Origin: Ignavibacteriota bacterium
Lineage (GTDB): Bacteria > Bacteroidota > Ignavibacteria > UBA10030
Assembly (NCBI GenBank): GCA_963769605.1
Contig: CAVYML010000003.1
Coordinates: forward strand, 490,562 to 554,561
Length of the DNA: 64,000 nt
Reading direction: 5' to 3'
The notes below the pieces were generated by a model, which saw only the letters and a program-made list of their open reading frames with translations, was not told the origin of the DNA and did not search any database. The translations under genes were made by a program, and so were the position numbers. Shown one piece after another: positions 1-64,000 of the stretch (its first letter is position 1; each line of letters starts with the position of its first letter).

Positions 1-354
1 ATCAGGAGGCGGCGTCAGGATTCTTGCCCCGGCCGGTTTAGTCCGAATATTTTCAATAATCACGCCGTCCCGCAGCTTTTGCAACGCATCCTCTATCGGA
101 ATGCCTTCGAGCTGAGCCCAGTATGTTCGGGGATGTTCGAATGCAGGATCGATAAGCAGGTGCTTAACGCTGTTGTCGTTTGTAAGCAGCAACAAGCCTT
201 CACTATCTGCGTCGAGCCTTCCAACCGGATAAACATCCAGAGGAAAAGGACCAAATTCCCGGAGGGAACGATATCCTGCCTGATGCGTGAATTGAGAGAG
301 GACTCCGAAAGGTTTATTGAACAGGATATATGTTTTTGCAAAAGGCAGAGCCAT
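1..354 (-). CDS. Partial pseudouridine synthase of the RluE/RsuA family. The N-terminus is at 354; the C-terminus runs off the window edge.
   Basis: Minus-strand translation from the ATG at 354..352 reads MALPFAKTYILFNKPFGVLSQF...DVYPVGRLDADSEGLLLLTNDNSVKHLL...YWAQLEGIP. This is the catalytic-Asp GRLD motif plus an E. coli RluE-like N-terminus. The ORF-track ORFs at 93..359(-) and 79..381(+) are in other frames. Confidence 0.6.
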   Translation of the reverse strand, partial: MALPFAKTYILFNKPFGVLSQFTHQAGYRSLREFGPFPLDVYPVGRLDADSEGLLLLTNDNSVKHLLIDPAFEHPRTYWAQLEGIPIEDALQKLRDGVIIENIRTKPAGARILTPPPD

Positions 355-461
355 GGCACGCCGTCGGTTCAGAGGAAATGAATGTGATTTGTTGTGAAAA
401 AAAAATCCCTCATGAACCAATATTAATGAGGGATTTCCGGTACAAACGTAAAGCTGATTTC

Positions 462-2978
462 CTAATTCAGACCGCTGACTTCGCCCGTCGGTTCAATGAG
501 CGGTTCGTTATGCTGTTCTTCAAGCGCGTTGACAAAGTAAAGTTCTTCTTTCTCTTTATTGAGATGCGCGACCACAATGGAACCGCTTATGAATGTGCCT
601 TTGAGGATCTCTTCTGCGAGAGGATCTTCGACATATTTCATAACTGCCCGGCGCAGGGGACGGGCTCCGAAGGACGGATCGAATCCTTTGTCTGCCAGGA
701 ATTCTTTTACATCGTGTGTGAGTTCGATTGAAATGCCCATCGAATTCATCCGCTTGAAAAGTTCTTTTGCAGTGATCTCTATAATCTGAATAATGTGATC
801 CCGTTCGAGCTGGTGGAAAATGAGCGTATCGTCCACACGGTTGAGAAATTCCGGATTAAAAACACGCTTGAGCGCATCTTCGATGCCGGATTTCATACTC
901 TTATATTTGTCGCTGTGCGTTTCCGTAACGAATCCTAATCCGCCGCCGGTTTTAATGTCTCTTGAACCGACATTCGACGTCATAATGAGAATAGTATTTT
1001 TAAAGTCCACACGGCGTCCGTTGCTGTCGGTTAAAAGTCCATCATCCAGAACCTGTAGCAGAATATTGAAAACATCCGGATGTGCTTTTTCGATTTCATC
1101 CAGGAGAACGACGGATAACGGTTTCCGCCGGACTTTTTCCGTCAACTGTCCCCCTTCTTCGTAGCCGACGTAGCCCGGAGGCGCGCCGACGAGGCGGGAA
1201 ACCGAGAATTTTTCCATGTACTCGCTCATATCTATACGCACGAGTGCATCTTCGGAATCGAAAAGATAACGGGCTAGAGCTTTCGCCATTTCCGTCTTTC
1301 CGACGCCTGTGGGACCGAGGAAAATAAACGAACCGATAGGGCGTTTTGGATCTTTCAATCCGGCGCGGGCACGGCGTATGGCTTTGGTTAATTTCGAAAT
1401 TGCTTCATCCTGTCCGATAATGACGGTCTTCAAAACTTCTTCCATTTTGAGAAGTTTTTCAGATTCGCTTTGAGCAACCTTCTGCACGGGAATATTCGTC
1501 ATCATCGAGACGACTGCCGCACAATCTTCTTCCGTTACATCGTAGATTGTGTGCGCTTCCTTAAGGTCCCATTCCCGCTTTGCTATTTCCAGATCGTTGA
1601 GGAGTTTTTTCTCCAGATCTCTCAAACGTGCAGCTTCTTCAAAATTCTGATTTTTGACGACTTGGTTTTTCGATTGACGTATCTTTTCTATCTCTTCTTC
1701 GAGCTGCAGCACTTCTTTTGGTACTTTGATGTTCGCCAGGTGAACCCGCGAACCGGCTTCATCCATAACGTCGATCGCTTTGTCGGGCAAAAATCGGTCC
1801 GTGATATAACGATCGCTCAACCGTACTGCCGCATCGAGCGCCTTATCGTCGTAGAGGACGCTATGATGTTCTTCGTACTTGGATTTGATGTTCTGCAAAA
1901 TTTTTATCGTTTCATCGACCGTTGTAGCATCGACCATAATCTTCTGAAACCGACGATCGAGCGCTCCGTCTTTTTCGATATACTGGCGGTACTCGTCCAG
2001 CGTCGTTGCACCGATGCATTGCAGATCCCCCCGTGCAAGTGCCGGCTTGAACATATTCGAAGCGTCGAGAGAACCGCTTGCTCCGCCGGCACCGACGATC
2101 GTATGTAGCTCATCAATAAACAAAATAACGTCTTTTGCTTTTTCCAGCTCGTTCATAACGGCTTTCATGCGCTCTTCAAATTGACCGCGATATTTTGTTC
2201 CGGCAACCAGCGCTGCCAAATCAAGAGTAACGACTCGTTTTTCGTGGAGAACGCGCGAAACTTTTTTTTGAACGATCCGGATGGCAAGTCCCTCTGCAAT
2301 TGCGGATTTACCCACGCCCGGTTCACCGATGAGAACGGGATTGTTTTTCTTTCTCCGGCTGAGGACCTGTGCGACCCGCTCGATTTCTTTTTCACGTCCG
2401 ACGATGGGATCCAGCTTGTCTTCCATCGCCAGCTTTGTTAGATCGCGTCCGAAATTGTCGAGCACAGGTGTCTTTGATCTGTCCTGTTTCTTGTCCTGCT
2501 GCGAATGAGCAGACGGCTGCGGTGCCGCAGCGCCTGCAGGTTTTCCGGAAATGATGTTGTCTAATTCATTGCGCACGATATCATAATGGACATTGAATTG
2601 GTGCAGAATTTGAGCCGCAATATTGTCGTCATCCCGCAAAAGAGAAAGGAGCAGGTGTTCCGTTCCTATAACATCGGATTTGTACAATTTGGCTTCGAGG
2701 TACGTAATTTTTAAAACCTTTTCCGCTTGCTTTGTCAATGGGATATTGCCGATTGTTAATGTGCCGCCTGAAGTCCGGACTGTATCTTCTATTGCTTTTT
2801 TTAGTTTATAAAGATCGACATTGAGATTCCTGAGAATCTTTACTGCAATGCCTTCTCCTTCGCGAATTATACCAAGGAGAAGATGTTCCGTTCCGATATA
2901 ATCGTGGCCGAGCCGCAGAGCTTCCTCCCGGCTTAATCGAATAACGTCTTGAACCCTATTTGAAAAATTACCTTCCAT
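462..2978 (-). CDS. clpC: ATP-dependent Clp protease ATP-binding subunit ClpC (class III stress chaperone).
   Basis: 838 aa. Two N-terminal Clp_N repeats, two AAA+ modules (GEPGVGKS and GPTGVGKT Walker A motifs), and a UVR-like coiled coil between them. Confidence 0.9.
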
Positions 2979-3240
2979 TGTATTCCTTAGCTATATAAAA
3001 TTTAATAACTTTTACTTTATTGTTAAACGGATAGCATTCCTTGAAAGTTTCTCTTTAATATAACCTTTTTTAAAAGGGGTGTCAAGAAACAGCGTTTTAT
3101 GCGTTTTTCGGTTAAAACAGAGAAAATAAATATTCAAAATGCGATTTTATTGATAGGTGCTTGAATCAGATTCGTTTCTTTTCTACATTAGTGCATCTGA
3201 TTTACCACAATCATGTGTCAATCCAGAAATCGGAGGTTCT

Positions 3241-3699
3241 ATGAAAAACGTAATTATAGCGATTCTTTCGCTGTTTGCCGTCCTTTTGTCGGGATGCAAT
3301 ACTTTGACTCTCAAGCCCGGAGATTTTTCATGGCCGGTTGAATCCGTTCTTAAAGTGAACGAAAAAGGAATTATTCAAGATCCCCGTCACTGTTTCTCCG
3401 TGAACGTAAAAGCTCTTTCTTTTGCCGAGTTTCAGGATTCGACCGCCATTAAAACAACACTCCGGATTATTCGAGATGTGGAAGGATATTATTATATCAC
3501 TGCGCCGAAATTTAAAGACGTGTATGTTTTTGAAGATGCAGAGGGGAGCCTTCAATTGAAGAAATTCATTCCGGTAAAGGAACAGGGACTTGAATCGCCC
3601 GCTTTCAACCAACGAGTACCATATATTCAATTGATCAATGAGAATGATCCCGTGTTGCTGTTGAACAAAGAGGGCATACACGAAGGAGCAAAAAAATGA
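3241..3699 (+). CDS. Hypothetical lipoprotein.
   Basis: ATG at 3241 preceded by GGAGG. Signal peptide MKNVIIAILSLFAVLLSGCNT with an LSGC lipobox. Its stop overlaps the next gene's start (ATGA). Confidence 0.55.
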   Translation: MKNVIIAILSLFAVLLSGCNTLTLKPGDFSWPVESVLKVNEKGIIQDPRHCFSVNVKALSFAEFQDSTAIKTTLRIIRDVEGYYYITAPKFKDVYVFEDAEGSLQLKKFIPVKEQGLESPAFNQRVPYIQLINENDPVLLLNKEGIHEGAKK

Positions 3700-4988
3700 A
3701 AACCGTTCTCGTTTCGATGATTATGAGCTTTCTCATGTTTGTACCGTTGACCGCTCAGCAGAAATCCGACTTTGCAACAGTTGAAAAATTTCAGGCAAAA
3801 GTCAAATCAATAACAAAATCGATTGAGACTGCTACGACAGCACAAGAATGTGCTGAGATTAGCAGCGTCCTTGATGCCACCGAGAAAGAATTCAAAGAGT
3901 ACAAAGAATTGCTGGATAATTCACTATATCCGGACAATTACCTGACCATGATATCCGATTTGCATGGAAGACTGCTCGTACGTCAGCGGGATTTGGGAAT
4001 TATCGAAACACAGGTGACGCATATCACGGAATTGGAAGCGAAGATCAAGGAAATCTCCGAGCAGATCGGAAAGCTGAATGAACAAAATGAAAAGCTGCTG
4101 GCCGATGTGCAGCGGCTTTCACAGAACGTGCAGAAGCTGACCGGCGATGCATTCTCATCTTTAACGCCGATCGATTCTCTCCGCCGCCAAATCGTCCAGT
4201 TGCATGCGGGACTTGCGGAACGCGATGCGCTTATCTTCTCTCTTGTCGACAGCTTGTTCTTGCAGTACGATAAGAATGTCACAGATATGAAAGATGTAGA
4301 GCGGCAAGGGCTTCTCGGCAAAGTTGAACATCACGGAATCTTTGCCAATATCAAACGCTCGCTGCAGGACAATCTGTCGTTCATCGAAGCAACGACTTTA
4401 AAGCAGAGCGACATGGCCTCCATTCTAAAGCAGCAGCAGCAGTTCCGAACGCAGTGGACCGGTATCGGCCCGAAGCTTGCCGGATTGTACGCGGGCAAAC
4501 AAAAAAAGAACGATGTTGCTCTTGTAGACTCAATGCTCCAGCAATGGTCGAGTAAGGTGGATGCTGCTACATGGCGTTCGCTCAATACACTCTTTAAAGA
4601 AAAAGAGGTATGGATCAAAGAGTTCACCAATGGGGACGAGTTCTCTGATAACCTTATCGCTTTTATCGACACACAAATAAAGAATGGGGGAGGGCAGTCG
4701 CAAGAGGCACGTTATACATTTTTCAAAAATTTTGATGAGAACGTGTGGACGCCGGAATTGAGCCCTTGGCTGGCTTCTCTCGTAGACGCTCAAAAAATCA
4801 CTCCCGATCAAAAGAAAAACATTGAAGGAAAAGTTCTGGAATGGAGATCTGCCGTCAAGCCGGGATCATTTCTATGGATCTATATCGGCATAGTCATCGT
4901 TCTCCTCGTTCTCGGCGGAGCAGTTCTCTTCGTTCGGAGGAAAAAAATCGTTTTGCCGAAACCCGCTCCACCCCATCAAAGCACCTGA
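3696..4988 (+). CDS. Hypothetical secreted coiled-coil protein with a C-terminal transmembrane anchor.
   Basis: 430 aa. N-terminal signal peptide, a long heptad-like Q/E/L-rich region, and a C-terminal hydrophobic helix followed by RRKK. Translationally coupled to the upstream lipoprotein. Confidence 0.6.
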   Translation: MKTVLVSMIMSFLMFVPLTAQQKSDFATVEKFQAKVKSITKSIETATTAQECAEISSVLDATEKEFKEYKELLDNSLYPDNYLTMISDLHGRLLVRQRDLGIIETQVTHITELEAKIKEISEQIGKLNEQNEKLLADVQRLSQNVQKLTGDAFSSLTPIDSLRRQIVQLHAGLAERDALIFSLVDSLFLQYDKNVTDMKDVERQGLLGKVEHHGIFANIKRSLQDNLSFIEATTLKQSDMASILKQQQQFRTQWTGIGPKLAGLYAGKQKKNDVALVDSMLQQWSSKVDAATWRSLNTLFKEKEVWIKEFTNGDEFSDNLIAFIDTQIKNGGGQSQEARYTFFKNFDENVWTPELSPWLASLVDAQKITPDQKKNIEGKVLEWRSAVKPGSFLWIYIGIVIVLLVLGGAVLFVRRKKIVLPKPAPPHQST

Positions 4989-5019
4989 CAGAATTCCGGC
5001 CCAAGAAGGTTGTCTCAAA

Positions 5020-5050
5020 GCCTCACCGACGAATCGGCGGGGCTTTTTTA
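5020..5050 (+). terminator. Candidate Rho-independent terminator after the 3696..4988 gene.
   Basis: Imperfect GC-rich hairpin (gcctcaccgacgaatcggcggggc) followed by TTTTTT. Confidence 0.35.
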
Positions 5051-5515
5051 TTCATATATCGGGCTCCAAACAGGATTAATTACTTTATCATCCTTTAGGG
5101 CTATTCCCGGTTAACAAACTTATCCATAAGTTTTTTTGCTGTCAGGATAGAAGAGAAGTATTTATCCTTGAAAGGATTGAACTATAAGATTCGTATCATT
5201 CAATGTCGTGCATATGGTCTGCGAGATGAAGAATATCTCCGACTCAAGATCTAAACTTGTATGTTGGACAAATAATGTCTGTCTCATTTTGCCAATATTC
5301 ACCCACTCGCAAAGGAGAAGAGCCTTTATTCGGTTTCCTGCCGAATGGATGAGTTTGATTATGCGGCTCGATTACTGCAGGAAAAATTGCAAAAAATGTA
5401 ATCTTGTAAAGAAAATATTCGATATATGTGACAAAACAGCCCTAATGTGGATCTTTTCTCATGGCACAACTGTTGCTTAAATATAAATAAAGAGAGACCG
5501 AAAAAAGGAGAAAAC

Positions 5516-5659
5516 ATGGTCTATATTGCAATTGTCATCGGTTATTGTCTCGCGCTTTTCTTGTTGATTCGCCTTTTTGATGCCATGCATCATTGGGACG
5601 AAGATGTGGATGAAATGATGGATGAAATTCACAAAGAATTAAAGCAGAAAGCAGCTTAG
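5516..5659 (+). CDS. Small hypothetical membrane protein (47 aa).
   Basis: ATG at 5516 with an AAAGGAG RBS. One hydrophobic helix followed by an acidic tail. Confidence 0.3.
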   Translation: MVYIAIVIGYCLALFLLIRLFDAMHHWDEDVDEMMDEIHKELKQKAA

Positions 5660-5675
5660 ACAAGGGTCAGCAAAA

Positions 5676-6773
5676 TTATTTTTGCACCCGGAAAAGGTTG
5701 ATAATTCCAGCCGAAAAGAAAATAAAATTTGCCATCCAGGCTGTGATGAATGGGTCAAGATCGCCGTTGTAACCGAACACTTGACTTGCCTTCATGAAAG
5801 CGAGATAAAGGAAGGTCACGGCAGTGGCAATACCGAAGCCGAGAGCGGCTCCCGTGCGCGGGCGCCCTGAGGCAAACGGAACCGCAAAGAGCACCATAAT
5901 AACACTCGCGAAGGGGAACGCGATTTTCGCATGATATTCCACCGACCAGCGGGAAATATCCTGTCCGGCTTTCAACTGGTTTTGAATAAACTCCCTCAGA
6001 TCTGTATAATTCATTTCATCGGGCGTTCTCTGCTTTTTTTCAATATCCTCCGGAGTAAGGGAAAGCTCATCAAACGGAAGCTCGTTGAAAGATGTTAGTG
6101 TCTGCCCTGTATCCGCAAATTGGCGATAAGTCCCGCGCAGAAGAACCCATGAGCCTGTCTTTCGCCGTGCATCGATTCTCCAGCGCATTTGCATCGCATC
6201 ATAGCGTTTGATGAGTTTTGTCCCATCCTTCGGGGAAAAATCCTGTATGCTGACTCTATTAGCAATCTGCGTTTGCGTGTCGTAGTAATTGACTGAAATT
6301 ACCTCTGTTGCACCGACCTGAAAAAACAAATTGAATTTTACGGAGGGCTGGTATCCCCGGTTTAAATGCGTCCGCTCGATGTAAAATTTTTTCTGATTGG
6401 CATACGGCACAAGCCATCCGTTGACATAAATCGAAAGAAGACTGATCATCAATGCAACGATTATAAACGGCGCAAGAATGCGATACATGCTTATGCCGCT
6501 TGCCTTCAGCGCAGCTAATTCGTTTTGCGATGAAAGCCGCCCTACGACAAAAAGCGCAGCAAGGAGGACGGCAACCGGGATCATGAGCTTAATGATCTCG
6601 GGAGAGTATGCAAGATAGTATTGAAAGATAACGGCCGATGGAGCATTTGCTTCTATAAAATCATCCAGTTTTTCCATCATATCGATGATGATAAAAATAA
6701 TCAGAAAGGCAAGAATTCCGAACAGCCATGAAATCAGGAATTGGCGGATGATGTACCGGTCGATAAGCTTCAC
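5676..6773 (-). CDS. LPS export ABC transporter permease, LptF/LptG (YjgP/YjgQ) family.
   Basis: 365 aa. N-terminal TM bundle, a periplasmic beta-jellyroll-like middle region and C-terminal TMs. Paired with a second family member. Confidence 0.8.
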   Translation of the reverse strand: MKLIDRYIIRQFLISWLFGILAFLIIFIIIDMMEKLDDFIEANAPSAVIFQYYLAYSPEIIKLMIPVAVLLAALFVVGRLSSQNELAALKASGISMYRILAPFIIVALMISLLSIYVNGWLVPYANQKKFYIERTHLNRGYQPSVKFNLFFQVGATEVISVNYYDTQTQIANRVSIQDFSPKDGTKLIKRYDAMQMRWRIDARRKTGSWVLLRGTYRQFADTGQTLTSFNELPFDELSLTPEDIEKKQRTPDEMNYTDLREFIQNQLKAGQDISRWSVEYHAKIAFPFASVIMVLFAVPFASGRPRTGAALGFGIATAVTFLYLAFMKASQVFGYNGDLDPFITAWMANFIFFSAGIINLFRVQK

Positions 6774-8104
6774 AGATTATCCTTCGGAATTTGAGCGTCG
6801 GCACGCCATGATTTAGGAATCAATTTTGAGAACCAGGACCAATCGATGATCACATTTTCGTTTGCTACCTTATATGTCAGATATATTCCCACAACGCCGA
6901 GAATAATGTTTGCCATCCACATGCTCAACCATGGGGCAATCAGCCCGTGATCCGCAAGTGTTTCTCCGCCGCGCAGGCATGCCCAATATAGCGTAAAGAA
7001 ACCAAGGCTTAGACTTGCCCCCACACCGAACGTTCCGCGCCTGGCCATAATTCCAAGAGGAGCGCCGATCAGGACAAAAACGAGACAGGCGCACGGGATG
7101 GAATATTTTTTGTGAATCTCAACCAAATATTTCCCGGCTTCCAGTTCGTATAAATGCGCGACGAATTTTTTGTTTTCGATAGTCTGCTTGAGCATTGTTG
7201 ATGAAACCGGCGAACTGGAAGAAGGAGAAGATCCTGTTTTTAAGAGTAAAAGCGTTTGCTTTGCCGCGTCCTCTTCTTTGTGCTGCAAATTTCGCAGGCT
7301 ATCGACTTTGATGCGCATATCGCTCGCGTTCATTTCACGATCGCCGCGGGGAGTAAAATTTTGATCGGTTCTTTGAAAATTAAACCCTTCTGCTTCCATG
7401 ACGATGCGGTGTTTTTGAAAACGAATGATTCTATACTGTCCTTTGATACCGGTGTTAAGCTGATGAATTTCCCCATCCCAGAGATCCATAATAAGTTTTA
7501 GATAATCCGGTGAAAAGGAAATAGTACCTCTCTGTGCGGTAATCGTTGTTGAAAATGCGGGTCTGGAATAGTCGAAAATAGAAACGCCCTCGAGATCATT
7601 CGAATGCTCGAAGGTCTTGTGTACGAGAATTGTATGCCCCTGCATAAGCTGAGTAAACATGCCGGGGACCAGCGAGAGTGTCGGCTTTTTCCGCGAAATG
7701 TCGTTCATGAGTGTTCGTGTCCTGTGGTTCGCGTTCGGCAAAACGTCATTGTTAAAGAGGATCATTGCATAGCAAAGGAACACGGAAGCGACTGCCACAG
7801 GGGCCATCATTTTGTAGAGACTGACGCCGCTTGCACGAATGGCGGTTATTTCGTTCGTTGAAGCCAGCTTTCCGAATGCCATGAGCGTGGCAACAAGCAC
7901 CCCCATGGGAACGGCAAGGACAAGCATCCATGCAAGATTAAGGACAACAAGTTCAACTATTATTGCCGTGCTAAGCCCTTTTCCCGCCAATTGATCCAGA
8001 AATTTCATCAGAAACTGGAGAAGGAAAATGCACATCACGAGCAAAACGGAAAAGAAGAAAGGAAGAATATGTGAACGCAGAATATGTCGCCAGAGTATGA
8101 TCAT
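6770..8104 (-). CDS. LPS export ABC transporter permease, LptF/LptG family (second copy).
   Basis: 444 aa with the same architecture. Overlaps its partner by 4 nt. Confidence 0.8.
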   Translation of the reverse strand: MIILWRHILRSHILPFFFSVLLVMCIFLLQFLMKFLDQLAGKGLSTAIIVELVVLNLAWMLVLAVPMGVLVATLMAFGKLASTNEITAIRASGVSLYKMMAPVAVASVFLCYAMILFNNDVLPNANHRTRTLMNDISRKKPTLSLVPGMFTQLMQGHTILVHKTFEHSNDLEGVSIFDYSRPAFSTTITAQRGTISFSPDYLKLIMDLWDGEIHQLNTGIKGQYRIIRFQKHRIVMEAEGFNFQRTDQNFTPRGDREMNASDMRIKVDSLRNLQHKEEDAAKQTLLLLKTGSSPSSSSPVSSTMLKQTIENKKFVAHLYELEAGKYLVEIHKKYSIPCACLVFVLIGAPLGIMARRGTFGVGASLSLGFFTLYWACLRGGETLADHGLIAPWLSMWMANIILGVVGIYLTYKVANENVIIDWSWFSKLIPKSWRADAQIPKDNL

Positions 8105-8255
8105 AGACTATGGAATATAGTGAGAATGTTGTGCGTTTACAAGATATTGCCTTTACGCCCTGCACTCGCTATATTAAATTAATTGGATTTTTCAATACAT
8201 ATGTTTCCAGAAACAGTAATCGGTTCCTCATCCAAATTGTCTTCATGAGGTTATA

Positions 8256-9848
8256 GTGGTTTCGCAGCAAGAGAAGAGGTCGGCTGTTGATAAAATCATC
8301 GAGCCGGATTCAAGCGGACAACTCCAGCTCATCCAATTGTTGCAGCGTCATCTTCTGGCTGCTCTGGATATAGAATCTGTTGTACGAAAAATCAAGGAAT
8401 TGTTTCCGCGATATTTCGGCGTTGACTCCGTCACTATTTTATTATACGATCCGACACATGATGTCCTTCTCGACAAGGGATTTGCGGGGGTTTTTCATGC
8501 CAACGAGAAATCGCTTTCCAATCCGAAATCCACGACGTTGGGTATTTTCAAAAAATCATTCCGTGAAGGCGTGCCGATTGCCGTAGAAGATTGTCTTTCT
8601 TCCGATCTTCTTCCGAAGCAATATTGCGTGGATCACAGTCTGCAATCGTTGATTGCAGTTCCTATCATTATGAAAGACCGGACCTTCGGCGTCTTAAGTC
8701 TCGAATATACATCGTACCAGCATCAATTTGTCAGGCCGGAAATTTCTTTCTATTTGGTTGTTGCGGAACTGGTTGCGCTCGTCCTTGAGAATATCCGGCA
8801 ATTGAACGAAAAAAAATTCTCCCGGGATTTTTTGGATGACACAGAAGACGGTTATTTTCGGCTTTTCGAAGCTGTGCCCATAGGTCTTTTCCGCGGCACT
8901 CCCGACGGCAAGCTTCTTCGAATCAATCCGGCATTGGTCCACATCCTGGGATATCCGGACAGGGAAACCTTGCTTGCCACGAACGCCTTTGACCTGTATG
9001 TTAAGAAGGAAGACAGGGAACGATGGAAAGCGGAAGTTCTCAAAGGTGCGCGCGAATACGATCTGGAAGTTCAGCTTCAGCGCTTAGATGGAACTATTAT
9101 TTGGGTGCGGCTTAGCTGCAATGCAATGCGCTCTGCCGACGGGACGATTCTCCATTACGATGGAGCCATAGCGGATGTTTCCGAAGAGAAGATTGCGGAC
9201 TCCCGCATCAAAGAAGCGTACCAGGAAAAGGAACTGCTTTTAAAAGAAATCCATCACCGGGTAAAGAACAATTTGCAAATTATCTCGAGCCTCTTGAACC
9301 TTCAATCGGATTACCTTCGCGATCCGTACGATGCTGAGTTGTTCAAACAAAGCCAGGCACGCGTCAAAGCGATGGCGCTGCTGCACGAAAAATTGTATCA
9401 ATCCCCCGATCTTGCACGAATCGATTTCGGCGCATACCTGCATTCGCTTGTGGCGCATTTGTTCCAATCGTATCAAACTTCGGCCGTTTCGATCGGGTAT
9501 TCCATCGATGCCGATAACGTCCACTTCGATATAGATACGGCAATTCCGTGCGGATTGATCGTCGGAGAGTTGGTTTCCAACTGTTTGAAACATGCATTCC
9601 GCGGGCGAACACAAGGGCATGTGTGGATTTCCGTCGGACATTTCGACGCCCGGACAATTCGTTTGAGCGTTGCCGATAACGGCATCGGTATGAAAGAAAC
9701 TACCGAGAATGTAAAGAGTGCAGCACTGGGTTTGGAGCTTGTAAAAACATTGTCCGATCAAATTTCTGCGGTACTCGATATTCAGCGTCAAGAAGGTACG
9801 CGGGTAACATTACTATTTAAAGGACGTATTAAGCGGGAAGGTACATAG
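8256..9848 (+). CDS. Sensor histidine kinase: GAF-PAS-HisKA_2-HATPase.
   Basis: GTG start. HisKA_2 H-box EIHHRVKNNLQIISSLLNLQ. ATPase G-box VADNGIGM. Confidence 0.8.
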   Translation: MVSQQEKRSAVDKIIEPDSSGQLQLIQLLQRHLLAALDIESVVRKIKELFPRYFGVDSVTILLYDPTHDVLLDKGFAGVFHANEKSLSNPKSTTLGIFKKSFREGVPIAVEDCLSSDLLPKQYCVDHSLQSLIAVPIIMKDRTFGVLSLEYTSYQHQFVRPEISFYLVVAELVALVLENIRQLNEKKFSRDFLDDTEDGYFRLFEAVPIGLFRGTPDGKLLRINPALVHILGYPDRETLLATNAFDLYVKKEDRERWKAEVLKGAREYDLEVQLQRLDGTIIWVRLSCNAMRSADGTILHYDGAIADVSEEKIADSRIKEAYQEKELLLKEIHHRVKNNLQIISSLLNLQSDYLRDPYDAELFKQSQARVKAMALLHEKLYQSPDLARIDFGAYLHSLVAHLFQSYQTSAVSIGYSIDADNVHFDIDTAIPCGLIVGELVSNCLKHAFRGRTQGHVWISVGHFDARTIRLSVADNGIGMKETTENVKSAALGLELVKTLSDQISAVLDIQRQEGTRVTLLFKGRIKREGT

Positions 9849-9851
9849 GAT

Positions 9852-12800
9852 ATGGCACATGCGAAAATTTTAATTGTCGAAGATGAAAGCATCGTGGCGC
9901 GCGACTTGCAGCGCCGGCTCATTCATTTGGGTTATGATGTCGTCGGAGCAGTTCCTACAGGAGACGAAGCAATAAAAAAAGCCTCCATCCTGCTGCCGGA
10001 TGTGGTTCTTATGGATGTTCGGCTCAAAGGCGATATCGACGGTATTGAAGCGGCAACGGAAATACGGTTTCGTTTTGGTATCCCGTCGATTTATCTGAGC
10101 GCCTATGCCGATAACGACACATTGAAGCGCGCCAGCGTCACCGAACCGTTCGGCTATATCTTGAAACCGTTCGAAGAGCGTGAACTGCACACGACAATCG
10201 AAATGGCATTGTACCGGAACGAGCTTGAACATAAAATCAAAGAGAATGAAACATGGTACGGCACGACGCTCCGCAGTCTCGGTGAGGCCGTCATTGCAAC
10301 GAATACAAATGGTGTTATAAAATTTATGAATGCCGCCGCCGAGTCTCTGACGGGATGGAGATTGAACGAAGCGCAGGGACAAGATCTCTTCAAGGTTTTT
10401 CAAACCTTAGAAGAGTCGGCAAAGGGGAAAATTATCAATCCGGTAGAGCAAATACTGAAGAATAAAGTAACGGCTGTTCTGAAGAATCATGCGGTTCTCG
10501 TTTCTCGCGACGGAAAAGAATTTCCGATTGACGAAAGCGCATCGCCGATTAAAGATGAGCGGGGAAGCACGGTCGGTATTGTCCTGGTGTTCCAGGATGT
10601 ATCGGAGCGCAAACGAACTCAGGAAGCGCTTCGATCATCGCAGGAATATGCGCAGAATATAATAGGCAGTTCGCTGGATATGATCGTTGCAGTGGATCTT
10701 GATCGCAATATTATCGAATTCAATAAGGCAGCGGAACTGACTTTCGGATATAAAAAGGAAGAAGTGCTCGGCAAGCATATCGATGTCCTCTATGCCGATC
10801 ATGAAATAAGCAAGTCCGTCAACAAAACGACCGACGTCAATGGACAGGCTATGATGGAGATTTTTAATCGGAGGAAAAACGGCGAAGTGTTTCCTGCTCT
10901 CCTTTCGTCGGCTGTTCTCAAGAATTCCCGCGGTGAAAAAATCGGATTTATGGGGGTCTCACGAGACATTACCGAACTGCGGAGAGCGGAAGTGACGTTA
11001 AAAACGGCGCAGGAATACGCTCAGAATATAGTCAATAGTTCACTCGATATGATCATTGCTGTCGACAAGGATCAACGTATTGTTGAATTCAATCGTGCGG
11101 CAGAAGAAACGTTCGGTTACATGGCAAATGAAATCCTCGGCAAGCCGATCGGCGTCTTGTATCACGATCAAACCGAAGCCGATCATATCCATGCGACGAC
11201 GATCAGCAATGGAAAATGCGTTCAAGAAGTCGTTAATCGCAGGAAAAATGGAGAAGTGTTCCGCAGCCTTCTTTCCGCTTCCGTATTAAAAAACGTGGAC
11301 GGCAAGGCAATCGGTATGATGGGCGTTTCGAGGGACATTACGGAAGTGAAACGGGCACAAGAAGCTCTGCGAGAAAGCGAGGAGCGTTACCGCGCGATTG
11401 TTGATCTTATGCCAGATCCGATCGCGATACATATCGGCGGCAAAATTACCTTTGTCAACTCTGCCGCCATTAAAGCTTTCGCGGCTGAATCTGCCGAGGA
11501 ATTGATCGGCAAGGAACTGGTCGACCTTGTCCACCCGGACTACCGGATCACGGTTGCCGAACTACTGCGGAAAATGCAGGAATATGAGAAAGTGCCGGTT
11601 GTTGAAGAAAAATTCCTGCGGTTAGACGGTACAATTCTTGAAGCCGAAGTTTCTGCAGTTCGGTTCGTCTGGCAAGGATCAACGGCAATCCAGGTTATGA
11701 TACGCGATCTTGCCGAACGAAAAAGGGCGGATCAGGCTATTCGTGCTTCCGAAACGAAATATCGTACGCTGTTCGAAAATGTTCTCGACGGTATATACCA
11801 GACCACTCCGGAAGGGGAAATTCTGACGACTAATCCTGCATTTGCGCAAATGCTTGGGTATGAGTCTGAAGCGGATCTCCTGTTGATTAACGTCGATGAA
11901 ATTTATGCCGACAGAACCGATCGAAAGGTATTTCTCGATACCCTTCAGAAAGAGGGACAGATGCTGAATGCCGAACTTACGATGAAGCGGAAGGACGGGA
12001 AATGCATCACAGTACTGGAAAACGCCCGTGTCGTCCGTAATAAATACGGAGAAGTATTGTTCTATGAAGGAACGATTCGAGATATCACTGCGTTGAAACT
12101 TGCACAGGTGGCATTAAAGAAGAGCGAAGAGCGTTTCCGGACATTTGCCAAATACAGCGTCGAATCGATTTGGGCTGTGGAATGCAATCCGCCTCTCGAT
12201 GTCGATTTACCAATCGAAGATGCCGTCAAGCAATTCGTTGAAACGGCATATGTCTCTGAATGCAACGATCTTCTCGCACGCAGTCATGGTTTCCGGTCTG
12301 CGGATGCAATGATCGGCACATTGCTTAAAAATATTGTAAAACATTCGGAAGTGCTCGGCCTTCCAATGATTAAAGGAATGATCGCATCCAGATATCAGGT
12401 GGAAAATTTGGAAACGCACGAATTAGATAAAGAGGGAAACGATAAATTTTATTTGAATAATATAGCAGGTATTTTCGAACGTGGGAAAGTTGTCCGCGTT
12501 TGGGGTTCACAGTTGGATATTACGGAACAAAAAAGAAACAAGCTGATGAGCAGTGTGGCGTACCGGATATCGCTGATTACGGAAACTTCTAATTCCTTAG
12601 AAGAGTTCTCCGAATCAGTTCACACTCTTCTGCGTGAAGTGATGCCTGCGAAAAATTTCTCGATCGCATTGGCAGATGCCAACGGGAACATAACATATCC
12701 GTATTATTTCGATGAACTTCATACGCAGGAACAAAGGTTGAAAATGAATACCAAGGCGTTGGAATACGTTCTTCGGAAAGGCCGATCACTTTTACTGACG

Positions 12801-13379
12801 CCGCAACTGCTTCTTCGCTATGATCGAGAAGGAAAGAAAGACTTCTCCGGTACGGAATCTCCTATGTGGCTTGGCGTACCGCTCAAGTTGGGTGAAAAAG
12901 TCTTTGGCGCTTTGGTCGTTCATAATTATTCCACAACGCCGAGTTATAATAATGCCCAGCGAATGATTTTGGAATTTATTGCCGGCCAAATCGTGCGATT
13001 TATTCATTACAACCGCTCTCTTGAAGAGTTAAGGGAGAAAGAAGAATGGTATGAAGGGTTTTTTGAAAATAATACTTTACCATCATTCATTGCCGACAGA
13101 GACGGTGCCCTCTTAAAATGCAATATGGCCTTTGAAGAAGCCATTCGTATTGAGGCAAAACAGAATGGAACCCCTTCGGCGGGGAAAACGCTCTTCGAAT
13201 CGGCAAAAGAACGAAAACAGTTTTTGGTGCGATTAGAACAAGAGAAAAAATTAGAAAATTACGAGATGGAACTCGGCGCCGTTATCGGCACATCGAAAAA
13301 AGAAAAAATAAATATCGTCGGGCATTTTAATAATGAAGGAAAGCTCGTAAGTTTCTATGGTGTTTTCTGCAACAAATAA
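9852..13379 (+). CDS. Response-regulator receiver fused to multiple PAS domains and a GAF domain, with no recognisable output domain.
   Basis: 1175 aa. N-terminal CheY-like REC (ILIVEDE...VLMDVRLKGDIDG...KP). PAS cores are repeated about six times (SxEYAQNIxxSSLDMIxAVD... twice). A GAF domain near aa 890-1040. Starts 4 nt after the kinase's stop. Confidence 0.8.
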   Translation: MAHAKILIVEDESIVARDLQRRLIHLGYDVVGAVPTGDEAIKKASILLPDVVLMDVRLKGDIDGIEAATEIRFRFGIPSIYLSAYADNDTLKRASVTEPFGYILKPFEERELHTTIEMALYRNELEHKIKENETWYGTTLRSLGEAVIATNTNGVIKFMNAAAESLTGWRLNEAQGQDLFKVFQTLEESAKGKIINPVEQILKNKVTAVLKNHAVLVSRDGKEFPIDESASPIKDERGSTVGIVLVFQDVSERKRTQEALRSSQEYAQNIIGSSLDMIVAVDLDRNIIEFNKAAELTFGYKKEEVLGKHIDVLYADHEISKSVNKTTDVNGQAMMEIFNRRKNGEVFPALLSSAVLKNSRGEKIGFMGVSRDITELRRAEVTLKTAQEYAQNIVNSSLDMIIAVDKDQRIVEFNRAAEETFGYMANEILGKPIGVLYHDQTEADHIHATTISNGKCVQEVVNRRKNGEVFRSLLSASVLKNVDGKAIGMMGVSRDITEVKRAQEALRESEERYRAIVDLMPDPIAIHIGGKITFVNSAAIKAFAAESAEELIGKELVDLVHPDYRITVAELLRKMQEYEKVPVVEEKFLRLDGTILEAEVSAVRFVWQGSTAIQVMIRDLAERKRADQAIRASETKYRTLFENVLDGIYQTTPEGEILTTNPAFAQMLGYESEADLLLINVDEIYADRTDRKVFLDTLQKEGQMLNAELTMKRKDGKCITVLENARVVRNKYGEVLFYEGTIRDITALKLAQVALKKSEERFRTFAKYSVESIWAVECNPPLDVDLPIEDAVKQFVETAYVSECNDLLARSHGFRSADAMIGTLLKNIVKHSEVLGLPMIKGMIASRYQVENLETHELDKEGNDKFYLNNIAGIFERGKVVRVWGSQLDITEQKRNKLMSSVAYRISLITETSNSLEEFSESVHTLLREVMPAKNFSIALADANGNITYPYYFDELHTQEQRLKMNTKALEYVLRKGRSLLLTPQLLLRYDREGKKDFSGTESPMWLGVPLKLGEKVFGALVVHNYSTTPSYNNAQRMILEFIAGQIVRFIHYNRSLEELREKEEWYEGFFENNTLPSFIADRDGALLKCNMAFEEAIRIEAKQNGTPSAGKTLFESAKERKQFLVRLEQEKKLENYEMELGAVIGTSKKEKINIVGHFNNEGKLVSFYGVFCNK

Positions 13380-13406
13380 TGATACGGTCGTATCTCGAAT
13401 TTTTCC

Positions 13407-14029
13407 ATGAACATCGATGATGTTAGAAAGCAGCGGTTTGATATCGCGACCATGCCCGTCGATCCGTTTAAGCAGTTCAGCATCTGGTTTGAGGATGTCC
13501 GAATTGCAAACATTCCTTATTCGAATGCAATGGCGATAGCCACGGCCAGCAGCCAGGGCCGCCCTTCGGCACGCATGGTTCTCCTAAAAGAATTCGATCA
13601 TAACGGTTTTGTTTTCTATACGAATTATGAAAGCCGAAAAGCTTCGGAATTGGAAGCAAACCCGTACGGATCGATTCTTTTTTTTGGGATGCGCTCGAGC
13701 GGCAGGTGCGCATCGAGGGAATAGTACACAGGACGACTCGCGAAGAATCCCGGCAGTATTTTGCAACACGTCCGCGCGAAAGTCAAATCGGCACATGGGT
13801 TTCCCGTCAAAGTTCCAACCTGCCGGACTGTTGCGACCTAGAAGATTCCGCCGCCGCTTTAGAGAAAAAATTTTCCGGTCAGGAAATCCAGTGTCCGGAT
13901 TTCTGGGGTGGATATCGGCTCGTTCCTGAAAGTTTTGAATTCTGGCAGGAAAGACCTTATCGTCTTCATGACAGAGTCTTGTATAAAAAAAATGGGGGAA
14001 AATGGATTGTGAGCCGGCTGTTTCCATGA
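13407..14029 (+). pseudogene. pdxH: pdxH (pyridoxamine 5'-phosphate oxidase) broken by a single-base frameshift in a T8 homopolymer.
   Basis: ORF 13407..13724 carries the PdxH N-terminal half (SILFFG...). ORF 13706..14029 continues in the +1 frame with the PdxH core RIEGIVHR...SQIGTWVSRQS...FWGGYRLVP..FEFWQERPYRLHDR. The two join at gatcgattcTTTTTTTTggg near 13683-13690. Removing one T gives LFFWDALERQVRIEG. Confidence 0.75.
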
Positions 14030-14042
14030 GGTCGTTGCAAAT

Positions 14043-17000
14043 ATGAATTCTTCCGGAAAATATTTACGCGTCATTTCGCACGACGGCGGGGTTCGATCGT
14101 CCGGCGACTCCTTCGCACTGCCGATTCACGATTTTAAGGATATTACTGCGATGGCGGCACATGCGTGCGGTGTTTCGAGTGCTGTGCTTATGTTGAAAAC
14201 GGACGAACGATTATTCGTTGAGGCACGCTACCATGCCGATGCTTGTGATATCGATTCCGGCGACCCGCTCTTGTTGCAGACAATTCAGAACGAACATGTC
14301 TTCGCCGTCGAAGAAGTAACCGCGGTCAGTAGTCCTCACTCTACACCGTTTACTTTCGGCAGCAAACCTTTTCGATGTTATGCGGGCTCTTGCCTTCTTG
14401 ATTCTCAAAGGCGCATTCTCGGAATCCTTGCCGTCTTTGATATCGTACCGCATGCCTTTTCGGATGAACATAAACAAGTCTTGCTATGCTTTAGCCGTCT
14501 GGCTGCTGCCCAAACGGAATTGCACCGCACTATATCTCAGGCGCAGGGGATGCAGGAAGCACTCCTTTTGTATCGGGGGAAATTTCAAGCTTACGCCGAT
14601 TCTGCAGACAGCATTCTCTACGAAACGTCCGCAGAAGGGAAGATTACGGTTTGTAATTCTGCATGCATTCAATTGTTCGGTTATGAAGAGACTGAAATTT
14701 TAGATCATCCATATCTTGATTTTGTCCATCCTGATTTTCGTCAGACGGTGCAGCGCTTTTATAATGTCCAGTTTCTCCGCCAAACTCCGGCAACTTATTA
14801 TGAATTGCCCCTCATTGCCAAAGAGGGCAGCGTCCAATGGCTCGGGCAGAATGCCCGTTTAATCGAAGAGGATGGCAGGGTGAAGGGGTTTTCGATTACT
14901 GCACGCGATATCACGGAAAGAAAGAATTTCGAAACTGCCTTGCGGGAAGGGCAGCAGCGATATCAAACGATCGTTGAGAACGCTGCCGAAGGGATTTATA
15001 TGATCGATCCCGCGACCAAGCGAATTCTGGATGCCAATACGGCATTTGCCGGGATGCTCGATTACAGCTTGAATGAACTGCGCGGTTTGTCGATTTACGA
15101 TCTCGTACTCGATTCTCGGGAAAATATCGATCATCATTTGGAAGATTTTCGCCGGCTGCGCATGCCCATACGCAGTGAGCCGCAATATCGTACGCGCGGG
15201 GGCAGAGCTGTTGATGTTGAAGCGGCTGTCAGCGTTGTGTTCCTCGACGGCAAAGAAACATTGGTGACCATTGTCCATGATGTTACAGCCCGGAAAAAAA
15301 TTGAGGCAGAACTGCTTGCGAGCGAACAACGATTCCGCGATTTGTTTCGGAAGATTCCTTTGCCCGCATGGGTTTGCGATCTGGTGACTCTTAAGTTCGT
15401 AGAAGTGAACGACCAGGCGTTAAAACATTATGGCTATACGCGGGAAGAATTCCTGAATATGCGCATTACGGATATCCGGCCTCACGATGCAATGTCGCAC
15501 ATGAGAGTTGCTCTTGAATTGATTCAGGCGCGCCAATCGACGGAGATGGAGTCCCAGCATCGATGCAAAGATGGGCGCATTATTGAGGTAGAGACCTCCT
15601 GGCATGAATTTCATTTTAACGGCCGGAAAGCCCTGTTAGTCGTCGCCCGCGATATTACGGATATTAAGATATCGCAACAGGAAGCCCAACAGGCTAAAGA
15701 ATCGGCCGAAAAAGCGAATACTGCAAAGAGTGAATTCCTTTCCAATATGAGCCACGAAATCCGGACGCCTATGAACGGGATTTTAGGAACGATTCAACTG
15801 CTTTCCCAGTCGAATTTAACGGCTGAACAACGGGCGTATCTGGATACGATCAAAGTGAGCGGTGACGCACTCCTAAAAATCATCAACGCCATTCTTGATC
15901 TTTCAAGACTCGAATCCGGCGCCGTGGAAGCTGAAGAATCGAGTCTGATTTTTGATCCTTTCATCGAAGAGACGTACGAAATCGTCGCTCTGCAGGCTGA
16001 AGAGAAGAACCTTGAGCTTCATTATTGGATCGACGACGATGTACCGTCGGTGGTCCTGACCGATGCCACCCGACTTCGGCAAATACTTTTAAATTTAGTA
16101 AGCAATGCGGTCAAGTTCACAGAGCAAGGGGGAGTCCTCGTTACGGTAACCCGGGGCACGGAGAAGTCCGGTAAAATGGAACTGCTTTTTTCGATAAAGG
16201 ACTCTGGTATCGGGATTGCATCAGATCAAGTCGATCTGCTTTTCAAACCGTTTTCTCAGGTAGATTCGTCTCCATCCAGAAAATACGGCGGTGTTGGATT
16301 GGGGCTTGCATTGTGTACACGAAGCGTTGAACTGCTTGGCGGAAAAATCTGGCTTGAAAGTAAAAAGGGAACCGGTTCCACCTTCCGGTTCAGCATACGA
16401 ACAGGAAATGTGCTCGATACACCCGGTGCACCGTCGAAAGCGGATGAATTTCTCGGGCGGCGTATATTATTTGCCTCGAACAATCAATTTCAGATCCAGG
16501 TCATAAAGAGACTCATGGCATCGTGGGGATGCAAGGTCGACTGTGCCGAGACTGTTCATGATGTAATGGAATATGCAGCAAGAGAACCTATGTACGACTG
16601 TATTGTTCTCAATAATGTCCTGGAGGGCATTTCCGGAGAAGCCATTTTGAGAGATATCCAGAAAAACGAAAGACTCGCACATGCCAAAGCTATTCTTCTT
16701 GCTCCACATGGCAAGCATAATAACGATATCAGTGCAGAAGATACTATCGTATTGACCAAGCCGCTTCGTCATGCGGAGTTTTTCAATGCTCTGAAAAAAC
16801 ATTTTTCCAGTCCAGCAGAAAAGAGAGTTCAAATGGTTCAAACTCAAGAATCGCAGCAGTTCCAGACGGCTGTAACGGATCGCAGGCTGCTTGTCGCAGA
16901 AGACAATATCATCAATCAGAAACTGATTTCGCGTATTTTAAAATCGCTCGGTTATGCATCGGAAATCGCCAATAACGGCAAAGACGCGCTTTCCAAAGTA

Positions 17001-17261
17001 CAGACCGAACGCTATGATATCGTTTTTATGGATGTCCAGATGCCGGAGATGGACGGCTACGAAGCATCCCGGCAAATCGTGCATACGATACCGAAAGATC
17101 GAAGGCCTGTCATTATTGCGATGACCGCGCACGCGCTTCAGGGAGACCGCGAACGATGTCTGGAGGCCGGGATGGATGATTATCTGAGCAAACCGATTCT
17201 TATTAACGATGTGCGGCGCTGCCTTGAGAAATGGATCGAAATCTTGAATGGAGAAAAGTGA
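14043..17261 (+). CDS. Hybrid sensor kinase: GAF, three PAS, HisKA, HATPase, a degenerate receiver and a canonical receiver.
   Basis: 1072 aa. H-box [17 protein letters not shown]-boxes, a pseudo-receiver reading CIVLNNVLEG (Asp to Asn), then the canonical REC DIVFMDVQMPEMDG. Confidence 0.85.
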   Translation: MNSSGKYLRVISHDGGVRSSGDSFALPIHDFKDITAMAAHACGVSSAVLMLKTDERLFVEARYHADACDIDSGDPLLLQTIQNEHVFAVEEVTAVSSPHSTPFTFGSKPFRCYAGSCLLDSQRRILGILAVFDIVPHAFSDEHKQVLLCFSRLAAAQTELHRTISQAQGMQEALLLYRGKFQAYADSADSILYETSAEGKITVCNSACIQLFGYEETEILDHPYLDFVHPDFRQTVQRFYNVQFLRQTPATYYELPLIAKEGSVQWLGQNARLIEEDGRVKGFSITARDITERKNFETALREGQQRYQTIVENAAEGIYMIDPATKRILDANTAFAGMLDYSLNELRGLSIYDLVLDSRENIDHHLEDFRRLRMPIRSEPQYRTRGGRAVDVEAAVSVVFLDGKETLVTIVHDVTARKKIEAELLASEQRFRDLFRKIPLPAWVCDLVTLKFVEVNDQALKHYGYTREEFLNMRITDIRPHDAMSHMRVALELIQARQSTEMESQHRCKDGRIIEVETSWHEFHFNGRKALLVVARDITDIKISQQEAQQAKESAEKANTAKSEFLSNMSHEIRTPMNGILGTIQLLSQSNLTAEQRAYLDTIKVSGDALLKIINAILDLSRLESGAVEAEESSLIFDPFIEETYEIVALQAEEKNLELHYWIDDDVPSVVLTDATRLRQILLNLVSNAVKFTEQGGVLVTVTRGTEKSGKMELLFSIKDSGIGIASDQVDLLFKPFSQVDSSPSRKYGGVGLGLALCTRSVELLGGKIWLESKKGTGSTFRFSIRTGNVLDTPGAPSKADEFLGRRILFASNNQFQIQVIKRLMASWGCKVDCAETVHDVMEYAAREPMYDCIVLNNVLEGISGEAILRDIQKNERLAHAKAILLAPHGKHNNDISAEDTIVLTKPLRHAEFFNALKKHFSSPAEKRVQMVQTQESQQFQTAVTDRRLLVAEDNIINQKLISRILKSLGYASEIANNGKDALSKVQTERYDIVFMDVQMPEMDGYEASRQIVHTIPKDRRPVIIAMTAHALQGDRERCLEAGMDDYLSKPILINDVRRCLEKWIEILNGEK

Positions 17262-17281
17262 AAAGTACGGAGGCGTAAAAT

Positions 17282-17638
17282 ATGACTACGAAAGAAAGTC
17301 TTTATCTGCGTTTGGATGAACTTGCAAGCGAACTTGACCATGATTTTACGGTAGAAATTTCCGAAATGTACGTTAAAGATGCTCCATTACAAATAAAGGC
17401 AATTGCGGAGGCAATGAGGGGAAAAAATTCCGATGCTTTAATTCAGTCTGCTCACAAATTAAAAGGAAGCAGTCTCAATATCGGAGCTGTCAGCATAGGA
17501 TCGATGTGCCTCCGGCTCGAACAGTTGGGAAAATCCGGAATGCCTTTTGAAGAAGCCGGCGATATTCAGGATCTCAAAACAGAATTTGATATTGTCAAGA
17601 CTCTGTTAGAAGCATATATAAAAAAAGAAGGATCATAA
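17282..17638 (+). CDS. Stand-alone HPt histidine phosphotransfer protein.
   Basis: 118 aa with the HKLKGSSLNIGA HPt motif. Immediately downstream of the hybrid kinase. Confidence 0.7.
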   Translation: MTTKESLYLRLDELASELDHDFTVEISEMYVKDAPLQIKAIAEAMRGKNSDALIQSAHKLKGSSLNIGAVSIGSMCLRLEQLGKSGMPFEEAGDIQDLKTEFDIVKTLLEAYIKKEGS

Positions 17639-18002
17639 AACCGCTGCTATCTGCTTTTTGGAGCGGCCTTTCTTCGATTTATTTCAAGCTCATTCCAATC
17701 CGGTCACAAGAGCGGAACACGGAATTACATTATCAGGAAATCCTTTAACCGATCTCCGAGTGAATTGCTGCCGATTCTTAATTTGCGGTAATTGGCTGTT
17801 GTTATTACTCATTCTTCTTTTTCAAACCCTCTTTTTCTTGCTAATCAGGTTTATTTTTTCTACTTTATACACATTGTGAACCCACTTATATACATAGCAT
17901 CTCATCGCAACCCTTCCTGCCATGGAGTCATCTATCGGTCCTGTTGATACCAATCGGTAATTGAGTTTTCGTTTTTTTTATTGCAACAGGTGAAAAGTTT
18001 CT

Positions 18003-21000
18003 GTGAAGCTAAGAAGCACAGAATATATATATTTTTCGGCGAAAAGAACCGCATTATTTTGTGCCGTTGTGTTTTTGCTGACGGTGCTTTATGCTCGCAA
18101 ATTGCCGGCGGATGGTTTTCCTCTCATCGGAGAGAACCAGCCGTTCATGAACGATACAACTTCTGTGGAATCGCCTTTCTCCAACGCGTATTCCGCAAGA
18201 CATGCACGCGCAGCACAGGATCGCGCCGCCTATTTCAATGCTTTGCGTTCTTCGCAAAATGCATCTTTTGCCCGCTATGACAGTTTACTGCTGGTACATC
18301 GGGACTCCTCTGCAAGAGTTGCGCAATTCAAATATGTTCGAAAAGATAATCCGGTTGTCGACGGTTCCTATCACAAAAATCTCCCATTGTTCCTTAACGA
18401 ACCGCTGGCCGTTTATTATAAGGATGAATTAGACTCAACGCGATGGGTCTATCGAATCCGCCGCATCGTTGACGATATCGATACGCGTATTCCGCTTGAT
18501 ATTCCTCTGGAAGAATACACCGATCTGCGGATGAAGAAAGCAATCCGGAAGAACTGGGAATCGATCTTACAGGCTTCACAATCCGCACAGCAAAAACAAG
18601 ATGCTCTGGCAAACTTGTTCAGTTCCGTGACAAACATTGAAATTCCCATTCCACAAAACCCCCTTTTTAGTATCTTTGGAAAAAATTATGTGCGATTCCA
18701 AATTACCGGAGGAATCGATATCCATGCGGCATTTCAAAATGTCAAAAGCGATCTCTATACGACGACTGTCAATCAATCAACGAGTACTCCCGAGTTCTCT
18801 CAACAACTGCAGTTCACTTTAAACGGTGAAGTAGGCGATAAGCTGAAAGTGAGCGCGGACTGGAATACGCAGCGTACCTTCGATTACGAAAACCAGATGC
18901 ACATAAATTATAGAGGCTATGATGACGATATTATTCAAAGCGTCGAAGCCGGCAACGTTTCACTGCAAACAAATTCATCTTTTATATCGAGCAGTCAAGC
19001 CTTGTTCGGCATTAAAATGGGGATGCAGTTCGGACCTTTGAAATTGACTGCTATTGCCAGCCAGAAGAAAGGACAGATCAAATCACTCTCGGTCAACAGC
19101 GGCTCCTCTTCCACGACGTTCAATATACGCCCCAGCCAGTATTCTCAAAATTACTATTTTATTGATACGAGTTATATCGGCCTCTATGGCGATTGGTATC
19201 TCGGGAAAAACCACGTCACGAACCATCCGGAAAAAACGGTGCAATATATTGAAGTATGGGTTTCGCGTATAGGGGCGGTCTCTACAAAAGAAAAAAAAGT
19301 CATCGCGTTTATGAGCCAGGACTCTGTCCTGCAATATCAGAAGAATCGTCCTCCAGCCTCGATGAATTACAGCGGGACCGGGAATGGGGAAATGGAAGCC
19401 GGAGCTTTTGTGCCGCTGATCAATGGAACGGATTATACGATCAATCAGTATATCGGAGTCATATCTCTGAAAACAGCTTTACAAACGAATCAGGCAATAG
19501 CGGTAGCGTATACCGCCGGGCCGCTGGGCGGGCCAACCACAACGATAGGTAATTCCGGTTCTCAGACGACCGGCGATTCAAGCTGGCTCGTTATGAAGCT
19601 TGTCCGGCCGCTAAATCTGGCTTCTAATCCATTCTTGAAAACCGGATGGAAGATGATGCTCAAAAGCCATTATGCAATCGGCGGCGGCGGTATCAGCGCG
19701 AACAATTTTTCCATGAAGATTCAATATCAACCATCGGGAGAGACCGCTGTCGATAATGTTCTTTCGCAAAATATCGGTGTTATGACCATGCTCGGCATGG
19801 ATCGTTATAACGGTCCAAATAATGACAACGGGCCCGATAAAATTTTCGACTACATCCCCGACTTTACCGTCGACTCAGTCCGCGGGGAAATTATCTTCCC
19901 GACCGTTCAGCCTTTTGATAGCGCCTCAATAGCATATTTTTTAGCTTCAACAAATCCCACATTGCCCTCAACGCAACAACTCACGTCCGCGCAAATAACA
20001 GCAGCCGCAGATTCTTTAAATTTCAATAATCTCTACGACACGACGGCTTCGGCAGCCGATGTAGATCCGCGGAGCCGCTATATTATTACCGGAACGGCTA
20101 CATCAAGCGTTCAATCGCAATACAGCGTCGGAACGAATATCGTCGAGGGAAGCGTCGTTGTGACGGTCGACGGCCAGCCGGCGGTCTTAAATACGGACTA
20201 TACCGTAGATTATGTCTCCGGGACAATTACAATTAGAAATCCGTCTTTTCTTACAGCGGGACGGAATGTTCAGATAAAATATGAAGCAAACGACCTCTTC
20301 CAGCTTGCATCGAAAACACTTCTTGGTGTACGCGGAGAAATTGCCATCAACCGCAGCACGGCGCTTGGCTTTACCGTTATGAACTTGAACGAACAGTCGC
20401 TGACCGATAAGGTGCGTCTGGGGGATGAACCGACCAATAATACGATTTATGGCTTGGATGCAAGCACGAGCTTTGATGCGCCTTTTTTAACAAAGATATT
20501 GAACTGGCTTCCGGGTATCCATACCATCGAAAAATCAAGAGTCTCACTGAAGGGAGAATACGCATACATGTCTCCCGACCCGAATACCCGGACAAGTCCT
20601 GTCCCTGAAGACGGCGGAAAGAGCGTGGCCTATATAGACGATTTTGAAGGATCTCTTCAAACAATGCCGATCAGTGTCGCGTATACTTCGTGGAAGGAAG
20701 CCAGCCCGCCATATTATATTTCAACGATAGATACAGCTTATGCTATAGACGGAATTACAAAAACCGTCTCTACAGACCCGGTGAATACGATTATGGCAGA
20801 TACGGATAAGATGGAATATAAAGCTCATACGACATGGTTCACCATAGCCTCAAGCGATGTTCAGATCACAGATATTTGGGGATCAAGAAGGCAGGCCGTA
20901 TCCGGACAAAGCCAGGTCACGGTTTTAAATATGTATTTCGATCCCGCCCAGAGAGGAACATATAATTATTCTCAAAATTTGTTTACCAAATTATTTCTGA

Positions 21001-24000
21001 ATCCCACAAAAGCCTGGGGTGGAGCACAGCTTGCTCTCGGCACATCAACAACGAACCTCGCCGATCAAAATATAAATTATATTCAGATGTGGGTAAAAAT
21101 TGTCGCTGGACAACCTACAGTAAAACTTAACATTGATCTCGGCTATATCAGTGAAAAGTCTTATCCTTTAGGCGGGAATACTTTGATGACTGAAGACGGT
21201 TTGGATAATCATGGAATTCCGACCGGTCTTATGCATCAGGATGAGGATGCAGGTATCGACGAATTAAGCGACGATCAGGAGAAACATAAATTTTCGAACT
21301 TCCGCAATGCTTATGCTGGCACACGACTTGCAGGTGCATTTGATAATGATCCATCGGGCGACGATTGGAAGCAGCCGCCAACGAGTATTAACGGGTCGCT
21401 TGACACGGGGGCGACTGCAATATCATTCGATGGATGCAATGGTGTCGAGGGCAATTATCAAAGCGAACTCGGATCGCGTTATCCCGATACGGAAGATTTA
21501 AACGGCGATGGAATTATGAATCCGCTGAATTCGTACTTTGAATATGAATTACCGCTGGACACAAACAATGCCGTCTTCGCGCAATATGTTACGGGAGTGG
21601 GAAATAACGGCTGGCATCAAGTCAGTATCCCTCTCGAATATTTTACGCGCCAGATCGGGAGCCCGACGCTTACCGATATCCAGGACATGCGTATCTGGGT
21701 GACCGGAGCAAGCGGCAAAGTTCTGTTCCGGATTGCGAATTTTAATCTTGTCGGCAACCAATGGAGAACCGAAATTCCGAACGATCCCGTGCTGCAAGTA
21801 AGTGCGGTGAACTATCAAGACAATCCGGATTACACACCCCCTGTTCCGCTTATTGTAGATCCGACCATTACAACTCAGACGGTCTATGAGAATGAGCAAT
21901 CTCTCGATCTTATCATAAGCAATCTCCAGCATGGTGATTCCACCAGAGCGGTAAAACTATTCAGTGCGCATCCGATTAATCTCTTGAATTATCATACGAT
22001 GAAAATGTTTCTTCACGGCGAAACACGAAACGATGTTTCGAAAGGGTACAAAGCTTTTGTGTATAAAGATTCGGCGCATTATGATGTGCGGATTGCCTTC
22101 CGGTTCGGGACAGATTCTTCCAATTATTACGAGTACACCGCTCCGCTAAAACCCACTTGGACAAACAACGATATGATTATCCATTTTGCCGACCTATCTT
22201 CCTTAAAGGCATTACGCGACAGTACGGAGGATGTGCATGGCCCTGTACCAAACGGCCTTCCGGGCGCCACTTATTGGATTAGAGGATTTCCGACATTGAC
22301 TGCCATCCAATATATGGCGATAGAAGTCAAGGATCATGATACGACAAAGAACATAAATGGCGAGGTATGGGTAGATGAACTACGTCTGACGGATGTCGAT
22401 AATACGCCGGGCTCCGCTTATAAACTCGATGCAAATATCAAGCTTGCAGATGTAGCCACTATCGGTTTTTCGCTTTCTCATCTCGGTCCAACCTTCCATT
22501 CGCTGGAGGACCAATTCGGCAACCATACAGACATGCTTTCATGGAGTCTTTCTTCGACGATCAACTTTGAAAAGTTCTTGCCTGAGAGCTGGGCCGGCAC
22601 ACAGCTTACCATGTCATATATGCATTCTGAAAATTATCAAAAGCCGCAGTATGTCCCGGGCTCGGATGTTTTAGTGGAACAGGCTGCGCAGCAGGTTGCC
22701 GCAGCGATTGCAAGGGGAGATACTACTGTGACCGTCAAACCGGACGATATTCGTCTTGCATCACAGACGCTGACCGTGACGGACAGTTACGCTCTTCCTT
22801 CACTTCGGCTCAATATTCCGCTGGATACATGGCTTGTCACAAAGACGATCAATCAGATGATATTCGGTTATTCATACAGCTCTACGTTTCAGCGTTCGCC
22901 GACGGTCGAATGGTCGAAATCCTGGACATGGGAAGCGCATGTATCGTATAATATTCAATTTTCTCCTGCGAATTCTTTTAAACCGTTCCACTGGCTGGGG
23001 AAATTTTTCCTTACAAGTATCTGGCAGGATCTTACGATTTATTTTACACCGAGGAACATATCTGTGACGACCTCCTTCACCCGGAGCCAATCGCAGAGCC
23101 AGACTCGATATTCGGCCACCGACAACCCTCTTGTATATAATCTTACAGCATCGCGGTCTTTAAATTTCACATGGCAATGGTTTGAAGGCAAATATCTCGA
23201 CCTGGGCACGAATTATCAGGTCGCAATCGGCAGTACTCTTTATGATCTTGAAACGGATCGATACGGGAACCAGCGATCCTTCTACGATATCCTGAAAGAT
23301 ATGATCTTAAGTGATCGTCTTATCGACTTCGGCGTCGATCAAAGTTATTCGCAGGGCATAACATGGAATCCTCAAATCAAAATTCCCAATACTACGTGGC
23401 TGGGAAAGTTCATCCGTCCATCTCTGCAGTATTCAACTCAGGTACAGCTGGGCGGACAATATCGGCTCCGGCGCTCTGGGGAAAAGTGCGGCCACGAACA
23501 GTTCATTTCGTTTTTCGACAGATATCGACCTGCACTCCATTAGTTCGGCTCTCTGGTCGTCGGATGGATCGTCATCGCCGCTGCCGAATGATACGAGCCG
23601 AAGCCGCGGAATCAAGAAGGCGTCGCAGCAGCTCTCAGCGTTGACAAAATTTCTTTTCAAAGACTTGCTCCTCGACTTTGACAGATTGACGTTCAGTTTT
23701 TCGAATGGCAACAATATCCAAAACACAGAGGTCACGGGTGGAGAAGGGTTCGCAAATCTTTTTGCGCGTGCTCCGTTTATCCAATCTTCCCTGCCGGAAA
23801 ACGGTCCATCGCTTCTCTATCAACTCGGTGTGTCTTCAGATCCTAATGGAAGAGTCGTGCTGGGTACGAAAAATTCTTTCCCGTTTATTACCGGATATAC
23901 CATTCCCGGATTGCGTGCAGACACCGGATTGCCGACGGATATGTTTTCACAAAATAATATGATCACGGTAGGCACCGGCAGGACTCTCTGGGAAGGAGCC

Positions 24001-24947
24001 CGGTCGACTTGAACTGGAATTATAGCTGGTCTTACAGCACAAATCAAACAATGTCGACCGATGAATTCGGACGGATACAAGATACGACAAACAGGACGAT
24101 AAGCGGAAGCATGCAGCGTTCGTTCCTTGCATTTCCTAATGTGTTTATCTTTAAAATATTTAATACGAGCATCGATAATGTGGATAAAAAATATGAAGCG
24201 TTAAAAAGCGATACGACACTCACAAACGATAAAAGACTTTCAATGGCTTTCCAGCAGGGATTCGAAGCGTTTCCATTTCTGACACAACTCTTCGGGTCGA
24301 TGCTCCCGCGAGTGAATTGGTCGTTTCACTGGAGCGGTCTGGAAAAGTTTTCTTTATTTAAGTCGTTTGCATCCAGTATTTCGCTGGAACATGCATATAC
24401 TTCGAGTTACAGTGAACAATGGAATGTCATGACATCGGGTGAAGAGGTCGTACAAAGTCAAAGCATCGCTTATGCTTTTTCTCCGCTCATCGGAGTAAAT
24501 ATCGAATTTAAAGGATTGGGGAAGGGTACTCTAAGTGCAAACTGCCGATATAACACCGGCACTACATTCGATCTTACACCTGCAAGTCTTAATGCGACAG
24601 AAACCGATCAGTCAAGCGTTACAGCGACCTTATCGTACCGCCAGCAGGGATTTAATCTTCCGTTGTTCGGAATATCTCTTTCGAATGATGTGGAGGGAAG
24701 CATGTCGTATTCCGTGAACAATAATTCAACGATTTTGTACAGCTTCGATCCTACATATACAAGCACTCCAGGGACCGGTTCGATCATGACGACTCTTCAA
24801 CCGCGAATCAAATATACACTCAGCTCGCGCATTACCGCCTCAATCTATTATCGGTATATGCGCACTGCACCGACATCGAGCGGGTCGAATGTGACAGGCA
24901 GTACGGCAAATGAAGGCGGGCTTGACGTGCATATCGCCATACAGTAA
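18003..24947 (+). CDS. sprA: Giant SprA/Sov-like T9SS outer-membrane translocon homolog (about 2300 codons). The frame is interrupted: 18003..23543 in frame 0, about 23362..24012 in frame +1, 24009..24947 back in frame 0.
   Basis: GTG start and signal-peptide-like N-terminus. Extremely long, beta-rich, N/S/T/Y/G-rich sequence typical of SprA. A PorX-like gene lies 10 nt downstream. The frame switches were verified by hand translation; see the SprA finding. Confidence 0.65.
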
Positions 24948-24992
24948 GAAGCGGGTTTGCTTCTCTTTTCTTTAATCGATACTTTAGAAATT

Positions 24993-26555
24993 ATGAAAAA
25001 GACCAAAAGAATATTATGGGTGGATGACGAAATCGATATGCTCCGCCCGCACCTTCGAATTCTGGAACAAAAAGGATACGAAGTCGAGACGGCGACTAAT
25101 GGCGACGACGCAATAATGCTCGTAAGAACGAAAAAATTTGATCTTGTCTTTCTCGATGAAATGATGCCCGGAATCGGAGGTCTGCAGACACTCGGTGCTT
25201 TGAAGGATCTGGAACCGGCGCTGCCGGTTGTCATGGTAACGAAGAATGAGGCGGAGAGTCTGATGGAAGAAGCGATAGGCGGGAAAATCACGGATTACCT
25301 GACAAAACCGGTCAATCCGAGTCAGATTCTTCTTGCATGCAAGAAAATATTCGAATCGAAAGAGATCGGCGACGCTCATGTCTCTCGAAATTATGTTGAA
25401 GAATTTCAGACCATCAACGATGTATTGTACGATCCCTTAAATCAGGAAGAATGGATCGAAATCTATAAAAAAATGACGGAATGGGACAGGGAACTCGATG
25501 CACATTCAGATCTTGGACTGCGGCAGACGCTGCTCGATCAGCGGCGGGAGGCAAATGCAAAATTTGCAAAATATGTCGAGAGTTCCTACAGGAAATGGCT
25601 TGAACAGCCGAATCGTGCGATTGCTCTCTCGCCCGATGTTGTCGAGCGATATGTGTTTCCGCAAATAAACGATTCCTGTTCGCTCTTTTTTATCGTCGTG
25701 GATTGTCTTCGGTACGACCAGTGGCTGGTGATGGAACAGATGCTGTCGGAATATTTTACGTTCGAGAAAAATTTTTATTTCAGTATCTTGCCTACGGCAA
25801 CACCGTATTCCCGCAATGCTATTTTCAGCGGGCTGTTTCCGTCAGAACTTCAAAAACGTTTTCCAGAGATATGGCAGGAGGGGGAAGACGATGAAAGCAG
25901 CCGAAACCGATATGAACATGAATTGTTGAACCGGCTTCTTGAACGAAAATTCACAAAGACCAAAACGGAAGCAAGATATGTAAAGATCTTAGACGCAGAA
26001 TTTGGAAAACAAATTGAATCGAATATTCTTTCGTATCTTCCAAACCGGTTAACCGCTATAGTCGTCAATTTTATCGATATGCTGGCGCATGGACGATCCG
26101 ATTCTCCCATTCTTAAGGAAATTGCTCCGGATGAAGCTGCCTATCGCACGCTCACGAGATCATGGTTTCAACATTCATCTCTCTTCGGTATGTTAAAAAC
26201 GCTGAGCCGGCAAAAAAATGTTAAGATCATCCTTACCACGGATCATGGAAGCGTGCGCTGCCTGCGCGGTGCAAAAGTTCTCGGGGACCGCGAAGCCTCC
26301 GCGAATTTGCGGTTCAAGTACGGACGCAATTTGAAGGTGGAAGAAAAGAATGCCTTCATTATGAAAAATCCCTCAGAGTATAACCTTCCAAAGGACAGCG
26401 TAACGACAAACTACATTATCGCTAAAGAAGATTATTATTTCGTTTATCCGACGGATTATCATAAGTACTTGAATTATTACCGCGATAGTTTTCAGCACGG
26501 AGGAATATCTCTTGAAGAGATGATTCTGCCGATTGTCAAGATGGAACCAAAATGA
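24993..26555 (+). CDS. porX: PorX-like response regulator: CheY-like receiver plus PglZ (alkaline-phosphatase superfamily) domain.
   Basis: MKKTKRILWVDDEIDML...DLVFLDEMMPGIGG...TKP receiver. Then PglZ motifs FIVVDCLRYDQW and ILTTDHGS. An alternative upstream start at 24957 is possible. Confidence 0.8.
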   Translation: MKKTKRILWVDDEIDMLRPHLRILEQKGYEVETATNGDDAIMLVRTKKFDLVFLDEMMPGIGGLQTLGALKDLEPALPVVMVTKNEAESLMEEAIGGKITDYLTKPVNPSQILLACKKIFESKEIGDAHVSRNYVEEFQTINDVLYDPLNQEEWIEIYKKMTEWDRELDAHSDLGLRQTLLDQRREANAKFAKYVESSYRKWLEQPNRAIALSPDVVERYVFPQINDSCSLFFIVVDCLRYDQWLVMEQMLSEYFTFEKNFYFSILPTATPYSRNAIFSGLFPSELQKRFPEIWQEGEDDESSRNRYEHELLNRLLERKFTKTKTEARYVKILDAEFGKQIESNILSYLPNRLTAIVVNFIDMLAHGRSDSPILKEIAPDEAAYRTLTRSWFQHSSLFGMLKTLSRQKNVKIILTTDHGSVRCLRGAKVLGDREASANLRFKYGRNLKVEEKNAFIMKNPSEYNLPKDSVTTNYIIAKEDYYFVYPTDYHKYLNYYRDSFQHGGISLEEMILPIVKMEPK

Positions 26556-26998
26556 TCGCCGAACAAGCGACGCAATCGGTGCAAGAGACCATTGTGTTTG
26601 CACAAACGTTTGCGAGCTTATTGCGGCGCGGAGATATCGTTGCCATCTACGGCGATCTGGGAAGCGGTAAAACACAGTTTGTCAAAGGGGCATGCAAAGC
26701 ATTGCATGCTGCATCGTCCATTGTAAGCCCGACGTTCGTGCTCCTCCATCGGTACGAAGGCCGTGACCATACAGGCAAAGAACTGCTGCTCTACCATCTT
26801 GACCTGTATCGTATTCAATCGCCGAACGAAATCTACGATCTTGGATACGAAGAATTTTTCGGCGGTGCAGGAATCACCTTCATTGAATGGGCGGAAAAGC
26901 TGGGAGAACTTTTGCCGAAACGCCGCTATGATGTGCACTGTTCTTACGGCGAAAAGGAAAACGAACGCGCCATTAAGATCGAGTTGCTTGAGGAGTAA
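26552..26998 (+). CDS. tsaE: tRNA t6A37 biosynthesis ATPase TsaE (YjeE).
   Basis: P-loop IYGDLGSGKTQFVKG and the YHxDxYRI motif. Start overlaps the porX stop (ATGA). Confidence 0.8.
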   Translation: MIAEQATQSVQETIVFAQTFASLLRRGDIVAIYGDLGSGKTQFVKGACKALHAASSIVSPTFVLLHRYEGRDHTGKELLLYHLDLYRIQSPNEIYDLGYEEFFGGAGITFIEWAEKLGELLPKRRYDVHCSYGEKENERAIKIELLEE

Positions 26999-27001
26999 AT
27001 T

Positions 27002-27664
27002 GTGGCGATATTAGGCATTGAAACGTCTACAGCAGTTTGTTCGGCGGGCATGATCGAAGAGAATGGAGGCGTGAAAGAGCTTGCACTTATCGAATCGCAC
27101 ATCCATTCGGAAAAACTGTTGAATCTGATTGAGGAAGTTTGCAGCGGCTCATTGAAGCTGCTGCAAGGCGTGGCTGTGTCTATCGGGCCGGGTTCCTTTA
27201 CTGGTCTGCGGATCGGATTGAGTACGGCAAAAGGATTGTGTTACGGATTGGGCATCCCTCTTTTAACGGTTCCAACATTTAAAGCAATTGCCCGATGTGC
27301 TGCACGGAAGAAGGAATGCGATTCCCTTTTGATTTGTCTGGATGCCAAGCAAGGCGAGTATTATGCGGCATCCTGGCGTAAAGAAGCGCAAGGAAGAGAG
27401 CAAGAATCCGCCGTGCAGATTCTTACAATGCCGGACGTACTACGTTTGATTCCCGGATCTGCTTTGCTTGTGACCGATTGTCCGGATGCAATGCAGAAGA
27501 TCGATGCCGTTCTTCAAATTGAAGATGTGCATCAATTCTGCAGCGGAGCAATAGTTGCCGAGCTTGGAAGGGAAATGCTGGAGAATGGTCAACAGGCCGA
27601 TGTGGCGTCGTGTGAACCGCTTTATTTAAAAGATTTTATCGTTCGGACACGGCTGAAAACATAA
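27002..27664 (+). CDS. tsaB: tRNA t6A37 biosynthesis protein TsaB (YeaZ).
   Basis: GTG start. ILGIETST...GPGSFTGLRIG matches the Kae1/TsaB-family N-terminus. Confidence 0.8.
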   Translation: MAILGIETSTAVCSAGMIEENGGVKELALIESHIHSEKLLNLIEEVCSGSLKLLQGVAVSIGPGSFTGLRIGLSTAKGLCYGLGIPLLTVPTFKAIARCAARKKECDSLLICLDAKQGEYYAASWRKEAQGREQESAVQILTMPDVLRLIPGSALLVTDCPDAMQKIDAVLQIEDVHQFCSGAIVAELGREMLENGQQADVASCEPLYLKDFIVRTRLKT

Positions 27665-27744
27665 AAAGAAAAATCCTATTCGTACGAGGCAAAGTTTCGC
27701 CCCGACGGATAGGGAAACGGCTTAAAGAATGTGAGGAGATTCTT

Positions 27745-28587
27745 ATGGCGTGGTTTAAACGGTCAAAAGAAAATATTTCTTCCGATGGTCAAAAAAAAGA
27801 TATTCCGGACGGTATGTGGACAAAATGCGACGGCTGCGGAGAAATTATACATAAAAAGCAACTGGAGCAGAATTATTTTACCTGTGCCAAATGCAACTAT
27901 CATTTTCGCATCGGCAGCAAAGAGTATTTTGAAATTCTTTTGGACCACGGAACATTCAAAGAAACAGAAAAAAGAATGCGATCCCTGGATATTCTGGGAT
28001 TTATCGATACCAAGCCGTATGCGAAGCGAATCGACGAGTCGATAAAGAAAACAGGTTTGCATGACGCCGTTCGAACCGGGGAGGGAGAAATCAACGGTAT
28101 TCCTCTTATCATTGCATGCATGGATTTTTCCTTTATAGGCGGGAGCATGGGATCGGTCGTCGGTGAAAAAATTTCACGTGCGGCCGATCTGGCACGGAGA
28201 AAAAAACGTCCGCTGCTTGTAGTATCCTCAAGCGGAGGTGCACGAATGCAGGAAGCTGCTCTTTCGCTCATGCAGATGGCAAAGACAAGCGCAAAAATAG
28301 CACAGCTTTCCGATGCCGGAATACCGTATATTGCTGTTCTCGCCGATCCCACAGCGGGCGGTGTAACGGCGAGTTTTGCCATGCTGGGGGATGTTCAAAT
28401 TGCCGAACCATCTGCATTTATCGGTTTTGCAGGCCCGCGCGTTATCAAGCAAACTATCGGCAAAGACCTGCCGAAAGGATTTCAACGGTCGGAATTCCAG
28501 CTGGAAAAAGGGTTTGTGGATATGGTGGTGCATCGCAAAGAATTAAAACAGACCATTACAAAAGTTTTACAGCATCTGAATCCGTAA
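27745..28587 (+). CDS. accD: Acetyl-CoA carboxylase carboxyltransferase beta subunit.
   Basis: Zn-ribbon CDGCGE...CAKCNYHFR and the carboxyltransferase fold GGSMGSVVGEK...SGGARMQE. Confidence 0.9.
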   Translation: MAWFKRSKENISSDGQKKDIPDGMWTKCDGCGEIIHKKQLEQNYFTCAKCNYHFRIGSKEYFEILLDHGTFKETEKRMRSLDILGFIDTKPYAKRIDESIKKTGLHDAVRTGEGEINGIPLIIACMDFSFIGGSMGSVVGEKISRAADLARRKKRPLLVVSSSGGARMQEAALSLMQMAKTSAKIAQLSDAGIPYIAVLADPTAGGVTASFAMLGDVQIAEPSAFIGFAGPRVIKQTIGKDLPKGFQRSEFQLEKGFVDMVVHRKELKQTITKVLQHLNP

Positions 28588-28597
28588 GGCTCCTATC

Positions 28598-29452
28598 GTG
28601 GCTCTTCAAGTTATTCACTCAACTCAGGAAATGCAGCAAGCATCCGATCAATTACATCTGTCGCGCAAGAAAATTGCACTCGTTCCAACGATGGGGTATC
28701 TGCATGCCGGGCACGTCAGCCTGTTCAAACTTGCGCGTGCACATGCCGATATCGTTGCTGCGACAATTTTTGTCAACCCCACGCAATTTGGTCCGAACGA
28801 GGATTACAACCGTTATCCGCGCGACTTTGAGCACGACCGTTTTCTGGCTGGAGAAGCAGGCGTCGATATCGTTTTTGCCCCGTCCGACGGAGAAATGTAT
28901 GCGCCGGGGTACGCCAGTTATGTCGAAGTAGAACATGTCTCTAAAATCTTCGAAGGCGCTTTCCGTCCGACCCATTTTCGCGGTGTAACGACCATTGTAG
29001 CGAAATTTTTCAATATCGTACGGCCTCAAACCGCTCTCTTCGGCCAGAAAGATGCGCAACAGGCCTTTCTCTTAAAAAAAATGACGCACGATTTAAACTT
29101 TAATATTGAAATTCTCGTTGCACCCATTATCCGGGAAACGGACGGCCTGGCTATGAGTTCGCGCAACGCCTATCTGTCAAAAACGGAACGGCAGCAGGCG
29201 CTTGTTCTCTCACAGTCGCTTTTCCATGCACAAAAGCGTATAACGGAAGGCGAACGGAATTGTAATCTGATTGTAAATGAAATGAAAAACATCATTCTCT
29301 CCGGTCGGCCTTCACAGATTGATTATATAGCCTGCGTCGATCCTGCGACGTTCGAGATTCTTCCGAATGCAGCCAAGCCGCAGATCCTTTTTCTCCTTGC
29401 CGTTCGTTTCGGGCCGACACGTCTTATCGATAATATTCTTATCACTCTTTAA
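28598..29452 (+). CDS. panC: Pantoate--beta-alanine ligase.
   Basis: VPTMGYLHAGHVSL (HIGH-like motif) and FGQKDAQQ. Confidence 0.9.
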   Translation: MALQVIHSTQEMQQASDQLHLSRKKIALVPTMGYLHAGHVSLFKLARAHADIVAATIFVNPTQFGPNEDYNRYPRDFEHDRFLAGEAGVDIVFAPSDGEMYAPGYASYVEVEHVSKIFEGAFRPTHFRGVTTIVAKFFNIVRPQTALFGQKDAQQAFLLKKMTHDLNFNIEILVAPIIRETDGLAMSSRNAYLSKTERQQALVLSQSLFHAQKRITEGERNCNLIVNEMKNIILSGRPSQIDYIACVDPATFEILPNAAKPQILFLLAVRFGPTRLIDNILITL

Positions 29453-29461
29453 AAAAATAAA

Positions 29462-30226
29462 ATGACATCTCATCCTCCGAATATGCATCTCTTCACAGTT
29501 ATTATGGCTGCGGGAAAGGGAACCCGCATGAAAGATCCCGGCAAAGCAAAAGTAATGTATGAAGTTTTGGGGAAACCGATGATTCATTATGTGCTGGATG
29601 TTGCTTCTGCCGTGCATTCGTACCGCGTTCTTGCGATTGTCGGTTACCGTCGGGATGCTGTTATTGCTTACATCGAGCGTTTCCACCCGAATGTGGAAAT
29701 TGTCGTTCAGGCGGAACAGCTCGGGACAGGGCACGCAATCATGCAGACGCAAAACCTTTTGTCGGAATGTGTCGGCAATGTCGTTATTCTCTCCGGTGAT
29801 GTGCCTCTCCTGACGGCATACAGCATACAGCGCCTCATCGATCATCATCTGCAATCTCAAGCTTCGGCCACGATCCTTACCGCGCGATATGACGATCCGA
29901 CAGGGTACGGCAGAATCATCCGCAATCACGGCGGCTCCGTAAAAAAAATAGTCGAGCAAAAGGACGCGACGGCGGAAGAAAAAGCCGTCCATGAAATCAA
30001 TTCCGGCATCTATGTTTTTGATTGCCGAAAATTGTTCGATGCGCTCAAGACTCTTCAGCCGAATAATGTTCAAAAAGAATATTATTTGACCGATGTCTTC
30101 GAATATTTTTGGAATCAACAATGGGTTATCAACGCTCTTCCGGCGGAACATCCGGACGAAATTAAGGGTGTGAATACGCTCGAACAGTTGGAAGAAGTCC
30201 GGAAAGTTCTGCTTTCCCGATTATGA
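29462..30226 (+). CDS. Sugar-phosphate nucleotidyltransferase, like the GlmU N-terminal domain, with no acetyltransferase domain.
   Basis: IMAAGKGTRMK...LGTGHA...SGDVPL. The real start may be the Met at 29483. Confidence 0.6.
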   Translation: MTSHPPNMHLFTVIMAAGKGTRMKDPGKAKVMYEVLGKPMIHYVLDVASAVHSYRVLAIVGYRRDAVIAYIERFHPNVEIVVQAEQLGTGHAIMQTQNLLSECVGNVVILSGDVPLLTAYSIQRLIDHHLQSQASATILTARYDDPTGYGRIIRNHGGSVKKIVEQKDATAEEKAVHEINSGIYVFDCRKLFDALKTLQPNNVQKEYYLTDVFEYFWNQQWVINALPAEHPDEIKGVNTLEQLEEVRKVLLSRL

Positions 30227-30253
30227 CATCTCTTTGATAGAAAGGAAAGAACT

Positions 30254-31741
30254 ATGTCGGCCATCCTTCGAAGATTTTGGGAAAAACACCCGCTCGCATC
30301 GATTCTGCTCGTTGCTTTACTGCCGAGGCTTATCGCCGCATTTTTTTCTAAAGGATATGGCATGCACGATGATCATTTCGGACCCATCGAACAGCCGTTC
30401 ATCATCATGCATGACCATTCGTACTGGGATGACCGCTCCGGCGTCCACGGGCACAGCATTGTCTACCCTGCCATCCATTTTGTTTTATTCAGGGGAATGC
30501 AGGCAGTGGGCATGCAGGACCCTCAGGATAAAATGCTGGTTGTGCGCCTGCTCCATGCATTGTACTCGCTGCTGATTGTTTACTTCGGCTACCGCATTGC
30601 TGAAAGGTTCTCTTCGCGCGAGACGGCGAAAAAAGCAGGATTGCTGCTTGCCCTTTTTTGGCCTTTGCCGTTTATCAGCGTCCATAATCTGATCGAAGTG
30701 GTTTGCATTCCGCCGATGATGGCCGGGTTGTATTATATCATGCGCTCGGATGAGAAAAGGAAATTCGCATTTTATGCAGGGCTTTGTTTCGGGTTATCGT
30801 TTGTGTTTCGCTACCAGACATTGATTGTTGTCAGTACCGTCGGGCTAATCCTGCTTTTACGAAAACAATGGAAGGAAACTCTGCTGCTGGCGGCGGGATC
30901 ATTACTTTGTGCCACACTGATCCAGGGTTCAGCAGATATCTTTGCTTGGGGATATCCTTATGCAGCGTTTATAGAATATTTCCGGTATAATTCGACCCAC
31001 AGCATGGATTATACAGTCGGCCCATGGTATAATTATGCCCTGCTTCTTCTGGGCGCCTTTATTCCTCCAACGAGTTTTTTCCTCTTCTATGGCTGGATCA
31101 AAAACTGGAAAAAAACCTCAATCGTTTTCTTTTCCACTCTGGCGTTCTTTGTTTTTCTCTCCTATTTCCCGAATAAGCAGGAACGGTTTGTCTTCACCGT
31201 AGTACCGCCTATTTTTCTTCTCAGTGTGATCGGATGGATGGAGGCCACGGCGGTATCCGAATTCTGGCAGAAACATAGAAAAGTAGTCAGGACGCTGTGG
31301 ATTTGGTTCTGGATTATGAATTTTGTTCTCTTGATACCGTTTTCTATTTATTATTCAAAACGATCGCGTTGTGAATCGATGTATTATTTTTACGGAAAGA
31401 AAATTACGGGACTTGTGCTGGTTGGAGGCAATGTCGGAACCATTCAGCCGCCGCAATTCTATTCCGATCAGTACGTAAAAAACCTTTTTCAGATCGAAAG
31501 CGATGCCGACATTCAGCCGGTTGCGCAGCAATTACGGTGTGCAGCAGTACAGCCAAATTATGCAATACTCTGGGGGATCGAAGATGTCGATGCACGGCAT
31601 GCACGGATGGAAAACGCAATGGGGCAGAAACTTATTTTTGAAAAGCAGATTGATCCGAGCTTTCTGGACGATGTTTTTTATCGGTTGAATCCGAAACACA
31701 ATAAAAATCAATCGGCTTTCATTTATAGGATTGAACAATAA
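30254..31741 (+). CDS. Polytopic membrane protein, probably a GT-C-fold glycosyl/mannosyltransferase (PMT/ArnT/Alg9-like).
   Basis: 495 aa with about 11 predicted TMs and an early HDDH/DxD-like acidic motif. The assignment is by architecture only. Confidence 0.45.
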   Translation: MSAILRRFWEKHPLASILLVALLPRLIAAFFSKGYGMHDDHFGPIEQPFIIMHDHSYWDDRSGVHGHSIVYPAIHFVLFRGMQAVGMQDPQDKMLVVRLLHALYSLLIVYFGYRIAERFSSRETAKKAGLLLALFWPLPFISVHNLIEVVCIPPMMAGLYYIMRSDEKRKFAFYAGLCFGLSFVFRYQTLIVVSTVGLILLLRKQWKETLLLAAGSLLCATLIQGSADIFAWGYPYAAFIEYFRYNSTHSMDYTVGPWYNYALLLLGAFIPPTSFFLFYGWIKNWKKTSIVFFSTLAFFVFLSYFPNKQERFVFTVVPPIFLLSVIGWMEATAVSEFWQKHRKVVRTLWIWFWIMNFVLLIPFSIYYSKRSRCESMYYFYGKKITGLVLVGGNVGTIQPPQFYSDQYVKNLFQIESDADIQPVAQQLRCAAVQPNYAILWGIEDVDARHARMENAMGQKLIFEKQIDPSFLDDVFYRLNPKHNKNQSAFIYRIEQ

Positions 31742-32026
31742 TTTGACAACTGCTCAGCGGGTCATAATTTTATAGTTATTTCTTATTCGGATTTTTTTTA
31801 TTCTCCTTTAAGAGCTGCATGAGATTGCCAAGTTCAAATATAATCTTGAGACGCAGACGAATTGACTCGGATCTTTACAGGCCTTCCATCCGCTTCATCC
31901 TGAAGAAGTTCTCAAAGGGATTCCTTTCTTATCAGCATGGGAAGTGAACACAGATTAGCGGATAACGGCCGGACGGATTTTGCAAGTGGCTGAGGCAAAA
32001 TTTTAAGGTTATTTTCGAGAGCTGAA

Positions 32027-32731
32027 TTAAAACCCCGGACTCTCCGCTGCTATTTCCTGTAGATAAGCTCTTATTTCAGCGGGAATAGATTTCTCTGAAT
32101 ACGGATTTCCAACGGGACTTTGATTAAATATTGTTTGATAAAGCACACACGCTGCCAGATATGTTCCCTCCATGGTCGGATGTCCGTCCTGATTATACAG
32201 TACAAGTTCGGGCTTGCCGCGGATAGAGCGTGCGAAGGATAGTCCCGCTGGGGCTACCTTGACGTCTAATTCCTTCCCGACAGCTAAATAGGATGCTGCC
32301 AGGTTTTCCGTTGTGACTCCAATCTTTCGACTATCGGGTCGTTCCCATGTCATGAGAAGGATGGTCTTCGCACCGCTGCGTCGGATTTCCTCATCGAACT
32401 TTCTGGCATAGTCGTAGAACTTTTTCTGATTAATGACTGGGATTTGGCTTTGTTCCTGCAAAACGACATAGTCCCATTTGCCCTCACGAATCATTCGGGC
32501 GGCATTGCCATCAGTCCAATGTTTTTCAAGGGTATACCCACCCGCAGCAATACATACTGTTTCAGTTGAAGGTGCCAGCCCTTTCAATTGTTTGTCCAGA
32601 CCGCCGTTGATCATCGTGAAACTGTTGCCGATGAACAGTATGCGTGTGGATACTTGACTGTTGCTGATTTCCAAAGCCGACAGAGCCAGGCAAACGATAA
32701 GTGAAAATCTCTTGAATTTGCTTGCTTTCAT
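32027..32731 (-). CDS. Secreted SGNH/GDSL-type hydrolase (esterase or acetylesterase-like).
   Basis: Signal peptide followed by an ILFIGNSFT block (Ser nucleophile). Confidence 0.55.
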   Translation of the reverse strand: MKASKFKRFSLIVCLALSALEISNSQVSTRILFIGNSFTMINGGLDKQLKGLAPSTETVCIAAGGYTLEKHWTDGNAARMIREGKWDYVVLQEQSQIPVINQKKFYDYARKFDEEIRRSGAKTILLMTWERPDSRKIGVTTENLAASYLAVGKELDVKVAPAGLSFARSIRGKPELVLYNQDGHPTMEGTYLAACVLYQTIFNQSPVGNPYSEKSIPAEIRAYLQEIAAESPGF

Positions 32732-33261
32732 AATTCGACCTCAAACCTTCTAAGAGAATTTGAAAGATTCTTTTAAATATTGCTGATTCAGTTGTTTGCT
32801 CATTAATGTGAAATGATACGGCAAATATGCAGCGATGTCAAGTTAAACGCCATCTTTCTTATGCCACAATCTGGAAGGAAATGTAGAAAGGAGAATTGAG
32901 ATGAATGAACAAGATTAAGAAGAGCTTAGTCCCTTCTACTCTAAGATAGGAGAGGAATCAATGTCGAGTAAAGGGTCACCTCGATTTAAGCAGGTAAAGG
33001 GGTTTTCATTTCTGGAATAAAAAGGTCTTTTATGGATAATTTTCCTGTTGAGGGAACGCTTGCATCTCACCACGGCAATAGATAAATTCCAACCATTGAA
33101 GCAGCGGTTAAGTCCTCTCAGGACGGTATCGTTGTAGGGGCACATTTCCGAAAGAGTGCGATTCAATCTTTAAATTTCGATCACGGCTGTAATGAACTTC
33201 GTTTACCAGGATTAAGCACGGATAAAATCCTTGATATGAGACGGCGAGAATCATTACTAAA

Positions 33262-33887
33262 ATGAAACGGTCAACCCTCAAAAAACTTTTTTTTCTTATT
33301 CTTGCTCCTTACATCATAGGTGGACGCAAGTTGACAGTTCGTTTGATGAATATTCCGTCGGCTTTGGAGGCGGGCAGGATGCTGCCTATGATTGCACAGG
33401 AGGTAACATTTATCGAAATTCATTTGAAGATGTCGGAGTAAAAGTAACGCACAAATTTGAAGCACCGTTCAGGGCAGGGTTAAGCACCTCTATCATTTCG
33501 GAAGAGGGAAGCAATCCGGTGGATAGAAGAACGTTAATCATTCCGTATCCGGATCTCGCTCTTGATCTCAAATATTTTTCACTTGGCACAACCGGTCTCC
33601 GACTCGGATCAGAAGATGATATCTACGGGGAGGTCTCATTTTTAAATCAGGTCCCTTTTGGCTCTGGTAAAGGTTTCGCTCATTGTGGGGTTAGTTTGAA
33701 GCCAACGAAGGACACGCGGCTTTGGTTAGGCATAAATAGCGGCCCCTATTATGCGGCAGGGTTTGCTGGACAATTCGATTTTCCAATATCCGCCAATCAC
33801 TTCTTATATATCAATGGTCGCACTGGAAATATTGGAGGTGTCTCCGAATATGGTTTCTCGGTTGGCATGCGAGTACGGGTATATTAA
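33262..33887 (+). pseudogene. Small outer-membrane beta-barrel (OMP_b-brl/PorT-like) gene with an apparent N-terminal frameshift.
   Basis: ATG 33262 gives the signal peptide MKRSTLKKLFFLILAPYIIGG, then a stop after 59 aa. A different frame is open from about 33260 to 33887. It encodes alternating-hydrophobic beta strands and a C-terminal aromatic (...GFSVGMRVRVY) with no start codon upstream of the GTG at 33519. Confidence 0.4.
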
Positions 33888-34109
33888 AGTGAAAACGAAA
33901 TTCAAAAGGATAATCTAGTGTGAGTATCCATCGCAGTATCCAAAGTAACGAACTCACAACGTAGCGAGGACAGGAGCGAGTAACCAAAATCAGAGGATTT
34001 CCGGGAGTAAGACACCGCTATTATTTATTCTATCAAATATTTCAAATTCCTCCTTGAAGATTTCTTTTCCTTCAAATGATTTTTAAATAACCTTGTAATT
34101 TCTTGATCG

Positions 34110-36347
34110 TTATATTTTCAATCGTATGCCTGCATAAATCATTCTTCCGCTTATAGGTCCCCATACAAGCGAAGCATCAAAATATTGTGAATGCGGATGC
34201 TCCCAATCAAGAATCGGATTTGGTTGTGTATAGTTAAAAATATTTTCTACGCCTGCATATAAATCAAGCTCCTCAGAAAACGTTCGAGTAATCTGAGCAT
34301 TAATTAAAACAAATGACGGTGACATATCCGGCATTTGCAGTCCGGGCGGATTTGTTGCAGTTGATGGAATGCGTTTCGGGCCGAAACATTGAAGCGTCGC
34401 ATCGTATATCATCTGTGATTCGTTGCTCTCATCATTTTCTGTTGTGTATGAAAGATTCACTAATGCGCGATTTCGCGAAGTGAATGGACGTTCCATCCAG
34501 TTTCCGTTGATGATCTGCCGTACATCAAGATATCTATATGCAAAGCGAGTATCGAAATGATCGACGGGCTGCATATCCAGCTCTGCTTGCAAACTGTTTG
34601 AATAGGAACCATCGGTCACAGAATAAAATCGCACCTGCTGGGGATTTGCATCAAGATCGGCAACGACCTGATGATCGAATTGTGTTCTGTAACCATCGAA
34701 TGTCAATGTTGCTTCATGGTAATTTACTTCGAAATAATGTGTAAGGTTGAAACCGAAATTCCATGCCGATTCCTGTTTCAAACCATAGCCGAAGGATTCA
34801 GTTGGGATGATAACGACCGATCTCGCGCTTGCAAGTGCTGTTGCGTTTTCGGTGAAAATATTTGCCGTTCGATATCCGCGTCCCGCAGACATGCGAAGAA
34901 CCCAGTCCTGCTGCGGTGTATATCGGATATGCAGGCGGGGTGTTACCATTAATCCGTACGCGTTATGTTCATCGACGCGAATTCCGCCGATAATCGATAA
35001 ATCCTCGTTCGGAGAAAATGTATATTCGATAAATTCTCCGGGAACGCGTTCAATTCTTCTATATGAAGTAAGAGTGAATGTTTCATCGAACTGATCAAAT
35101 AAAAAACTTGCCCCGAATCGGAGTTTGCTGATCTTGCTGATATGGTACTGGTATAAAATATTAAGGTAACCGGTTTCCTCGTTGCCGTTATATGCGCGTG
35201 AGCCGAACAACGATGAATTGCGGTAATGATTTAATGACCATTGAACACCGAGACTTTTGTAGTCGGGACTCGAAAAAACAAATCCTGTCTTACCGAATAG
35301 TCGTATTTGCTCGACATCGGTTTTATAGAGATACGATTCGCCGGGTGTTGTTACAGAATCGAGAGTACCGCCTTGCTTTTTATCGTTTACATATTGCGCT
35401 GCAATTTGTCCCTGTAATCCCGACGAATCGCTGTAGAAAAATCGCTGCAAGATATTGTATGTGGTAAACGTTGGCATGTCCAAAAAGTCGTCGCCATTTT
35501 CATTTACTTCATGTTTCTGTGTGCTGACGTGGAGGAATGTTAAGGATGAAAGATTATTGTCTATAATCTGGCGAAAATTTAGATTGCCTTCAAACCGCTG
35601 ATCGATATTGCCGTAGAGATTTAGAAAAAGAGTCTTCTCCTGTGCATTTTGAGGTTTGCGAAGATCGACATCGATTTGGCCTGTAATCGATTCGTATCCG
35701 TTTGCGACCGAGCCGACTCCTTTTGAAACGTTGATATTTTCGATCCATGTACCGGGGATAAACGACAATCCGATGTTTGAAGAGAGGCCGCGAATAAACG
35801 GGAGATTCTCCATTGTCGTTTGCGTATAGATGCCGGAAAGCCCGAGCATCTCGATTTGTTTTGTGCCGGTTATTGCATCGGTAAACGAAACATCGATTGA
35901 TGCATTCGTTTGGAAACTTTCGGAAAGATTGCAGCAGGCTGCTTTGAATAATTCTTTGCTCGTCAGGATTTGGACGCTGTGCGTGTTCAAGTAATCCATT
36001 GAGGTTGAGCTTCGCTCGCCGACAACACTGACATCTTGAGCAGCTTTCGCTTCTTCTCGAAGAAGTATCCGTACATTACGCTGGTTCGTAATGAACAATG
36101 TATCGCTTCGGTAACCGATATGGCTTACAACCAATTTATCGGATTGTGTTGAGAGTGGCAGAGCAAAATGGCCGCCCGTATCCGCAATCGTACCTGAAGA
36201 AGTGCCGAGCCAATAAATTTGTGTACCGATGACGGGTATTTCTTTTTGTTGTTCGTCTCGTTCCATCACTATTCCGTACAGTAGTTGTTGAGCATAAAGC
36301 GGAAGAGTAAGAAGAACGAGAACGATTATAATATAAATCGTTCTCAT
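34110..36347 (-). CDS. TonB-dependent outer-membrane receptor with an N-terminal carboxypeptidase-regulatory-like domain.
   Basis: 745 aa. Signal peptide, plug region, long beta-barrel with a C-terminal aromatic/hydrophobic terminus. Confidence 0.85.
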   Translation of the reverse strand: MRTIYIIIVLVLLTLPLYAQQLLYGIVMERDEQQKEIPVIGTQIYWLGTSSGTIADTGGHFALPLSTQSDKLVVSHIGYRSDTLFITNQRNVRILLREEAKAAQDVSVVGERSSTSMDYLNTHSVQILTSKELFKAACCNLSESFQTNASIDVSFTDAITGTKQIEMLGLSGIYTQTTMENLPFIRGLSSNIGLSFIPGTWIENINVSKGVGSVANGYESITGQIDVDLRKPQNAQEKTLFLNLYGNIDQRFEGNLNFRQIIDNNLSSLTFLHVSTQKHEVNENGDDFLDMPTFTTYNILQRFFYSDSSGLQGQIAAQYVNDKKQGGTLDSVTTPGESYLYKTDVEQIRLFGKTGFVFSSPDYKSLGVQWSLNHYRNSSLFGSRAYNGNEETGYLNILYQYHISKISKLRFGASFLFDQFDETFTLTSYRRIERVPGEFIEYTFSPNEDLSIIGGIRVDEHNAYGLMVTPRLHIRYTPQQDWVLRMSAGRGYRTANIFTENATALASARSVVIIPTESFGYGLKQESAWNFGFNLTHYFEVNYHEATLTFDGYRTQFDHQVVADLDANPQQVRFYSVTDGSYSNSLQAELDMQPVDHFDTRFAYRYLDVRQIINGNWMERPFTSRNRALVNLSYTTENDESNESQMIYDATLQCFGPKRIPSTATNPPGLQMPDMSPSFVLINAQITRTFSEELDLYAGVENIFNYTQPNPILDWEHPHSQYFDASLVWGPISGRMIYAGIRLKI

Positions 36348-36370
36348 GTGGTTCTCCTTTTTGGAACGCG

Positions 36371-36711
36371 TTAGTTTTTATCGGCGCGATAGAGGCAGCA
36401 TGGCGGAAGTTCGCTGTAAATAGAATCCGGTGTTTTAAATTTTTCCGTATCATGTCCCGCTAAGGCAATGCGATGTTCCAGGGAATCCAGAGAAATGACA
36501 GAAGGGATGTATGCAAGGGTAAGGGATTTGGATTTTTTATCCCATTTGGCAAACTTTACGCCTTTGATTTTGAGTGCGGATTCGATTCTGGCTTTGCATC
36601 GATTGCAATTGCCGGAAACTGCAATTTCAATTTGTGTAACGGTATTGTCTTGAGTGACAGATGGCAATGTAAACGCTATAACAAGTGCGATGGCTATGAA
36701 TATCGTTTTCA
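36371..36711 (-). CDS. Small secreted heavy-metal-associated (HMA-like, CxxC) metal-binding protein.
   Basis: Signal peptide MKTIFIAIALVIAFTLPS, then VSGNCNRCKARIESAL with ferredoxin-like HMA spacing. Adjacent to the TonB receptor. Confidence 0.5.
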
Positions 36712-36793
36712 TGATTATATTAACCTCATATTCGTGAATAACTTGACCGTACACACGATGTGCAGGTCGTGAATCAGGGGAAAACGAATATTC

Positions 36794-37201
36794 TCACACC
36801 AGCATGGTGCAATTAAGTATAAAGATGGGCGAACTGCCGGGCGGTGAATCGTCAGGCGAAATGAAATGAGTTATTGGAGCATCGATGCTTGGTAACGCGA
36901 TATGCTGAAATTCGATAAGCGGCTGAATGTCAAGAACCGGTGAAGTCCATGATGTCGCAGCAATCTGGTTATCCTGGATTTGAATAACGTGGAGTTCTGT
37001 TCTGCAGCAACTGTCATGATGTGTGTTGCCGCAACAACATGAATTTTGCGAAGAGGAGATGGGGAAGATGTCAACGGAGTCTATTGCATTACCGCAAAAA
37101 TGCACTAAAGTCGTTATACCGATAACAACGACTATATATAAACTGACAAACGATATGGAAAAAATCCGTTTCATTTTTTTACTGATACTATGAGAACACA
37201 A
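36794..37201 (-). CDS. Hypothetical Cys-rich membrane protein.
   Basis: One TM plus the CCCGNTHHDSCC cluster. Start uncertain. Confidence 0.35.
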   Translation of the reverse strand: MCSHSISKKMKRIFSISFVSLYIVVVIGITTLVHFCGNAIDSVDIFPISSSQNSCCCGNTHHDSCCRTELHVIQIQDNQIAATSWTSPVLDIQPLIEFQHIALPSIDAPITHFISPDDSPPGSSPIFILNCTMLV

Positions 37202-37679
37202 TCCCTATGTACCATATTGCTATATATAATATAGAGGAATTAATGTGATTTGCTACAAAAAACTCTGCAATAAAGCATTTTACAATTGAATTTGCGATTA
37301 TTTCAATGTTTCAGAGACCGATGAAGCATGAAAGATCGCCGTTCGACTTCATTGCAACGTTCCCGTGGTGAAAGCTGCGGGGGGATTTTATTATACTGGA
37401 TTCATATAGGATATTCGAGTTCTATATTGATCCTCTTAAGCGTGCACTCCTTGCCTTCACTTCCATCTTTTTGTATATTAAAATTGTATTTATAGAAACA
37501 AGCTTCTGAAAAAATTAAAGAAATTAGACGCCGAGTATCAAGAGACCGGGAGCCTCGTTTCGATTGGCATTTCTTAATTATGGCTTCAGTTTTTCGGGCA
37601 CTAAATCGAGAGCTAAAAATTATTATAATGAACGATTTGAGTGTCAGTCGAACGATGAAAATAGGCCGAAAAACCAAAG

Positions 37680-37751
37680 GCTGAAGTAGCTCAGTGGTAG
37701 AGCAGCGGTTTCGTAAACCGCAGGTCGTGGGTTCAACTCCCACCTTCAGCT
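37680..37751 (+). tRNA. tRNA-Thr (anticodon CGT).
   Basis: GCTGAAG-TA-GCTCAGTGGTAGAGC-A-GCGGT-TTCGTAA-ACCGC-AGGTC-GTGGGTTCAACTCCCAC-CTTCAGC-T. A clean cloverleaf. CCA is not encoded. Confidence 0.85.
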
Positions 37752-38488
37752 CAAAGACCCTCCATTTCTCTCTGTTTTCAATGCTTGCCTTTTTTTTCAA
37801 AGACCCACCATTTTGGATCTACAAAGTGCCAAGTTAGTGCCATCTTTAGTGCCTAAGGTACGCCTCCAAATTAAATGAGTTGATTCATATTCCCTTCAAA
37901 AATTGGATTTGTCTACTATTATTTTTTACGGATGAATTAGAAATAAGACACAAAGTTTCCACCAGGTGGAGTAAGAAATTTGATGCCCTCATCTTTATAC
38001 GGCAATTCAAACAAAATGAATTCGAAAAGCAAAAGAAAATAAAAAGAATATTATTCTCCGATTTCATCATACAGTTTCATGAATACTCTTCAAGGAAGTT
38101 GTTTTAATTTATGGATTCAGTTCTTATTGGCAATTCTAAAGCTCCTCAGACATTCCACGAGACAGCAGAAATCAATTCTCATTTGCTGCCTCAACACTGC
38201 GCAAAGAAATTAATATTCTTTCCCATATGTTTAAGATCAATTAACACCATCTGCCGGATTGCATAACTCTCCAAACTTTTGTATAATATGTCTGCAATTA
38301 TGTTCATTCAAAATCTTCCGACAATAAACAATGGTTCTATTCATATTGCCTTTTTGTAAATTGCATAGCATCGTAAGATTAAGAATGAACAAAAAGGCAA
38401 TAAAAACAATGGTGAACGATAGAATATAATTTGGCACTATTGAATAAATAGTTGAGTGGTAAAATGCCGAATTCAGAAAGAAATCAAT

Positions 38489-38575
38489 GGAGAGCTGGCT
38501 GAGCGGTCGAAAGCGGCGGTCTTGAAAACCGTTGTAGCCTTATGGCTACCGGGGGTTCGAATCCCTCGCTCTCCG
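38489..38575 (+). tRNA. tRNA-Ser (anticodon TGA), class II with a long variable arm.
   Basis: GGAGAGC acceptor, anticodon loop CTTGAAA, variable arm TGTAGCCTTATGGCTACCG, T-arm GGGGGTTCGAATCCC. Confidence 0.85.
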
Positions 38576-38876
38576 CTCGACTTCACTCTATCAAAAAAGC
38601 GATGGAGCTTTATCGAGCAGGCAAAACTTTGTTGCATGAAAAAAATGTAAATCTTTTCGCTAAGGTAAGACGAGTCTTCCCCAAAAGCACAAAACTTGTG
38701 GTTATAACAATGATTTTGGCGATGGAAGATCATATTGGATTTATAAGTTTTTTTCTCTGAAATTCAATTAAAAGGTTTACGCGAATACTCAGCGCATAGC
38801 TGAAGATCTAAAACCTTACTTCGTCCCTTATCCAAGATACTGGAAGCCTGAGCATGTTATTCTGTGTCTTGCTATT

Positions 38877-38990
38877 CACAGGGTGATGCCTTTTCGCAGG
38901 GTCGGTGTAAACCCGCCAAGCGGATCGCTATGCGTGCCGGGGGGAAAGTAGTACACGGGTCAAGGCGAACCGCGGCTGCAGGAAGTGTGG
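38877..38990 (+). ncRNA. GC-rich, probably structured element (candidate small ncRNA or 5' leader/riboswitch) in an otherwise AT-rich gap. Identity unresolved.
   Basis: An approximately 115-nt island (cacagggtgatgcc...gtgccggggggaaag...ggtcaaggcgaaccgcggctgcaggaagtgtgg) with several short internal stems. It lies about 160 nt upstream of the 39150 gene on the same strand. No match to RNase P, tmRNA or SRP topology. Confidence 0.25.
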
Positions 38991-39149
38991 AATTTTAAAT
39001 ATCAACGACACTATAAGCATTTTTCAGAATAACTATTACTATATTTATACGTTTATATATAATGCGTTGAGCCGTAACATCGAAACGCAATGAAAAAATC
39101 TGCTGCAGTTCGACTATGCTCACTGCAGTTCATTGTAGAGGAAGTATTT

Positions 39150-39482
39150 ATGAAAACATTCATCAGAATGATGCTCCTCGCAGGAGCCTTTATGATCACT
39201 GTTCCTGCAAAAGCACAATTGCATGTTGGATTAGGGATAAACATTGGTCCCCCCGCTCCCCGGAGTGAAACCGTGATCGCGGCGCCTTCCCCGGATCATG
39301 TATGGGTGCCTGGATATTATAGATGGCATCCGAAACGTCATGTTTACATATGGGTAAGCGGACATTGGGAAAAACCGCCGCATCCTCATCAAGTATGGAT
39401 AGAGGGACATTGGGAACAGCGAAATCATGAATGGGTATATTTTAAAGGACATTGGGGAAAAGAACATCATGTAAGGAAATAA
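39150..39482 (+). CDS. Small secreted protein with four tandem Trp/His-rich repeats of about 11 aa.
   Basis: RBS GAGGAAG. Signal peptide MKTFIRMMLLAGAFMITVPAKA. Repeats VWVPGYYRWH / IWVSGHWEKP / VWIEGHWEQR / VYFKGHWGKE. Confidence 0.6.
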   Translation: MKTFIRMMLLAGAFMITVPAKAQLHVGLGINIGPPAPRSETVIAAPSPDHVWVPGYYRWHPKRHVYIWVSGHWEKPPHPHQVWIEGHWEQRNHEWVYFKGHWGKEHHVRK

Positions 39483-39505
39483 CGTCTCTGAGGCATTTCA
39501 ATATC

Positions 39506-39537
39506 GGGGAAGAATGAAAAGAGTTCTTCCCCTTTTA
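39506..39537 (+). terminator. Rho-independent terminator.
   Basis: ggggaagaa-tgaaaagag-ttcttcccc followed by TTTT. Confidence 0.55.
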
Positions 39538-39592
39538 TGTTTTTCGTAATCCATAAGGTTCTGAATCTTGAACTCTTAGATCGTTACAGGGG

Positions 39593-40114
39593 TTGATGGA
39601 CTTCAAGTTTTCAGCAAGAATAATCATGGCTTTTTTTAAAATGAATAATACCGTTCAATTTATTAAAAATTGGTTACCAGCTATTCTTTGGATCATTTGC
39701 ATCTTTGTTTTGTCAACCGGATCCTTTTCAGCAGAGAATACTTATCGGATTCTTGTACCAATACTCCGTTTCTTCATACCTCATATAACTGCAGCGGAAG
39801 TCTACACCATTCATTTCTTTGTCCGAAAAGCAGCTCATGTGACTGAGTATTGCATCGCAGGTCTCTTGCTGTTTCATTCTTTTCACAACACTATGCGGTC
39901 TGATAAACCCTGGCGGTGGGTACTTTATTCATTGCTACTAATAATTTTTATAGCAGCGACCGACGAATACCATCAATCGTTTGTCGCAACCCGCACTTCT
40001 TCAATGATTGATGTCGGAATTGATTTTGTGGGCGGCATTATTGGGCAGGGAGTCAGTGTAATATTTTATAAATTCCGATTCGCGCGTAAGATTAAGATGG
40101 AGCCCATCTTATAG
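39593..40114 (+). CDS. VanZ-like family membrane protein.
   Basis: Four TMs with the VanZ signature FFVRKAAHVTEYCIAGLL. Confidence 0.5.
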   Translation: MMDFKFSARIIMAFFKMNNTVQFIKNWLPAILWIICIFVLSTGSFSAENTYRILVPILRFFIPHITAAEVYTIHFFVRKAAHVTEYCIAGLLLFHSFHNTMRSDKPWRWVLYSLLLIIFIAATDEYHQSFVATRTSSMIDVGIDFVGGIIGQGVSVIFYKFRFARKIKMEPIL

Positions 40115-40152
40115 ATGGACTCCATCTGACATCTGATGGACCCCATTTGATC

Positions 40153-41268
40153 TTACCTTGCATAGGCAAGTTTTAATGTTTTAACTTCCTTCTGATTTGA
40201 TACCGAACCCTCTATCGATAAACGGGCGAAGTATATTCCGCTTGATACATTATGCGGCGCCCATGTCACAGAATGAATCCCTTCATATTGCTGCGAATTC
40301 ACAAGCTCACCGACTAATCTGCCGAGCATGTCGAAGATAACGAGATGCACTTGAGAATATTCCGTCAATTCGTACCGAATGGTCGTGGCTGGATTGAAAG
40401 GATTGGGATAAGAACCGAGGACTGTCGACTGCCCGGCGTTCCCTCCTGCGAGGAGTTGACCGGTTCCGTTTGTATTGTGGAGAACAAAAATTTCTTCTCT
40501 GCCGCTGAAAGTATCGTTGGATGTCGTATCAAAGAAAAAGAACTGACTATCCTCTGTTGCCCCGATGGGTAATCCGCCGTTCGGGCAGTTCGTTATAAAA
40601 AATGTTACAGGCTTGTCGACGTCCGTTTTTAACAGGTTAACGGTAACAGTGGCAATATTATATAACCCTGATGCGAGTGTGTGGTATTCAGGGAATTGAA
40701 GAATAAGCCAATTGATGCGGCCCTGCCCCGGCGGGACAAAATAGTTGGGTGTCCATGCAGTATCGAGATCGCTGCCTTTTTCTACCGAAACGAATTCAAC
40801 TGCGCCGGTATCCGACGCTTGAATCCGGCAGGAATATCCGTTACAGTGTCCGCCTTTTCTATTGCCATCGTTATATCGGATATATATCTTGAGTTTAATA
40901 TTCTGAGAGGACTCTTTATAACCCTGCCTGATTTCGTAGCCGGAAGAATAATCCGGAGCGTTGACAAAGGACGGGGATACGGTAAGAGTTGTGGCAGTGT
41001 TGCTGATAATACTGCGAATTTGTCCTGATCCGCTGCCGCTTGTAATATGAATGTAATTGCCGGCCCATTTATTAAGACTCCAATTTTGATTTGCATCTTC
41101 TATGATTTTGTCAGTCGCCTGTGTAATTGTTCCTGCGCTGCTCTTATCGATCATGATTGAAGAAAATCCAATCTGACCGCTCTGCGCGATGAGAAAAGCG
41201 GTATGCGAAATAGTCAGGAGAACAAAGACAACAATAAAAATATTAAGTGATATCAATTTGGATTTCAT
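40153..41268 (-). CDS. Secreted T9SS substrate: signal peptide plus a C-terminal Por_Secre_tail (CTD) sorting domain.
   Basis: The C-terminus ...GSYPNPFNPATTIRYELTEYSQVHLVIFDMLGRLVGELVN...HSVTWAPHNVSSGIYFARLSI...KTLKLAYAR matches the TIGR04183-type CTD. N-terminal signal peptide. Confidence 0.75.
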   Translation of the reverse strand: MKSKLISLNIFIVVFVLLTISHTAFLIAQSGQIGFSSIMIDKSSAGTITQATDKIIEDANQNWSLNKWAGNYIHITSGSGSGQIRSIISNTATTLTVSPSFVNAPDYSSGYEIRQGYKESSQNIKLKIYIRYNDGNRKGGHCNGYSCRIQASDTGAVEFVSVEKGSDLDTAWTPNYFVPPGQGRINWLILQFPEYHTLASGLYNIATVTVNLLKTDVDKPVTFFITNCPNGGLPIGATEDSQFFFFDTTSNDTFSGREEIFVLHNTNGTGQLLAGGNAGQSTVLGSYPNPFNPATTIRYELTEYSQVHLVIFDMLGRLVGELVNSQQYEGIHSVTWAPHNVSSGIYFARLSIEGSVSNQKEVKTLKLAYAR

Positions 41269-41300
41269 GGTCTTTTCCTTTTTTCTTCTGCATTAGAGAG

Positions 41301-41317
41301 TGCCACTCTTGTGCCAA
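41301..41317 (-). promoter_or_regulatory. Candidate sigma-54 (-24/-12) promoter for the T9SS-CTD gene.
   Basis: The minus strand reads TTGGCAC-AAGAG-TGGCA. The GG to GC spacing is correct, with one mismatch to TTGCA. It lies about 33 nt upstream of ATG 41268. Confidence 0.35.
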
Positions 41318-41690
41318 TGCAAAGAAGGGCTGCAAATCTGTTCGGCAAAAAAAAACGATCAATTCGGAGGAAAAAAAGAAAGATGCTGAAAGGACAAAAG
41401 AATCAGTACTGGACAAATTGTATTTTCGGCAAATCGGGTCAGATCATGAAGAGACGCAGACGAAAAGCCGGCCTCGCGGGAATTCGTATCTCAATTGTGT
41501 TAAATTACGCTGAGCAATTGCTGTCTAAAATTATTTGTTCGATGAAAACGGACATGGACATTTCTGTCCGGCTATTTTTAATGTTGCGCGAGGTGCGGTA
41601 AATTGTAAATTCACCAAAGAGGATCAGATTAATCAGAATTGAGGACGAACGAATTCGAAGCCGCGCATCATCTATGTCGGTAAAACATTC

Positions 41691-42224
41691 TTAAGAATGT
41701 ATTTCGCACAATGACGATGCAACAGGGAAATTATGGATATTTGCCTTCGGTATTTCTCTGAGTTGTTGAAATCGCTTCAATTTACCGCGAAGAGCCGCAA
41801 GCAGATTTTGTTCTTTTATAGGTTTGACAAGGTAATCATCTGCGCCCATTTCTTTTCCTGTTCGAATCATCACATCATCATTAAGTCCGCTTAAAAAAAT
41901 GAATGGAACCTGCTTCAAATGCTCGATTTCCTGGACTTTCTCAAAAAAAGTGAATCCTCCCATCGTAGATGTTTCGAGACTGATGTCGCATAGAATAATA
42001 TCAGGCGTGAATTTCTGCAGAAGAACATAGGCTTCATCCGACGTGCTCAGCGGCATCACTTCAAATCCGTCGGATTCAATGCTCAAACTGAGAGCTGCAA
42101 GCAGGTCTTTATCATCATCGATGACAACAACTTTGGGCGGCAGTCTGATTTCATTGTCATTCCCTTTTCCACTGGAATCGGCAATTAGCGAAAAGGGGGC
42201 TCGCTGTTGAAACTTGTTTGAAAT
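41691..42224 (-). CDS. Single-domain response-regulator receiver. The full REC domain has no canonical start codon and is in frame with the upstream ORF across a single TGA.
   Basis: REC motifs KVVVIDDD...DIILCDISL...KP. The only ATG (42086) would delete beta1 and the acidic pocket. The frame is open back to the TGA at 42227..42225. Confidence 0.5.
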   Translation of the reverse strand: MSNKFQQRAPFSLIADSSGKGNDNEIRLPPKVVVIDDDKDLLAALSLSIESDGFEVMPLSTSDEAYVLLQKFTPDIILCDISLETSTMGGFTFFEKVQEIEHLKQVPFIFLSGLNDDVMIRTGKEMGADDYLVKPIKEQNLLAALRGKLKRFQQLREIPKANIHNFPVASSLCEIHS

Positions 42225-42647
42225 TCAACCTGCCGTGGGAATGTTACTTTGCTGGACATGAGGAACTGTGCTTGTAACTGACAAAGCAATCTGATTGATA
42301 TTCTGAGGCAATACCACGGAAACTTGCGGCAATGATTTTTTGTCGCCTTCTCTTCCGGCGTTTATTACGAGCTCAGGTTGACTTTTTATTTGTTCTTTTT
42401 GTCGCTGTGTTTTCGATTGTTCGGCGATTAAACCACGTATTCGTTCTTCAAGTGCGAACGCATAAGCGTTTTGCGGGTCGATCATTTTTGCAGATGCCGT
42501 CTCAAGGAGCGCTCTCTGCAAATCTTTGGCTTTTATCAATTGGTCGACGCGCTTAAGGACTTCACTTGCCATTTTTCTTTTTTCATCAAGTTCTTTCAAT
42601 TGAGGCTGTCCTTCTATGAATACTCTATGGTTTATATTTGCCGTCAT
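42225..42647 (-). CDS. Hypothetical coiled-coil protein. It may be the N-terminal part of a fusion with the downstream receiver.
   Basis: 140 aa, charged and low-complexity. Its TGA stop is in frame with the REC ORF. Confidence 0.45.
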   Translation of the reverse strand: MTANINHRVFIEGQPQLKELDEKRKMASEVLKRVDQLIKAKDLQRALLETASAKMIDPQNAYAFALEERIRGLIAEQSKTQRQKEQIKSQPELVINAGREGDKKSLPQVSVVLPQNINQIALSVTSTVPHVQQSNIPTAG

Positions 42648-42676
42648 TTACGTATCCCGGTTTTTATATGTTTTTA

Positions 42677-43237
42677 TTATACATTGATCATTGCTTTCAG
42701 TGATACCATTTTACCCCAATAGGAGCCTATTGATTCAGTTTTATATTGTTGGGCTTTTGAAAAACCGGAAAGCGCCGCCTGAATTCTATCTACGGATTGT
42801 TCGGCATGCGACAATTCAAGAATAACCGTTTTATTATTGAGAGCCGCTTTACGTGCTGCCTCCATAGAAAGCACAATGACTGCAAGAGGATTGTTGATAT
42901 GATGCTGTAAACCGCGCACGGTTTCCTGCATTGTCAAAAGTTGTGTTTGGTGGATCTCCAGTTCTTTTTCCGCGAGAATTCGCTGTTGTTCGCTTTCATA
43001 GAGTTTCGTTCGTACTTGAATGATTTTAACCAATGCCACGGAAAGAAACCACATAAAAGGAAGAGCGGAAAATATCGTAAAAATATCGTAAAAGCCGAGT
43101 GGGAACGCTTTTGCCTTCATAAAAAAATGAATGATTGAAACAAGCAAATAGGCATAGATCACAAAACCGGATAAGACGGCCGGGTAACGTGAAAAATAAT
43201 TATTTGCAATTTGTAAAAATCGACGTATAATTCGCAT
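42677..43237 (-). CDS. Membrane-anchored protein carrying only an NtrB-type DHp (HisKA) domain, with no ATPase domain.
   Basis: Two N-terminal TMs, a coiled coil, and the H-box GLQHHINNPLAVIVLSME (compare NtrB AHEIKNPL). It ends about 60 aa later with no HATPase_c. Confidence 0.6.
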   Translation of the reverse strand: MRIIRRFLQIANNYFSRYPAVLSGFVIYAYLLVSIIHFFMKAKAFPLGFYDIFTIFSALPFMWFLSVALVKIIQVRTKLYESEQQRILAEKELEIHQTQLLTMQETVRGLQHHINNPLAVIVLSMEAARKAALNNKTVILELSHAEQSVDRIQAALSGFSKAQQYKTESIGSYWGKMVSLKAMINV

Positions 43238-43473
43238 AACAATCCTCCTTTAAGGTGTTCTTTCCGGATGTCAACTAATTCTGTCGCAAATCCTATGCCA
43301 TCCATTCCGCCGCTTTAGATGTAACTGCATTCATTGCCGGCATTCGACGACGAACCGGGGATTTGATACTGAGGAGGAAAAATAGTAGTTTCATGCTGGA
43401 GGCAGGGACTTGCGTACTTGCTTTTCCGGGGTTGCAGGAGATATTTCTTTATTATTTTAAAGGGGACAAACGC

Positions 43474-44139
43474 ATGAAGAATAAGCAAACCAGAATATTG
43501 ATCGTGGATGATGACCCGGGCTACGCAGAAGGAATCTCCATCCTGCTTGAGTCTGAAGGTTATTTTTGCGATGCAGTGAATGATGCTAAGGCCGCAATAA
43601 AGAAACTTGACAACAAGAATTTTGAGATTCTTCTTGTCGATTGGCAAATGCCTGAAATGAGCGGTGTAGAGCTTATTGAGCGAATACGATCACATCCCGA
43701 TCACCGGCAAAAATATATCATCATGGTCTCCGGAAAGGGCGCTCTTGAAGATAAAGTTACTGGAATGGACGTAGGAGCTAATGATTATTTGGTCAAACCA
43801 TTTGAATCGCAAGAACTGCTCGCACGAATCAGAGCCGCAATTCGCATCCTCGAATTGGAGCAAGAGCTTATTGAACAGGAAAGAAGAAGTACTGTTCTTG
43901 AAATGGCTTTATCTATTACGGATAAAATCGGCAACCCGCTGTCTGCAGCGTGCTTTTTGCAGCAATATATTCATGAAAACGCACAAGATTATACAAAAGT
44001 CAAACAATCGATTGATGATTTAGGAACAGCGCTGCTTGAAATACAGGAACTCTTAAAAAAATATCAGTCGATAAAGAATCCGAAAACGATTCCAGCGGCT
44101 ATGGGCAAAAGAATGATCGATCCGGAAAGCGAAAAATAG
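43474..44139 (+). CDS. Response regulator: REC plus a C-terminal DHp-like helical domain in which the phospho-His position is Asp.
   Basis: ATG 43474 with an AAAGGGGA RBS. REC ILIVDDD...LVDWQMPEMSG...KP. The C-terminus LSITDKIGNPLSAACFL parallels the H-box of the 42677 protein. Confidence 0.7.
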   Translation: MKNKQTRILIVDDDPGYAEGISILLESEGYFCDAVNDAKAAIKKLDNKNFEILLVDWQMPEMSGVELIERIRSHPDHRQKYIIMVSGKGALEDKVTGMDVGANDYLVKPFESQELLARIRAAIRILELEQELIEQERRSTVLEMALSITDKIGNPLSAACFLQQYIHENAQDYTKVKQSIDDLGTALLEIQELLKKYQSIKNPKTIPAAMGKRMIDPESEK

Positions 44140-44215
44140 AAAGATGTTCCGCAAGAATCGAACGATCTTAAAATTTGCGATCTCTTTGATATCGAAAGTT
44201 CTCTAAGGATAAAAC

Positions 44216-45583
44216 ATGAAACAAATCATTAAAGTCCTTGTCGTTGACGACGATGAATCATACCGTGAAGGATTAAAAAGCATTCTCGAAGCAGAAGGAT
44301 ATGAAGTAAAAACTGTCGTCGATGGTATTACGGCTATCAACATTATGCAGTCGAGTCAGTTCGATCTCATACTTCTCGATATTGTCATGCCGATTGTAAG
44401 CGGTATGGATGTATTGAAAAATATCAAGAACAGTTTCTATGAGTGCGAAGTAGTCATGCTGACGGGAGAAAATGATATTCATACGGCCGTTGAAAGCATC
44501 AAACTTGGCGCATACGATTATCTCCTTAAACCATGTTCGGGAACAGAAATTCTTAATACGATCAGCAGAGCGGTCGAGCGAAAACGACTTCTCTTGCAGA
44601 ATAAAGCGCTGAAGACAGAACTTGCAAGAGTTGCTGCATCCACACAGATTGTAACGCAGAATCCGGCAATGCTGGAAATACTGAATTTAGCCATGAAAGT
44701 CGCCCCGACCGATGCGACCGTATTGATTCAAGGGGAAAGCGGGACTGGAAAAGAACTTATTGCAAATTATATCCATAGCAACAGTCTGCGGAAAGAACAG
44801 CCGTTCGTTGTGCTCAATTGTGCTTCCATGCAGGAAACATTGCTTGAGAGCGAACTTTTTGGGCACGAAAAAGGTGCTTTTACGGATGCAAGCAAGGAAA
44901 AACAGGGCCTGGTAGAAATTGCCAATGGGGGAACACTCTTTCTTGATGAGATAGGAGAAATATCGCCTGTTATTCAACCGAAATTGCTGCGGTTTGTTCA
45001 GAGCGGAGAATACCGGAGGCTGGGAGGAACCCGGACATTGCAATCCGACGTAAGAATTTTATCTGCGACCAATAAAAATCTTATTGAGGAAGTGAAGCAG
45101 GGACGTTTTCGGGAAGATCTTTTATATCGGATGAACGTTTTTACTTTGGAATTGCCTCCTTTAAGGAATCACAAAGAAGACATTCCATTTCTTGTCGATA
45201 ATTTTTTAAAGCGGCGATATGGCAAAATAAATGGATGGGAAGTTGCAGAGGATGCGCTTACAGCGCTTCGTCAATATGAATGGCCCGGCAACGTGCGTGA
45301 ATTGGAGAATGTTATAGAGCGTGCGACTATCGTTGCCGATGAACGAACGATACAGTCTAAAGACCTGGCTGTTCTTCTGAGATCGCGGGTATTGAAAAAC
45401 GAATTTGCAGAATCAGGAGATATAGGAATTGGCAAGCTTATTGCACTAAGGGAAATAGAAAAAGTTCATATTTCAGGAGTTCTCAATGCGGTAGGATGGG
45501 ACAAGAATCTCGCGGCAAAAATTCTCGATATTAATATCAAAACACTTTATATAAGAATCCAGACTTATGGACTTACACATTAA
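44216..45583 (+). CDS. Sigma-54-dependent transcriptional activator of the NtrC family (REC-AAA+-HTH).
   Basis: REC, Walker A GESGTGKE, the GAFTDA (GAFTGA) motif, and a C-terminal Fis-type HTH. Confidence 0.9.
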   Translation: MKQIIKVLVVDDDESYREGLKSILEAEGYEVKTVVDGITAINIMQSSQFDLILLDIVMPIVSGMDVLKNIKNSFYECEVVMLTGENDIHTAVESIKLGAYDYLLKPCSGTEILNTISRAVERKRLLLQNKALKTELARVAASTQIVTQNPAMLEILNLAMKVAPTDATVLIQGESGTGKELIANYIHSNSLRKEQPFVVLNCASMQETLLESELFGHEKGAFTDASKEKQGLVEIANGGTLFLDEIGEISPVIQPKLLRFVQSGEYRRLGGTRTLQSDVRILSATNKNLIEEVKQGRFREDLLYRMNVFTLELPPLRNHKEDIPFLVDNFLKRRYGKINGWEVAEDALTALRQYEWPGNVRELENVIERATIVADERTIQSKDLAVLLRSRVLKNEFAESGDIGIGKLIALREIEKVHISGVLNAVGWDKNLAAKILDINIKTLYIRIQTYGLTH

Positions 45584-45678
45584 AAATATTCCGAATAACA
45601 CAATTCGCCATTCAAAAATTGCCATGTACCATATAGATCCCCACTTGGGCGGGAAGACATTTTTAGGCTTCCGCCTGC

Positions 45679-45727
45679 CATTTACCATTTACCATTTACT
45701 ATTTTCCATTTACTATTTACTATTCAC
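45679..45727. repeat. Seven tandem copies of a 7-bp unit (CATTTAC/TATTTAC) directly upstream of the 45739 gene.
   Basis: catttac catttac catttac tattttc catttac tatttac tattcac. Confidence 0.7.
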
Positions 45728-45738
45728 CTGAAATTATC

Positions 45739-46362
45739 ATGATTACAAAGCAGTCATTAAAAGTACTAATCGCTGAAGATCAGGAAGCCCTCATTCTGCT
45801 GATTCAGCTTCAATTAGAAAAGATCGGACACACAGTTATCGGCAAGGCAATAAATGGTCTTCAAGCGGTTGCACTTGCAGGTCAACTCCGGCCCGACGTG
45901 ATCTTAATGGATATCGAGATGCCCGAAATGGACGGCCTTGAAGCTGCTCGTCTGGTTCAGGAAAAGTATCCCTGTCCTGTAGTGCTGCTTACTTCACACG
46001 ATGAGCCTGAAATGATAAGACGCGCCAGTCAGATAGGTGTCGGAGCTTATCTCCTGAAACCTCCAAGAGCAGGGGAAATTGAACGCGCGATGATTATGGC
46101 GGTTGCACGGTTTGCCGATCTTACGGAACTGCGCCGCCTGAATAACGAATTGAAAATAGCTCTTGAGAATGTGAAGACATTAAGAGGGTTGCTGCCGATC
46201 TGTGCAAGCTGTAAAAAAATCCGGAACGATAAGGGATATTGGGAGGCCGTGGAAGGATATTTCACCAAACACAGCGAAGTCCAATTCTCTCACGGCATTT
46301 GTCCCGATTGCATCAAAAAATATTACCCGGAGTTTATACCGAAGATGTCAAAAAAAGATTAA
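45739..46362 (+). CDS. Response regulator: REC plus a C-terminal 4-Cys (CxxC...CxxC) zinc-ribbon-like domain.
   Basis: REC LIAEDQ...ILMDIEMPEMDG...KP. Tail LPICASCKKIRNDKGYWEAVEGYFTKHSEVQFSHGICPDC. Confidence 0.75.
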   Translation: MITKQSLKVLIAEDQEALILLIQLQLEKIGHTVIGKAINGLQAVALAGQLRPDVILMDIEMPEMDGLEAARLVQEKYPCPVVLLTSHDEPEMIRRASQIGVGAYLLKPPRAGEIERAMIMAVARFADLTELRRLNNELKIALENVKTLRGLLPICASCKKIRNDKGYWEAVEGYFTKHSEVQFSHGICPDCIKKYYPEFIPKMSKKD

Positions 46363-46406
46363 AGATATACCCGTAGCGCAATAATTCCGAAATTCTTCAT
46401 TGTAGT

Positions 46407-46434
46407 CCCGAAGACATTGTCAAATGTCTTCGGG
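46407..46434. promoter_or_regulatory. Perfect 12-bp inverted repeat (hairpin or palindrome) at the 5' edge of the duplicated kinase leader.
   Basis: cccgaagacatt-gtca-aatgtcttcggg. The homologous copy at 50643..50666 keeps the pairing through two compensatory changes. Confidence 0.45.
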
Positions 46435-46699
46435 ATGGTCGCGGATGCTGTAGCTTCGAAAAGATCTAATAATGTTTTCGGGATAGTTTCAGATGTTCCG
46501 AGATCATCCGCGACGATCCGTCGCGGCTACAGTGCGATCAATCCTATTTGGTGAAAATACAATTCTAAGTCAGTGTGATCAGCCCTCAAATTCCGGTTTT
46601 TTATCGGAATTCAATATATATCAGGCAAATCCTCCTCTTTCCCGCATTCTAAAGACTGGCATATCGTGTGTAAAATATACGGAAAGGCAGTAGAGAAAA
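46416..46699 (+). repeat. Copy 1 of the duplicated non-coding leader upstream of the paralogous hybrid kinases.
   Basis: About 80-85% identical to 50651..50982. Shared blocks: attgtcaaat, ggtcgcggatg(c/t)tgtagcttcgaaaa, caatcctatttggtgaaaatacaattctaa, taaagaNctggca. Confidence 0.65.
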
Positions 46700-49600
46700 A
46701 TGGAGGATATGCAAATGCGAAAAATCATAAAATTGCCGGCGCTGGTGACGATGACATCGGTCATTTCGATCGTCCTTTGGGAGCAGACAAATTTTTCAAG
46801 TCTTTTCAATGAGCATCTCTGGCTCCTAGGAGCCGCAGTGATCTTCCTTGCATTGATTATTTCTCCCCTTTTTGGATTCTTTTGGTACCGTCAACGTATG
46901 CGATACTACGGCCTCCAATATGAAATGGCACAAAAAGAAAATCGTATGCGCGATGAATTGAAGGAAAGCGAAAACAAATCAAAGGAAATACTTGAAGATG
47001 CCGCGGTGGGATATCATGAATTAGACACGAAAGGACGTATCGTCCAAACGAGCCGCGCTGAACTTGCGATGTTAGGATACACGCAGGATGAAATGCTGGG
47101 AGAATATATCTGGAAATTTGTCGAGGAAGAAGAGGCGCTGCAGATGAAAGTGCTCGCAATACTGAGTGGAAGGATGTCCCCATCTGGAGATGCGTACGAG
47201 CGAACATTCCGGCGGAAAGACGGAAATACTTTTTTTGTTTTAATGGAAGACCGTCTGCTGAGAGACGACGATGGAAAGATTATTGGCATTCGTACGACCA
47301 TCGAGAATATCAACATGCAGAAACAGGCAAAAGAAAGCATCCAGGAAAGCGAAGAGAAGTTCCGCGCGATCGCAACACTGGCAAACGATGCCATTCTTTT
47401 GATGGATGATGATGGTGCGATTTCAATGTGGAATCAAGCGGCAGAAAAAATCTTCGGTTATACGGAGGAAGAGGCGCTGGGTAAGACGCTTCATAAACTT
47501 TTAGTTCCGACCCAATACTACGAAAGTTCTACTCACGGATTCGAGCGCTTCCGGACGACGGGTGAAGGAAGTGCAATCGGTAAGACGCTCGAGCTGTCGG
47601 CGCTTCGGAAAGACGGCGCTGAATTTCCGATTTCACTTTCCCTCTCTTCTTTTAAACTGAACGGAAAGTGGAATGCGGTCGGCATTATTCGAGATATAAC
47701 CGAGCGCAGGCACGCGGAAGAGGAACTGCAGGAAAGCGAAAATAAATACCGATGCATTTTTGAAAATGTGCAGGATGTGTATTACGAGACATTGATCGAC
47801 GGCACGATACTCGAAATTAGTCCTTCCATCGGGTATATATCGAAAGGACAGTACAGCAGGAATGAGCTCATAGGAAAATCGGCAAACGAGTTTTATTCCA
47901 ATGATGATGAACGAGAGGGTCTCCTTTTGGCATTAAAGGAGCGCGGAAGTATTATGGATTTTGAAATAACTATGAAGAACCGGGATGGTTCATTCATTCC
48001 CTGTTCTATATCTGCAAAAATCCAATTCAATGCTCAAGGCGCTCCAGCAAAAATAATAGGCAGCATTCGAGATATTACTAAACGTAAACGGGTGGAAGAG
48101 GCATTGAAGGTAAACGAACTGCGTTTTCGCTCACTGTACGAAAATACCACAATCGGTCTTTATCGAACGACACCCGATGGAAATATACTTCTCGCAAATC
48201 CGGCATTAGTAAAAATGCTTGGCTATAAGTCTTTTCAAGACCTTGCCCAAAGAAACCTTGAAAAAGATGGTTTCGAACCTTCCTATCAGCGTAAAGAGTT
48301 TCTTGGAAAAATCGAAAGAGACGGCGAAGTGAAAAATCTTGAGTCAACATGGATAGATCAGGATGGCGCCACCATCGTTGTTCTGGAGAACGCTCGCGCT
48401 ATCCGGGATTCTCAAAATAAAACTATTTTTTACGATGGAACAGTCGAGGACATAACCAATTGGAAGCGAGCGGGAGAAGCATTGGCCAAAGAACATAATC
48501 TTCTTCAAATGCTCATGGATAATATTCCTGACGGTATTTATTTCAAGGATACGGAAAGCCGTTTTATTCAAGTTAATATGGCTCAGGCCCGTCATCTTGG
48601 TTTGACCAATCCCGAAGAAATGATAAACAAGACAGACTTCGATTTTTTCAGTGAAGAACACGCACGGCCGGCGTATGAAGATGAGCAGGAAATTATGCGC
48701 TCCGGAATACCAATAGTGGGAAAAGCGGAAAAAGAGATATGGCATGATGGGAAAGAAGGATGGGTTTCCAGCACCAAGATGCCTCTTCGCGATCATGAGG
48801 GGCAAATTATCGGAACATTCGGTTTATCGCGGGACATAACCGAGGCCAAACAGATACAGAACGCATTGAAAGAAGCCAAAGAAGCAGCAGAAGCCGCAGT
48901 CAAGGCAAAATCAGAATTTCTTGCCGTCATGAGTCATGAAATCCGCACGCCGATGAACGGCGTAATCGGCATGACCGACCTGCTTGAACATACCGAGCTT
49001 ACAACCGAACAAGCAGACTATGTCGAAACAATCCGTGTGAGCGGAGAGACATTGCTTGCCGTTATCAACGACATTCTCGATTTTTCTAAAATTGAAGCGA
49101 GCAAGATAGAATTAGAGGAAGAGCCGTTTGAATTGAATGTATGCATAGAAGAAGTTTTCGATCTCCTTGCGCCTCGATCGCGTCAGAAAAATTTGGACTT
49201 GTTGTACCGGATCGATCCAGATATCCCGCAGTTTATTGTGGGAGACCGGCTCCGTTTGCGCCAGATACTATATAACCTGGTCGGCAATGCTGTTAAATTT
49301 ACGGAAAAGGGAGAGATTATGATTTCTGTCGGATTGAATAGTCAGAACAATAAAGCGCTCGAGCTTCTCTTTGCAGTGAAAGATACTGGCATTGGAATTC
49401 CTATTCATAAACTTGAAAAATTATTTAAGCCTTTCTCACAGGCGGATTCATCCATCACGCGGAGGTACGGTGGTACGGGTCTTGGCCTTGCAATCAGCAT
49501 GCGCTTGGTGGAACTCATGGGCGGAAGCATCCGGGCGGAAAGCATAGAAGGAGAGGGTTCAAATTTCGTTTTTACAATGAAGACGTCTGTTCCTCAAAAC

Positions 49601-50542
49601 GAATTGAATATATCCAAATCGTATCTTCATGAGAACGAATTTGAACTTGCAAACAAACGGGTGCTCATTGTCGATGATAATAAAACTAATCTTCAGATCC
49701 TCAAAGAATTGTGTCAGGTATGGAAACTTATTCCACGTACTACTTCTTCGCCGGCTGAGGCCCTGAGATGGATCACGCGGGAAGATCCTTTCGATCTTGC
49801 GATCTTCGATCTTCAAATGCCTGAAATGGACGGTATTCAGCTTGCAACCGAAGTACGAAAGCAGCGGCCAAAAGAAGCGCTTCCATTTATTCTCTTTTCG
49901 TCTCTTGGAACGAATGTCACAGGATCGGATATACCCGCCGATCTATTCCAAAAACAGATATTTAAACCGGTAAAACAATCGCAGCTTTTTAATGCTATTC
50001 TTGAAGTTCTTGCCGGAAAAAAATTCCTGCAGGAAAGAAGAATGAAGACTGTGCAAAAAGAAGAGGGGATTGCTCTTGGACATGCACTGGTTAAAATATT
50101 GATTGCAGAAGACGGTTTCGTCAATAAAAAAATCCTTCTGCGGATGTTGAAACAAATCGGATGCTATGCAGATGTGGTGTCCGATGGACTGCAGGCAGTG
50201 AAAGCAGTTGAGGCCGTTCATTATGACATCGTCTTCATGGATGTGCACATGCCTGAAATGGACGGACTCGAAGCAACAAGGAAGATCGTCAATTCCCGTA
50301 TGGCAAACGAACGTCCGAAGATCATTGCGCTTACGGCGGATGCGATGTCCGGAGATAAAGAAAAGTGCATCGAAGCCGGAATGGACGATTACATCACCAA
50401 GCCGGTGCGGCTGGAGGAAGTCATTTCTGCGGTAAAGCGATGGGCTCCGGCTCAGGCAAATTTTACAGCGGAAAGTGATAAGAAAGAGAAACAATTCGCT
50501 GTCGGTGAGACTTGCACTTTTGGTCTTGCCAAAGCCGGATAA
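46700..50542 (+). CDS. Hybrid sensor kinase HK1: 2 TM, five PAS, HisKA, HATPase, two receivers.
   Basis: 1280 aa. H-box [14 protein letters not shown]. Two canonical C-terminal REC domains. Paralog of the 50983 gene, with two extra PAS modules. Confidence 0.9.
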   Translation: MEDMQMRKIIKLPALVTMTSVISIVLWEQTNFSSLFNEHLWLLGAAVIFLALIISPLFGFFWYRQRMRYYGLQYEMAQKENRMRDELKESENKSKEILEDAAVGYHELDTKGRIVQTSRAELAMLGYTQDEMLGEYIWKFVEEEEALQMKVLAILSGRMSPSGDAYERTFRRKDGNTFFVLMEDRLLRDDDGKIIGIRTTIENINMQKQAKESIQESEEKFRAIATLANDAILLMDDDGAISMWNQAAEKIFGYTEEEALGKTLHKLLVPTQYYESSTHGFERFRTTGEGSAIGKTLELSALRKDGAEFPISLSLSSFKLNGKWNAVGIIRDITERRHAEEELQESENKYRCIFENVQDVYYETLIDGTILEISPSIGYISKGQYSRNELIGKSANEFYSNDDEREGLLLALKERGSIMDFEITMKNRDGSFIPCSISAKIQFNAQGAPAKIIGSIRDITKRKRVEEALKVNELRFRSLYENTTIGLYRTTPDGNILLANPALVKMLGYKSFQDLAQRNLEKDGFEPSYQRKEFLGKIERDGEVKNLESTWIDQDGATIVVLENARAIRDSQNKTIFYDGTVEDITNWKRAGEALAKEHNLLQMLMDNIPDGIYFKDTESRFIQVNMAQARHLGLTNPEEMINKTDFDFFSEEHARPAYEDEQEIMRSGIPIVGKAEKEIWHDGKEGWVSSTKMPLRDHEGQIIGTFGLSRDITEAKQIQNALKEAKEAAEAAVKAKSEFLAVMSHEIRTPMNGVIGMTDLLEHTELTTEQADYVETIRVSGETLLAVINDILDFSKIEASKIELEEEPFELNVCIEEVFDLLAPRSRQKNLDLLYRIDPDIPQFIVGDRLRLRQILYNLVGNAVKFTEKGEIMISVGLNSQNNKALELLFAVKDTGIGIPIHKLEKLFKPFSQADSSITRRYGGTGLGLAISMRLVELMGGSIRAESIEGEGSNFVFTMKTSVPQNELNISKSYLHENEFELANKRVLIVDDNKTNLQILKELCQVWKLIPRTTSSPAEALRWITREDPFDLAIFDLQMPEMDGIQLATEVRKQRPKEALPFILFSSLGTNVTGSDIPADLFQKQIFKPVKQSQLFNAILEVLAGKKFLQERRMKTVQKEEGIALGHALVKILIAEDGFVNKKILLRMLKQIGCYADVVSDGLQAVKAVEAVHYDIVFMDVHMPEMDGLEATRKIVNSRMANERPKIIALTADAMSGDKEKCIEAGMDDYITKPVRLEEVISAVKRWAPAQANFTAESDKKEKQFAVGETCTFGLAKAG

Positions 50543-50553
50543 TTTTTAAAAGC

Positions 50554-50584
50554 CGCCTTTCCTCATGGAAGGACGGGCTTTAAA
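50554..50584 (+). terminator. Candidate terminator hairpin after HK1.
   Basis: gccgcctttcc-tcat-ggaaggacgggc (one bulge) followed by TTTAAAT. Confidence 0.3.
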
Positions 50585-50650
50585 TCCATCTTGTGTCCGC
50601 GACGTGCCTGCCTGCTGACGCAGTCGCGCAGGCAGGCCTGTCTCGAAAAT

Positions 50651-50982
50651 ATTGTCAAATATTATCCAAAGGTCGTCGCGGATGTTGTAGCTTCGAAAAC
50701 ATCTGATATTGTTTTCAGGATGGTCTCAGATGCTCACGAGATTATCCGCGACCACCCGCCAGAAGATGAAGCAGGTCGGGCAAGACGGTCGCGGATACAG
50801 AGTTATGTCTCGCGTGTTGCGTCAATCCTATTTGGTGAAAATACAATTCTAACATAGTGCGGTTTATAATTCAAATTCCGAATATTCATTGGAATTTAGC
50901 TGTTCCGGACAAATCTTTCTCTTATCCGATTTTAAAGATCTGGCACACCGTATGCAAAACATAAGAAAAGACTGTAGATCAA
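50651..50982 (+). repeat. Copy 2 of the duplicated leader.
   Basis: Homologous to 46416..46699, with an insertion of about 45 nt. Confidence 0.65.
50941..50956 (+). promoter_or_regulatory. Candidate sigma-54 promoter upstream of HK2.
   Basis: TGGCAC-ACCGT-ATGCA: one mismatch to TGGCAC-N5-TTGCA and correct spacing. It lies 27 nt upstream of ATG 50983. Confidence 0.4.
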
Positions 50983-53900
50983 ATGGAGGATCTGCATATG
51001 CGTAAAATTATAAAGATACTAGCACTCGTAACGGTCACGGCAATCGCTGCCATAGCACTCTTGGAGCAGACGAATATTATCAGTCTTTTCATTGAGCATC
51101 TCCGGCTCTCAGGAATCTTTGTGATCTCACTTGCACTGACTATCTCTCTCTTTTTCGTTTTCGTCTCGTATCGTCGACGCATACGATATTATCACCTGCA
51201 ATACGAAGCTGAAAAAAGGGAAAATCATGCGTATGAAGAGTTGAAGGAAAGCGAAAACAAATTCAGAGAAATATTTGAAGATGCACCAGTGGGATATCAC
51301 GAAATTGATGCAGAAGGCCGCATTGTACAAATGAACCGTACTGAACTTGCGATGTTAGGATATACGCAGGATGAAATGTTGGGAAAATATATATGGGAAT
51401 TTGTCGATGAAGAGGAAGCAATGCAGCAGTCAGTGCTCGCAGCACTGAGCGGGCGAATATCTTCCTCAGCAGATGCGTACGAACGAACATTCCGGCGGAA
51501 AGAAGGAGGAACATTATTTGTTCTCATGGAAGATCGCCTCTTAAGAGACGGCGATGGAGAGATAATTGGTATTCGTACGACCATTGAAAACATCAATGTG
51601 CAAAAACAGACAGAAGAGAGCATTCGGGAAAGTGAAAAAAAATACCGCAGAATCTTTGAAAATATTCAGGATGTCTACTATGAGACATTGATCGACGGTA
51701 CGATACTCGAAGTCAGCCCTTCTGTTGAGATTGTATCGAAAGGACAGTATCACAGAAATGAGCTTATAGGAAAGTCGATGTTCGATCTATATAATAATAT
51801 AGAAGAACGACATGGTCTCCTGTCGGCATTACAAGAGCGTGGAAGTGTTACGGATTACGAAATAACGCTTAAGAACCGGGACGGCTCGCAAATTCCATGT
51901 TCTGTTTCGGCAAAAATCCAATTCAATGCTCAAGGCAATCCGGAAAAAATCTTCGGAAGTATGCACGATATCACCGAACATATGCGAGCGGAAGAATCTC
52001 TGGCAAAAGAGCACAATTTACTTCAAACGCTCATGGACAACATCCCGGACGGTATCTATTTCAAAGATACAGAAAGCCGTTTTATTAAGGTCAACAAGGC
52101 TCAAGCCCGTCACTTACGTTTGACTAATCCTGAAGAAATGATAAACAAGTCGGATTTTGATTACTTCAGTGAAGAACATGCGCGTCCGGCGTATGAGGAT
52201 GAACAGGAAATTATGCGCTCAGGAGAGCCGATAGTAGGGAAAGAAGAAAAAGAGAAGTGGCTCGATGGGAAAGAAGGATGGGTCTCCAGCACAAAGATGC
52301 CTCTCCGTGATCACGAAGGACAAATTATCGGAACATTCGGCTTATCGCGTGACATCACCGATGCTAAACGGATGCAGAGTGCATTAAAAGAAGCCAAAGA
52401 AGCAGCGGAAGCTGCGGTCAAAGCAAAATCGGAATTTCTTGCCGTCATGAGCCATGAAATCCGCACGCCGATGAACGGCGTGATCGGCATGACCGACCTG
52501 CTTGAACGCACCGAACTTACTCCCGAACAAGCGGACTATGTCGATACAATTCGTGTAAGCGGAGAAACCTTACTCTCTGTCATCAACGACATTCTCGATT
52601 TTTCTAAAATTGAATCGAGCAAGATAGAATTAGAGGAAGAGCCGTTTGAATTAAACGTATGCATAGAAGAAGTATTCGATCTTCTTGCGCCCCGTTCACA
52701 GCAAAAGAATTTGGATCTTCTGTATCGGGTCGATCCGGAAATCCCCGAGTTTATTGTGGGGGACCGGCTGCGCTTGCGCCAGATTCTGTATAACCTTGTC
52801 GGTAACGCCATCAAATTCACGGAAAAAGGAGAGATTGTTGTTTCTGTCGGATTGAATCATCAGAACAAAAAAGAGATCGAGCTTCTCTTTGCGGTGAAAG
52901 ATACAGGTATTGGAATTCCTATCCATAAACTTGAAAAATTATTTAAGCCTTTCTCACAAGCGGATTCATCGATAACGCGAAGGTACGGCGGCACAGGACT
53001 TGGCCTGGCAATCAGCATGCGGTTAGTGGAACTCATGGGCGGAAGCATCCGTGCAGAAAGCGTAGAGGGAGAAGGCTCAACCTTTATTTTTATAATAAAG
53101 ACGACTATTCCTCAAAGCGAATTGAATATTTCAAAAACATTTCTTCATGAGAACGAATTTGAACTTGCTAACAAACGTGTGCTTATTGTCGATGATAACA
53201 AAACTAATCTTCAGATCCTCAAAGAATTGTGCCAGGTATGGAAACTCATCCCGCGCACTACTTCTTCGCCGGCTGAGGCTTTAAGATGGATCATGCGGGG
53301 AGATCCGTTCGATCTTGCAATCTTCGATCTTCAAATGCCGGAAATGGACGGTATTCAGCTTGCGACCGAAGTACGAAAACAGCGGCCAAAAGAAGTACTT
53401 CCATTTATTCTCTTTTCATCTCTTGGAACGAATGTCAAAGGATTGAACATACCCGTCGATCTCTTTCAGAAACAGATATTCAAACCGGTTAAACAATCGC
53501 AGCTCTTTGATGCTATTCTGAAAGCTCTTGCAGGAAAAGAATTACTGAGGGAAATAAGAGTTAAAGCTGTTCAAAAAGAATTGACAGAGAATACACCGAT
53601 CAAAATCTTGATTGCGGAAGACGGGATTGCCAATCAAAAGGTTCTCTTGCGGATGTTGAAACAAATCGGCTGCACCGCGGATGTTGTACAAAACGGATTG
53701 GAAGTGATAAAAGCAGTTGAAGCTGTTAGATATGATATCATCTTTATGGATGTGCATATGCCTGAAATGGACGGACTCGAAGCAACAAGGAAGATTGTTA
53801 ATTCCCATTTGGCAAGCGAGCGTCCGAAGATCATTGCGCTTACGGCAGATGCGATGTCCGGAGATAAAGAGAAGTGCATCGAATCCGGAATGGACGATTA

Positions 53901-54042
53901 CATTACCAAGCCGGTACGGTTGGAGGAAGTCATTTCCGCAGTGAAACGCTGGGCTCCGCTTCAGTCAAAACCTGCCGTGGACAATGATGGAAAAAAGAAA
54001 CAGCATGCTGTTGGTGAAACTCCTATTTTCTATCTGGCATGA
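50983..54042 (+). CDS. Hybrid sensor kinase HK2: 2 TM, three PAS, HisKA, HATPase, two receivers.
   Basis: 1019 aa. Collinear with HK1, with 85-90% nt identity over the C-terminal 2 kb. Confidence 0.9.
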
Positions 54043-54044
54043 GA

Positions 54045-54070
54045 AAGGGTTCGGAGCGATCCGAACCCTT
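54045..54070 (+). terminator. Perfect 11-bp stem hairpin directly after HK2 (candidate terminator, weak T-tract).
   Basis: aagggttcgga-gcga-tccgaaccctt. Confidence 0.4.
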
Positions 54071-54144
54071 ATCTTGTGAGATTCACTCTTCAAGGGAACG
54101 ATCTCTCAAGAAGCTTTAAACAGTGGCGTGTGGTTGAATCCAAT

Positions 54145-54280
54145 GATTTGCTTCCTTTAATGAATTTGCATAATTTCCTACCGTAATCATAAACTCAGAG
54201 AATACTCCTTGCAGTGTAGTTGTGGGGTTCATCATGATCTCTGGACTTCACTCTCCATTTCATACTAATCTGAGTTCACA
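54145..54280 (+). repeat. Conserved intergenic element, copy A, upstream of HK3.
   Basis: About 70% identical to 59565..59700. Shared core (a/g)ctcagagaatactcctt...ggggNtcat...atctct...tctgagtt, with a ctcaga...tctgag inverted repeat. Confidence 0.55.
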
Positions 54281-54479
54281 ATATTCAATATTCAATATAC
54301 AACACATTGAAAATTGTGCATGGCTTTAAAGAACAATTATATATATGAGGGAAAACACAGAATAAGGCATTTACCTATGTCGTAGAGCTGGTAGATTCCA
54401 CGGTCTTTGTGGAAGCATTAAAAAGATGGTGATTTTTGGACGGTTCTCAATTTACCACTACCCTGAAGGATGAAATCTA

Positions 54480-57400
54480 ATGAAAAACAAGTCTATCGAA
54501 ACAATACCGTTGAGAATCTTATTCCTTAACGACTCATCCCGGCGTGCTGAAATTATCAGGAAATTACTCATCAAAGCAGGATATGATCTCAAAGTGGATT
54601 GCACTGCTACCGAAAAAGAATATACGACGCTGCTTCGCAACAATAGGTATGATATTATTTTTTCCGATTTCAAACTTCCCGGATTTGATGCTTTCAAAGC
54701 CTTACGCTTGCATAATGATATCTGTCCGAGTGTTCCGTTTATTTGTATCTCTGGATCCATTGGTGAAGAACTCGCTGTTGAGTTGATAAAACAAGGAGCA
54801 GCAGATTACATTCCGAAGGCTCGACTAGCAAAACTTCCCGCGGCTGTAAAACATGCACTTGATGAAGCAGAGGGGAAAGAAAAACAACGGCAAGCAGAAA
54901 AAGCATTGAATGAAAGCGAAGAACGATTCCGTCAATTGTTTTTTGCTTCTTCTGATGCAATAATGTTGATTGATCCTTCTGACCTTTCCGTCGACTGGCC
55001 AATTGTTGACTGCAATAAAGCCGCGTGCCAGATGAACGGGTATACTCGAGAAGAATTAATTGGTAAGTCAATAAATAATCTCAACATCACTGAGGGAATG
55101 CCTCAAAAGCGAGCGACATACCTAGAAAACGTGAGACGAAAAGGTGTGTTGCATCTGGAAACTTTCCATCGCCATCACGATGGTCATATTTTCCCTATTA
55201 AGGTCTCAACGTCTATCATTACGTATAAGGAACATGAGTTAGTTTTAGAGATTGACAGCAATATTACTGAAGGCAAGCATGCGGAAGAGATCGTTCGGGA
55301 GTCTGAAGAAAGATTTCGAATGGTATTCGAAAATGTGTTTGACGGCATCAGCATTTACAACGAAGATCCCGATCCGTTCAAGAGAAAGCTCATTGATTGT
55401 AATGGACAGTATGCCGCCATGGCAGGCCGAAATCGTGAGGAACTGTTGCAGCACAGCAACACGAAAGAGCTCCAGATAACGCTTGATGAGACGGCAAATG
55501 ATAATCGTTTAGAATCGCTTGCTAAGGGAAAGGCATACCGGGGTCTCTTTTCATGGATCCGACCGGACGGAAAGGATAATATTATCGAATATGTGGGTGT
55601 GCCGGTTACATGGAAGGGTAAATCGTACTCAATCGGGATTGATCGCGACATCACCGAACGCAAACGAGCCGAAGAGGCTCTGCAATTGGAATATAATCGT
55701 CATAAACGGTTTATCGAATCAGATATTATCGGTATGACTATTATGGCCGCCGATGGAAAGATTATTGAAACAAACGATTATTATCTTAACATGCTCGGAT
55801 TTACACGCAAGGAATTCGAGTCCGGAAAAGTTAATTGGCGGGCGATAACACCGACCGAATGGCTGCCTTTAAACGATAAAGCGATGACGGAATTACGTGA
55901 ACGAGGAACTTGCCTGCATTATGAGAAGGAATATAGAAGGAAAGACGGAACGCGTATTCCGGTACTTGTTACATATACCTTACTTCCTGGACCGGAAGAA
56001 CAGATTGGTACATTTGTACTGGATTTAACCGAGCACAAACGGGTGGAGGAATCCTTACGAAAAAGTGAGGCGCAACTACGCGCCGTTCTCGATGCCACGC
56101 CATTTCCCATTGCATTAGTCGATGTTTTAGATAATAATATTGAATACTGGAGCCGCAGCGCTCTTACTCTTTTCGGACATACTGCACCCACCGCAACTGA
56201 GTGGTATCAGAAAGCATACCCGGATCCCGATTATCGGCGCAAGATTATAGATCGATGGAAAGTTTTTTTGGAAAAGGCGAAGATATCCGCTCAAGCGATC
56301 AACACTGGAGAATACCGGGTCACTTGCCGCGATGGATCGGTTCGTATTTGTGAACTCTATGCCGCTTTCGTGGCAGACAGACTTATTGTCACATTCAGTG
56401 ACATCACAGAACGCAAGCAGGCTGAAGAGGAGCTTATTAAGGAACAGAACCTGCTCAGAGCGCTTATGGATACTATGCCCGACCACATCTATTTTAAAGA
56501 TCTCGAAAGCCGTTTTATCAGGGTTAACAAAGCTGAAGCTGCAATATTTGGCATAAGCGATCCCGCCCAGGCTTTGGGTAAAACAGATTTTGACTTCTTC
56601 ACAGAGGAGCATGCCCGTCCGGCATTTGAGGCCGAGCAAGAAATCATAAAAACCGGACAACCCACGATGGGTTTAGAGGAAAGAGAAACATGGCCGGATG
56701 GCCGGGAAACCTGGGTTTCAACAACCAAAGTTCCACTTTATGATAAAGACGGGAAAATCACAGGTACTTTTGGCATCTCCAGAGATATTACTGATCATAA
56801 ACTGATGCAGGAGGAGCTGCGAAAAAATGAGGAACGCTTCCGAAAAATCTTTGAAGAGAGCCAAATCGGCGTCATGCTGTCGGATCCGGATTTCAGGTAT
56901 ATAAAGGTCAATCCTGCATTTTGCAATATGTTGGGCTACACGGCGAGTGAGCTTGCCTCTATGAGTTTCATCGATATCACTCATCCGGATGATATTGGCA
57001 AAGATATTGAGAATATGAGCAAATTGAAAATCGGGGAAATTCCATTCTATAGAACAGAAAAAAGATACCTCCGTAAAACTGGCGAGATTGTTTGGGTAAA
57101 CATCGTGGTAAGCTGTATACGCAATAATAATGGAACGCTTTTATATAATGTGGGCATGATTGAGAACATTACACAACGTAAGCAGGAAGAGCAGGAAATC
57201 AGCAGACTCAACCGTATCTATGCCGTTCTAAGCAATATCAATCAATTGATTGTGCGTGAAGGAGATAGACAGACATTGCTGAATGAAGCGTGCGAGATTG
57301 CCGTTCAAGACGGCGAATTCCAGATGTCGTGGGTTGGGATTTTTGACGCTGAAACAGATTCGTTCCAGCCTGTCGCCAGCGCGGCTAAAGAAAGCGGATA

Positions 57401-59276
57401 CCGGGAACAACTTCACACATCCATAGCTCAAATCATGGCTGGAAGAGAACCATTATGGAGGATTCTCATTGACGGTCAAATTATAATTTGCAACGATATT
57501 GAACATGATGATCGACTGAAATCTCAGCGGGAAAAGACGCTTGCCCTTGGCTATCGCTCTCTGGCTGCATTTCCGCTTCATATCGATGACGAAATCATAG
57601 GGGTCGTAAATTTCTATTCAAGCGAGAAAGACTTTTTTAATGAGGAGGAATTGAAACTTCTTGAAGAACTCGCGTCGGATGTTTCTTATGCGCTTCATTC
57701 CTTAGAATTAGAGGATCAACGGTTGCAAAGTGAAATAAAAATGAAGGAGAGTGAGAATAGATATCGCCGTATTTTTGAGAATGTGCAGGATGTATATTAT
57801 GAGGCATCGATCGACGGTACAATACTCGAAATAAGCCCTTCCATTGAGATGATATCGAAGAAACAATATAAAAGGGACGAACTCATAGGGAAGTCGATGA
57901 ACGAGTTTTATCCCAATAAAGGAGAACGGCAGGCTTTCCTATCGGCAATACAGGAGCGGGGGAGTGTTACGGATTACGAAGTAACGCTGAAAAACCGGGA
58001 CGGTTCAATCATTCCCTGTTCTATTTCAGCAAAATTACAATTTGATGCTCAAGGCAATCCGGAAAAAATCATAGGCAGTATCATTGATATCACCGAGCGC
58101 AAACTGTATCAGAGTCAACTGATGCAGAACCAAAAAGTACAAAGCATCGGCACATTAGCAGGAGGAATTGCACATGATTTTAACAATATACTCGGTATCA
58201 TTCTTGTGTTTACTTCTATTTTGGAACAGTCGGAAGGGGACAAAGAAAAGATATCAAAAAGTACGATAGCAATCAATCAAGCAGTTCATCGCGGTGCGGC
58301 GCTTGTCCGTCAGATTCTGACCTTTGCACGGCAAACGGGTGTATCGATGAAGCCGATGAGGATTCCTGATTTGATCCGCGAACTCGTTGTTATGCTCAAA
58401 GAAACATTTCCCGCAGTAATCGAATTTCAGACGAACGTAGAAATGGATATTCCTATCATCAATGCCGATCAATCACAAATGCATCAGGTTCTGCTGAACC
58501 TTTGCGTAAATGCGAGGGACGCAATGCCGAAAGGCGGTATCATTGGCATTGAAGTAAAAAAAGTCGCATCCGAAACAGTTATCCGGCAATTTCCCAAAGC
58601 CGAAAAAGGCCGCTATATCTCGATCAGCGTCTCTGATACGGGCACCGGCATGGATGAAGCAACAAAAAGTTGTATTTTCGATCCGTTCTTTACAACAAAA
58701 GAACAGGGGAAGGGAACCGGTCTGGGATTATCCGTTGTCTATGGCGTTATTCAGGAACATCATGGTTTTATCTCAGTTGAAAGCGAGATAGGACAGGGGA
58801 CGACATTTCACATGTATCTACCAGTACCACAAGAGGAAAAAAAGCTCAATGATATTGAAAAAGTTAAAACAGAAGCAACTCAGGGCGGATCTGAAACCAT
58901 CCTTTTTGTAGAAGATGAATTGCTTTTACGAGAGGTCGTACAATCGACGCTTGAATCGAACGGTTATAAGGTGCTCATTGCTGCCGATGGTCGTCAGGCT
59001 GTTGAAATCTACAAGAAGCAGTATAAAGATATTTCTCTTGTTCTCACCGATATGGGATTACCCAAGCTGACGGGAATAGATGAATATGCAATGCTCAAAG
59101 AAATAAATCCCAATGTCAAAGTCATTTTTGCAAGCGGCTTTATCTCATTCGATACAAGATCTGAACTCCTTAAAGAAGGAGTGAAAGGATTCATTCTGAA
59201 ACCGTACAATCTTAATGAAGTACTCGAGATGGTGAGAGAGATATTAAATGAGGATAAGAATAACAAGCCGCTCTAA
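54480..59276 (+). CDS. Hybrid sensor kinase HK3: N-terminal REC, multiple PAS, GAF, PAS, HisKA, HATPase, C-terminal REC.
   Basis: 1598 aa. H-box GIAHDFNNILGII. Several PAS modules are near-identical to those in HK1 and HK2. Confidence 0.9.
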   Translation: MKNKSIETIPLRILFLNDSSRRAEIIRKLLIKAGYDLKVDCTATEKEYTTLLRNNRYDIIFSDFKLPGFDAFKALRLHNDICPSVPFICISGSIGEELAVELIKQGAADYIPKARLAKLPAAVKHALDEAEGKEKQRQAEKALNESEERFRQLFFASSDAIMLIDPSDLSVDWPIVDCNKAACQMNGYTREELIGKSINNLNITEGMPQKRATYLENVRRKGVLHLETFHRHHDGHIFPIKVSTSIITYKEHELVLEIDSNITEGKHAEEIVRESEERFRMVFENVFDGISIYNEDPDPFKRKLIDCNGQYAAMAGRNREELLQHSNTKELQITLDETANDNRLESLAKGKAYRGLFSWIRPDGKDNIIEYVGVPVTWKGKSYSIGIDRDITERKRAEEALQLEYNRHKRFIESDIIGMTIMAADGKIIETNDYYLNMLGFTRKEFESGKVNWRAITPTEWLPLNDKAMTELRERGTCLHYEKEYRRKDGTRIPVLVTYTLLPGPEEQIGTFVLDLTEHKRVEESLRKSEAQLRAVLDATPFPIALVDVLDNNIEYWSRSALTLFGHTAPTATEWYQKAYPDPDYRRKIIDRWKVFLEKAKISAQAINTGEYRVTCRDGSVRICELYAAFVADRLIVTFSDITERKQAEEELIKEQNLLRALMDTMPDHIYFKDLESRFIRVNKAEAAIFGISDPAQALGKTDFDFFTEEHARPAFEAEQEIIKTGQPTMGLEERETWPDGRETWVSTTKVPLYDKDGKITGTFGISRDITDHKLMQEELRKNEERFRKIFEESQIGVMLSDPDFRYIKVNPAFCNMLGYTASELASMSFIDITHPDDIGKDIENMSKLKIGEIPFYRTEKRYLRKTGEIVWVNIVVSCIRNNNGTLLYNVGMIENITQRKQEEQEISRLNRIYAVLSNINQLIVREGDRQTLLNEACEIAVQDGEFQMSWVGIFDAETDSFQPVASAAKESGYREQLHTSIAQIMAGREPLWRILIDGQIIICNDIEHDDRLKSQREKTLALGYRSLAAFPLHIDDEIIGVVNFYSSEKDFFNEEELKLLEELASDVSYALHSLELEDQRLQSEIKMKESENRYRRIFENVQDVYYEASIDGTILEISPSIEMISKKQYKRDELIGKSMNEFYPNKGERQAFLSAIQERGSVTDYEVTLKNRDGSIIPCSISAKLQFDAQGNPEKIIGSIIDITERKLYQSQLMQNQKVQSIGTLAGGIAHDFNNILGIILVFTSILEQSEGDKEKISKSTIAINQAVHRGAALVRQILTFARQTGVSMKPMRIPDLIRELVVMLKETFPAVIEFQTNVEMDIPIINADQSQMHQVLLNLCVNARDAMPKGGIIGIEVKKVASETVIRQFPKAEKGRYISISVSDTGTGMDEATKSCIFDPFFTTKEQGKGTGLGLSVVYGVIQEHHGFISVESEIGQGTTFHMYLPVPQEEKKLNDIEKVKTEATQGGSETILFVEDELLLREVVQSTLESNGYKVLIAADGRQAVEIYKKQYKDISLVLTDMGLPKLTGIDEYAMLKEINPNVKVIFASGFISFDTRSELLKEGVKGFILKPYNLNEVLEMVREILNEDKNNKPL

Positions 59277-59377
59277 GACCTTAGGTATATAGTTCTCGCT
59301 GGAAAGGCCTTCAATTACTACTCAAGATTGGGATATCCCGTATATCGTTGAGTAATAGCGAATTTAAATAGTAAAAG

Positions 59378-59409
59378 ACCTTCGCATCTGTTTATGCGAG
59401 GGCTTTTTA
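59378..59409 (+). terminator. Rho-independent terminator after HK3.
   Basis: ccttcgcat-ctgttt-atgcgaggg followed by CTTTTTAT. Confidence 0.5.
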
Positions 59410-59564
59410 TATTATCCCAGCTTATAGTAAGCCCCAATTCGATAACTGCTAAAAGTTCATTCAATTGATTTCGAAGGGCAAGAGGCCGACAAAATTGGAA
59501 ATCAATAGTTTGCAGCGGTCAATGATGTTTAAAAATGCATAAGACTGTTCGCTCATAACTCGAT

Positions 59565-59700
59565 GATTTGCTTTCCTCGGTGAATTCTTGTAACTTTTGC
59601 TCCAAGGTTATAAGCTCAGAGAATACTCCTTATAGTGCGGCCGCGGGGCTCATTGTTATCTCTTGACTATACCGTACTTATTGCTGTAGTCTGAGTTTGA
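59565..59700 (+). repeat. Conserved intergenic element, copy B, upstream of HK4.
   Basis: See copy A. Confidence 0.55.
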
Positions 59701-59718
59701 CGAAGGGATATCATTACC

Positions 59719-62700
59719 ATGAAAAACCCTGGAAAGAAGAACTCCTGGACTGGTTACACTCTCCTTCTGATATTTATCCTCCTGTCGGTATGCATACTCA
59801 TCGGCGGCTATATCGGTTACGTAAACTATAGGCAAAACTATCGTACTGCGGTTGAAAAACAACTTTCGGCCGTGGCAGAATTGAAAGTTGATCAGCTTGA
59901 AGATTGGCGGAACGAACGCTGGGGCGATGGGCTGTTCTTTTACAGGAATGACGAGTTTTCCGCTCTTGTAAAAAGGTTCATAGGGAACCGGAACGATCGG
60001 GGCGCAAAGACGGGAATTTTGACATGGGTAGGACAAGTACAAAGCGCTAATAGATACGATCTCATGATGCTGCTGGATGCACAATTAAATACGATATTAG
60101 TATTTCCGGAGAAGAAGGAACGAGTTCGATTAGTAATCGATCAAAAAAACATTGAAATACTTCTGTCGGGAAATATGGCTTTTCAGGATTTTTATCGAAA
60201 TGATAAAGATCATCGCATTTATTTGAAAGTCCTTATCCCGATTATCGATTCTCACTCTTCAAATCGATTGGCTGCCGTTCTTGCACTCCGGATTAGTCCG
60301 GAGGATAACATTTTTCCTATCATCAAAAAATGGCCCACCCCAAGCCGAACGTCTGAAACTTTAATTATCCGCAGGGAAGGAAACGAAGCGCTGTTTCTTA
60401 ATGATCTTAAATTTCATAGCGATGCGGCATTGAATTTACGGATTCCGTTGGTAAATAAAGATGTTCCCGCAGTGAAGGCAGCGTTAGGCCAGACGGGAAT
60501 TGTCGAAGGTTTAGACTATCGCGGAATTCCGGTCATTGCCGATGTGCGCGCTGTTCGGAATTCCCCCTGGTTCATTATCGCCAAAATGGATATGGAGGAA
60601 ATGAACGCACCTCTCAGAGAAAGATTATGGATGATGGTCATTCTTATTGGCGCTTTACTTGGTAGTGTAGGCGCCTGTGTGGGTTTGGTTTGGCGCCGGC
60701 AGATCGGTCGTTTTCATCGGGAACAGTATAAAGCGGCGGAGACGCTGCGTAATTCAGAGGAACGATATCGCCGGCTCTTTGAAGCGGCGAGAGATGGCAT
60801 TCTGATACTCGATGCTGAAACAGGAATGATCACAGATGTGAATCCGTTTTTGATCGAGATGCTGGGTTATTCGCATGAAGTTTTTTTAGGAAAAAAGATT
60901 TGGGAGTTGGGATTATTCAAAGATATTATAGCTAATCGGGAAAAATTTTTAGAATTACAGTTGAAGGAGTATATCTATTATGAATCTCTGCCGTTAGAAA
61001 CCATCAATGGCCAAACGATCAATGTGGAGTTTGTTAGCTTCGTTTATCGTGTAAATCAATGCAAAGTCATCCAATGCAATATTAGAGACATCACCGAACG
61101 CAAACGGGTGGAGGAAGCGGTACTGGCAAGCGAAGCACGCTATCGGTCTTATATTGAGGCGACAGGTCAAATTGGATGGGTTACTAATGCTAACGGAGAA
61201 GTTGAAGAGGATGTGCCGTCCTTGAGGAAATTTAGCGGTCAGACCTATGAAGAGGCCAAAGGTTCAGGATGGGCTAAAGCCATTCATCCTGATGACCTTG
61301 AGCGAACCTTGCAGGTATGGAATAATGCTGTTGCCACAAAAAGCTTCTATGAGATCGAATACCGCATGCGCAGACATGATGGAGTTTATCCATATCTGCT
61401 GACACGTGGTTTCCCTATATTTCGAGAAGACGGAAGCATCCGGGAATGGGTTGGCACCTGTATCGACATAACCGAGCGCAAACGGGCAGCACAGGAACTG
61501 CAGGAGCGCGATGCCAGATACAAAACGCTTGTTGAGAACATCCCGCAGAAGATTCTCATGAAGGACCGGAATTACATGTGGGTCTCGATCAACGAGAACC
61601 TCGCCCGTGACTTCGGTCGCCGGCCCGAGGAAGTGGTGGGCAAGATGGATGTCGACCTGTTTACGCCGGAACTTGCCGCCAAGTACCATTCCGACGATGT
61701 CAGGATCATGGAGAGCGGGAAGACCGAAGAGTTAGAAGAAAAGTATATGGTAGCCGGGAAAGAAACCTGGGTCAACACTATCAAGACGCCAGTCCGGGAC
61801 AAAAACGGCGATATAGCAGGCCTGCTCGGAATCTTCTGGGATATAACCGAACGCAAGCGGGCAGAGGAAGAGATTAAACGTTTAAACGATGGACTTGAAG
61901 AGAGTGTAAAACAACGTACTATTCAATTACATGATGCACTGGAACTAAATCGAAAAATTATTAATACATCTTCCCTGGGTATTTTTGCTTGTAGAGAAGA
62001 TGGGCCCTGTATCATAGCAAACCCGGCTGTCGCGAGAATATCGGGTGCGTCAGTTGATCAAATGTTGAAAATCAATTTTCGTGAACTCGATTCGTGGAAA
62101 AAGAATGGCTTGTTCTCTAAAGTCGAAATTGCATTGCAGACCCAGGAGGAACAAATGGAGGAAATCCATTTGACTACGGCATTCAATAGAGATGCCTGGA
62201 TTAACTATTACATTACAACGTTCAGAAGTGAGGGCAAATTACATTTCCTAATGACTGTTGAGAACATTACTAAACGCAAACTTGCCGAACAAGAGCGGGA
62301 GGTGCTCGTGCAGCAAATACAGCAACGGTCGTCACTTTTGGAAGCGGCGAATAAGGAATTAGAGGCCTTCAGTTACTCAGTGTCGCACGATCTGCGTGCA
62401 CCATTGCGTCATGTCAACGGATTCGTGGAACTGTTGGGCAAACAATTTCAAGCCGAAATGTCCGAAAAAGGACGGCATTATCTGGATACGATTACAGATT
62501 CCGTACACCAGATGGGTGTGCTGATTGATGATCTGTTGAATTTTTCCAGAAGCGGGCGCGTGGATATGCGTGAATCAACTTTTGAAATGAATCAGATAGT
62601 TAAGGAAGTGTCGGAACAAATACGCCAGGATAATTCTCAGCGCGTTATCGAATGGTCCATAGCTCAGTTGCCATCTGTCCATTGCGACAACGCAATGCTG

Positions 62701-63057
62701 CATCTTGTCTGGGAAAATCTTCTGAGTAATGCTGTTAAGTTCACATGTAAAAGAAAAAAAGCCAGCATCGAGATTGGAGTTCATGAAGAGGACAAGGAGT
62801 TTGTATTTTTTGTGCGCGACAATGGGGTTGGGTTTGACATGCGGTACGCTCAGAAACTTTTCGGCGTCTTTCAACGGCTCCACTCCGCGTCCGAATTTGA
62901 AGGAACCGGCGTAGGACTGGCAAATGTTCGGCGCATCATTATGCGTCATGGCGGACGCACATGGGCAGAAGCCGAACTGGAAGATGTGCCTGCCGGCAAG
63001 GCAGGAGGAGCAACATTCTATTTCACATTACCCAGACATAATAAGGAGAAACCATGA
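59719..63057 (+). CDS. Sensor histidine kinase HK4 with a periplasmic (Cache-like) sensor domain, PAS domains, HisKA and HATPase.
   Basis: 1112 aa. TM near the N-terminus, a periplasmic region of about 280 aa, then a second TM. H-box SVSHDLRAPLRHVNGF. G-boxes. Confidence 0.9.
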   Translation: MKNPGKKNSWTGYTLLLIFILLSVCILIGGYIGYVNYRQNYRTAVEKQLSAVAELKVDQLEDWRNERWGDGLFFYRNDEFSALVKRFIGNRNDRGAKTGILTWVGQVQSANRYDLMMLLDAQLNTILVFPEKKERVRLVIDQKNIEILLSGNMAFQDFYRNDKDHRIYLKVLIPIIDSHSSNRLAAVLALRISPEDNIFPIIKKWPTPSRTSETLIIRREGNEALFLNDLKFHSDAALNLRIPLVNKDVPAVKAALGQTGIVEGLDYRGIPVIADVRAVRNSPWFIIAKMDMEEMNAPLRERLWMMVILIGALLGSVGACVGLVWRRQIGRFHREQYKAAETLRNSEERYRRLFEAARDGILILDAETGMITDVNPFLIEMLGYSHEVFLGKKIWELGLFKDIIANREKFLELQLKEYIYYESLPLETINGQTINVEFVSFVYRVNQCKVIQCNIRDITERKRVEEAVLASEARYRSYIEATGQIGWVTNANGEVEEDVPSLRKFSGQTYEEAKGSGWAKAIHPDDLERTLQVWNNAVATKSFYEIEYRMRRHDGVYPYLLTRGFPIFREDGSIREWVGTCIDITERKRAAQELQERDARYKTLVENIPQKILMKDRNYMWVSINENLARDFGRRPEEVVGKMDVDLFTPELAAKYHSDDVRIMESGKTEELEEKYMVAGKETWVNTIKTPVRDKNGDIAGLLGIFWDITERKRAEEEIKRLNDGLEESVKQRTIQLHDALELNRKIINTSSLGIFACREDGPCIIANPAVARISGASVDQMLKINFRELDSWKKNGLFSKVEIALQTQEEQMEEIHLTTAFNRDAWINYYITTFRSEGKLHFLMTVENITKRKLAEQEREVLVQQIQQRSSLLEAANKELEAFSYSVSHDLRAPLRHVNGFVELLGKQFQAEMSEKGRHYLDTITDSVHQMGVLIDDLLNFSRSGRVDMRESTFEMNQIVKEVSEQIRQDNSQRVIEWSIAQLPSVHCDNAMLHLVWENLLSNAVKFTCKRKKASIEIGVHEEDKEFVFFVRDNGVGFDMRYAQKLFGVFQRLHSASEFEGTGVGLANVRRIIMRHGGRTWAEAELEDVPAGKAGGATFYFTLPRHNKEKP

Positions 63058-63518
63058 GAGATTTAAGAACAATTCTGTTGGCGGAGGACAATCCGAAGGA
63101 TATCGAATTGACTCTTGAAGCTTTATATGAACATAACCTTGCAAATCAGGTTATTGTAGTGAAGGACGGCGTGGAAGCATTAGAATTTCTCCGTTGCGAA
63201 GGAAATTACAAGATGCGTCGAAAGGGAATGCCGGTCGTGCTCCTGCTGGATCTCAAAATGCCCCGCATGGATGGCCTGGAAACATTGCAAGCCATTCGAA
63301 GCGATGCCGCGCTGAAAATGCTCCCTATCGTTATGCTTACATCTTCTCGCGAGGAACAGGATCTGATAAAAAGTTACGAATTTGGAGTTAATGCCTATGT
63401 TGTCAAGCCTGTTGATTTCAAAGAATTTGTAAATGCGGTAAAGCAAGTCGGTATCTTTTGGGCGATGATTAATGAAATACCACCTATAGGGGGCTCTTCC
63501 AATGGAGAAAAAAGCTGA
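63054..63518 (+). CDS. Single-domain CheY-like response regulator.
   Basis: ILLAEDNPKD...LLLDLKMPRMDG...KP. Start overlaps the HK4 stop (ATGA). Confidence 0.85.
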   Translation: MRDLRTILLAEDNPKDIELTLEALYEHNLANQVIVVKDGVEALEFLRCEGNYKMRRKGMPVVLLLDLKMPRMDGLETLQAIRSDAALKMLPIVMLTSSREEQDLIKSYEFGVNAYVVKPVDFKEFVNAVKQVGIFWAMINEIPPIGGSSNGEKS

Positions 63519-64000
63519 TAGAAACGACAAATTAAAAGTACTCTGTCTTGAGGATTCGCCGCAAGACGTTGAACTCATGCGAGAGTTGTTGACCGAAGCG
63601 GGATTTGAACTGGACATGGACTGTACTATGGTGGAAGAGGAATTTGTCTCGTTTCTTCGCCGCAGTATCTACGATATCATTCTTGCGGATTTTAAATTGC
63701 CCGGCTTTGATGCCTTCGGTGCGCTGCGGCATGCTGCGGAAATTTGCCCCGAAGTTCCGTTCATCTGTGTCTCCGGAACGATTGGAGAGGAATCGGCTGT
63801 AAAGCTTTTAAGACAGGGAGCGGTTGATTATGTATTAAAAGACAGAATGACAAGACTTCCTGCTGCCATCAAGCGCGCGCTTATTGAAGCAAAAGAAAAA
63901 TTACTGCACAAACAGGCGGAGGAAGCGCTCAATTTAGAATATTCCCGCCACAAGCGATTCGTTGATTCAAATATCGTCGGTGTTGTTATCGCTGCTGCAA
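63502..64000 (+). CDS. 5' part of another REC-PAS sensor protein. It runs off the window edge.
   Basis: ATG 63502. Its REC and first PAS segments resemble the N-terminus of HK3 (...LPGFDAF...PFICVSG...LEYSRHKRF...). Confidence 0.8.
   Translation, partial: MEKKADRNDKLKVLCLEDSPQDVELMRELLTEAGFELDMDCTMVEEEFVSFLRRSIYDIILADFKLPGFDAFGALRHAAEICPEVPFICVSGTIGEESAVKLLRQGAVDYVLKDRMTRLPAAIKRALIEAKEKLLHKQAEEALNLEYSRHKRFVDSNIVGVVIAAA

Follow-up and report, generated by a model that had tools for sequence, protein, structure and literature searches.

Predicted sigma-54 promoters with a common upstream motif link a signalling cluster, duplicated kinase genes and a T9SS cargo gene in an Ignavibacteria-related lineage

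Three upstream regions in the 64-kb stretch of DNA that we analysed (the window) carry sequences that read as -24/-12 promoter cores, and all three share a 26-nt upstream motif. They precede two hybrid histidine kinase genes (HK1 and HK2) and a gene for a secreted protein with a T9SS C-terminal sorting domain (the CTD gene). Judging from these elements and their orthologues, the cores are probably genuine sigma-54 (RpoN) promoters belonging to one local regulon. An initial annotation of the window had proposed promoters of this type as the link between the signalling cluster, the kinases and the T9SS cargo, a proposal upheld here by promoter conservation, by the shared motif and by the gene for a GAFTDA-bearing activator that lies between the promoters.

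Promoter cores in the window and at orthologous loci

The cores were found where the initial annotation had placed them, together with a weaker candidate, and the genes that they precede were identified with Pfam:

50941..50956, + strand: candidate HK2 sigma-54 promoter core TGGCAC-ACCGT-ATGCA, reading TGGCACACCGTATGCA; one mismatch to the consensus; GG doublet at 50942-43, GC doublet at 50954-55
46657..46672, + strand: sigma-54-type core upstream of HK1, TGGCAT-ATCGT-GTGTA, reading TGGCATATCGTGTGTA; GT instead of GC at -12
41301..41316, - strand: candidate CTD-gene sigma-54 promoter core TGGCAC-AAGAG-TGGCA; 41317-41301 reads TTGGCACAAGAGTGGCA; one mismatch
43285..43300, - strand: weaker candidate core TGGCAT-AGGAT-TTGCG, upstream of the operon of a membrane DHp-only protein
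50998..54042, + strand: HK2, hybrid PAS histidine kinase with two receiver domains, a shorter paralogue of HK1
50985..51000, + strand: Shine-Dalgarno sequence GGAGGA (50985-50990) and conserved HK2 start codon ATG (50998)
46715..50542, + strand: HK1, hybrid PAS histidine kinase, collinear with the single kinase of locus L001
40153..41268, - strand: CTD gene, encoding a secreted protein of 371 aa with signal peptide, all-beta domain and, at the C-terminus, a T9SS type-A sorting domain

In the HK2 and CTD-gene cores the GG doublet stands exactly 10 nt from the GC, the sigma-54 register; the HK1 core fails at the -12 C. The predicted transcription starts lie at about 50967 for HK2, about 41290 for the CTD gene and, should the HK1 promoter be active, about 46683 for HK1. 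When we searched the window for TGGCAC-N5-TTGCW, in which the two doublets are 10 nt apart, seven sites matched with at most one mismatch against 1.80 expected, a count reached by 1 of 100 shuffles, and two sites matched perfectly against 0.02 expected. Allowing two mismatches abolished the enrichment in the window (23 matches, 25.9 expected), and therefore only the near-consensus class is informative. Three of its seven members (5462, 41301 and 50941) are intergenic, lie on the coding strand and stand 40-55 nt before a start codon that bears a Shine-Dalgarno sequence. By a rough estimate some 3-4% of strand positions fall within 100 nt upstream of a gene start, and it is unlikely, by rough inference of the order of 1e-3, that three of seven sites would be so placed by chance. 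Another three sites fall within ORFs (9895, 21317 in sprA, and 45430) and the last, 37827, is antisense to a tRNA. Sites 21317 and 37827 have no gene to serve, which we counted against a sigma-54 reading.

That the matches are mere chance and have no promoter function is hardly credible. The flat two-mismatch class and the near-consensus sites inside genes are what chance would produce, but chance accounts neither for the enrichment of near-perfect sites nor for their conservation across 10 lineages and their fixed partner motif.

Orthologous loci (given as L numbers) provide the main support for reading these sequences as sigma-54 promoters. Regions upstream of the CTD gene could be compared in 10 lineages, down to 55% protein identity (the window, L001, L085, L137, L084, L086, L002, L163, L164 and L166). 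The -24 box TGGCAC is invariant in all 10, and the -12 box reads T[G/A]GCA in nine, the exception being L002 with TAGTA. The spacers between the boxes are AAGAG, ACAAG, ACTAC, AAAAC, GCTAC, GGCAG, ATTAG, ATGCA and GTGGA. Across the 10 lineages information content is 1.87 bits over the 11 specified core positions, against 0.60 for the spacer and 0.59 for the 40 nt that precede the core, and all orthologues have their start codon 44-60 nt from the first T of TGGCAC. This pattern, with boxes kept and spacer and flanks diverged, is what one would expect of a core promoter with two boxes. Among more distant relatives a PAS kinase gene directly follows the CTD gene, placing both in one operon behind the promoter.

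The same boxes might instead be operators of an ordinary transcription factor, for example a response regulator binding TGGCAC-N5-TGGCAC at 11-bp spacing, while a housekeeping-sigma promoter that escaped recognition starts transcription. Four CTD-gene orthologues do have literal TGGCAC repeats, one helical turn apart, as their two boxes, and a scan of positions 41200-51100 with sigma-70 and terminator consensus sequences, which found no coding-strand sigma-70-consensus promoter in the three leaders, may miss housekeeping promoters, their consensus in Ignavibacteria not being established. However, the second box does not repeat the first in the kinase promoters (RTGCA), nor does it in half of the CTD orthologues (TAGCA); all that is kept of it is the T, G, C and A of the sigma-54 -12 positions, and the distance to the start codon is fixed as in a core promoter. 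The module also lacks a winged-helix regulator but has a sigma-54 activator. An operator function is thus quite improbable, and sigma-54 promoters remain the favoured reading.

The leaders of the kinase genes are consistent with that reading rather than decisive. All four other orthologous cassettes before kinase or small receiver genes (L001, L089, L085:15708 and L085:14538) keep TGGCAY-N5-RTGCA:

HK2: CTGGCACACCGTATGCA
L001: CTGGCATATCGTGTGCA
L089: CTGGCACATCGTGTGCA
L085:15708: CTGGCATATCGAATGCA
L085:14538, before a small receiver gene: CTGGCATATCGTATGCA

In this set of few and fairly close sequences the spacer holds 1.71 bits against 1.76 in the boxes, and the set, which would fit the sigma-54 model, is less discriminating than that of the CTD gene. 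The cassette also precedes the small receiver gene in L002, as it does in L085.

The HK2 core had been placed 27 nt upstream of the HK2 ATG. The figure is correct for the first in-frame ATG (50983), but that codon overlaps the Shine-Dalgarno sequence, and orthologues keep the ATG at 50998 (MRKII...), which lies 43 nt from the -12 GC. The conserved kinase start is thus the second ATG, after GGAGGA, at 50998 in HK2 and at 46715 in HK1; L085 has no upstream ATG, and L089 has TTG at the conserved start position.

The weaker core at 43285..43300 precedes three ORFs (42677-43237, 42225-42647 and 41691-42086) on the same strand as the CTD gene. Its -24 box is kept in most orthologues and its -12 GC only in L001 and L137.

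The sorting domain of the CTD protein scored 36.0 bits with PF18962 (cut-off 27) and 39.5 bits with TIGR04183 (cut-off 23). With this domain above cut-off, a hydrophobic N-terminus and SprA encoded in the window, the protein has the features of a T9SS type-A cargo. It belongs to a narrow family, and is 100% identical to a protein of an NCBI 'Bacteroidota bacterium' MAG (933,552-nt contig). For its N-terminal domain no Pfam relative was found and a profile search of PDB sequences came back empty; an AlphaFold2 model of the protein, with a mean pLDDT of 60, was too poor for a fold search.

The local activator and the shared upstream motif

The conserved module comprises genes on both strands, with the activator gene located between the CTD and kinase promoters in every orthologous locus:

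44216..45583, + strand: enhancer-binding protein with REC, sigma-54 interaction AAA+ and HTH_8 domains (Pfam)
One strand: membrane DHp-only protein (42677-43237), 140-aa protein, receiver protein, CTD gene
Other strand: receiver and coiled-coil protein, activator, receiver protein with Cys-rich tail, then the kinases

Pfam confirmed the NtrC-like activator recognised earlier at 44216, with the domain order PF00072 (6e-30), PF00158 (Sigma54_activat; 2.7e-68) and PF02954 (HTH_8; 1.3e-08), and AAA_lid_14 was also found. Its best NCBIfam similarities are to AtoC, NtrC and ZraR, all under the equivalog cut-offs. The sigma-54 contact loop reads GAFTDA, within ...FGHEKGAFTDAS..., and is conserved in all orthologues of the activator and common among related activators in the loci that we fetched; the same loop is a natural functional variant in Campylobacter FlgR (G5-to-D of GAFTGA; PMC3162934). 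No other protein of the conserved module has a DNA-binding domain.

The closest genome matches are MAGs of the class Ignavibacteria, namely L001 ('Ignavibacteriae bacterium fen_1254', activator identity 88%) and L002 (an Ignavibacteriales MAG, 74%). Many PAS kinases, LptF/G and SprA (18003-23543) are also encoded in the window; LptF/G and SprA were counted in favour of a sigma-54 reading. Pfam found no rpoN among the large ORFs of the window or in the 10 kb beyond its right end, and tblastn of the window and 160 loci (~1.9 Mb) with an approximate E. coli RpoN sequence, a weak basis as a query, gave no match. The rpoN gene is nevertheless presumably present in the genome, because the activator gene is there and because sigma-54 and its activators co-occur near-universally in LPS-bearing diderm bacteria (PMC3162934).

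The window contains exactly three copies of the 12-mer GAAAATACAATT, and each of the regions upstream of HK1, HK2 and the CTD gene has one of them. Alignments of orthologous leaders extend it to the 26-nt motif CCnnTTTGGTGAAnnTACAATTy. A PWM built from orthologous sites gave exactly four strong matches in the 64 kb, all in these three upstream regions; the distal CTD copy, which scored highest, was outside the training set. The next best match in the window scored 16.7, against a maximum of 15.9 in shuffled sequence. The four copies, and a further block that leader alignment placed between motif and -24 box, are:

50827..50852, + strand: HK2 candidate enhancer (UAS) CCTATTTGGTGAAAATACAATTCTAA; PWM score 34.2; 114 nt start-to-start upstream of the -24 box; conserved in L001, L089 and L085
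46543..46568, + strand: HK1 copy of the UAS, identical to the HK2 copy
41412..41437, - strand: CTD proximal UAS CCGATTTGCCGAAAATACAATTTGTC; 121 nt start-to-start upstream of the -24 box
41597..41622, - strand: CTD distal UAS CCTCTTTGGTGAATTTACAATTTACC; 306 nt upstream of the -24 box; PWM score 35.8, the highest in the window; conserved in L001, L002, L084-L086, L137 and L163
50873..50897, + strand: intervening block, imperfect palindrome AAATTCCGAATATTCATTGGAATTT with a GAATwwTCAT core

Across 171 loci (2.04 Mb), most of them around unrelated activator paralogues, PWM scores of at least 19 were found only at orthologous module loci, so that the motif accompanies orthologues of the local activator gene. 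Most of these matches precede a -24/-12 match at 102-131 nt (proximal) or 252-306 nt (distal). Three have no such match within the 330 nt scanned (the distal copy of L001/L081, L164-1898 and L162-32). The individual start-to-start distances cluster near 102, 111-114, 121-122 and 129-131 nt, which is suggestive of strict helical phasing with the -24 box, but the sample is too small and we did not adopt it. Neither did we adopt a reading of the motif as a housekeeping promoter, as only 7 nt separate TTTG from TACAAT, a distance at odds with both the -35/-10 and the Bacteroidetes -33/-7 layout.

Because the activator is the only protein of the module with a DNA-binding domain, we read the motif as its putative enhancer. 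The dyad symmetry of the motif is weak and dimeric HTH_8 binding not self-evident, a point that we counted against the sigma-54 reading.

A block similar to the intervening one (GAATAATCAT) appears upstream of the CTD gene in the CTD alignment, and this shared block is weaker than the 26-nt motif. It may be the site of an architectural protein or a second activator site. An IHF site at this position was considered and set aside, the IHF consensus WATCAANNNNTTR being matched only partially.

It is also conceivable that the promoters depend on sigma-54 while some other factor binds the 26-nt motif, such as a repressor, an architectural protein or an activator from another locus, the 44216 protein acting on other sites or genes. 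The low symmetry of the motif would suit such a binder, the palindromic GAATwwTCAT block nearer the promoter could be the true activator site, and in the kinase leaders an opposite-strand sigma-70-like promoter overlaps the 3' end of the motif. That overlap is, however, not common to the CTD-type sites, and the motif occurs only in loci with activator orthologues, at a constant distance to the -24 box, in a module whose sole DNA-binding protein is the activator. We therefore regard a different binder as unlikely and the local activator as the better candidate.

Each unit runs from the 26-nt candidate UAS through the conserved A/T-rich GAATwwTCAT block to a TGGCAY-N5-(T/R)(G/A/T)GCA core, followed by a 20-30 nt leader with a Shine-Dalgarno sequence and the start codon. 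One unit would drive the gene for the T9SS-secreted protein and a duplicated unit would drive HK1 and HK2; in other lineages the cassette also stands before a small receiver gene or an operon of CTD gene and kinase. In the mechanism that we propose, RNA polymerase with sigma-54 would sit in a closed complex on the -24/-12 boxes. Once phosphorylated through the neighbouring phosphorelay, the activator (44216-45583) would bind the upstream motif with its HTH_8 domain, oligomerise, loop over the A/T-rich block to the promoter and open the complex with ATP and its GAFTDA loop. Since kinase genes are among the predicted targets, this implies positive feedback, and the circuit would be positively autoregulated.

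Relation to known sigma-54 systems

The predicted design is that of a canonical sigma-54 and enhancer-binding-protein module, well supported but ordinary. Like systems of the NtrC/glnAp2 and AtoC/ZraR types, it has a core with GG at -24 and GC at -12, candidate activator sites some 100-150 bp before the start with another farther out, an activator composed of receiver, AAA+ and Fis-type HTH domains, and two-component genes among its predicted targets, which would give autoregulation. It differs from them in that the activator is no orthologue of any named activator and has GAFTDA in place of GAFTGA, and in that it would control hybrid kinases and a T9SS cargo gene where those systems control nitrogen or fatty-acid genes. 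The upstream motif (TTTGGTGAAnnTACAATT), weakly symmetrical, is also unlike NtrC or NifA sites.

The GAFTDA loop is common to this activator and the FlgS/FlgR system of Campylobacter and Helicobacter (PMC3162934). NCBIfam similarity to FlgR is 3e-102, under the cut-off, and the small membrane protein of the module gives a weak match of FlgS-like DHp type. However, FlgR controls flagellar genes and none lie nearby here, and Helicobacter FlgR lacks a DNA-binding domain (PMC3162934), whereas the activator described here has HTH_8 and is accompanied by a conserved upstream motif.

Closest in target is Flavobacterium psychrophilum, in which a sigma-54 promoter (SM4), verified by mutagenesis, drives the remFG-sprCDBF operon that includes the T9SS cargo gene sprB (PMC9723704). 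In both cases a -24/-12 promoter precedes the gene of a T9SS-secreted protein in the Bacteroidota/Ignavibacteria group, although the cargo is the SprB adhesin there and a 371-aa protein of unknown fold here, and the organisms differ in class. For SM4 no enhancer motif has been defined and no dedicated activator and kinase module is adjacent, unlike here. Our literature search for sigma-54 in Ignavibacteria or Melioribacter returned no usable account.

As an instance of sigma-54 control over a T9SS cargo, the regulon would be the second in the Bacteroidota/Ignavibacteria group, and it leaves the current understanding of sigma-54 regulation unchanged. Its particular features are a putative enhancer motif defined here, a lineage-restricted module and a possible relaxation at -12. 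For an uncultured Ignavibacteria-related lineage it offers a testable regulon, with an activator, its likely motif, three or four target promoters and a secreted output protein.

The HK1 leader: the -12 position and a palindromic element

Because L001 has a single kinase that is collinear with HK1, HK1 and HK2 are best read as a lineage-specific tandem duplication that included the leader. The initial annotation had called the HK1 promoter degenerate. Its -12 base has indeed changed from C to T, and in this copy alone (the L001 orthologue of the HK1 core reads TGGCATATCGTGTGCA, with GTGCA at -12), and HK1 has the only kinase-type promoter with GT there. The change need not mean a loss of function, since other maintained promoters also have a base other than C at -12. 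Replacement of the -12 C is unusual for sigma-54 promoters. Among the orthologues it is found in L002 and L161, with TAGTA before the CTD gene and ATGAA before the receiver gene, and in the orthologues of the 5462 site, with TTGTA (L170) and TTGAA. These promoters are otherwise maintained, and each appears to be the only one for its gene. We counted the recurrence of the replacement (in HK1, in L002/L161 and in the 5462-site orthologues) against a sigma-54 reading.

The HK1 promoter may be dead, weakened or normal. One possibility, which we hold tentatively and at somewhat less than even weight, is that GT at -12 has inactivated it, in which case HK1 would depend for its expression solely on read-through out of the activator operon, or would be turning into a pseudogene, with HK2 as the regulated copy. 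That only this kinase-type promoter has T at -12 while its direct L001 orthologue has C is in keeping with inactivation, and read-through is plausible, since in L085 and L087 the kinase gene directly follows the receiver gene and has no promoter of its own. Nevertheless, HK1 retains an intact reading frame and an intact UAS that is unaltered relative to the HK2 copy, strong hairpins lie between the receiver gene and HK1, and genes in other lineages have GT or GA at -12 in what are apparently their sole promoters. The pair of promoters, with GC in HK2 and GT in HK1, is a natural experiment on the strictness of -12 recognition.

Because several otherwise maintained promoters carry GT or GA, the sigma-54 of this lineage may tolerate T or A for C at -12. 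A broader and rather doubtful proposal couples such tolerance with a portable cassette. In it, duplication would repeatedly have set the ~170-bp unit of enhancer, GAATwwTCAT block and core before different signalling genes of this lineage (hybrid kinases, a small receiver gene, an operon of CTD gene and kinase), producing a self-amplifying phosphorelay whose sole non-signalling output is one T9SS-secreted protein.

The kinase leaders also contain copies of GTCGCGGAT, which had been noted as direct repeats and possible enhancer sites. Neither description was supported. The sequence occurs in both direct and inverted orientation (46438+, 46506- and, with one mismatch, 46520+ in the HK1 leader; 50675+, 50744- and 50788+ in the HK2 leader), forming arms of nested palindromes, and it is absent from the leaders of L089 and L085, which keep the promoter and the 26-nt motif. 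With one mismatch allowed, it is not enriched across the window. The palindromes are:

46433..46535, unstranded: nested palindromic element of the HK1 leader, with arms GTCGCGGAT / ATCCGCGAC / GTCGCGG; not the enhancer
50671..50800, unstranded: HK2 copy of the element, interrupted by a 30-nt insertion

Rfam, run over the whole window at gathering thresholds and over the HK1 leader with E values up to 1, returned two tRNAs and noise, and neither a known riboswitch nor a known leader RNA. Segment 46400-46545 in the HK1 leader has a much better fold than its shuffles (z = -7.3), and the corresponding segment of L001 has the same Y-shaped layout with a different internal sequence. Related palindromes (CTGTAGCCGCGAC...GTCGCGGCTACAG) lie downstream of unrelated genes without such promoters (L171:15669-15750 and L083:2862). 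We read the palindromes as a dispersed REP- or MITE-like element, which might serve as a transcript-end structure.

Further sigma-54-type sites in the window

Besides the cores preceding the hybrid kinase genes HK1 and HK2 and the CTD gene (encoding a secreted protein with a T9SS C-terminal sorting domain), we considered four matches to the sigma-54 consensus.

Sigma-54-type matches, with window positions and strand
5462-5477 (+), perfect consensus core TGGCACAACTGTTGCT, 38 nt upstream of ORF 5516-5659
21317-21332 (+), second perfect consensus TGGCACACGACTTGCA, on the sense strand within the ORF of sprA (T9SS translocon)
37842-37827 (-), TGGCAC-TAACT-TGGCA(C), in the 740-nt gap from tRNA-Thr to tRNA-Ser, with the box type of the CTD promoter
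43300-43285 (-), candidate core TGGCATAGGATTTGCG, 48 nt upstream of the gene for the DHp-only membrane protein

Perfect consensus matches are expected at only 0.02 per window. Orthologues of the 5462 site retain TGGCAY and TTG, with the C of the -12 element changed (TTGTA in locus L170 and TTGAA in L169). The conserved block upstream of this site, AATGTAATCTTGTAAA, differs from the 26-nt candidate enhancer motif of the kinase and CTD leaders, which suggests that the site is served by an activator other than the local one. The downstream ORF encodes a conserved, hydrophobic product of 47 aa behind a strong Shine-Dalgarno sequence, and an intrinsic terminator lies upstream of both site and ORF at 5020-5050.

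No obvious start codon follows the match in sprA; sigma-54 might bind there, within the gene. The match between the tRNA genes is directed into tRNA-Thr in antisense orientation, and no credible ORF follows it. At 43300-43285 the -24 box is retained in most orthologues, and the -12 GC is found only in L001 (the closest relative) and L137.

Duplicated kinases and their leaders

The two kinase genes are a tandem duplication that includes the leader (46417-50542 for HK1 vs 50651-54042 for HK2, with 72-82% nucleotide identity), and HK2 is ~260 aa shorter than HK1, with fewer PAS domains. The kinase is single-copy in L001. Both leaders also carry an opposite-strand sigma-70-like promoter, TTGAAT-17-TAGAAT, which shares bases with the 26-nt motif at the motif's 3' end (46589-46562 (-) for HK1 and 50874-50846 (-) for HK2, the latter with the TG of an extended -10).

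A dispersed element of nested palindromes, whose arms read CTGTAGC(C)GCGAC / GTCGCGGCTACAG, is present at several intergenic sites in the lineage. It is predicted to form a very stable Y-shaped fold (z = -7.3 for the HK1 copy).

Copies of the nested-palindrome element
46433-46535, window
50671-50800, window
15669-15750, L171
12193-12285, L001
2862-2880, L083

In the HK1 leader (46625-46640 with 46697-46712) and the CTD leader (41381-41361 with 41294-41274, minus strand), a pyrimidine-rich stretch just 5' of the -24 box shows complementarity to the Shine-Dalgarno region. Such pairing could mask the ribosome-binding site in read-through transcripts and not in sigma-54-initiated ones. These stretches are weakly conserved beyond the closest relatives.

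Arrangements in relatives and module proteins

In more distant relatives (L161:4952-8069, L163:7001-10183 and L164:7001-10183), the CTD gene is followed after 20-50 nt by a PAS kinase gene plus a receiver gene. Given this spacing, the genes for cargo and kinase look like parts of a single operon downstream of the sigma-54 promoter. Additional cassettes of enhancer and -24/-12 core occur at L085:14426-14553 and L002:11497-11614 (core TGGCATATCCTATGAA, with GA at -12), with a small stand-alone receiver gene downstream.

Within the module, the membrane protein (42677-43237, -) has a HisKA-like H-box, HHINNPL, without an ATPase domain, and the C-terminal segment of the receiver protein (43363-44139, +) resembles an H-box minus the histidine, ITDKIGNPL. 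The two might serve the hybrid kinases in a Spo0B-like manner, as phosphotransfer components or as phosphatases. The response regulator at 45739-46362 (+) ends in a Cys-rich tail without a Pfam match, CASCKKIRNDKGYW...HGICPDC.

Follow-up and report, generated by a model that had tools for sequence, protein, structure and literature searches.

A short non-coding element upstream of two giant sensor kinases in an Ignavibacteriota kinase array, most likely a duplicated promoter region

Homologous non-coding DNA has been recorded upstream of genes under the name of putative mobile promoters (PMPs), which require an alignment of the upstream regions of 50 nt or longer with no less than 80% identity (Matus-Garcia et al. 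2012, Nucleic Acids Res 40:10032, PMC3488235). Two-member families were the commonest class in the PMP survey, and mechanism (iii) among those considered is duplication through recombination (PMC3488235). In this study, a stretch of 64,000 nt (hereafter the window) was analysed, in which an intergenic element of about 135 bp stands upstream of HK3 and again upstream of HK4, two kinases of one array, and promoter reuse of the PMP kind is the closest described phenomenon. Like PMPs, the two copies are homologous non-coding DNA before genes with non-homologous 5' ends, and they arose by mechanism (iii); as in PMPs, neither the downstream 5' ends (the N-terminal regions of HK3 and HK4 give no blastn or blastp alignment) nor the upstream genes (the last 300 nt of HK2 and HK3 give no blastn match at E<1e-4) align. 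Unlike PMPs, the best 50-nt window of the pair reaches 38/50 (76%) against the required 40/50, the pair being older and more diverged, and both copies lie undispersed within 5.4 kb of a single paralogous-kinase array. The element is outside every RNA family, MITE family and inverton class tested. It is real but ordinary, most likely a promoter with adjacent operator DNA, and was duplicated in a rapidly rearranging kinase array; it represents no new element class, and in practice it is mainly useful as a marker for tracing the rearrangements of the array.

The initial annotation had reported two intergenic copies that align over their full length at about 70% identity, lie before two different kinases and end 20-200 nt ahead of the start codons. 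We confirm that the element is real, non-coding and located 5' of two different kinases (Table 1); its positions and full-length alignment hold, with a slightly lower identity of 65-68%. MAFFT, the repeat search and global alignment gave 95/140 identical positions (67.9%) with four gap columns, while 87/133 positions (65.4%) are identical over the element columns of a four-sequence alignment, and the local alignment score of the two copies stands at z=19.7 against shuffles. Each copy starts with ATTTGYTT (54146 in copy A, 59566 in copy B), and the copies end 196 nt ahead of the HK3 start codon and 13 nt ahead of that of HK4; across the three contexts now known the distance is 13, 174 or 196 nt. 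The two kinases do differ at their N-termini, that of HK3 being a receiver domain and that of HK4 a membrane anchor with a dCache-like sensor. No reading frame on either strand is open in all four known copies. An upstream mini-ORF (ATGATTTGCTT..., MICF..) was rejected because its ATG is missing in the related locus L037, which reads TCGATTTGC, and a minus-strand small ORF following AAGGAG (reverse complement of the core) was rejected for its immediate stops and the absence of a common ATG.

Within the element, a 17-mer core, CTCAGAGAATACTCCTT, is exactly shared (54194-54210 and 59615-59631), and no other match to it at three mismatches or fewer occurs in the window; for the overall identity of the pair, this 17-base identical run is mildly unusual (shuffle p=0.024; p=0.10 for the best 23-nt window). 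In both copies TCTGAGTT follows 58 nt past the core (54269-54276 and 59690-59697) and is complementary to AACTCAGA, over 8 bp in the HK3 copy and over 10 bp, two G-U pairs included, in the HK4 copy. The common core and its distal reverse complement are thus present as first proposed; the helix, then said to enclose about 90 nt, extends over 85-89 nt with its arms, and the enclosed stretch is 69 nt. Sequence blocks of the 135-bp module include CTCAGAGAATA, TTGACT and TCTGAG, and those kept in fixed register in all four copies are ATTTG, TGAATT, CTCAG, GAATA, ATCTCT, GACT and TCTGAGTT, with a single 1-nt indel overall.

Table 1. Coordinates of the element copies, their parts and the neighbouring genes in the window
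Feature	Position	Strand	Remarks
Element copy A	54143..54283	+	upstream of HK3; nhmmer E=3e-38 (3-sequence model), 1e-35 (4-sequence model)
Element copy B	59563..59705	+	immediately 5' of HK4; nhmmer E=2e-46
Conserved core, copy A	54189..54210	+	ATAAACTCAGAGAATACTCCTT; CTCAG and GAATA invariant in 4/4 known copies
Conserved core, copy B	59610..59631	+	ATAAGCTCAGAGAATACTCCTT; CTCAG and GAATA invariant in 4/4 known copies
Inverted-repeat 5' arm, copy A	54192..54199	+	AACTCAGA; pairs with 54269-54276
Inverted-repeat 3' arm, copy A	54269..54276	+	TCTGAGTT; invariant in 4/4 copies; overlaps candidate -10 TAATCT (54266-54271)
Inverted-repeat 5' arm, copy B	59611..59620	+	TAAGCTCAGA
Inverted-repeat 3' arm, copy B	59690..59699	+	TCTGAGTTTG; overlaps candidate -10 TAGTCT (59687-59692)
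Candidate promoter P2, copy A	54242..54271	+	TGGACT, 18 nt, TAATCT; conserved blocks, variable spacer of fixed length; predicted
Candidate promoter P2, copy B	59663..59692	+	TTGACT, 18 nt, TAGTCT; predicted
Candidate promoter P1, copy A	54148..54176	+	TTGCTT, 17 nt, TAATTT; predicted
Candidate promoter P1, copy B	59568..59596	+	TTGCTT, 17 nt, TAACTT; predicted
AT-rich filler	54284..54369	+	86 nt separating copy A from the REC relic
REC relic	54370..54479	+	decayed, frameshifted 3' end of a receiver gene; collinear with 63394-63501; 60% identity, z=8.7 against shuffles
HK3	54480..59276	+	1598-aa hybrid PAS/GAF kinase with N-terminal receiver domain; HK5 paralogue
HK4	59719..63057	+	1112-aa kinase: transmembrane and dCache-like sensor, PAS domains, kinase domain
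REC	63054..63518	+	single-domain receiver gene after HK4
HK5 start	63502..64000	+	runs past the window end; 1720 aa in same-species contig L059 (10449-15611)

The distribution of the element is very narrow and lineage-restricted, and it does not form a dispersed family. The element profile found no third copy in the window. When the exact core was sought in 185,579 species genomes (one per species), 32 of the 33 matches were due to chance, with no similarity past the 17-mer, and the sole true match came from an Ignavibacteriota MAG (L020/L037), where a copy 92.5% identical to copy B lies 5' of the HK4 orthologue and the exact core occurs once in the whole MAG. A metagenome scan with a pattern that left both helix arms free returned 19 matches, all by chance. 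Contigs of the same species as the window (L058-L061, 99.9% identical) were reached via HK4 and HK1/2 homologues, and a diverged copy, about 70% identical to either window copy (nhmmer E=4e-23), was found in L062 before a third kinase, HKx. The element is missing before HK4 orthologues at 60-83% amino-acid identity (L034, L035, L036, L038, L063 and L064) and from L065, a relative with an HK1/2 gene of 77% DNA identity and the array HK1/2-REC-HK4-REC-HK5, and its profile found no copy over 30 other loci; the search for further copies, which covered the window, the species genomes, metagenomes and these loci, thus yielded none outside the kinase array. Two of the HK4 orthologues, in L038 and L062, are close (86-91% DNA identity) and yet have no element copy before them, so that it is dispensable for HK4 there. 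In these two loci, homology with the window runs up to a breakpoint at the HK4 start codon, and about 510 nt of unrelated non-coding DNA (L038 359-891, L062 7546-8054), mutually 86% identical, replaces the element.

The second copy can be traced to segmental duplication and deletion within the array, on the evidence of the paralogy of HK3 and HK5 and of a decayed receiver gene. HK5, a kinase with a receiver N-terminus that follows HK4-REC in same-species contigs, shares 65% amino-acid identity with HK3 overall, and their DNA identity is 62% at the N-terminus, 80% in the middle and 89% over the C-terminal 2.8 kb. This homology extends 106-110 nt 5' of the HK3 start codon, into the REC relic, such that HK3 is preceded by an element copy, the 86-nt filler and the relic, in this order. 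A single old event agrees with the comparable divergence of the element (68% identity), the relic (60%) and the N-terminal coding DNA (62%). Three genomes have the element as the first conserved feature past an HK1/2-type gene, but the kinase that it heads differs: HK3 in the window, HK4 in L037, which has no HK3-type gene in the interval from HK1/2 to the element, and HKx in L062, whose N-terminus is 48% identical to that of HK4. The array clearly undergoes reshuffling, with the element staying at its head. In the simplest history, the ancestral place of the element would have been after the HK1/2-type gene, heading an HK4-REC-HK5 operon; the unit element-HK4-REC-HK5 would have been duplicated, and HK4 together with most of REC deleted from the first duplicate, which would have left the control region before HK3, itself a diverged copy of HK5, with the other control-region copy staying before HK4.

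A simple tandem-duplication junction was rejected, because the DNA 3' of HK3 and that 3' of HK5 are not homologous past the stop codon, and for the same reason extra rearrangements are needed. Derivation of the filler from REC or HK4 was rejected as well, the similarity being non-significant (p=0.15-0.18), and neither blastx nor blastn supported a descent of the element from a degraded receiver gene, for instance the additional REC of L065. The initial annotation had named, as what would refute its regulatory candidates, a lack of additional copies and of covariation together with an identity explained by local duplication along with the N-termini of the kinases, and this is largely what was found. 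The duplication is indeed local, but what marks it is the REC relic 5' of HK3 and the paralogy of HK3 and HK5; the N-termini of HK3 and HK4 as such were not part of it.

The pattern of conservation argues, with moderate strength, that at least the 5' half of the element and two blocks of its 3' half are functional, in view of constraint above the synonymous level, blocks in fixed register and flanks that do not align. Between the window and L037, 65 of 67 positions of the 5' half are identical (97%) against 264 of 310 third codon positions of HK4 (85%; Fisher p=0.007), while the 3' half, at 59/67, changes at the synonymous rate. The differences in the 3' half avoid ATCTCTTGACT and TAGTCTGAGTT, and five of the eight fall in the 18-nt spacer between these two blocks. 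On both sides of the element, the flanking intergenic DNA of the window, L037 and L062 is unalignable, and a single 1-nt indel over the 135 nt of the element compares with six gap columns in the 110 of the REC relic.

We hold, with restrained confidence, that the element is probably a lineage-specific upstream control region of the giant PAS kinase cluster in an uncultured Ignavibacteriota bacterium, most likely a sigma-70-type promoter together with regulator-binding sequence. The element would then work as DNA, and if it is a promoter/operator, the HK3 and HK4-REC-HK5 transcription units would be wired to a common input and receive the same transcriptional signal. As in a sigma-70 promoter, two hexamer blocks flank a fast-evolving spacer of fixed length (18 nt in P2, 17 nt in P1), the distance to the ribosome-binding site is sensible, and a longer constrained stretch lies upstream; unlike in a typical sigma-70 promoter, the hexamers reach at most 8/12 against the E. 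coli consensus, a level frequent by chance. The best site, P2 of copy B (TTGACT-18-TAGTCT), scores 8/12, 55% of shuffles hold a site as good, and no site within either element passes a threshold of 9/12; consensus scores therefore cannot choose among the placements, of which at least three (P1, P2 and GAGAAT as a -10) can be drawn, and the hexamer assignment follows from the conservation pattern only, weak consensus matches being common by chance. ATCTCT-GACT and TCTGAGTT are invariant in the four copies with no indel between them, and such blocks at rigid spacing around a fast-evolving spacer fit a promoter, as far as sequence comparison can tell. P2 (TTGACT-18-TARTCT) is our favoured placement of the -35 and -10; in copy B it would start transcription about 19 nt ahead of the HK4 ATG, just 5' of a GAAGGGA ribosome-binding site, and the constrained 5' half would then represent putative regulator-binding DNA at roughly -40 to -135. 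Under P1, the core would become part of the transcript. The retained inverted repeat of 8-10 bp, in which all three changes turn A-U into G-U, is as compatible with an RNA helix as with a -10 box.

Other promoter types were considered and rejected. A Bacteroidetes-type promoter (-33 TTTG, -7 TAnnTTTG) was set aside since TAnnTTTG is absent from all 24 upstream regions of the window (4.8 kb in total), compared with a genome-wide frequency of 0.29 per kb, and the element itself has only TAATTTCC and TAACTTTT. By eye, the element has no GG/GC pair at the spacing that a sigma-54 promoter requires, whereas HK1 and HK2 have one, and an alternative -10 of the form YATAAR just 5' of the core was rejected because its spacer varies between 14 and 16 nt among the copies. 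We found no paper on promoters of Ignavibacteriota, a phylum without a described promoter grammar. If the element is a promoter/operator, its blocks would give a first candidate set for this phylum, and it would also provide a small, concrete case of a promoter being reused while multi-PAS kinases rapidly arise, fuse and disappear.

HK1 and HK2 are tandem paralogues whose upstream regions of about 340 nt (46362-46699 and 50543-50982) align at 67%, and each has a sigma-54-like -24/-12 box about 30-45 nt ahead of its start codon (TGGCAT-N5-GTGTA at 46657-46672 in HK1, TGGCAC-N5-ATGCA at 50941-50956 in HK2). An NtrC-type sigma-54 activator is encoded just 5' of the pair (44216-45583). With these boxes and the nearby activator gene, the promoter class of HK1 and HK2 is probably not that of HK3 and HK4.

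The alternative that survives best, though we regard it as unlikely, is a structured 5' leader, in which transcription would begin from P1 (at about 54184 and 59604) and the transcript would carry a domain of about 95 nt closed by the AACUCAGA/UCUGAGUU helix; with the same low likelihood, such a leader would set the stability or translation of the kinase mRNA, or bind a protein or ligand. All four copies retain the outer helix; 95% of the cells of its 10 bp are paired, a share that falls to 12-48% once one side is shifted by 1-3 columns, a test that favours the helix because the structure was derived from the same four sequences. All three changes within it turn A-U into G-U, which RNA of the plus strand tolerates and which would leave C-A mismatches on the opposite strand. 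The most constrained part of the element is the 5' half with the core, the 3' arm of the HK4 copy ends 3 nt ahead of the ribosome-binding site, and sub-sequences of 90 nt give folds a little more stable than those of shuffled sequence (z=-2.0 and -1.4), although the full 141-nt copies show no such advantage (z=-0.6 for both). Against a leader, the helix shows no compensatory double change: no pair changed on both sides, six being invariant and three changed on one side, in four sequences that give low power, and the RNAalifold covariation term is unfavourable at +1.67.

Like the cis-regulatory 5' leaders of Rfam, the element lies upstream of coding genes and has a conserved long-range helix around approximately 70 nt; unlike these leaders and riboswitches, it belongs to no Rfam family, lacks covariation, a common inner structure (the copies do not share their inner helices) and an expression platform, and stands at a variable distance from the start codon. 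Among 4227 Rfam families, the only matches in the window were two tRNAs, and permissive scans of both element regions (E up to 10) gave only 12-22 bits, far under the gathering thresholds. Because the distance to the start codon varies with context (13, 174 or 196 nt), control at the ribosome-binding site cannot be common to all copies. An anti-Shine-Dalgarno role of ACUCCUU was rejected, since L062 has ATTTTTT in its place and the ribosome-binding site lies at distances between 13 and 196 nt; a hairpin of the HK4 copy (59587-59614) was likewise rejected, being unconserved in the HK3 copy and broken in L037. The helix is not followed by a terminator, and the HK4 copy continues directly into the ribosome-binding site, for which reasons an independent small RNA, one of the candidates of the initial annotation, is not supported; the regulatory leader and the protein-binding module that it listed beside it are both live options, together with the promoter.

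Less likely again than a leader is that the similarity is a non-functional leftover, i.e. remains of duplicated intergenic DNA with no role of its own before HK3. The divergence of the element (65-68% identity) is indeed near that of the pseudogene relic and of the paralogous N-termini, the 3' half changes between species as fast as synonymous sites do, the longest identical run is only marginally unusual by either shuffle test, and L038 and L062 lost the copy before HK4. However, a mere leftover is at odds with a 5' half conserved above synonymous sites (p=0.007), with the single 1-nt indel set against the gap columns of the relic, and with the sharp-edged island that the element forms in three genomes between unalignable intergenic flanks. 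In addition, HK3 lies behind a terminator-like hairpin (54043-54075) and needs some promoter; this hairpin matches the 3' end of an sRNA model, far under the threshold of that family.

A bolder combination, which we consider doubtful and rank below a leftover, is that of a portable cassette placed repeatedly before HK3, HK4 and HKx, whose transcript would carry a leader of about 90 nt closed by AACUCAGA/UCUGAGUU. If true, several sensor kinases would be coordinated by a cis-regulatory RNA that is new and confined to this lineage.

Mobile or switchable DNA, be it a MITE/REP-like repeat, a promoter cassette moved by a transposase or a promoter inverton with repeats of 8-10 bp, is very improbable: like MITEs and REPs the element is a short non-coding intergenic repeat with an inverted repeat, its edges are identical and sharp in four contexts before three non-homologous 5' gene ends, and the region is prone to rearrangement and has other palindromic repeats, but the inverted repeat is internal (its 5' arm lies 49 nt inside the element, and the element ends are not complementary), there is no target-site duplication (the flanks of the four copies have no common direct repeat in alignment columns 1-16 and 152-165), and the two copies in 64 kb are undispersed, every known copy lying within a single kinase array. 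A true match to the exact core exists once in the related MAG and in none of the other species genomes, and metagenomes gave chance matches only. At 69 bp, the segment would make a very short inverton. Orientation does not differ among four same-species assemblies and two other species, the copies of the window, L058, L059, L060, L037 and L062 all giving full-length model matches on the strand of the gene. Among 17 neighbouring proteins scanned with Pfam, none was a recombinase or transposase. The MITE-like repeat suggested by the initial annotation accordingly finds no support.

Several minor observations concern the array and its surroundings. HKx (L062 2037-7265) is a chimeric-looking kinase of 1742 aa, of which the first 848 aa resemble HK4 (48% identity) and the last 512 aa resemble HK3/HK5 (66-67%), and its first approximately 35 nt are almost identical to the start of the adjoining HK4 orthologue, pointing to gene conversion or to a fusion of array members. 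Palindromic repeats of the GTCGCGG(A/C)T type, with arms of 11-25 nt, occur in intergenic DNA before HK1 and before HK2 (46433-46530 and 50592-50799 in the window) and after HK5 (L058 15678-15748); they are REP-like and may be recombination substrates for the rearrangement of the array. Elsewhere in the window, a pdxH-like (pyridoxamine-phosphate-oxidase) gene at 13407-14029 is split, near a T run, into the overlapping ORFs 13407-13724 and 13706-14029, and is either a pseudogene or an assembly homopolymer error. An SprA-like protein and a Por-secretion-tail protein (18003-23543 and 40153-41268) point to a type IX secretion system, which fits the Fibrobacteres-Chlorobi-Bacteroidetes (FCB)/Ignavibacteriota origin suggested by the related MAG.
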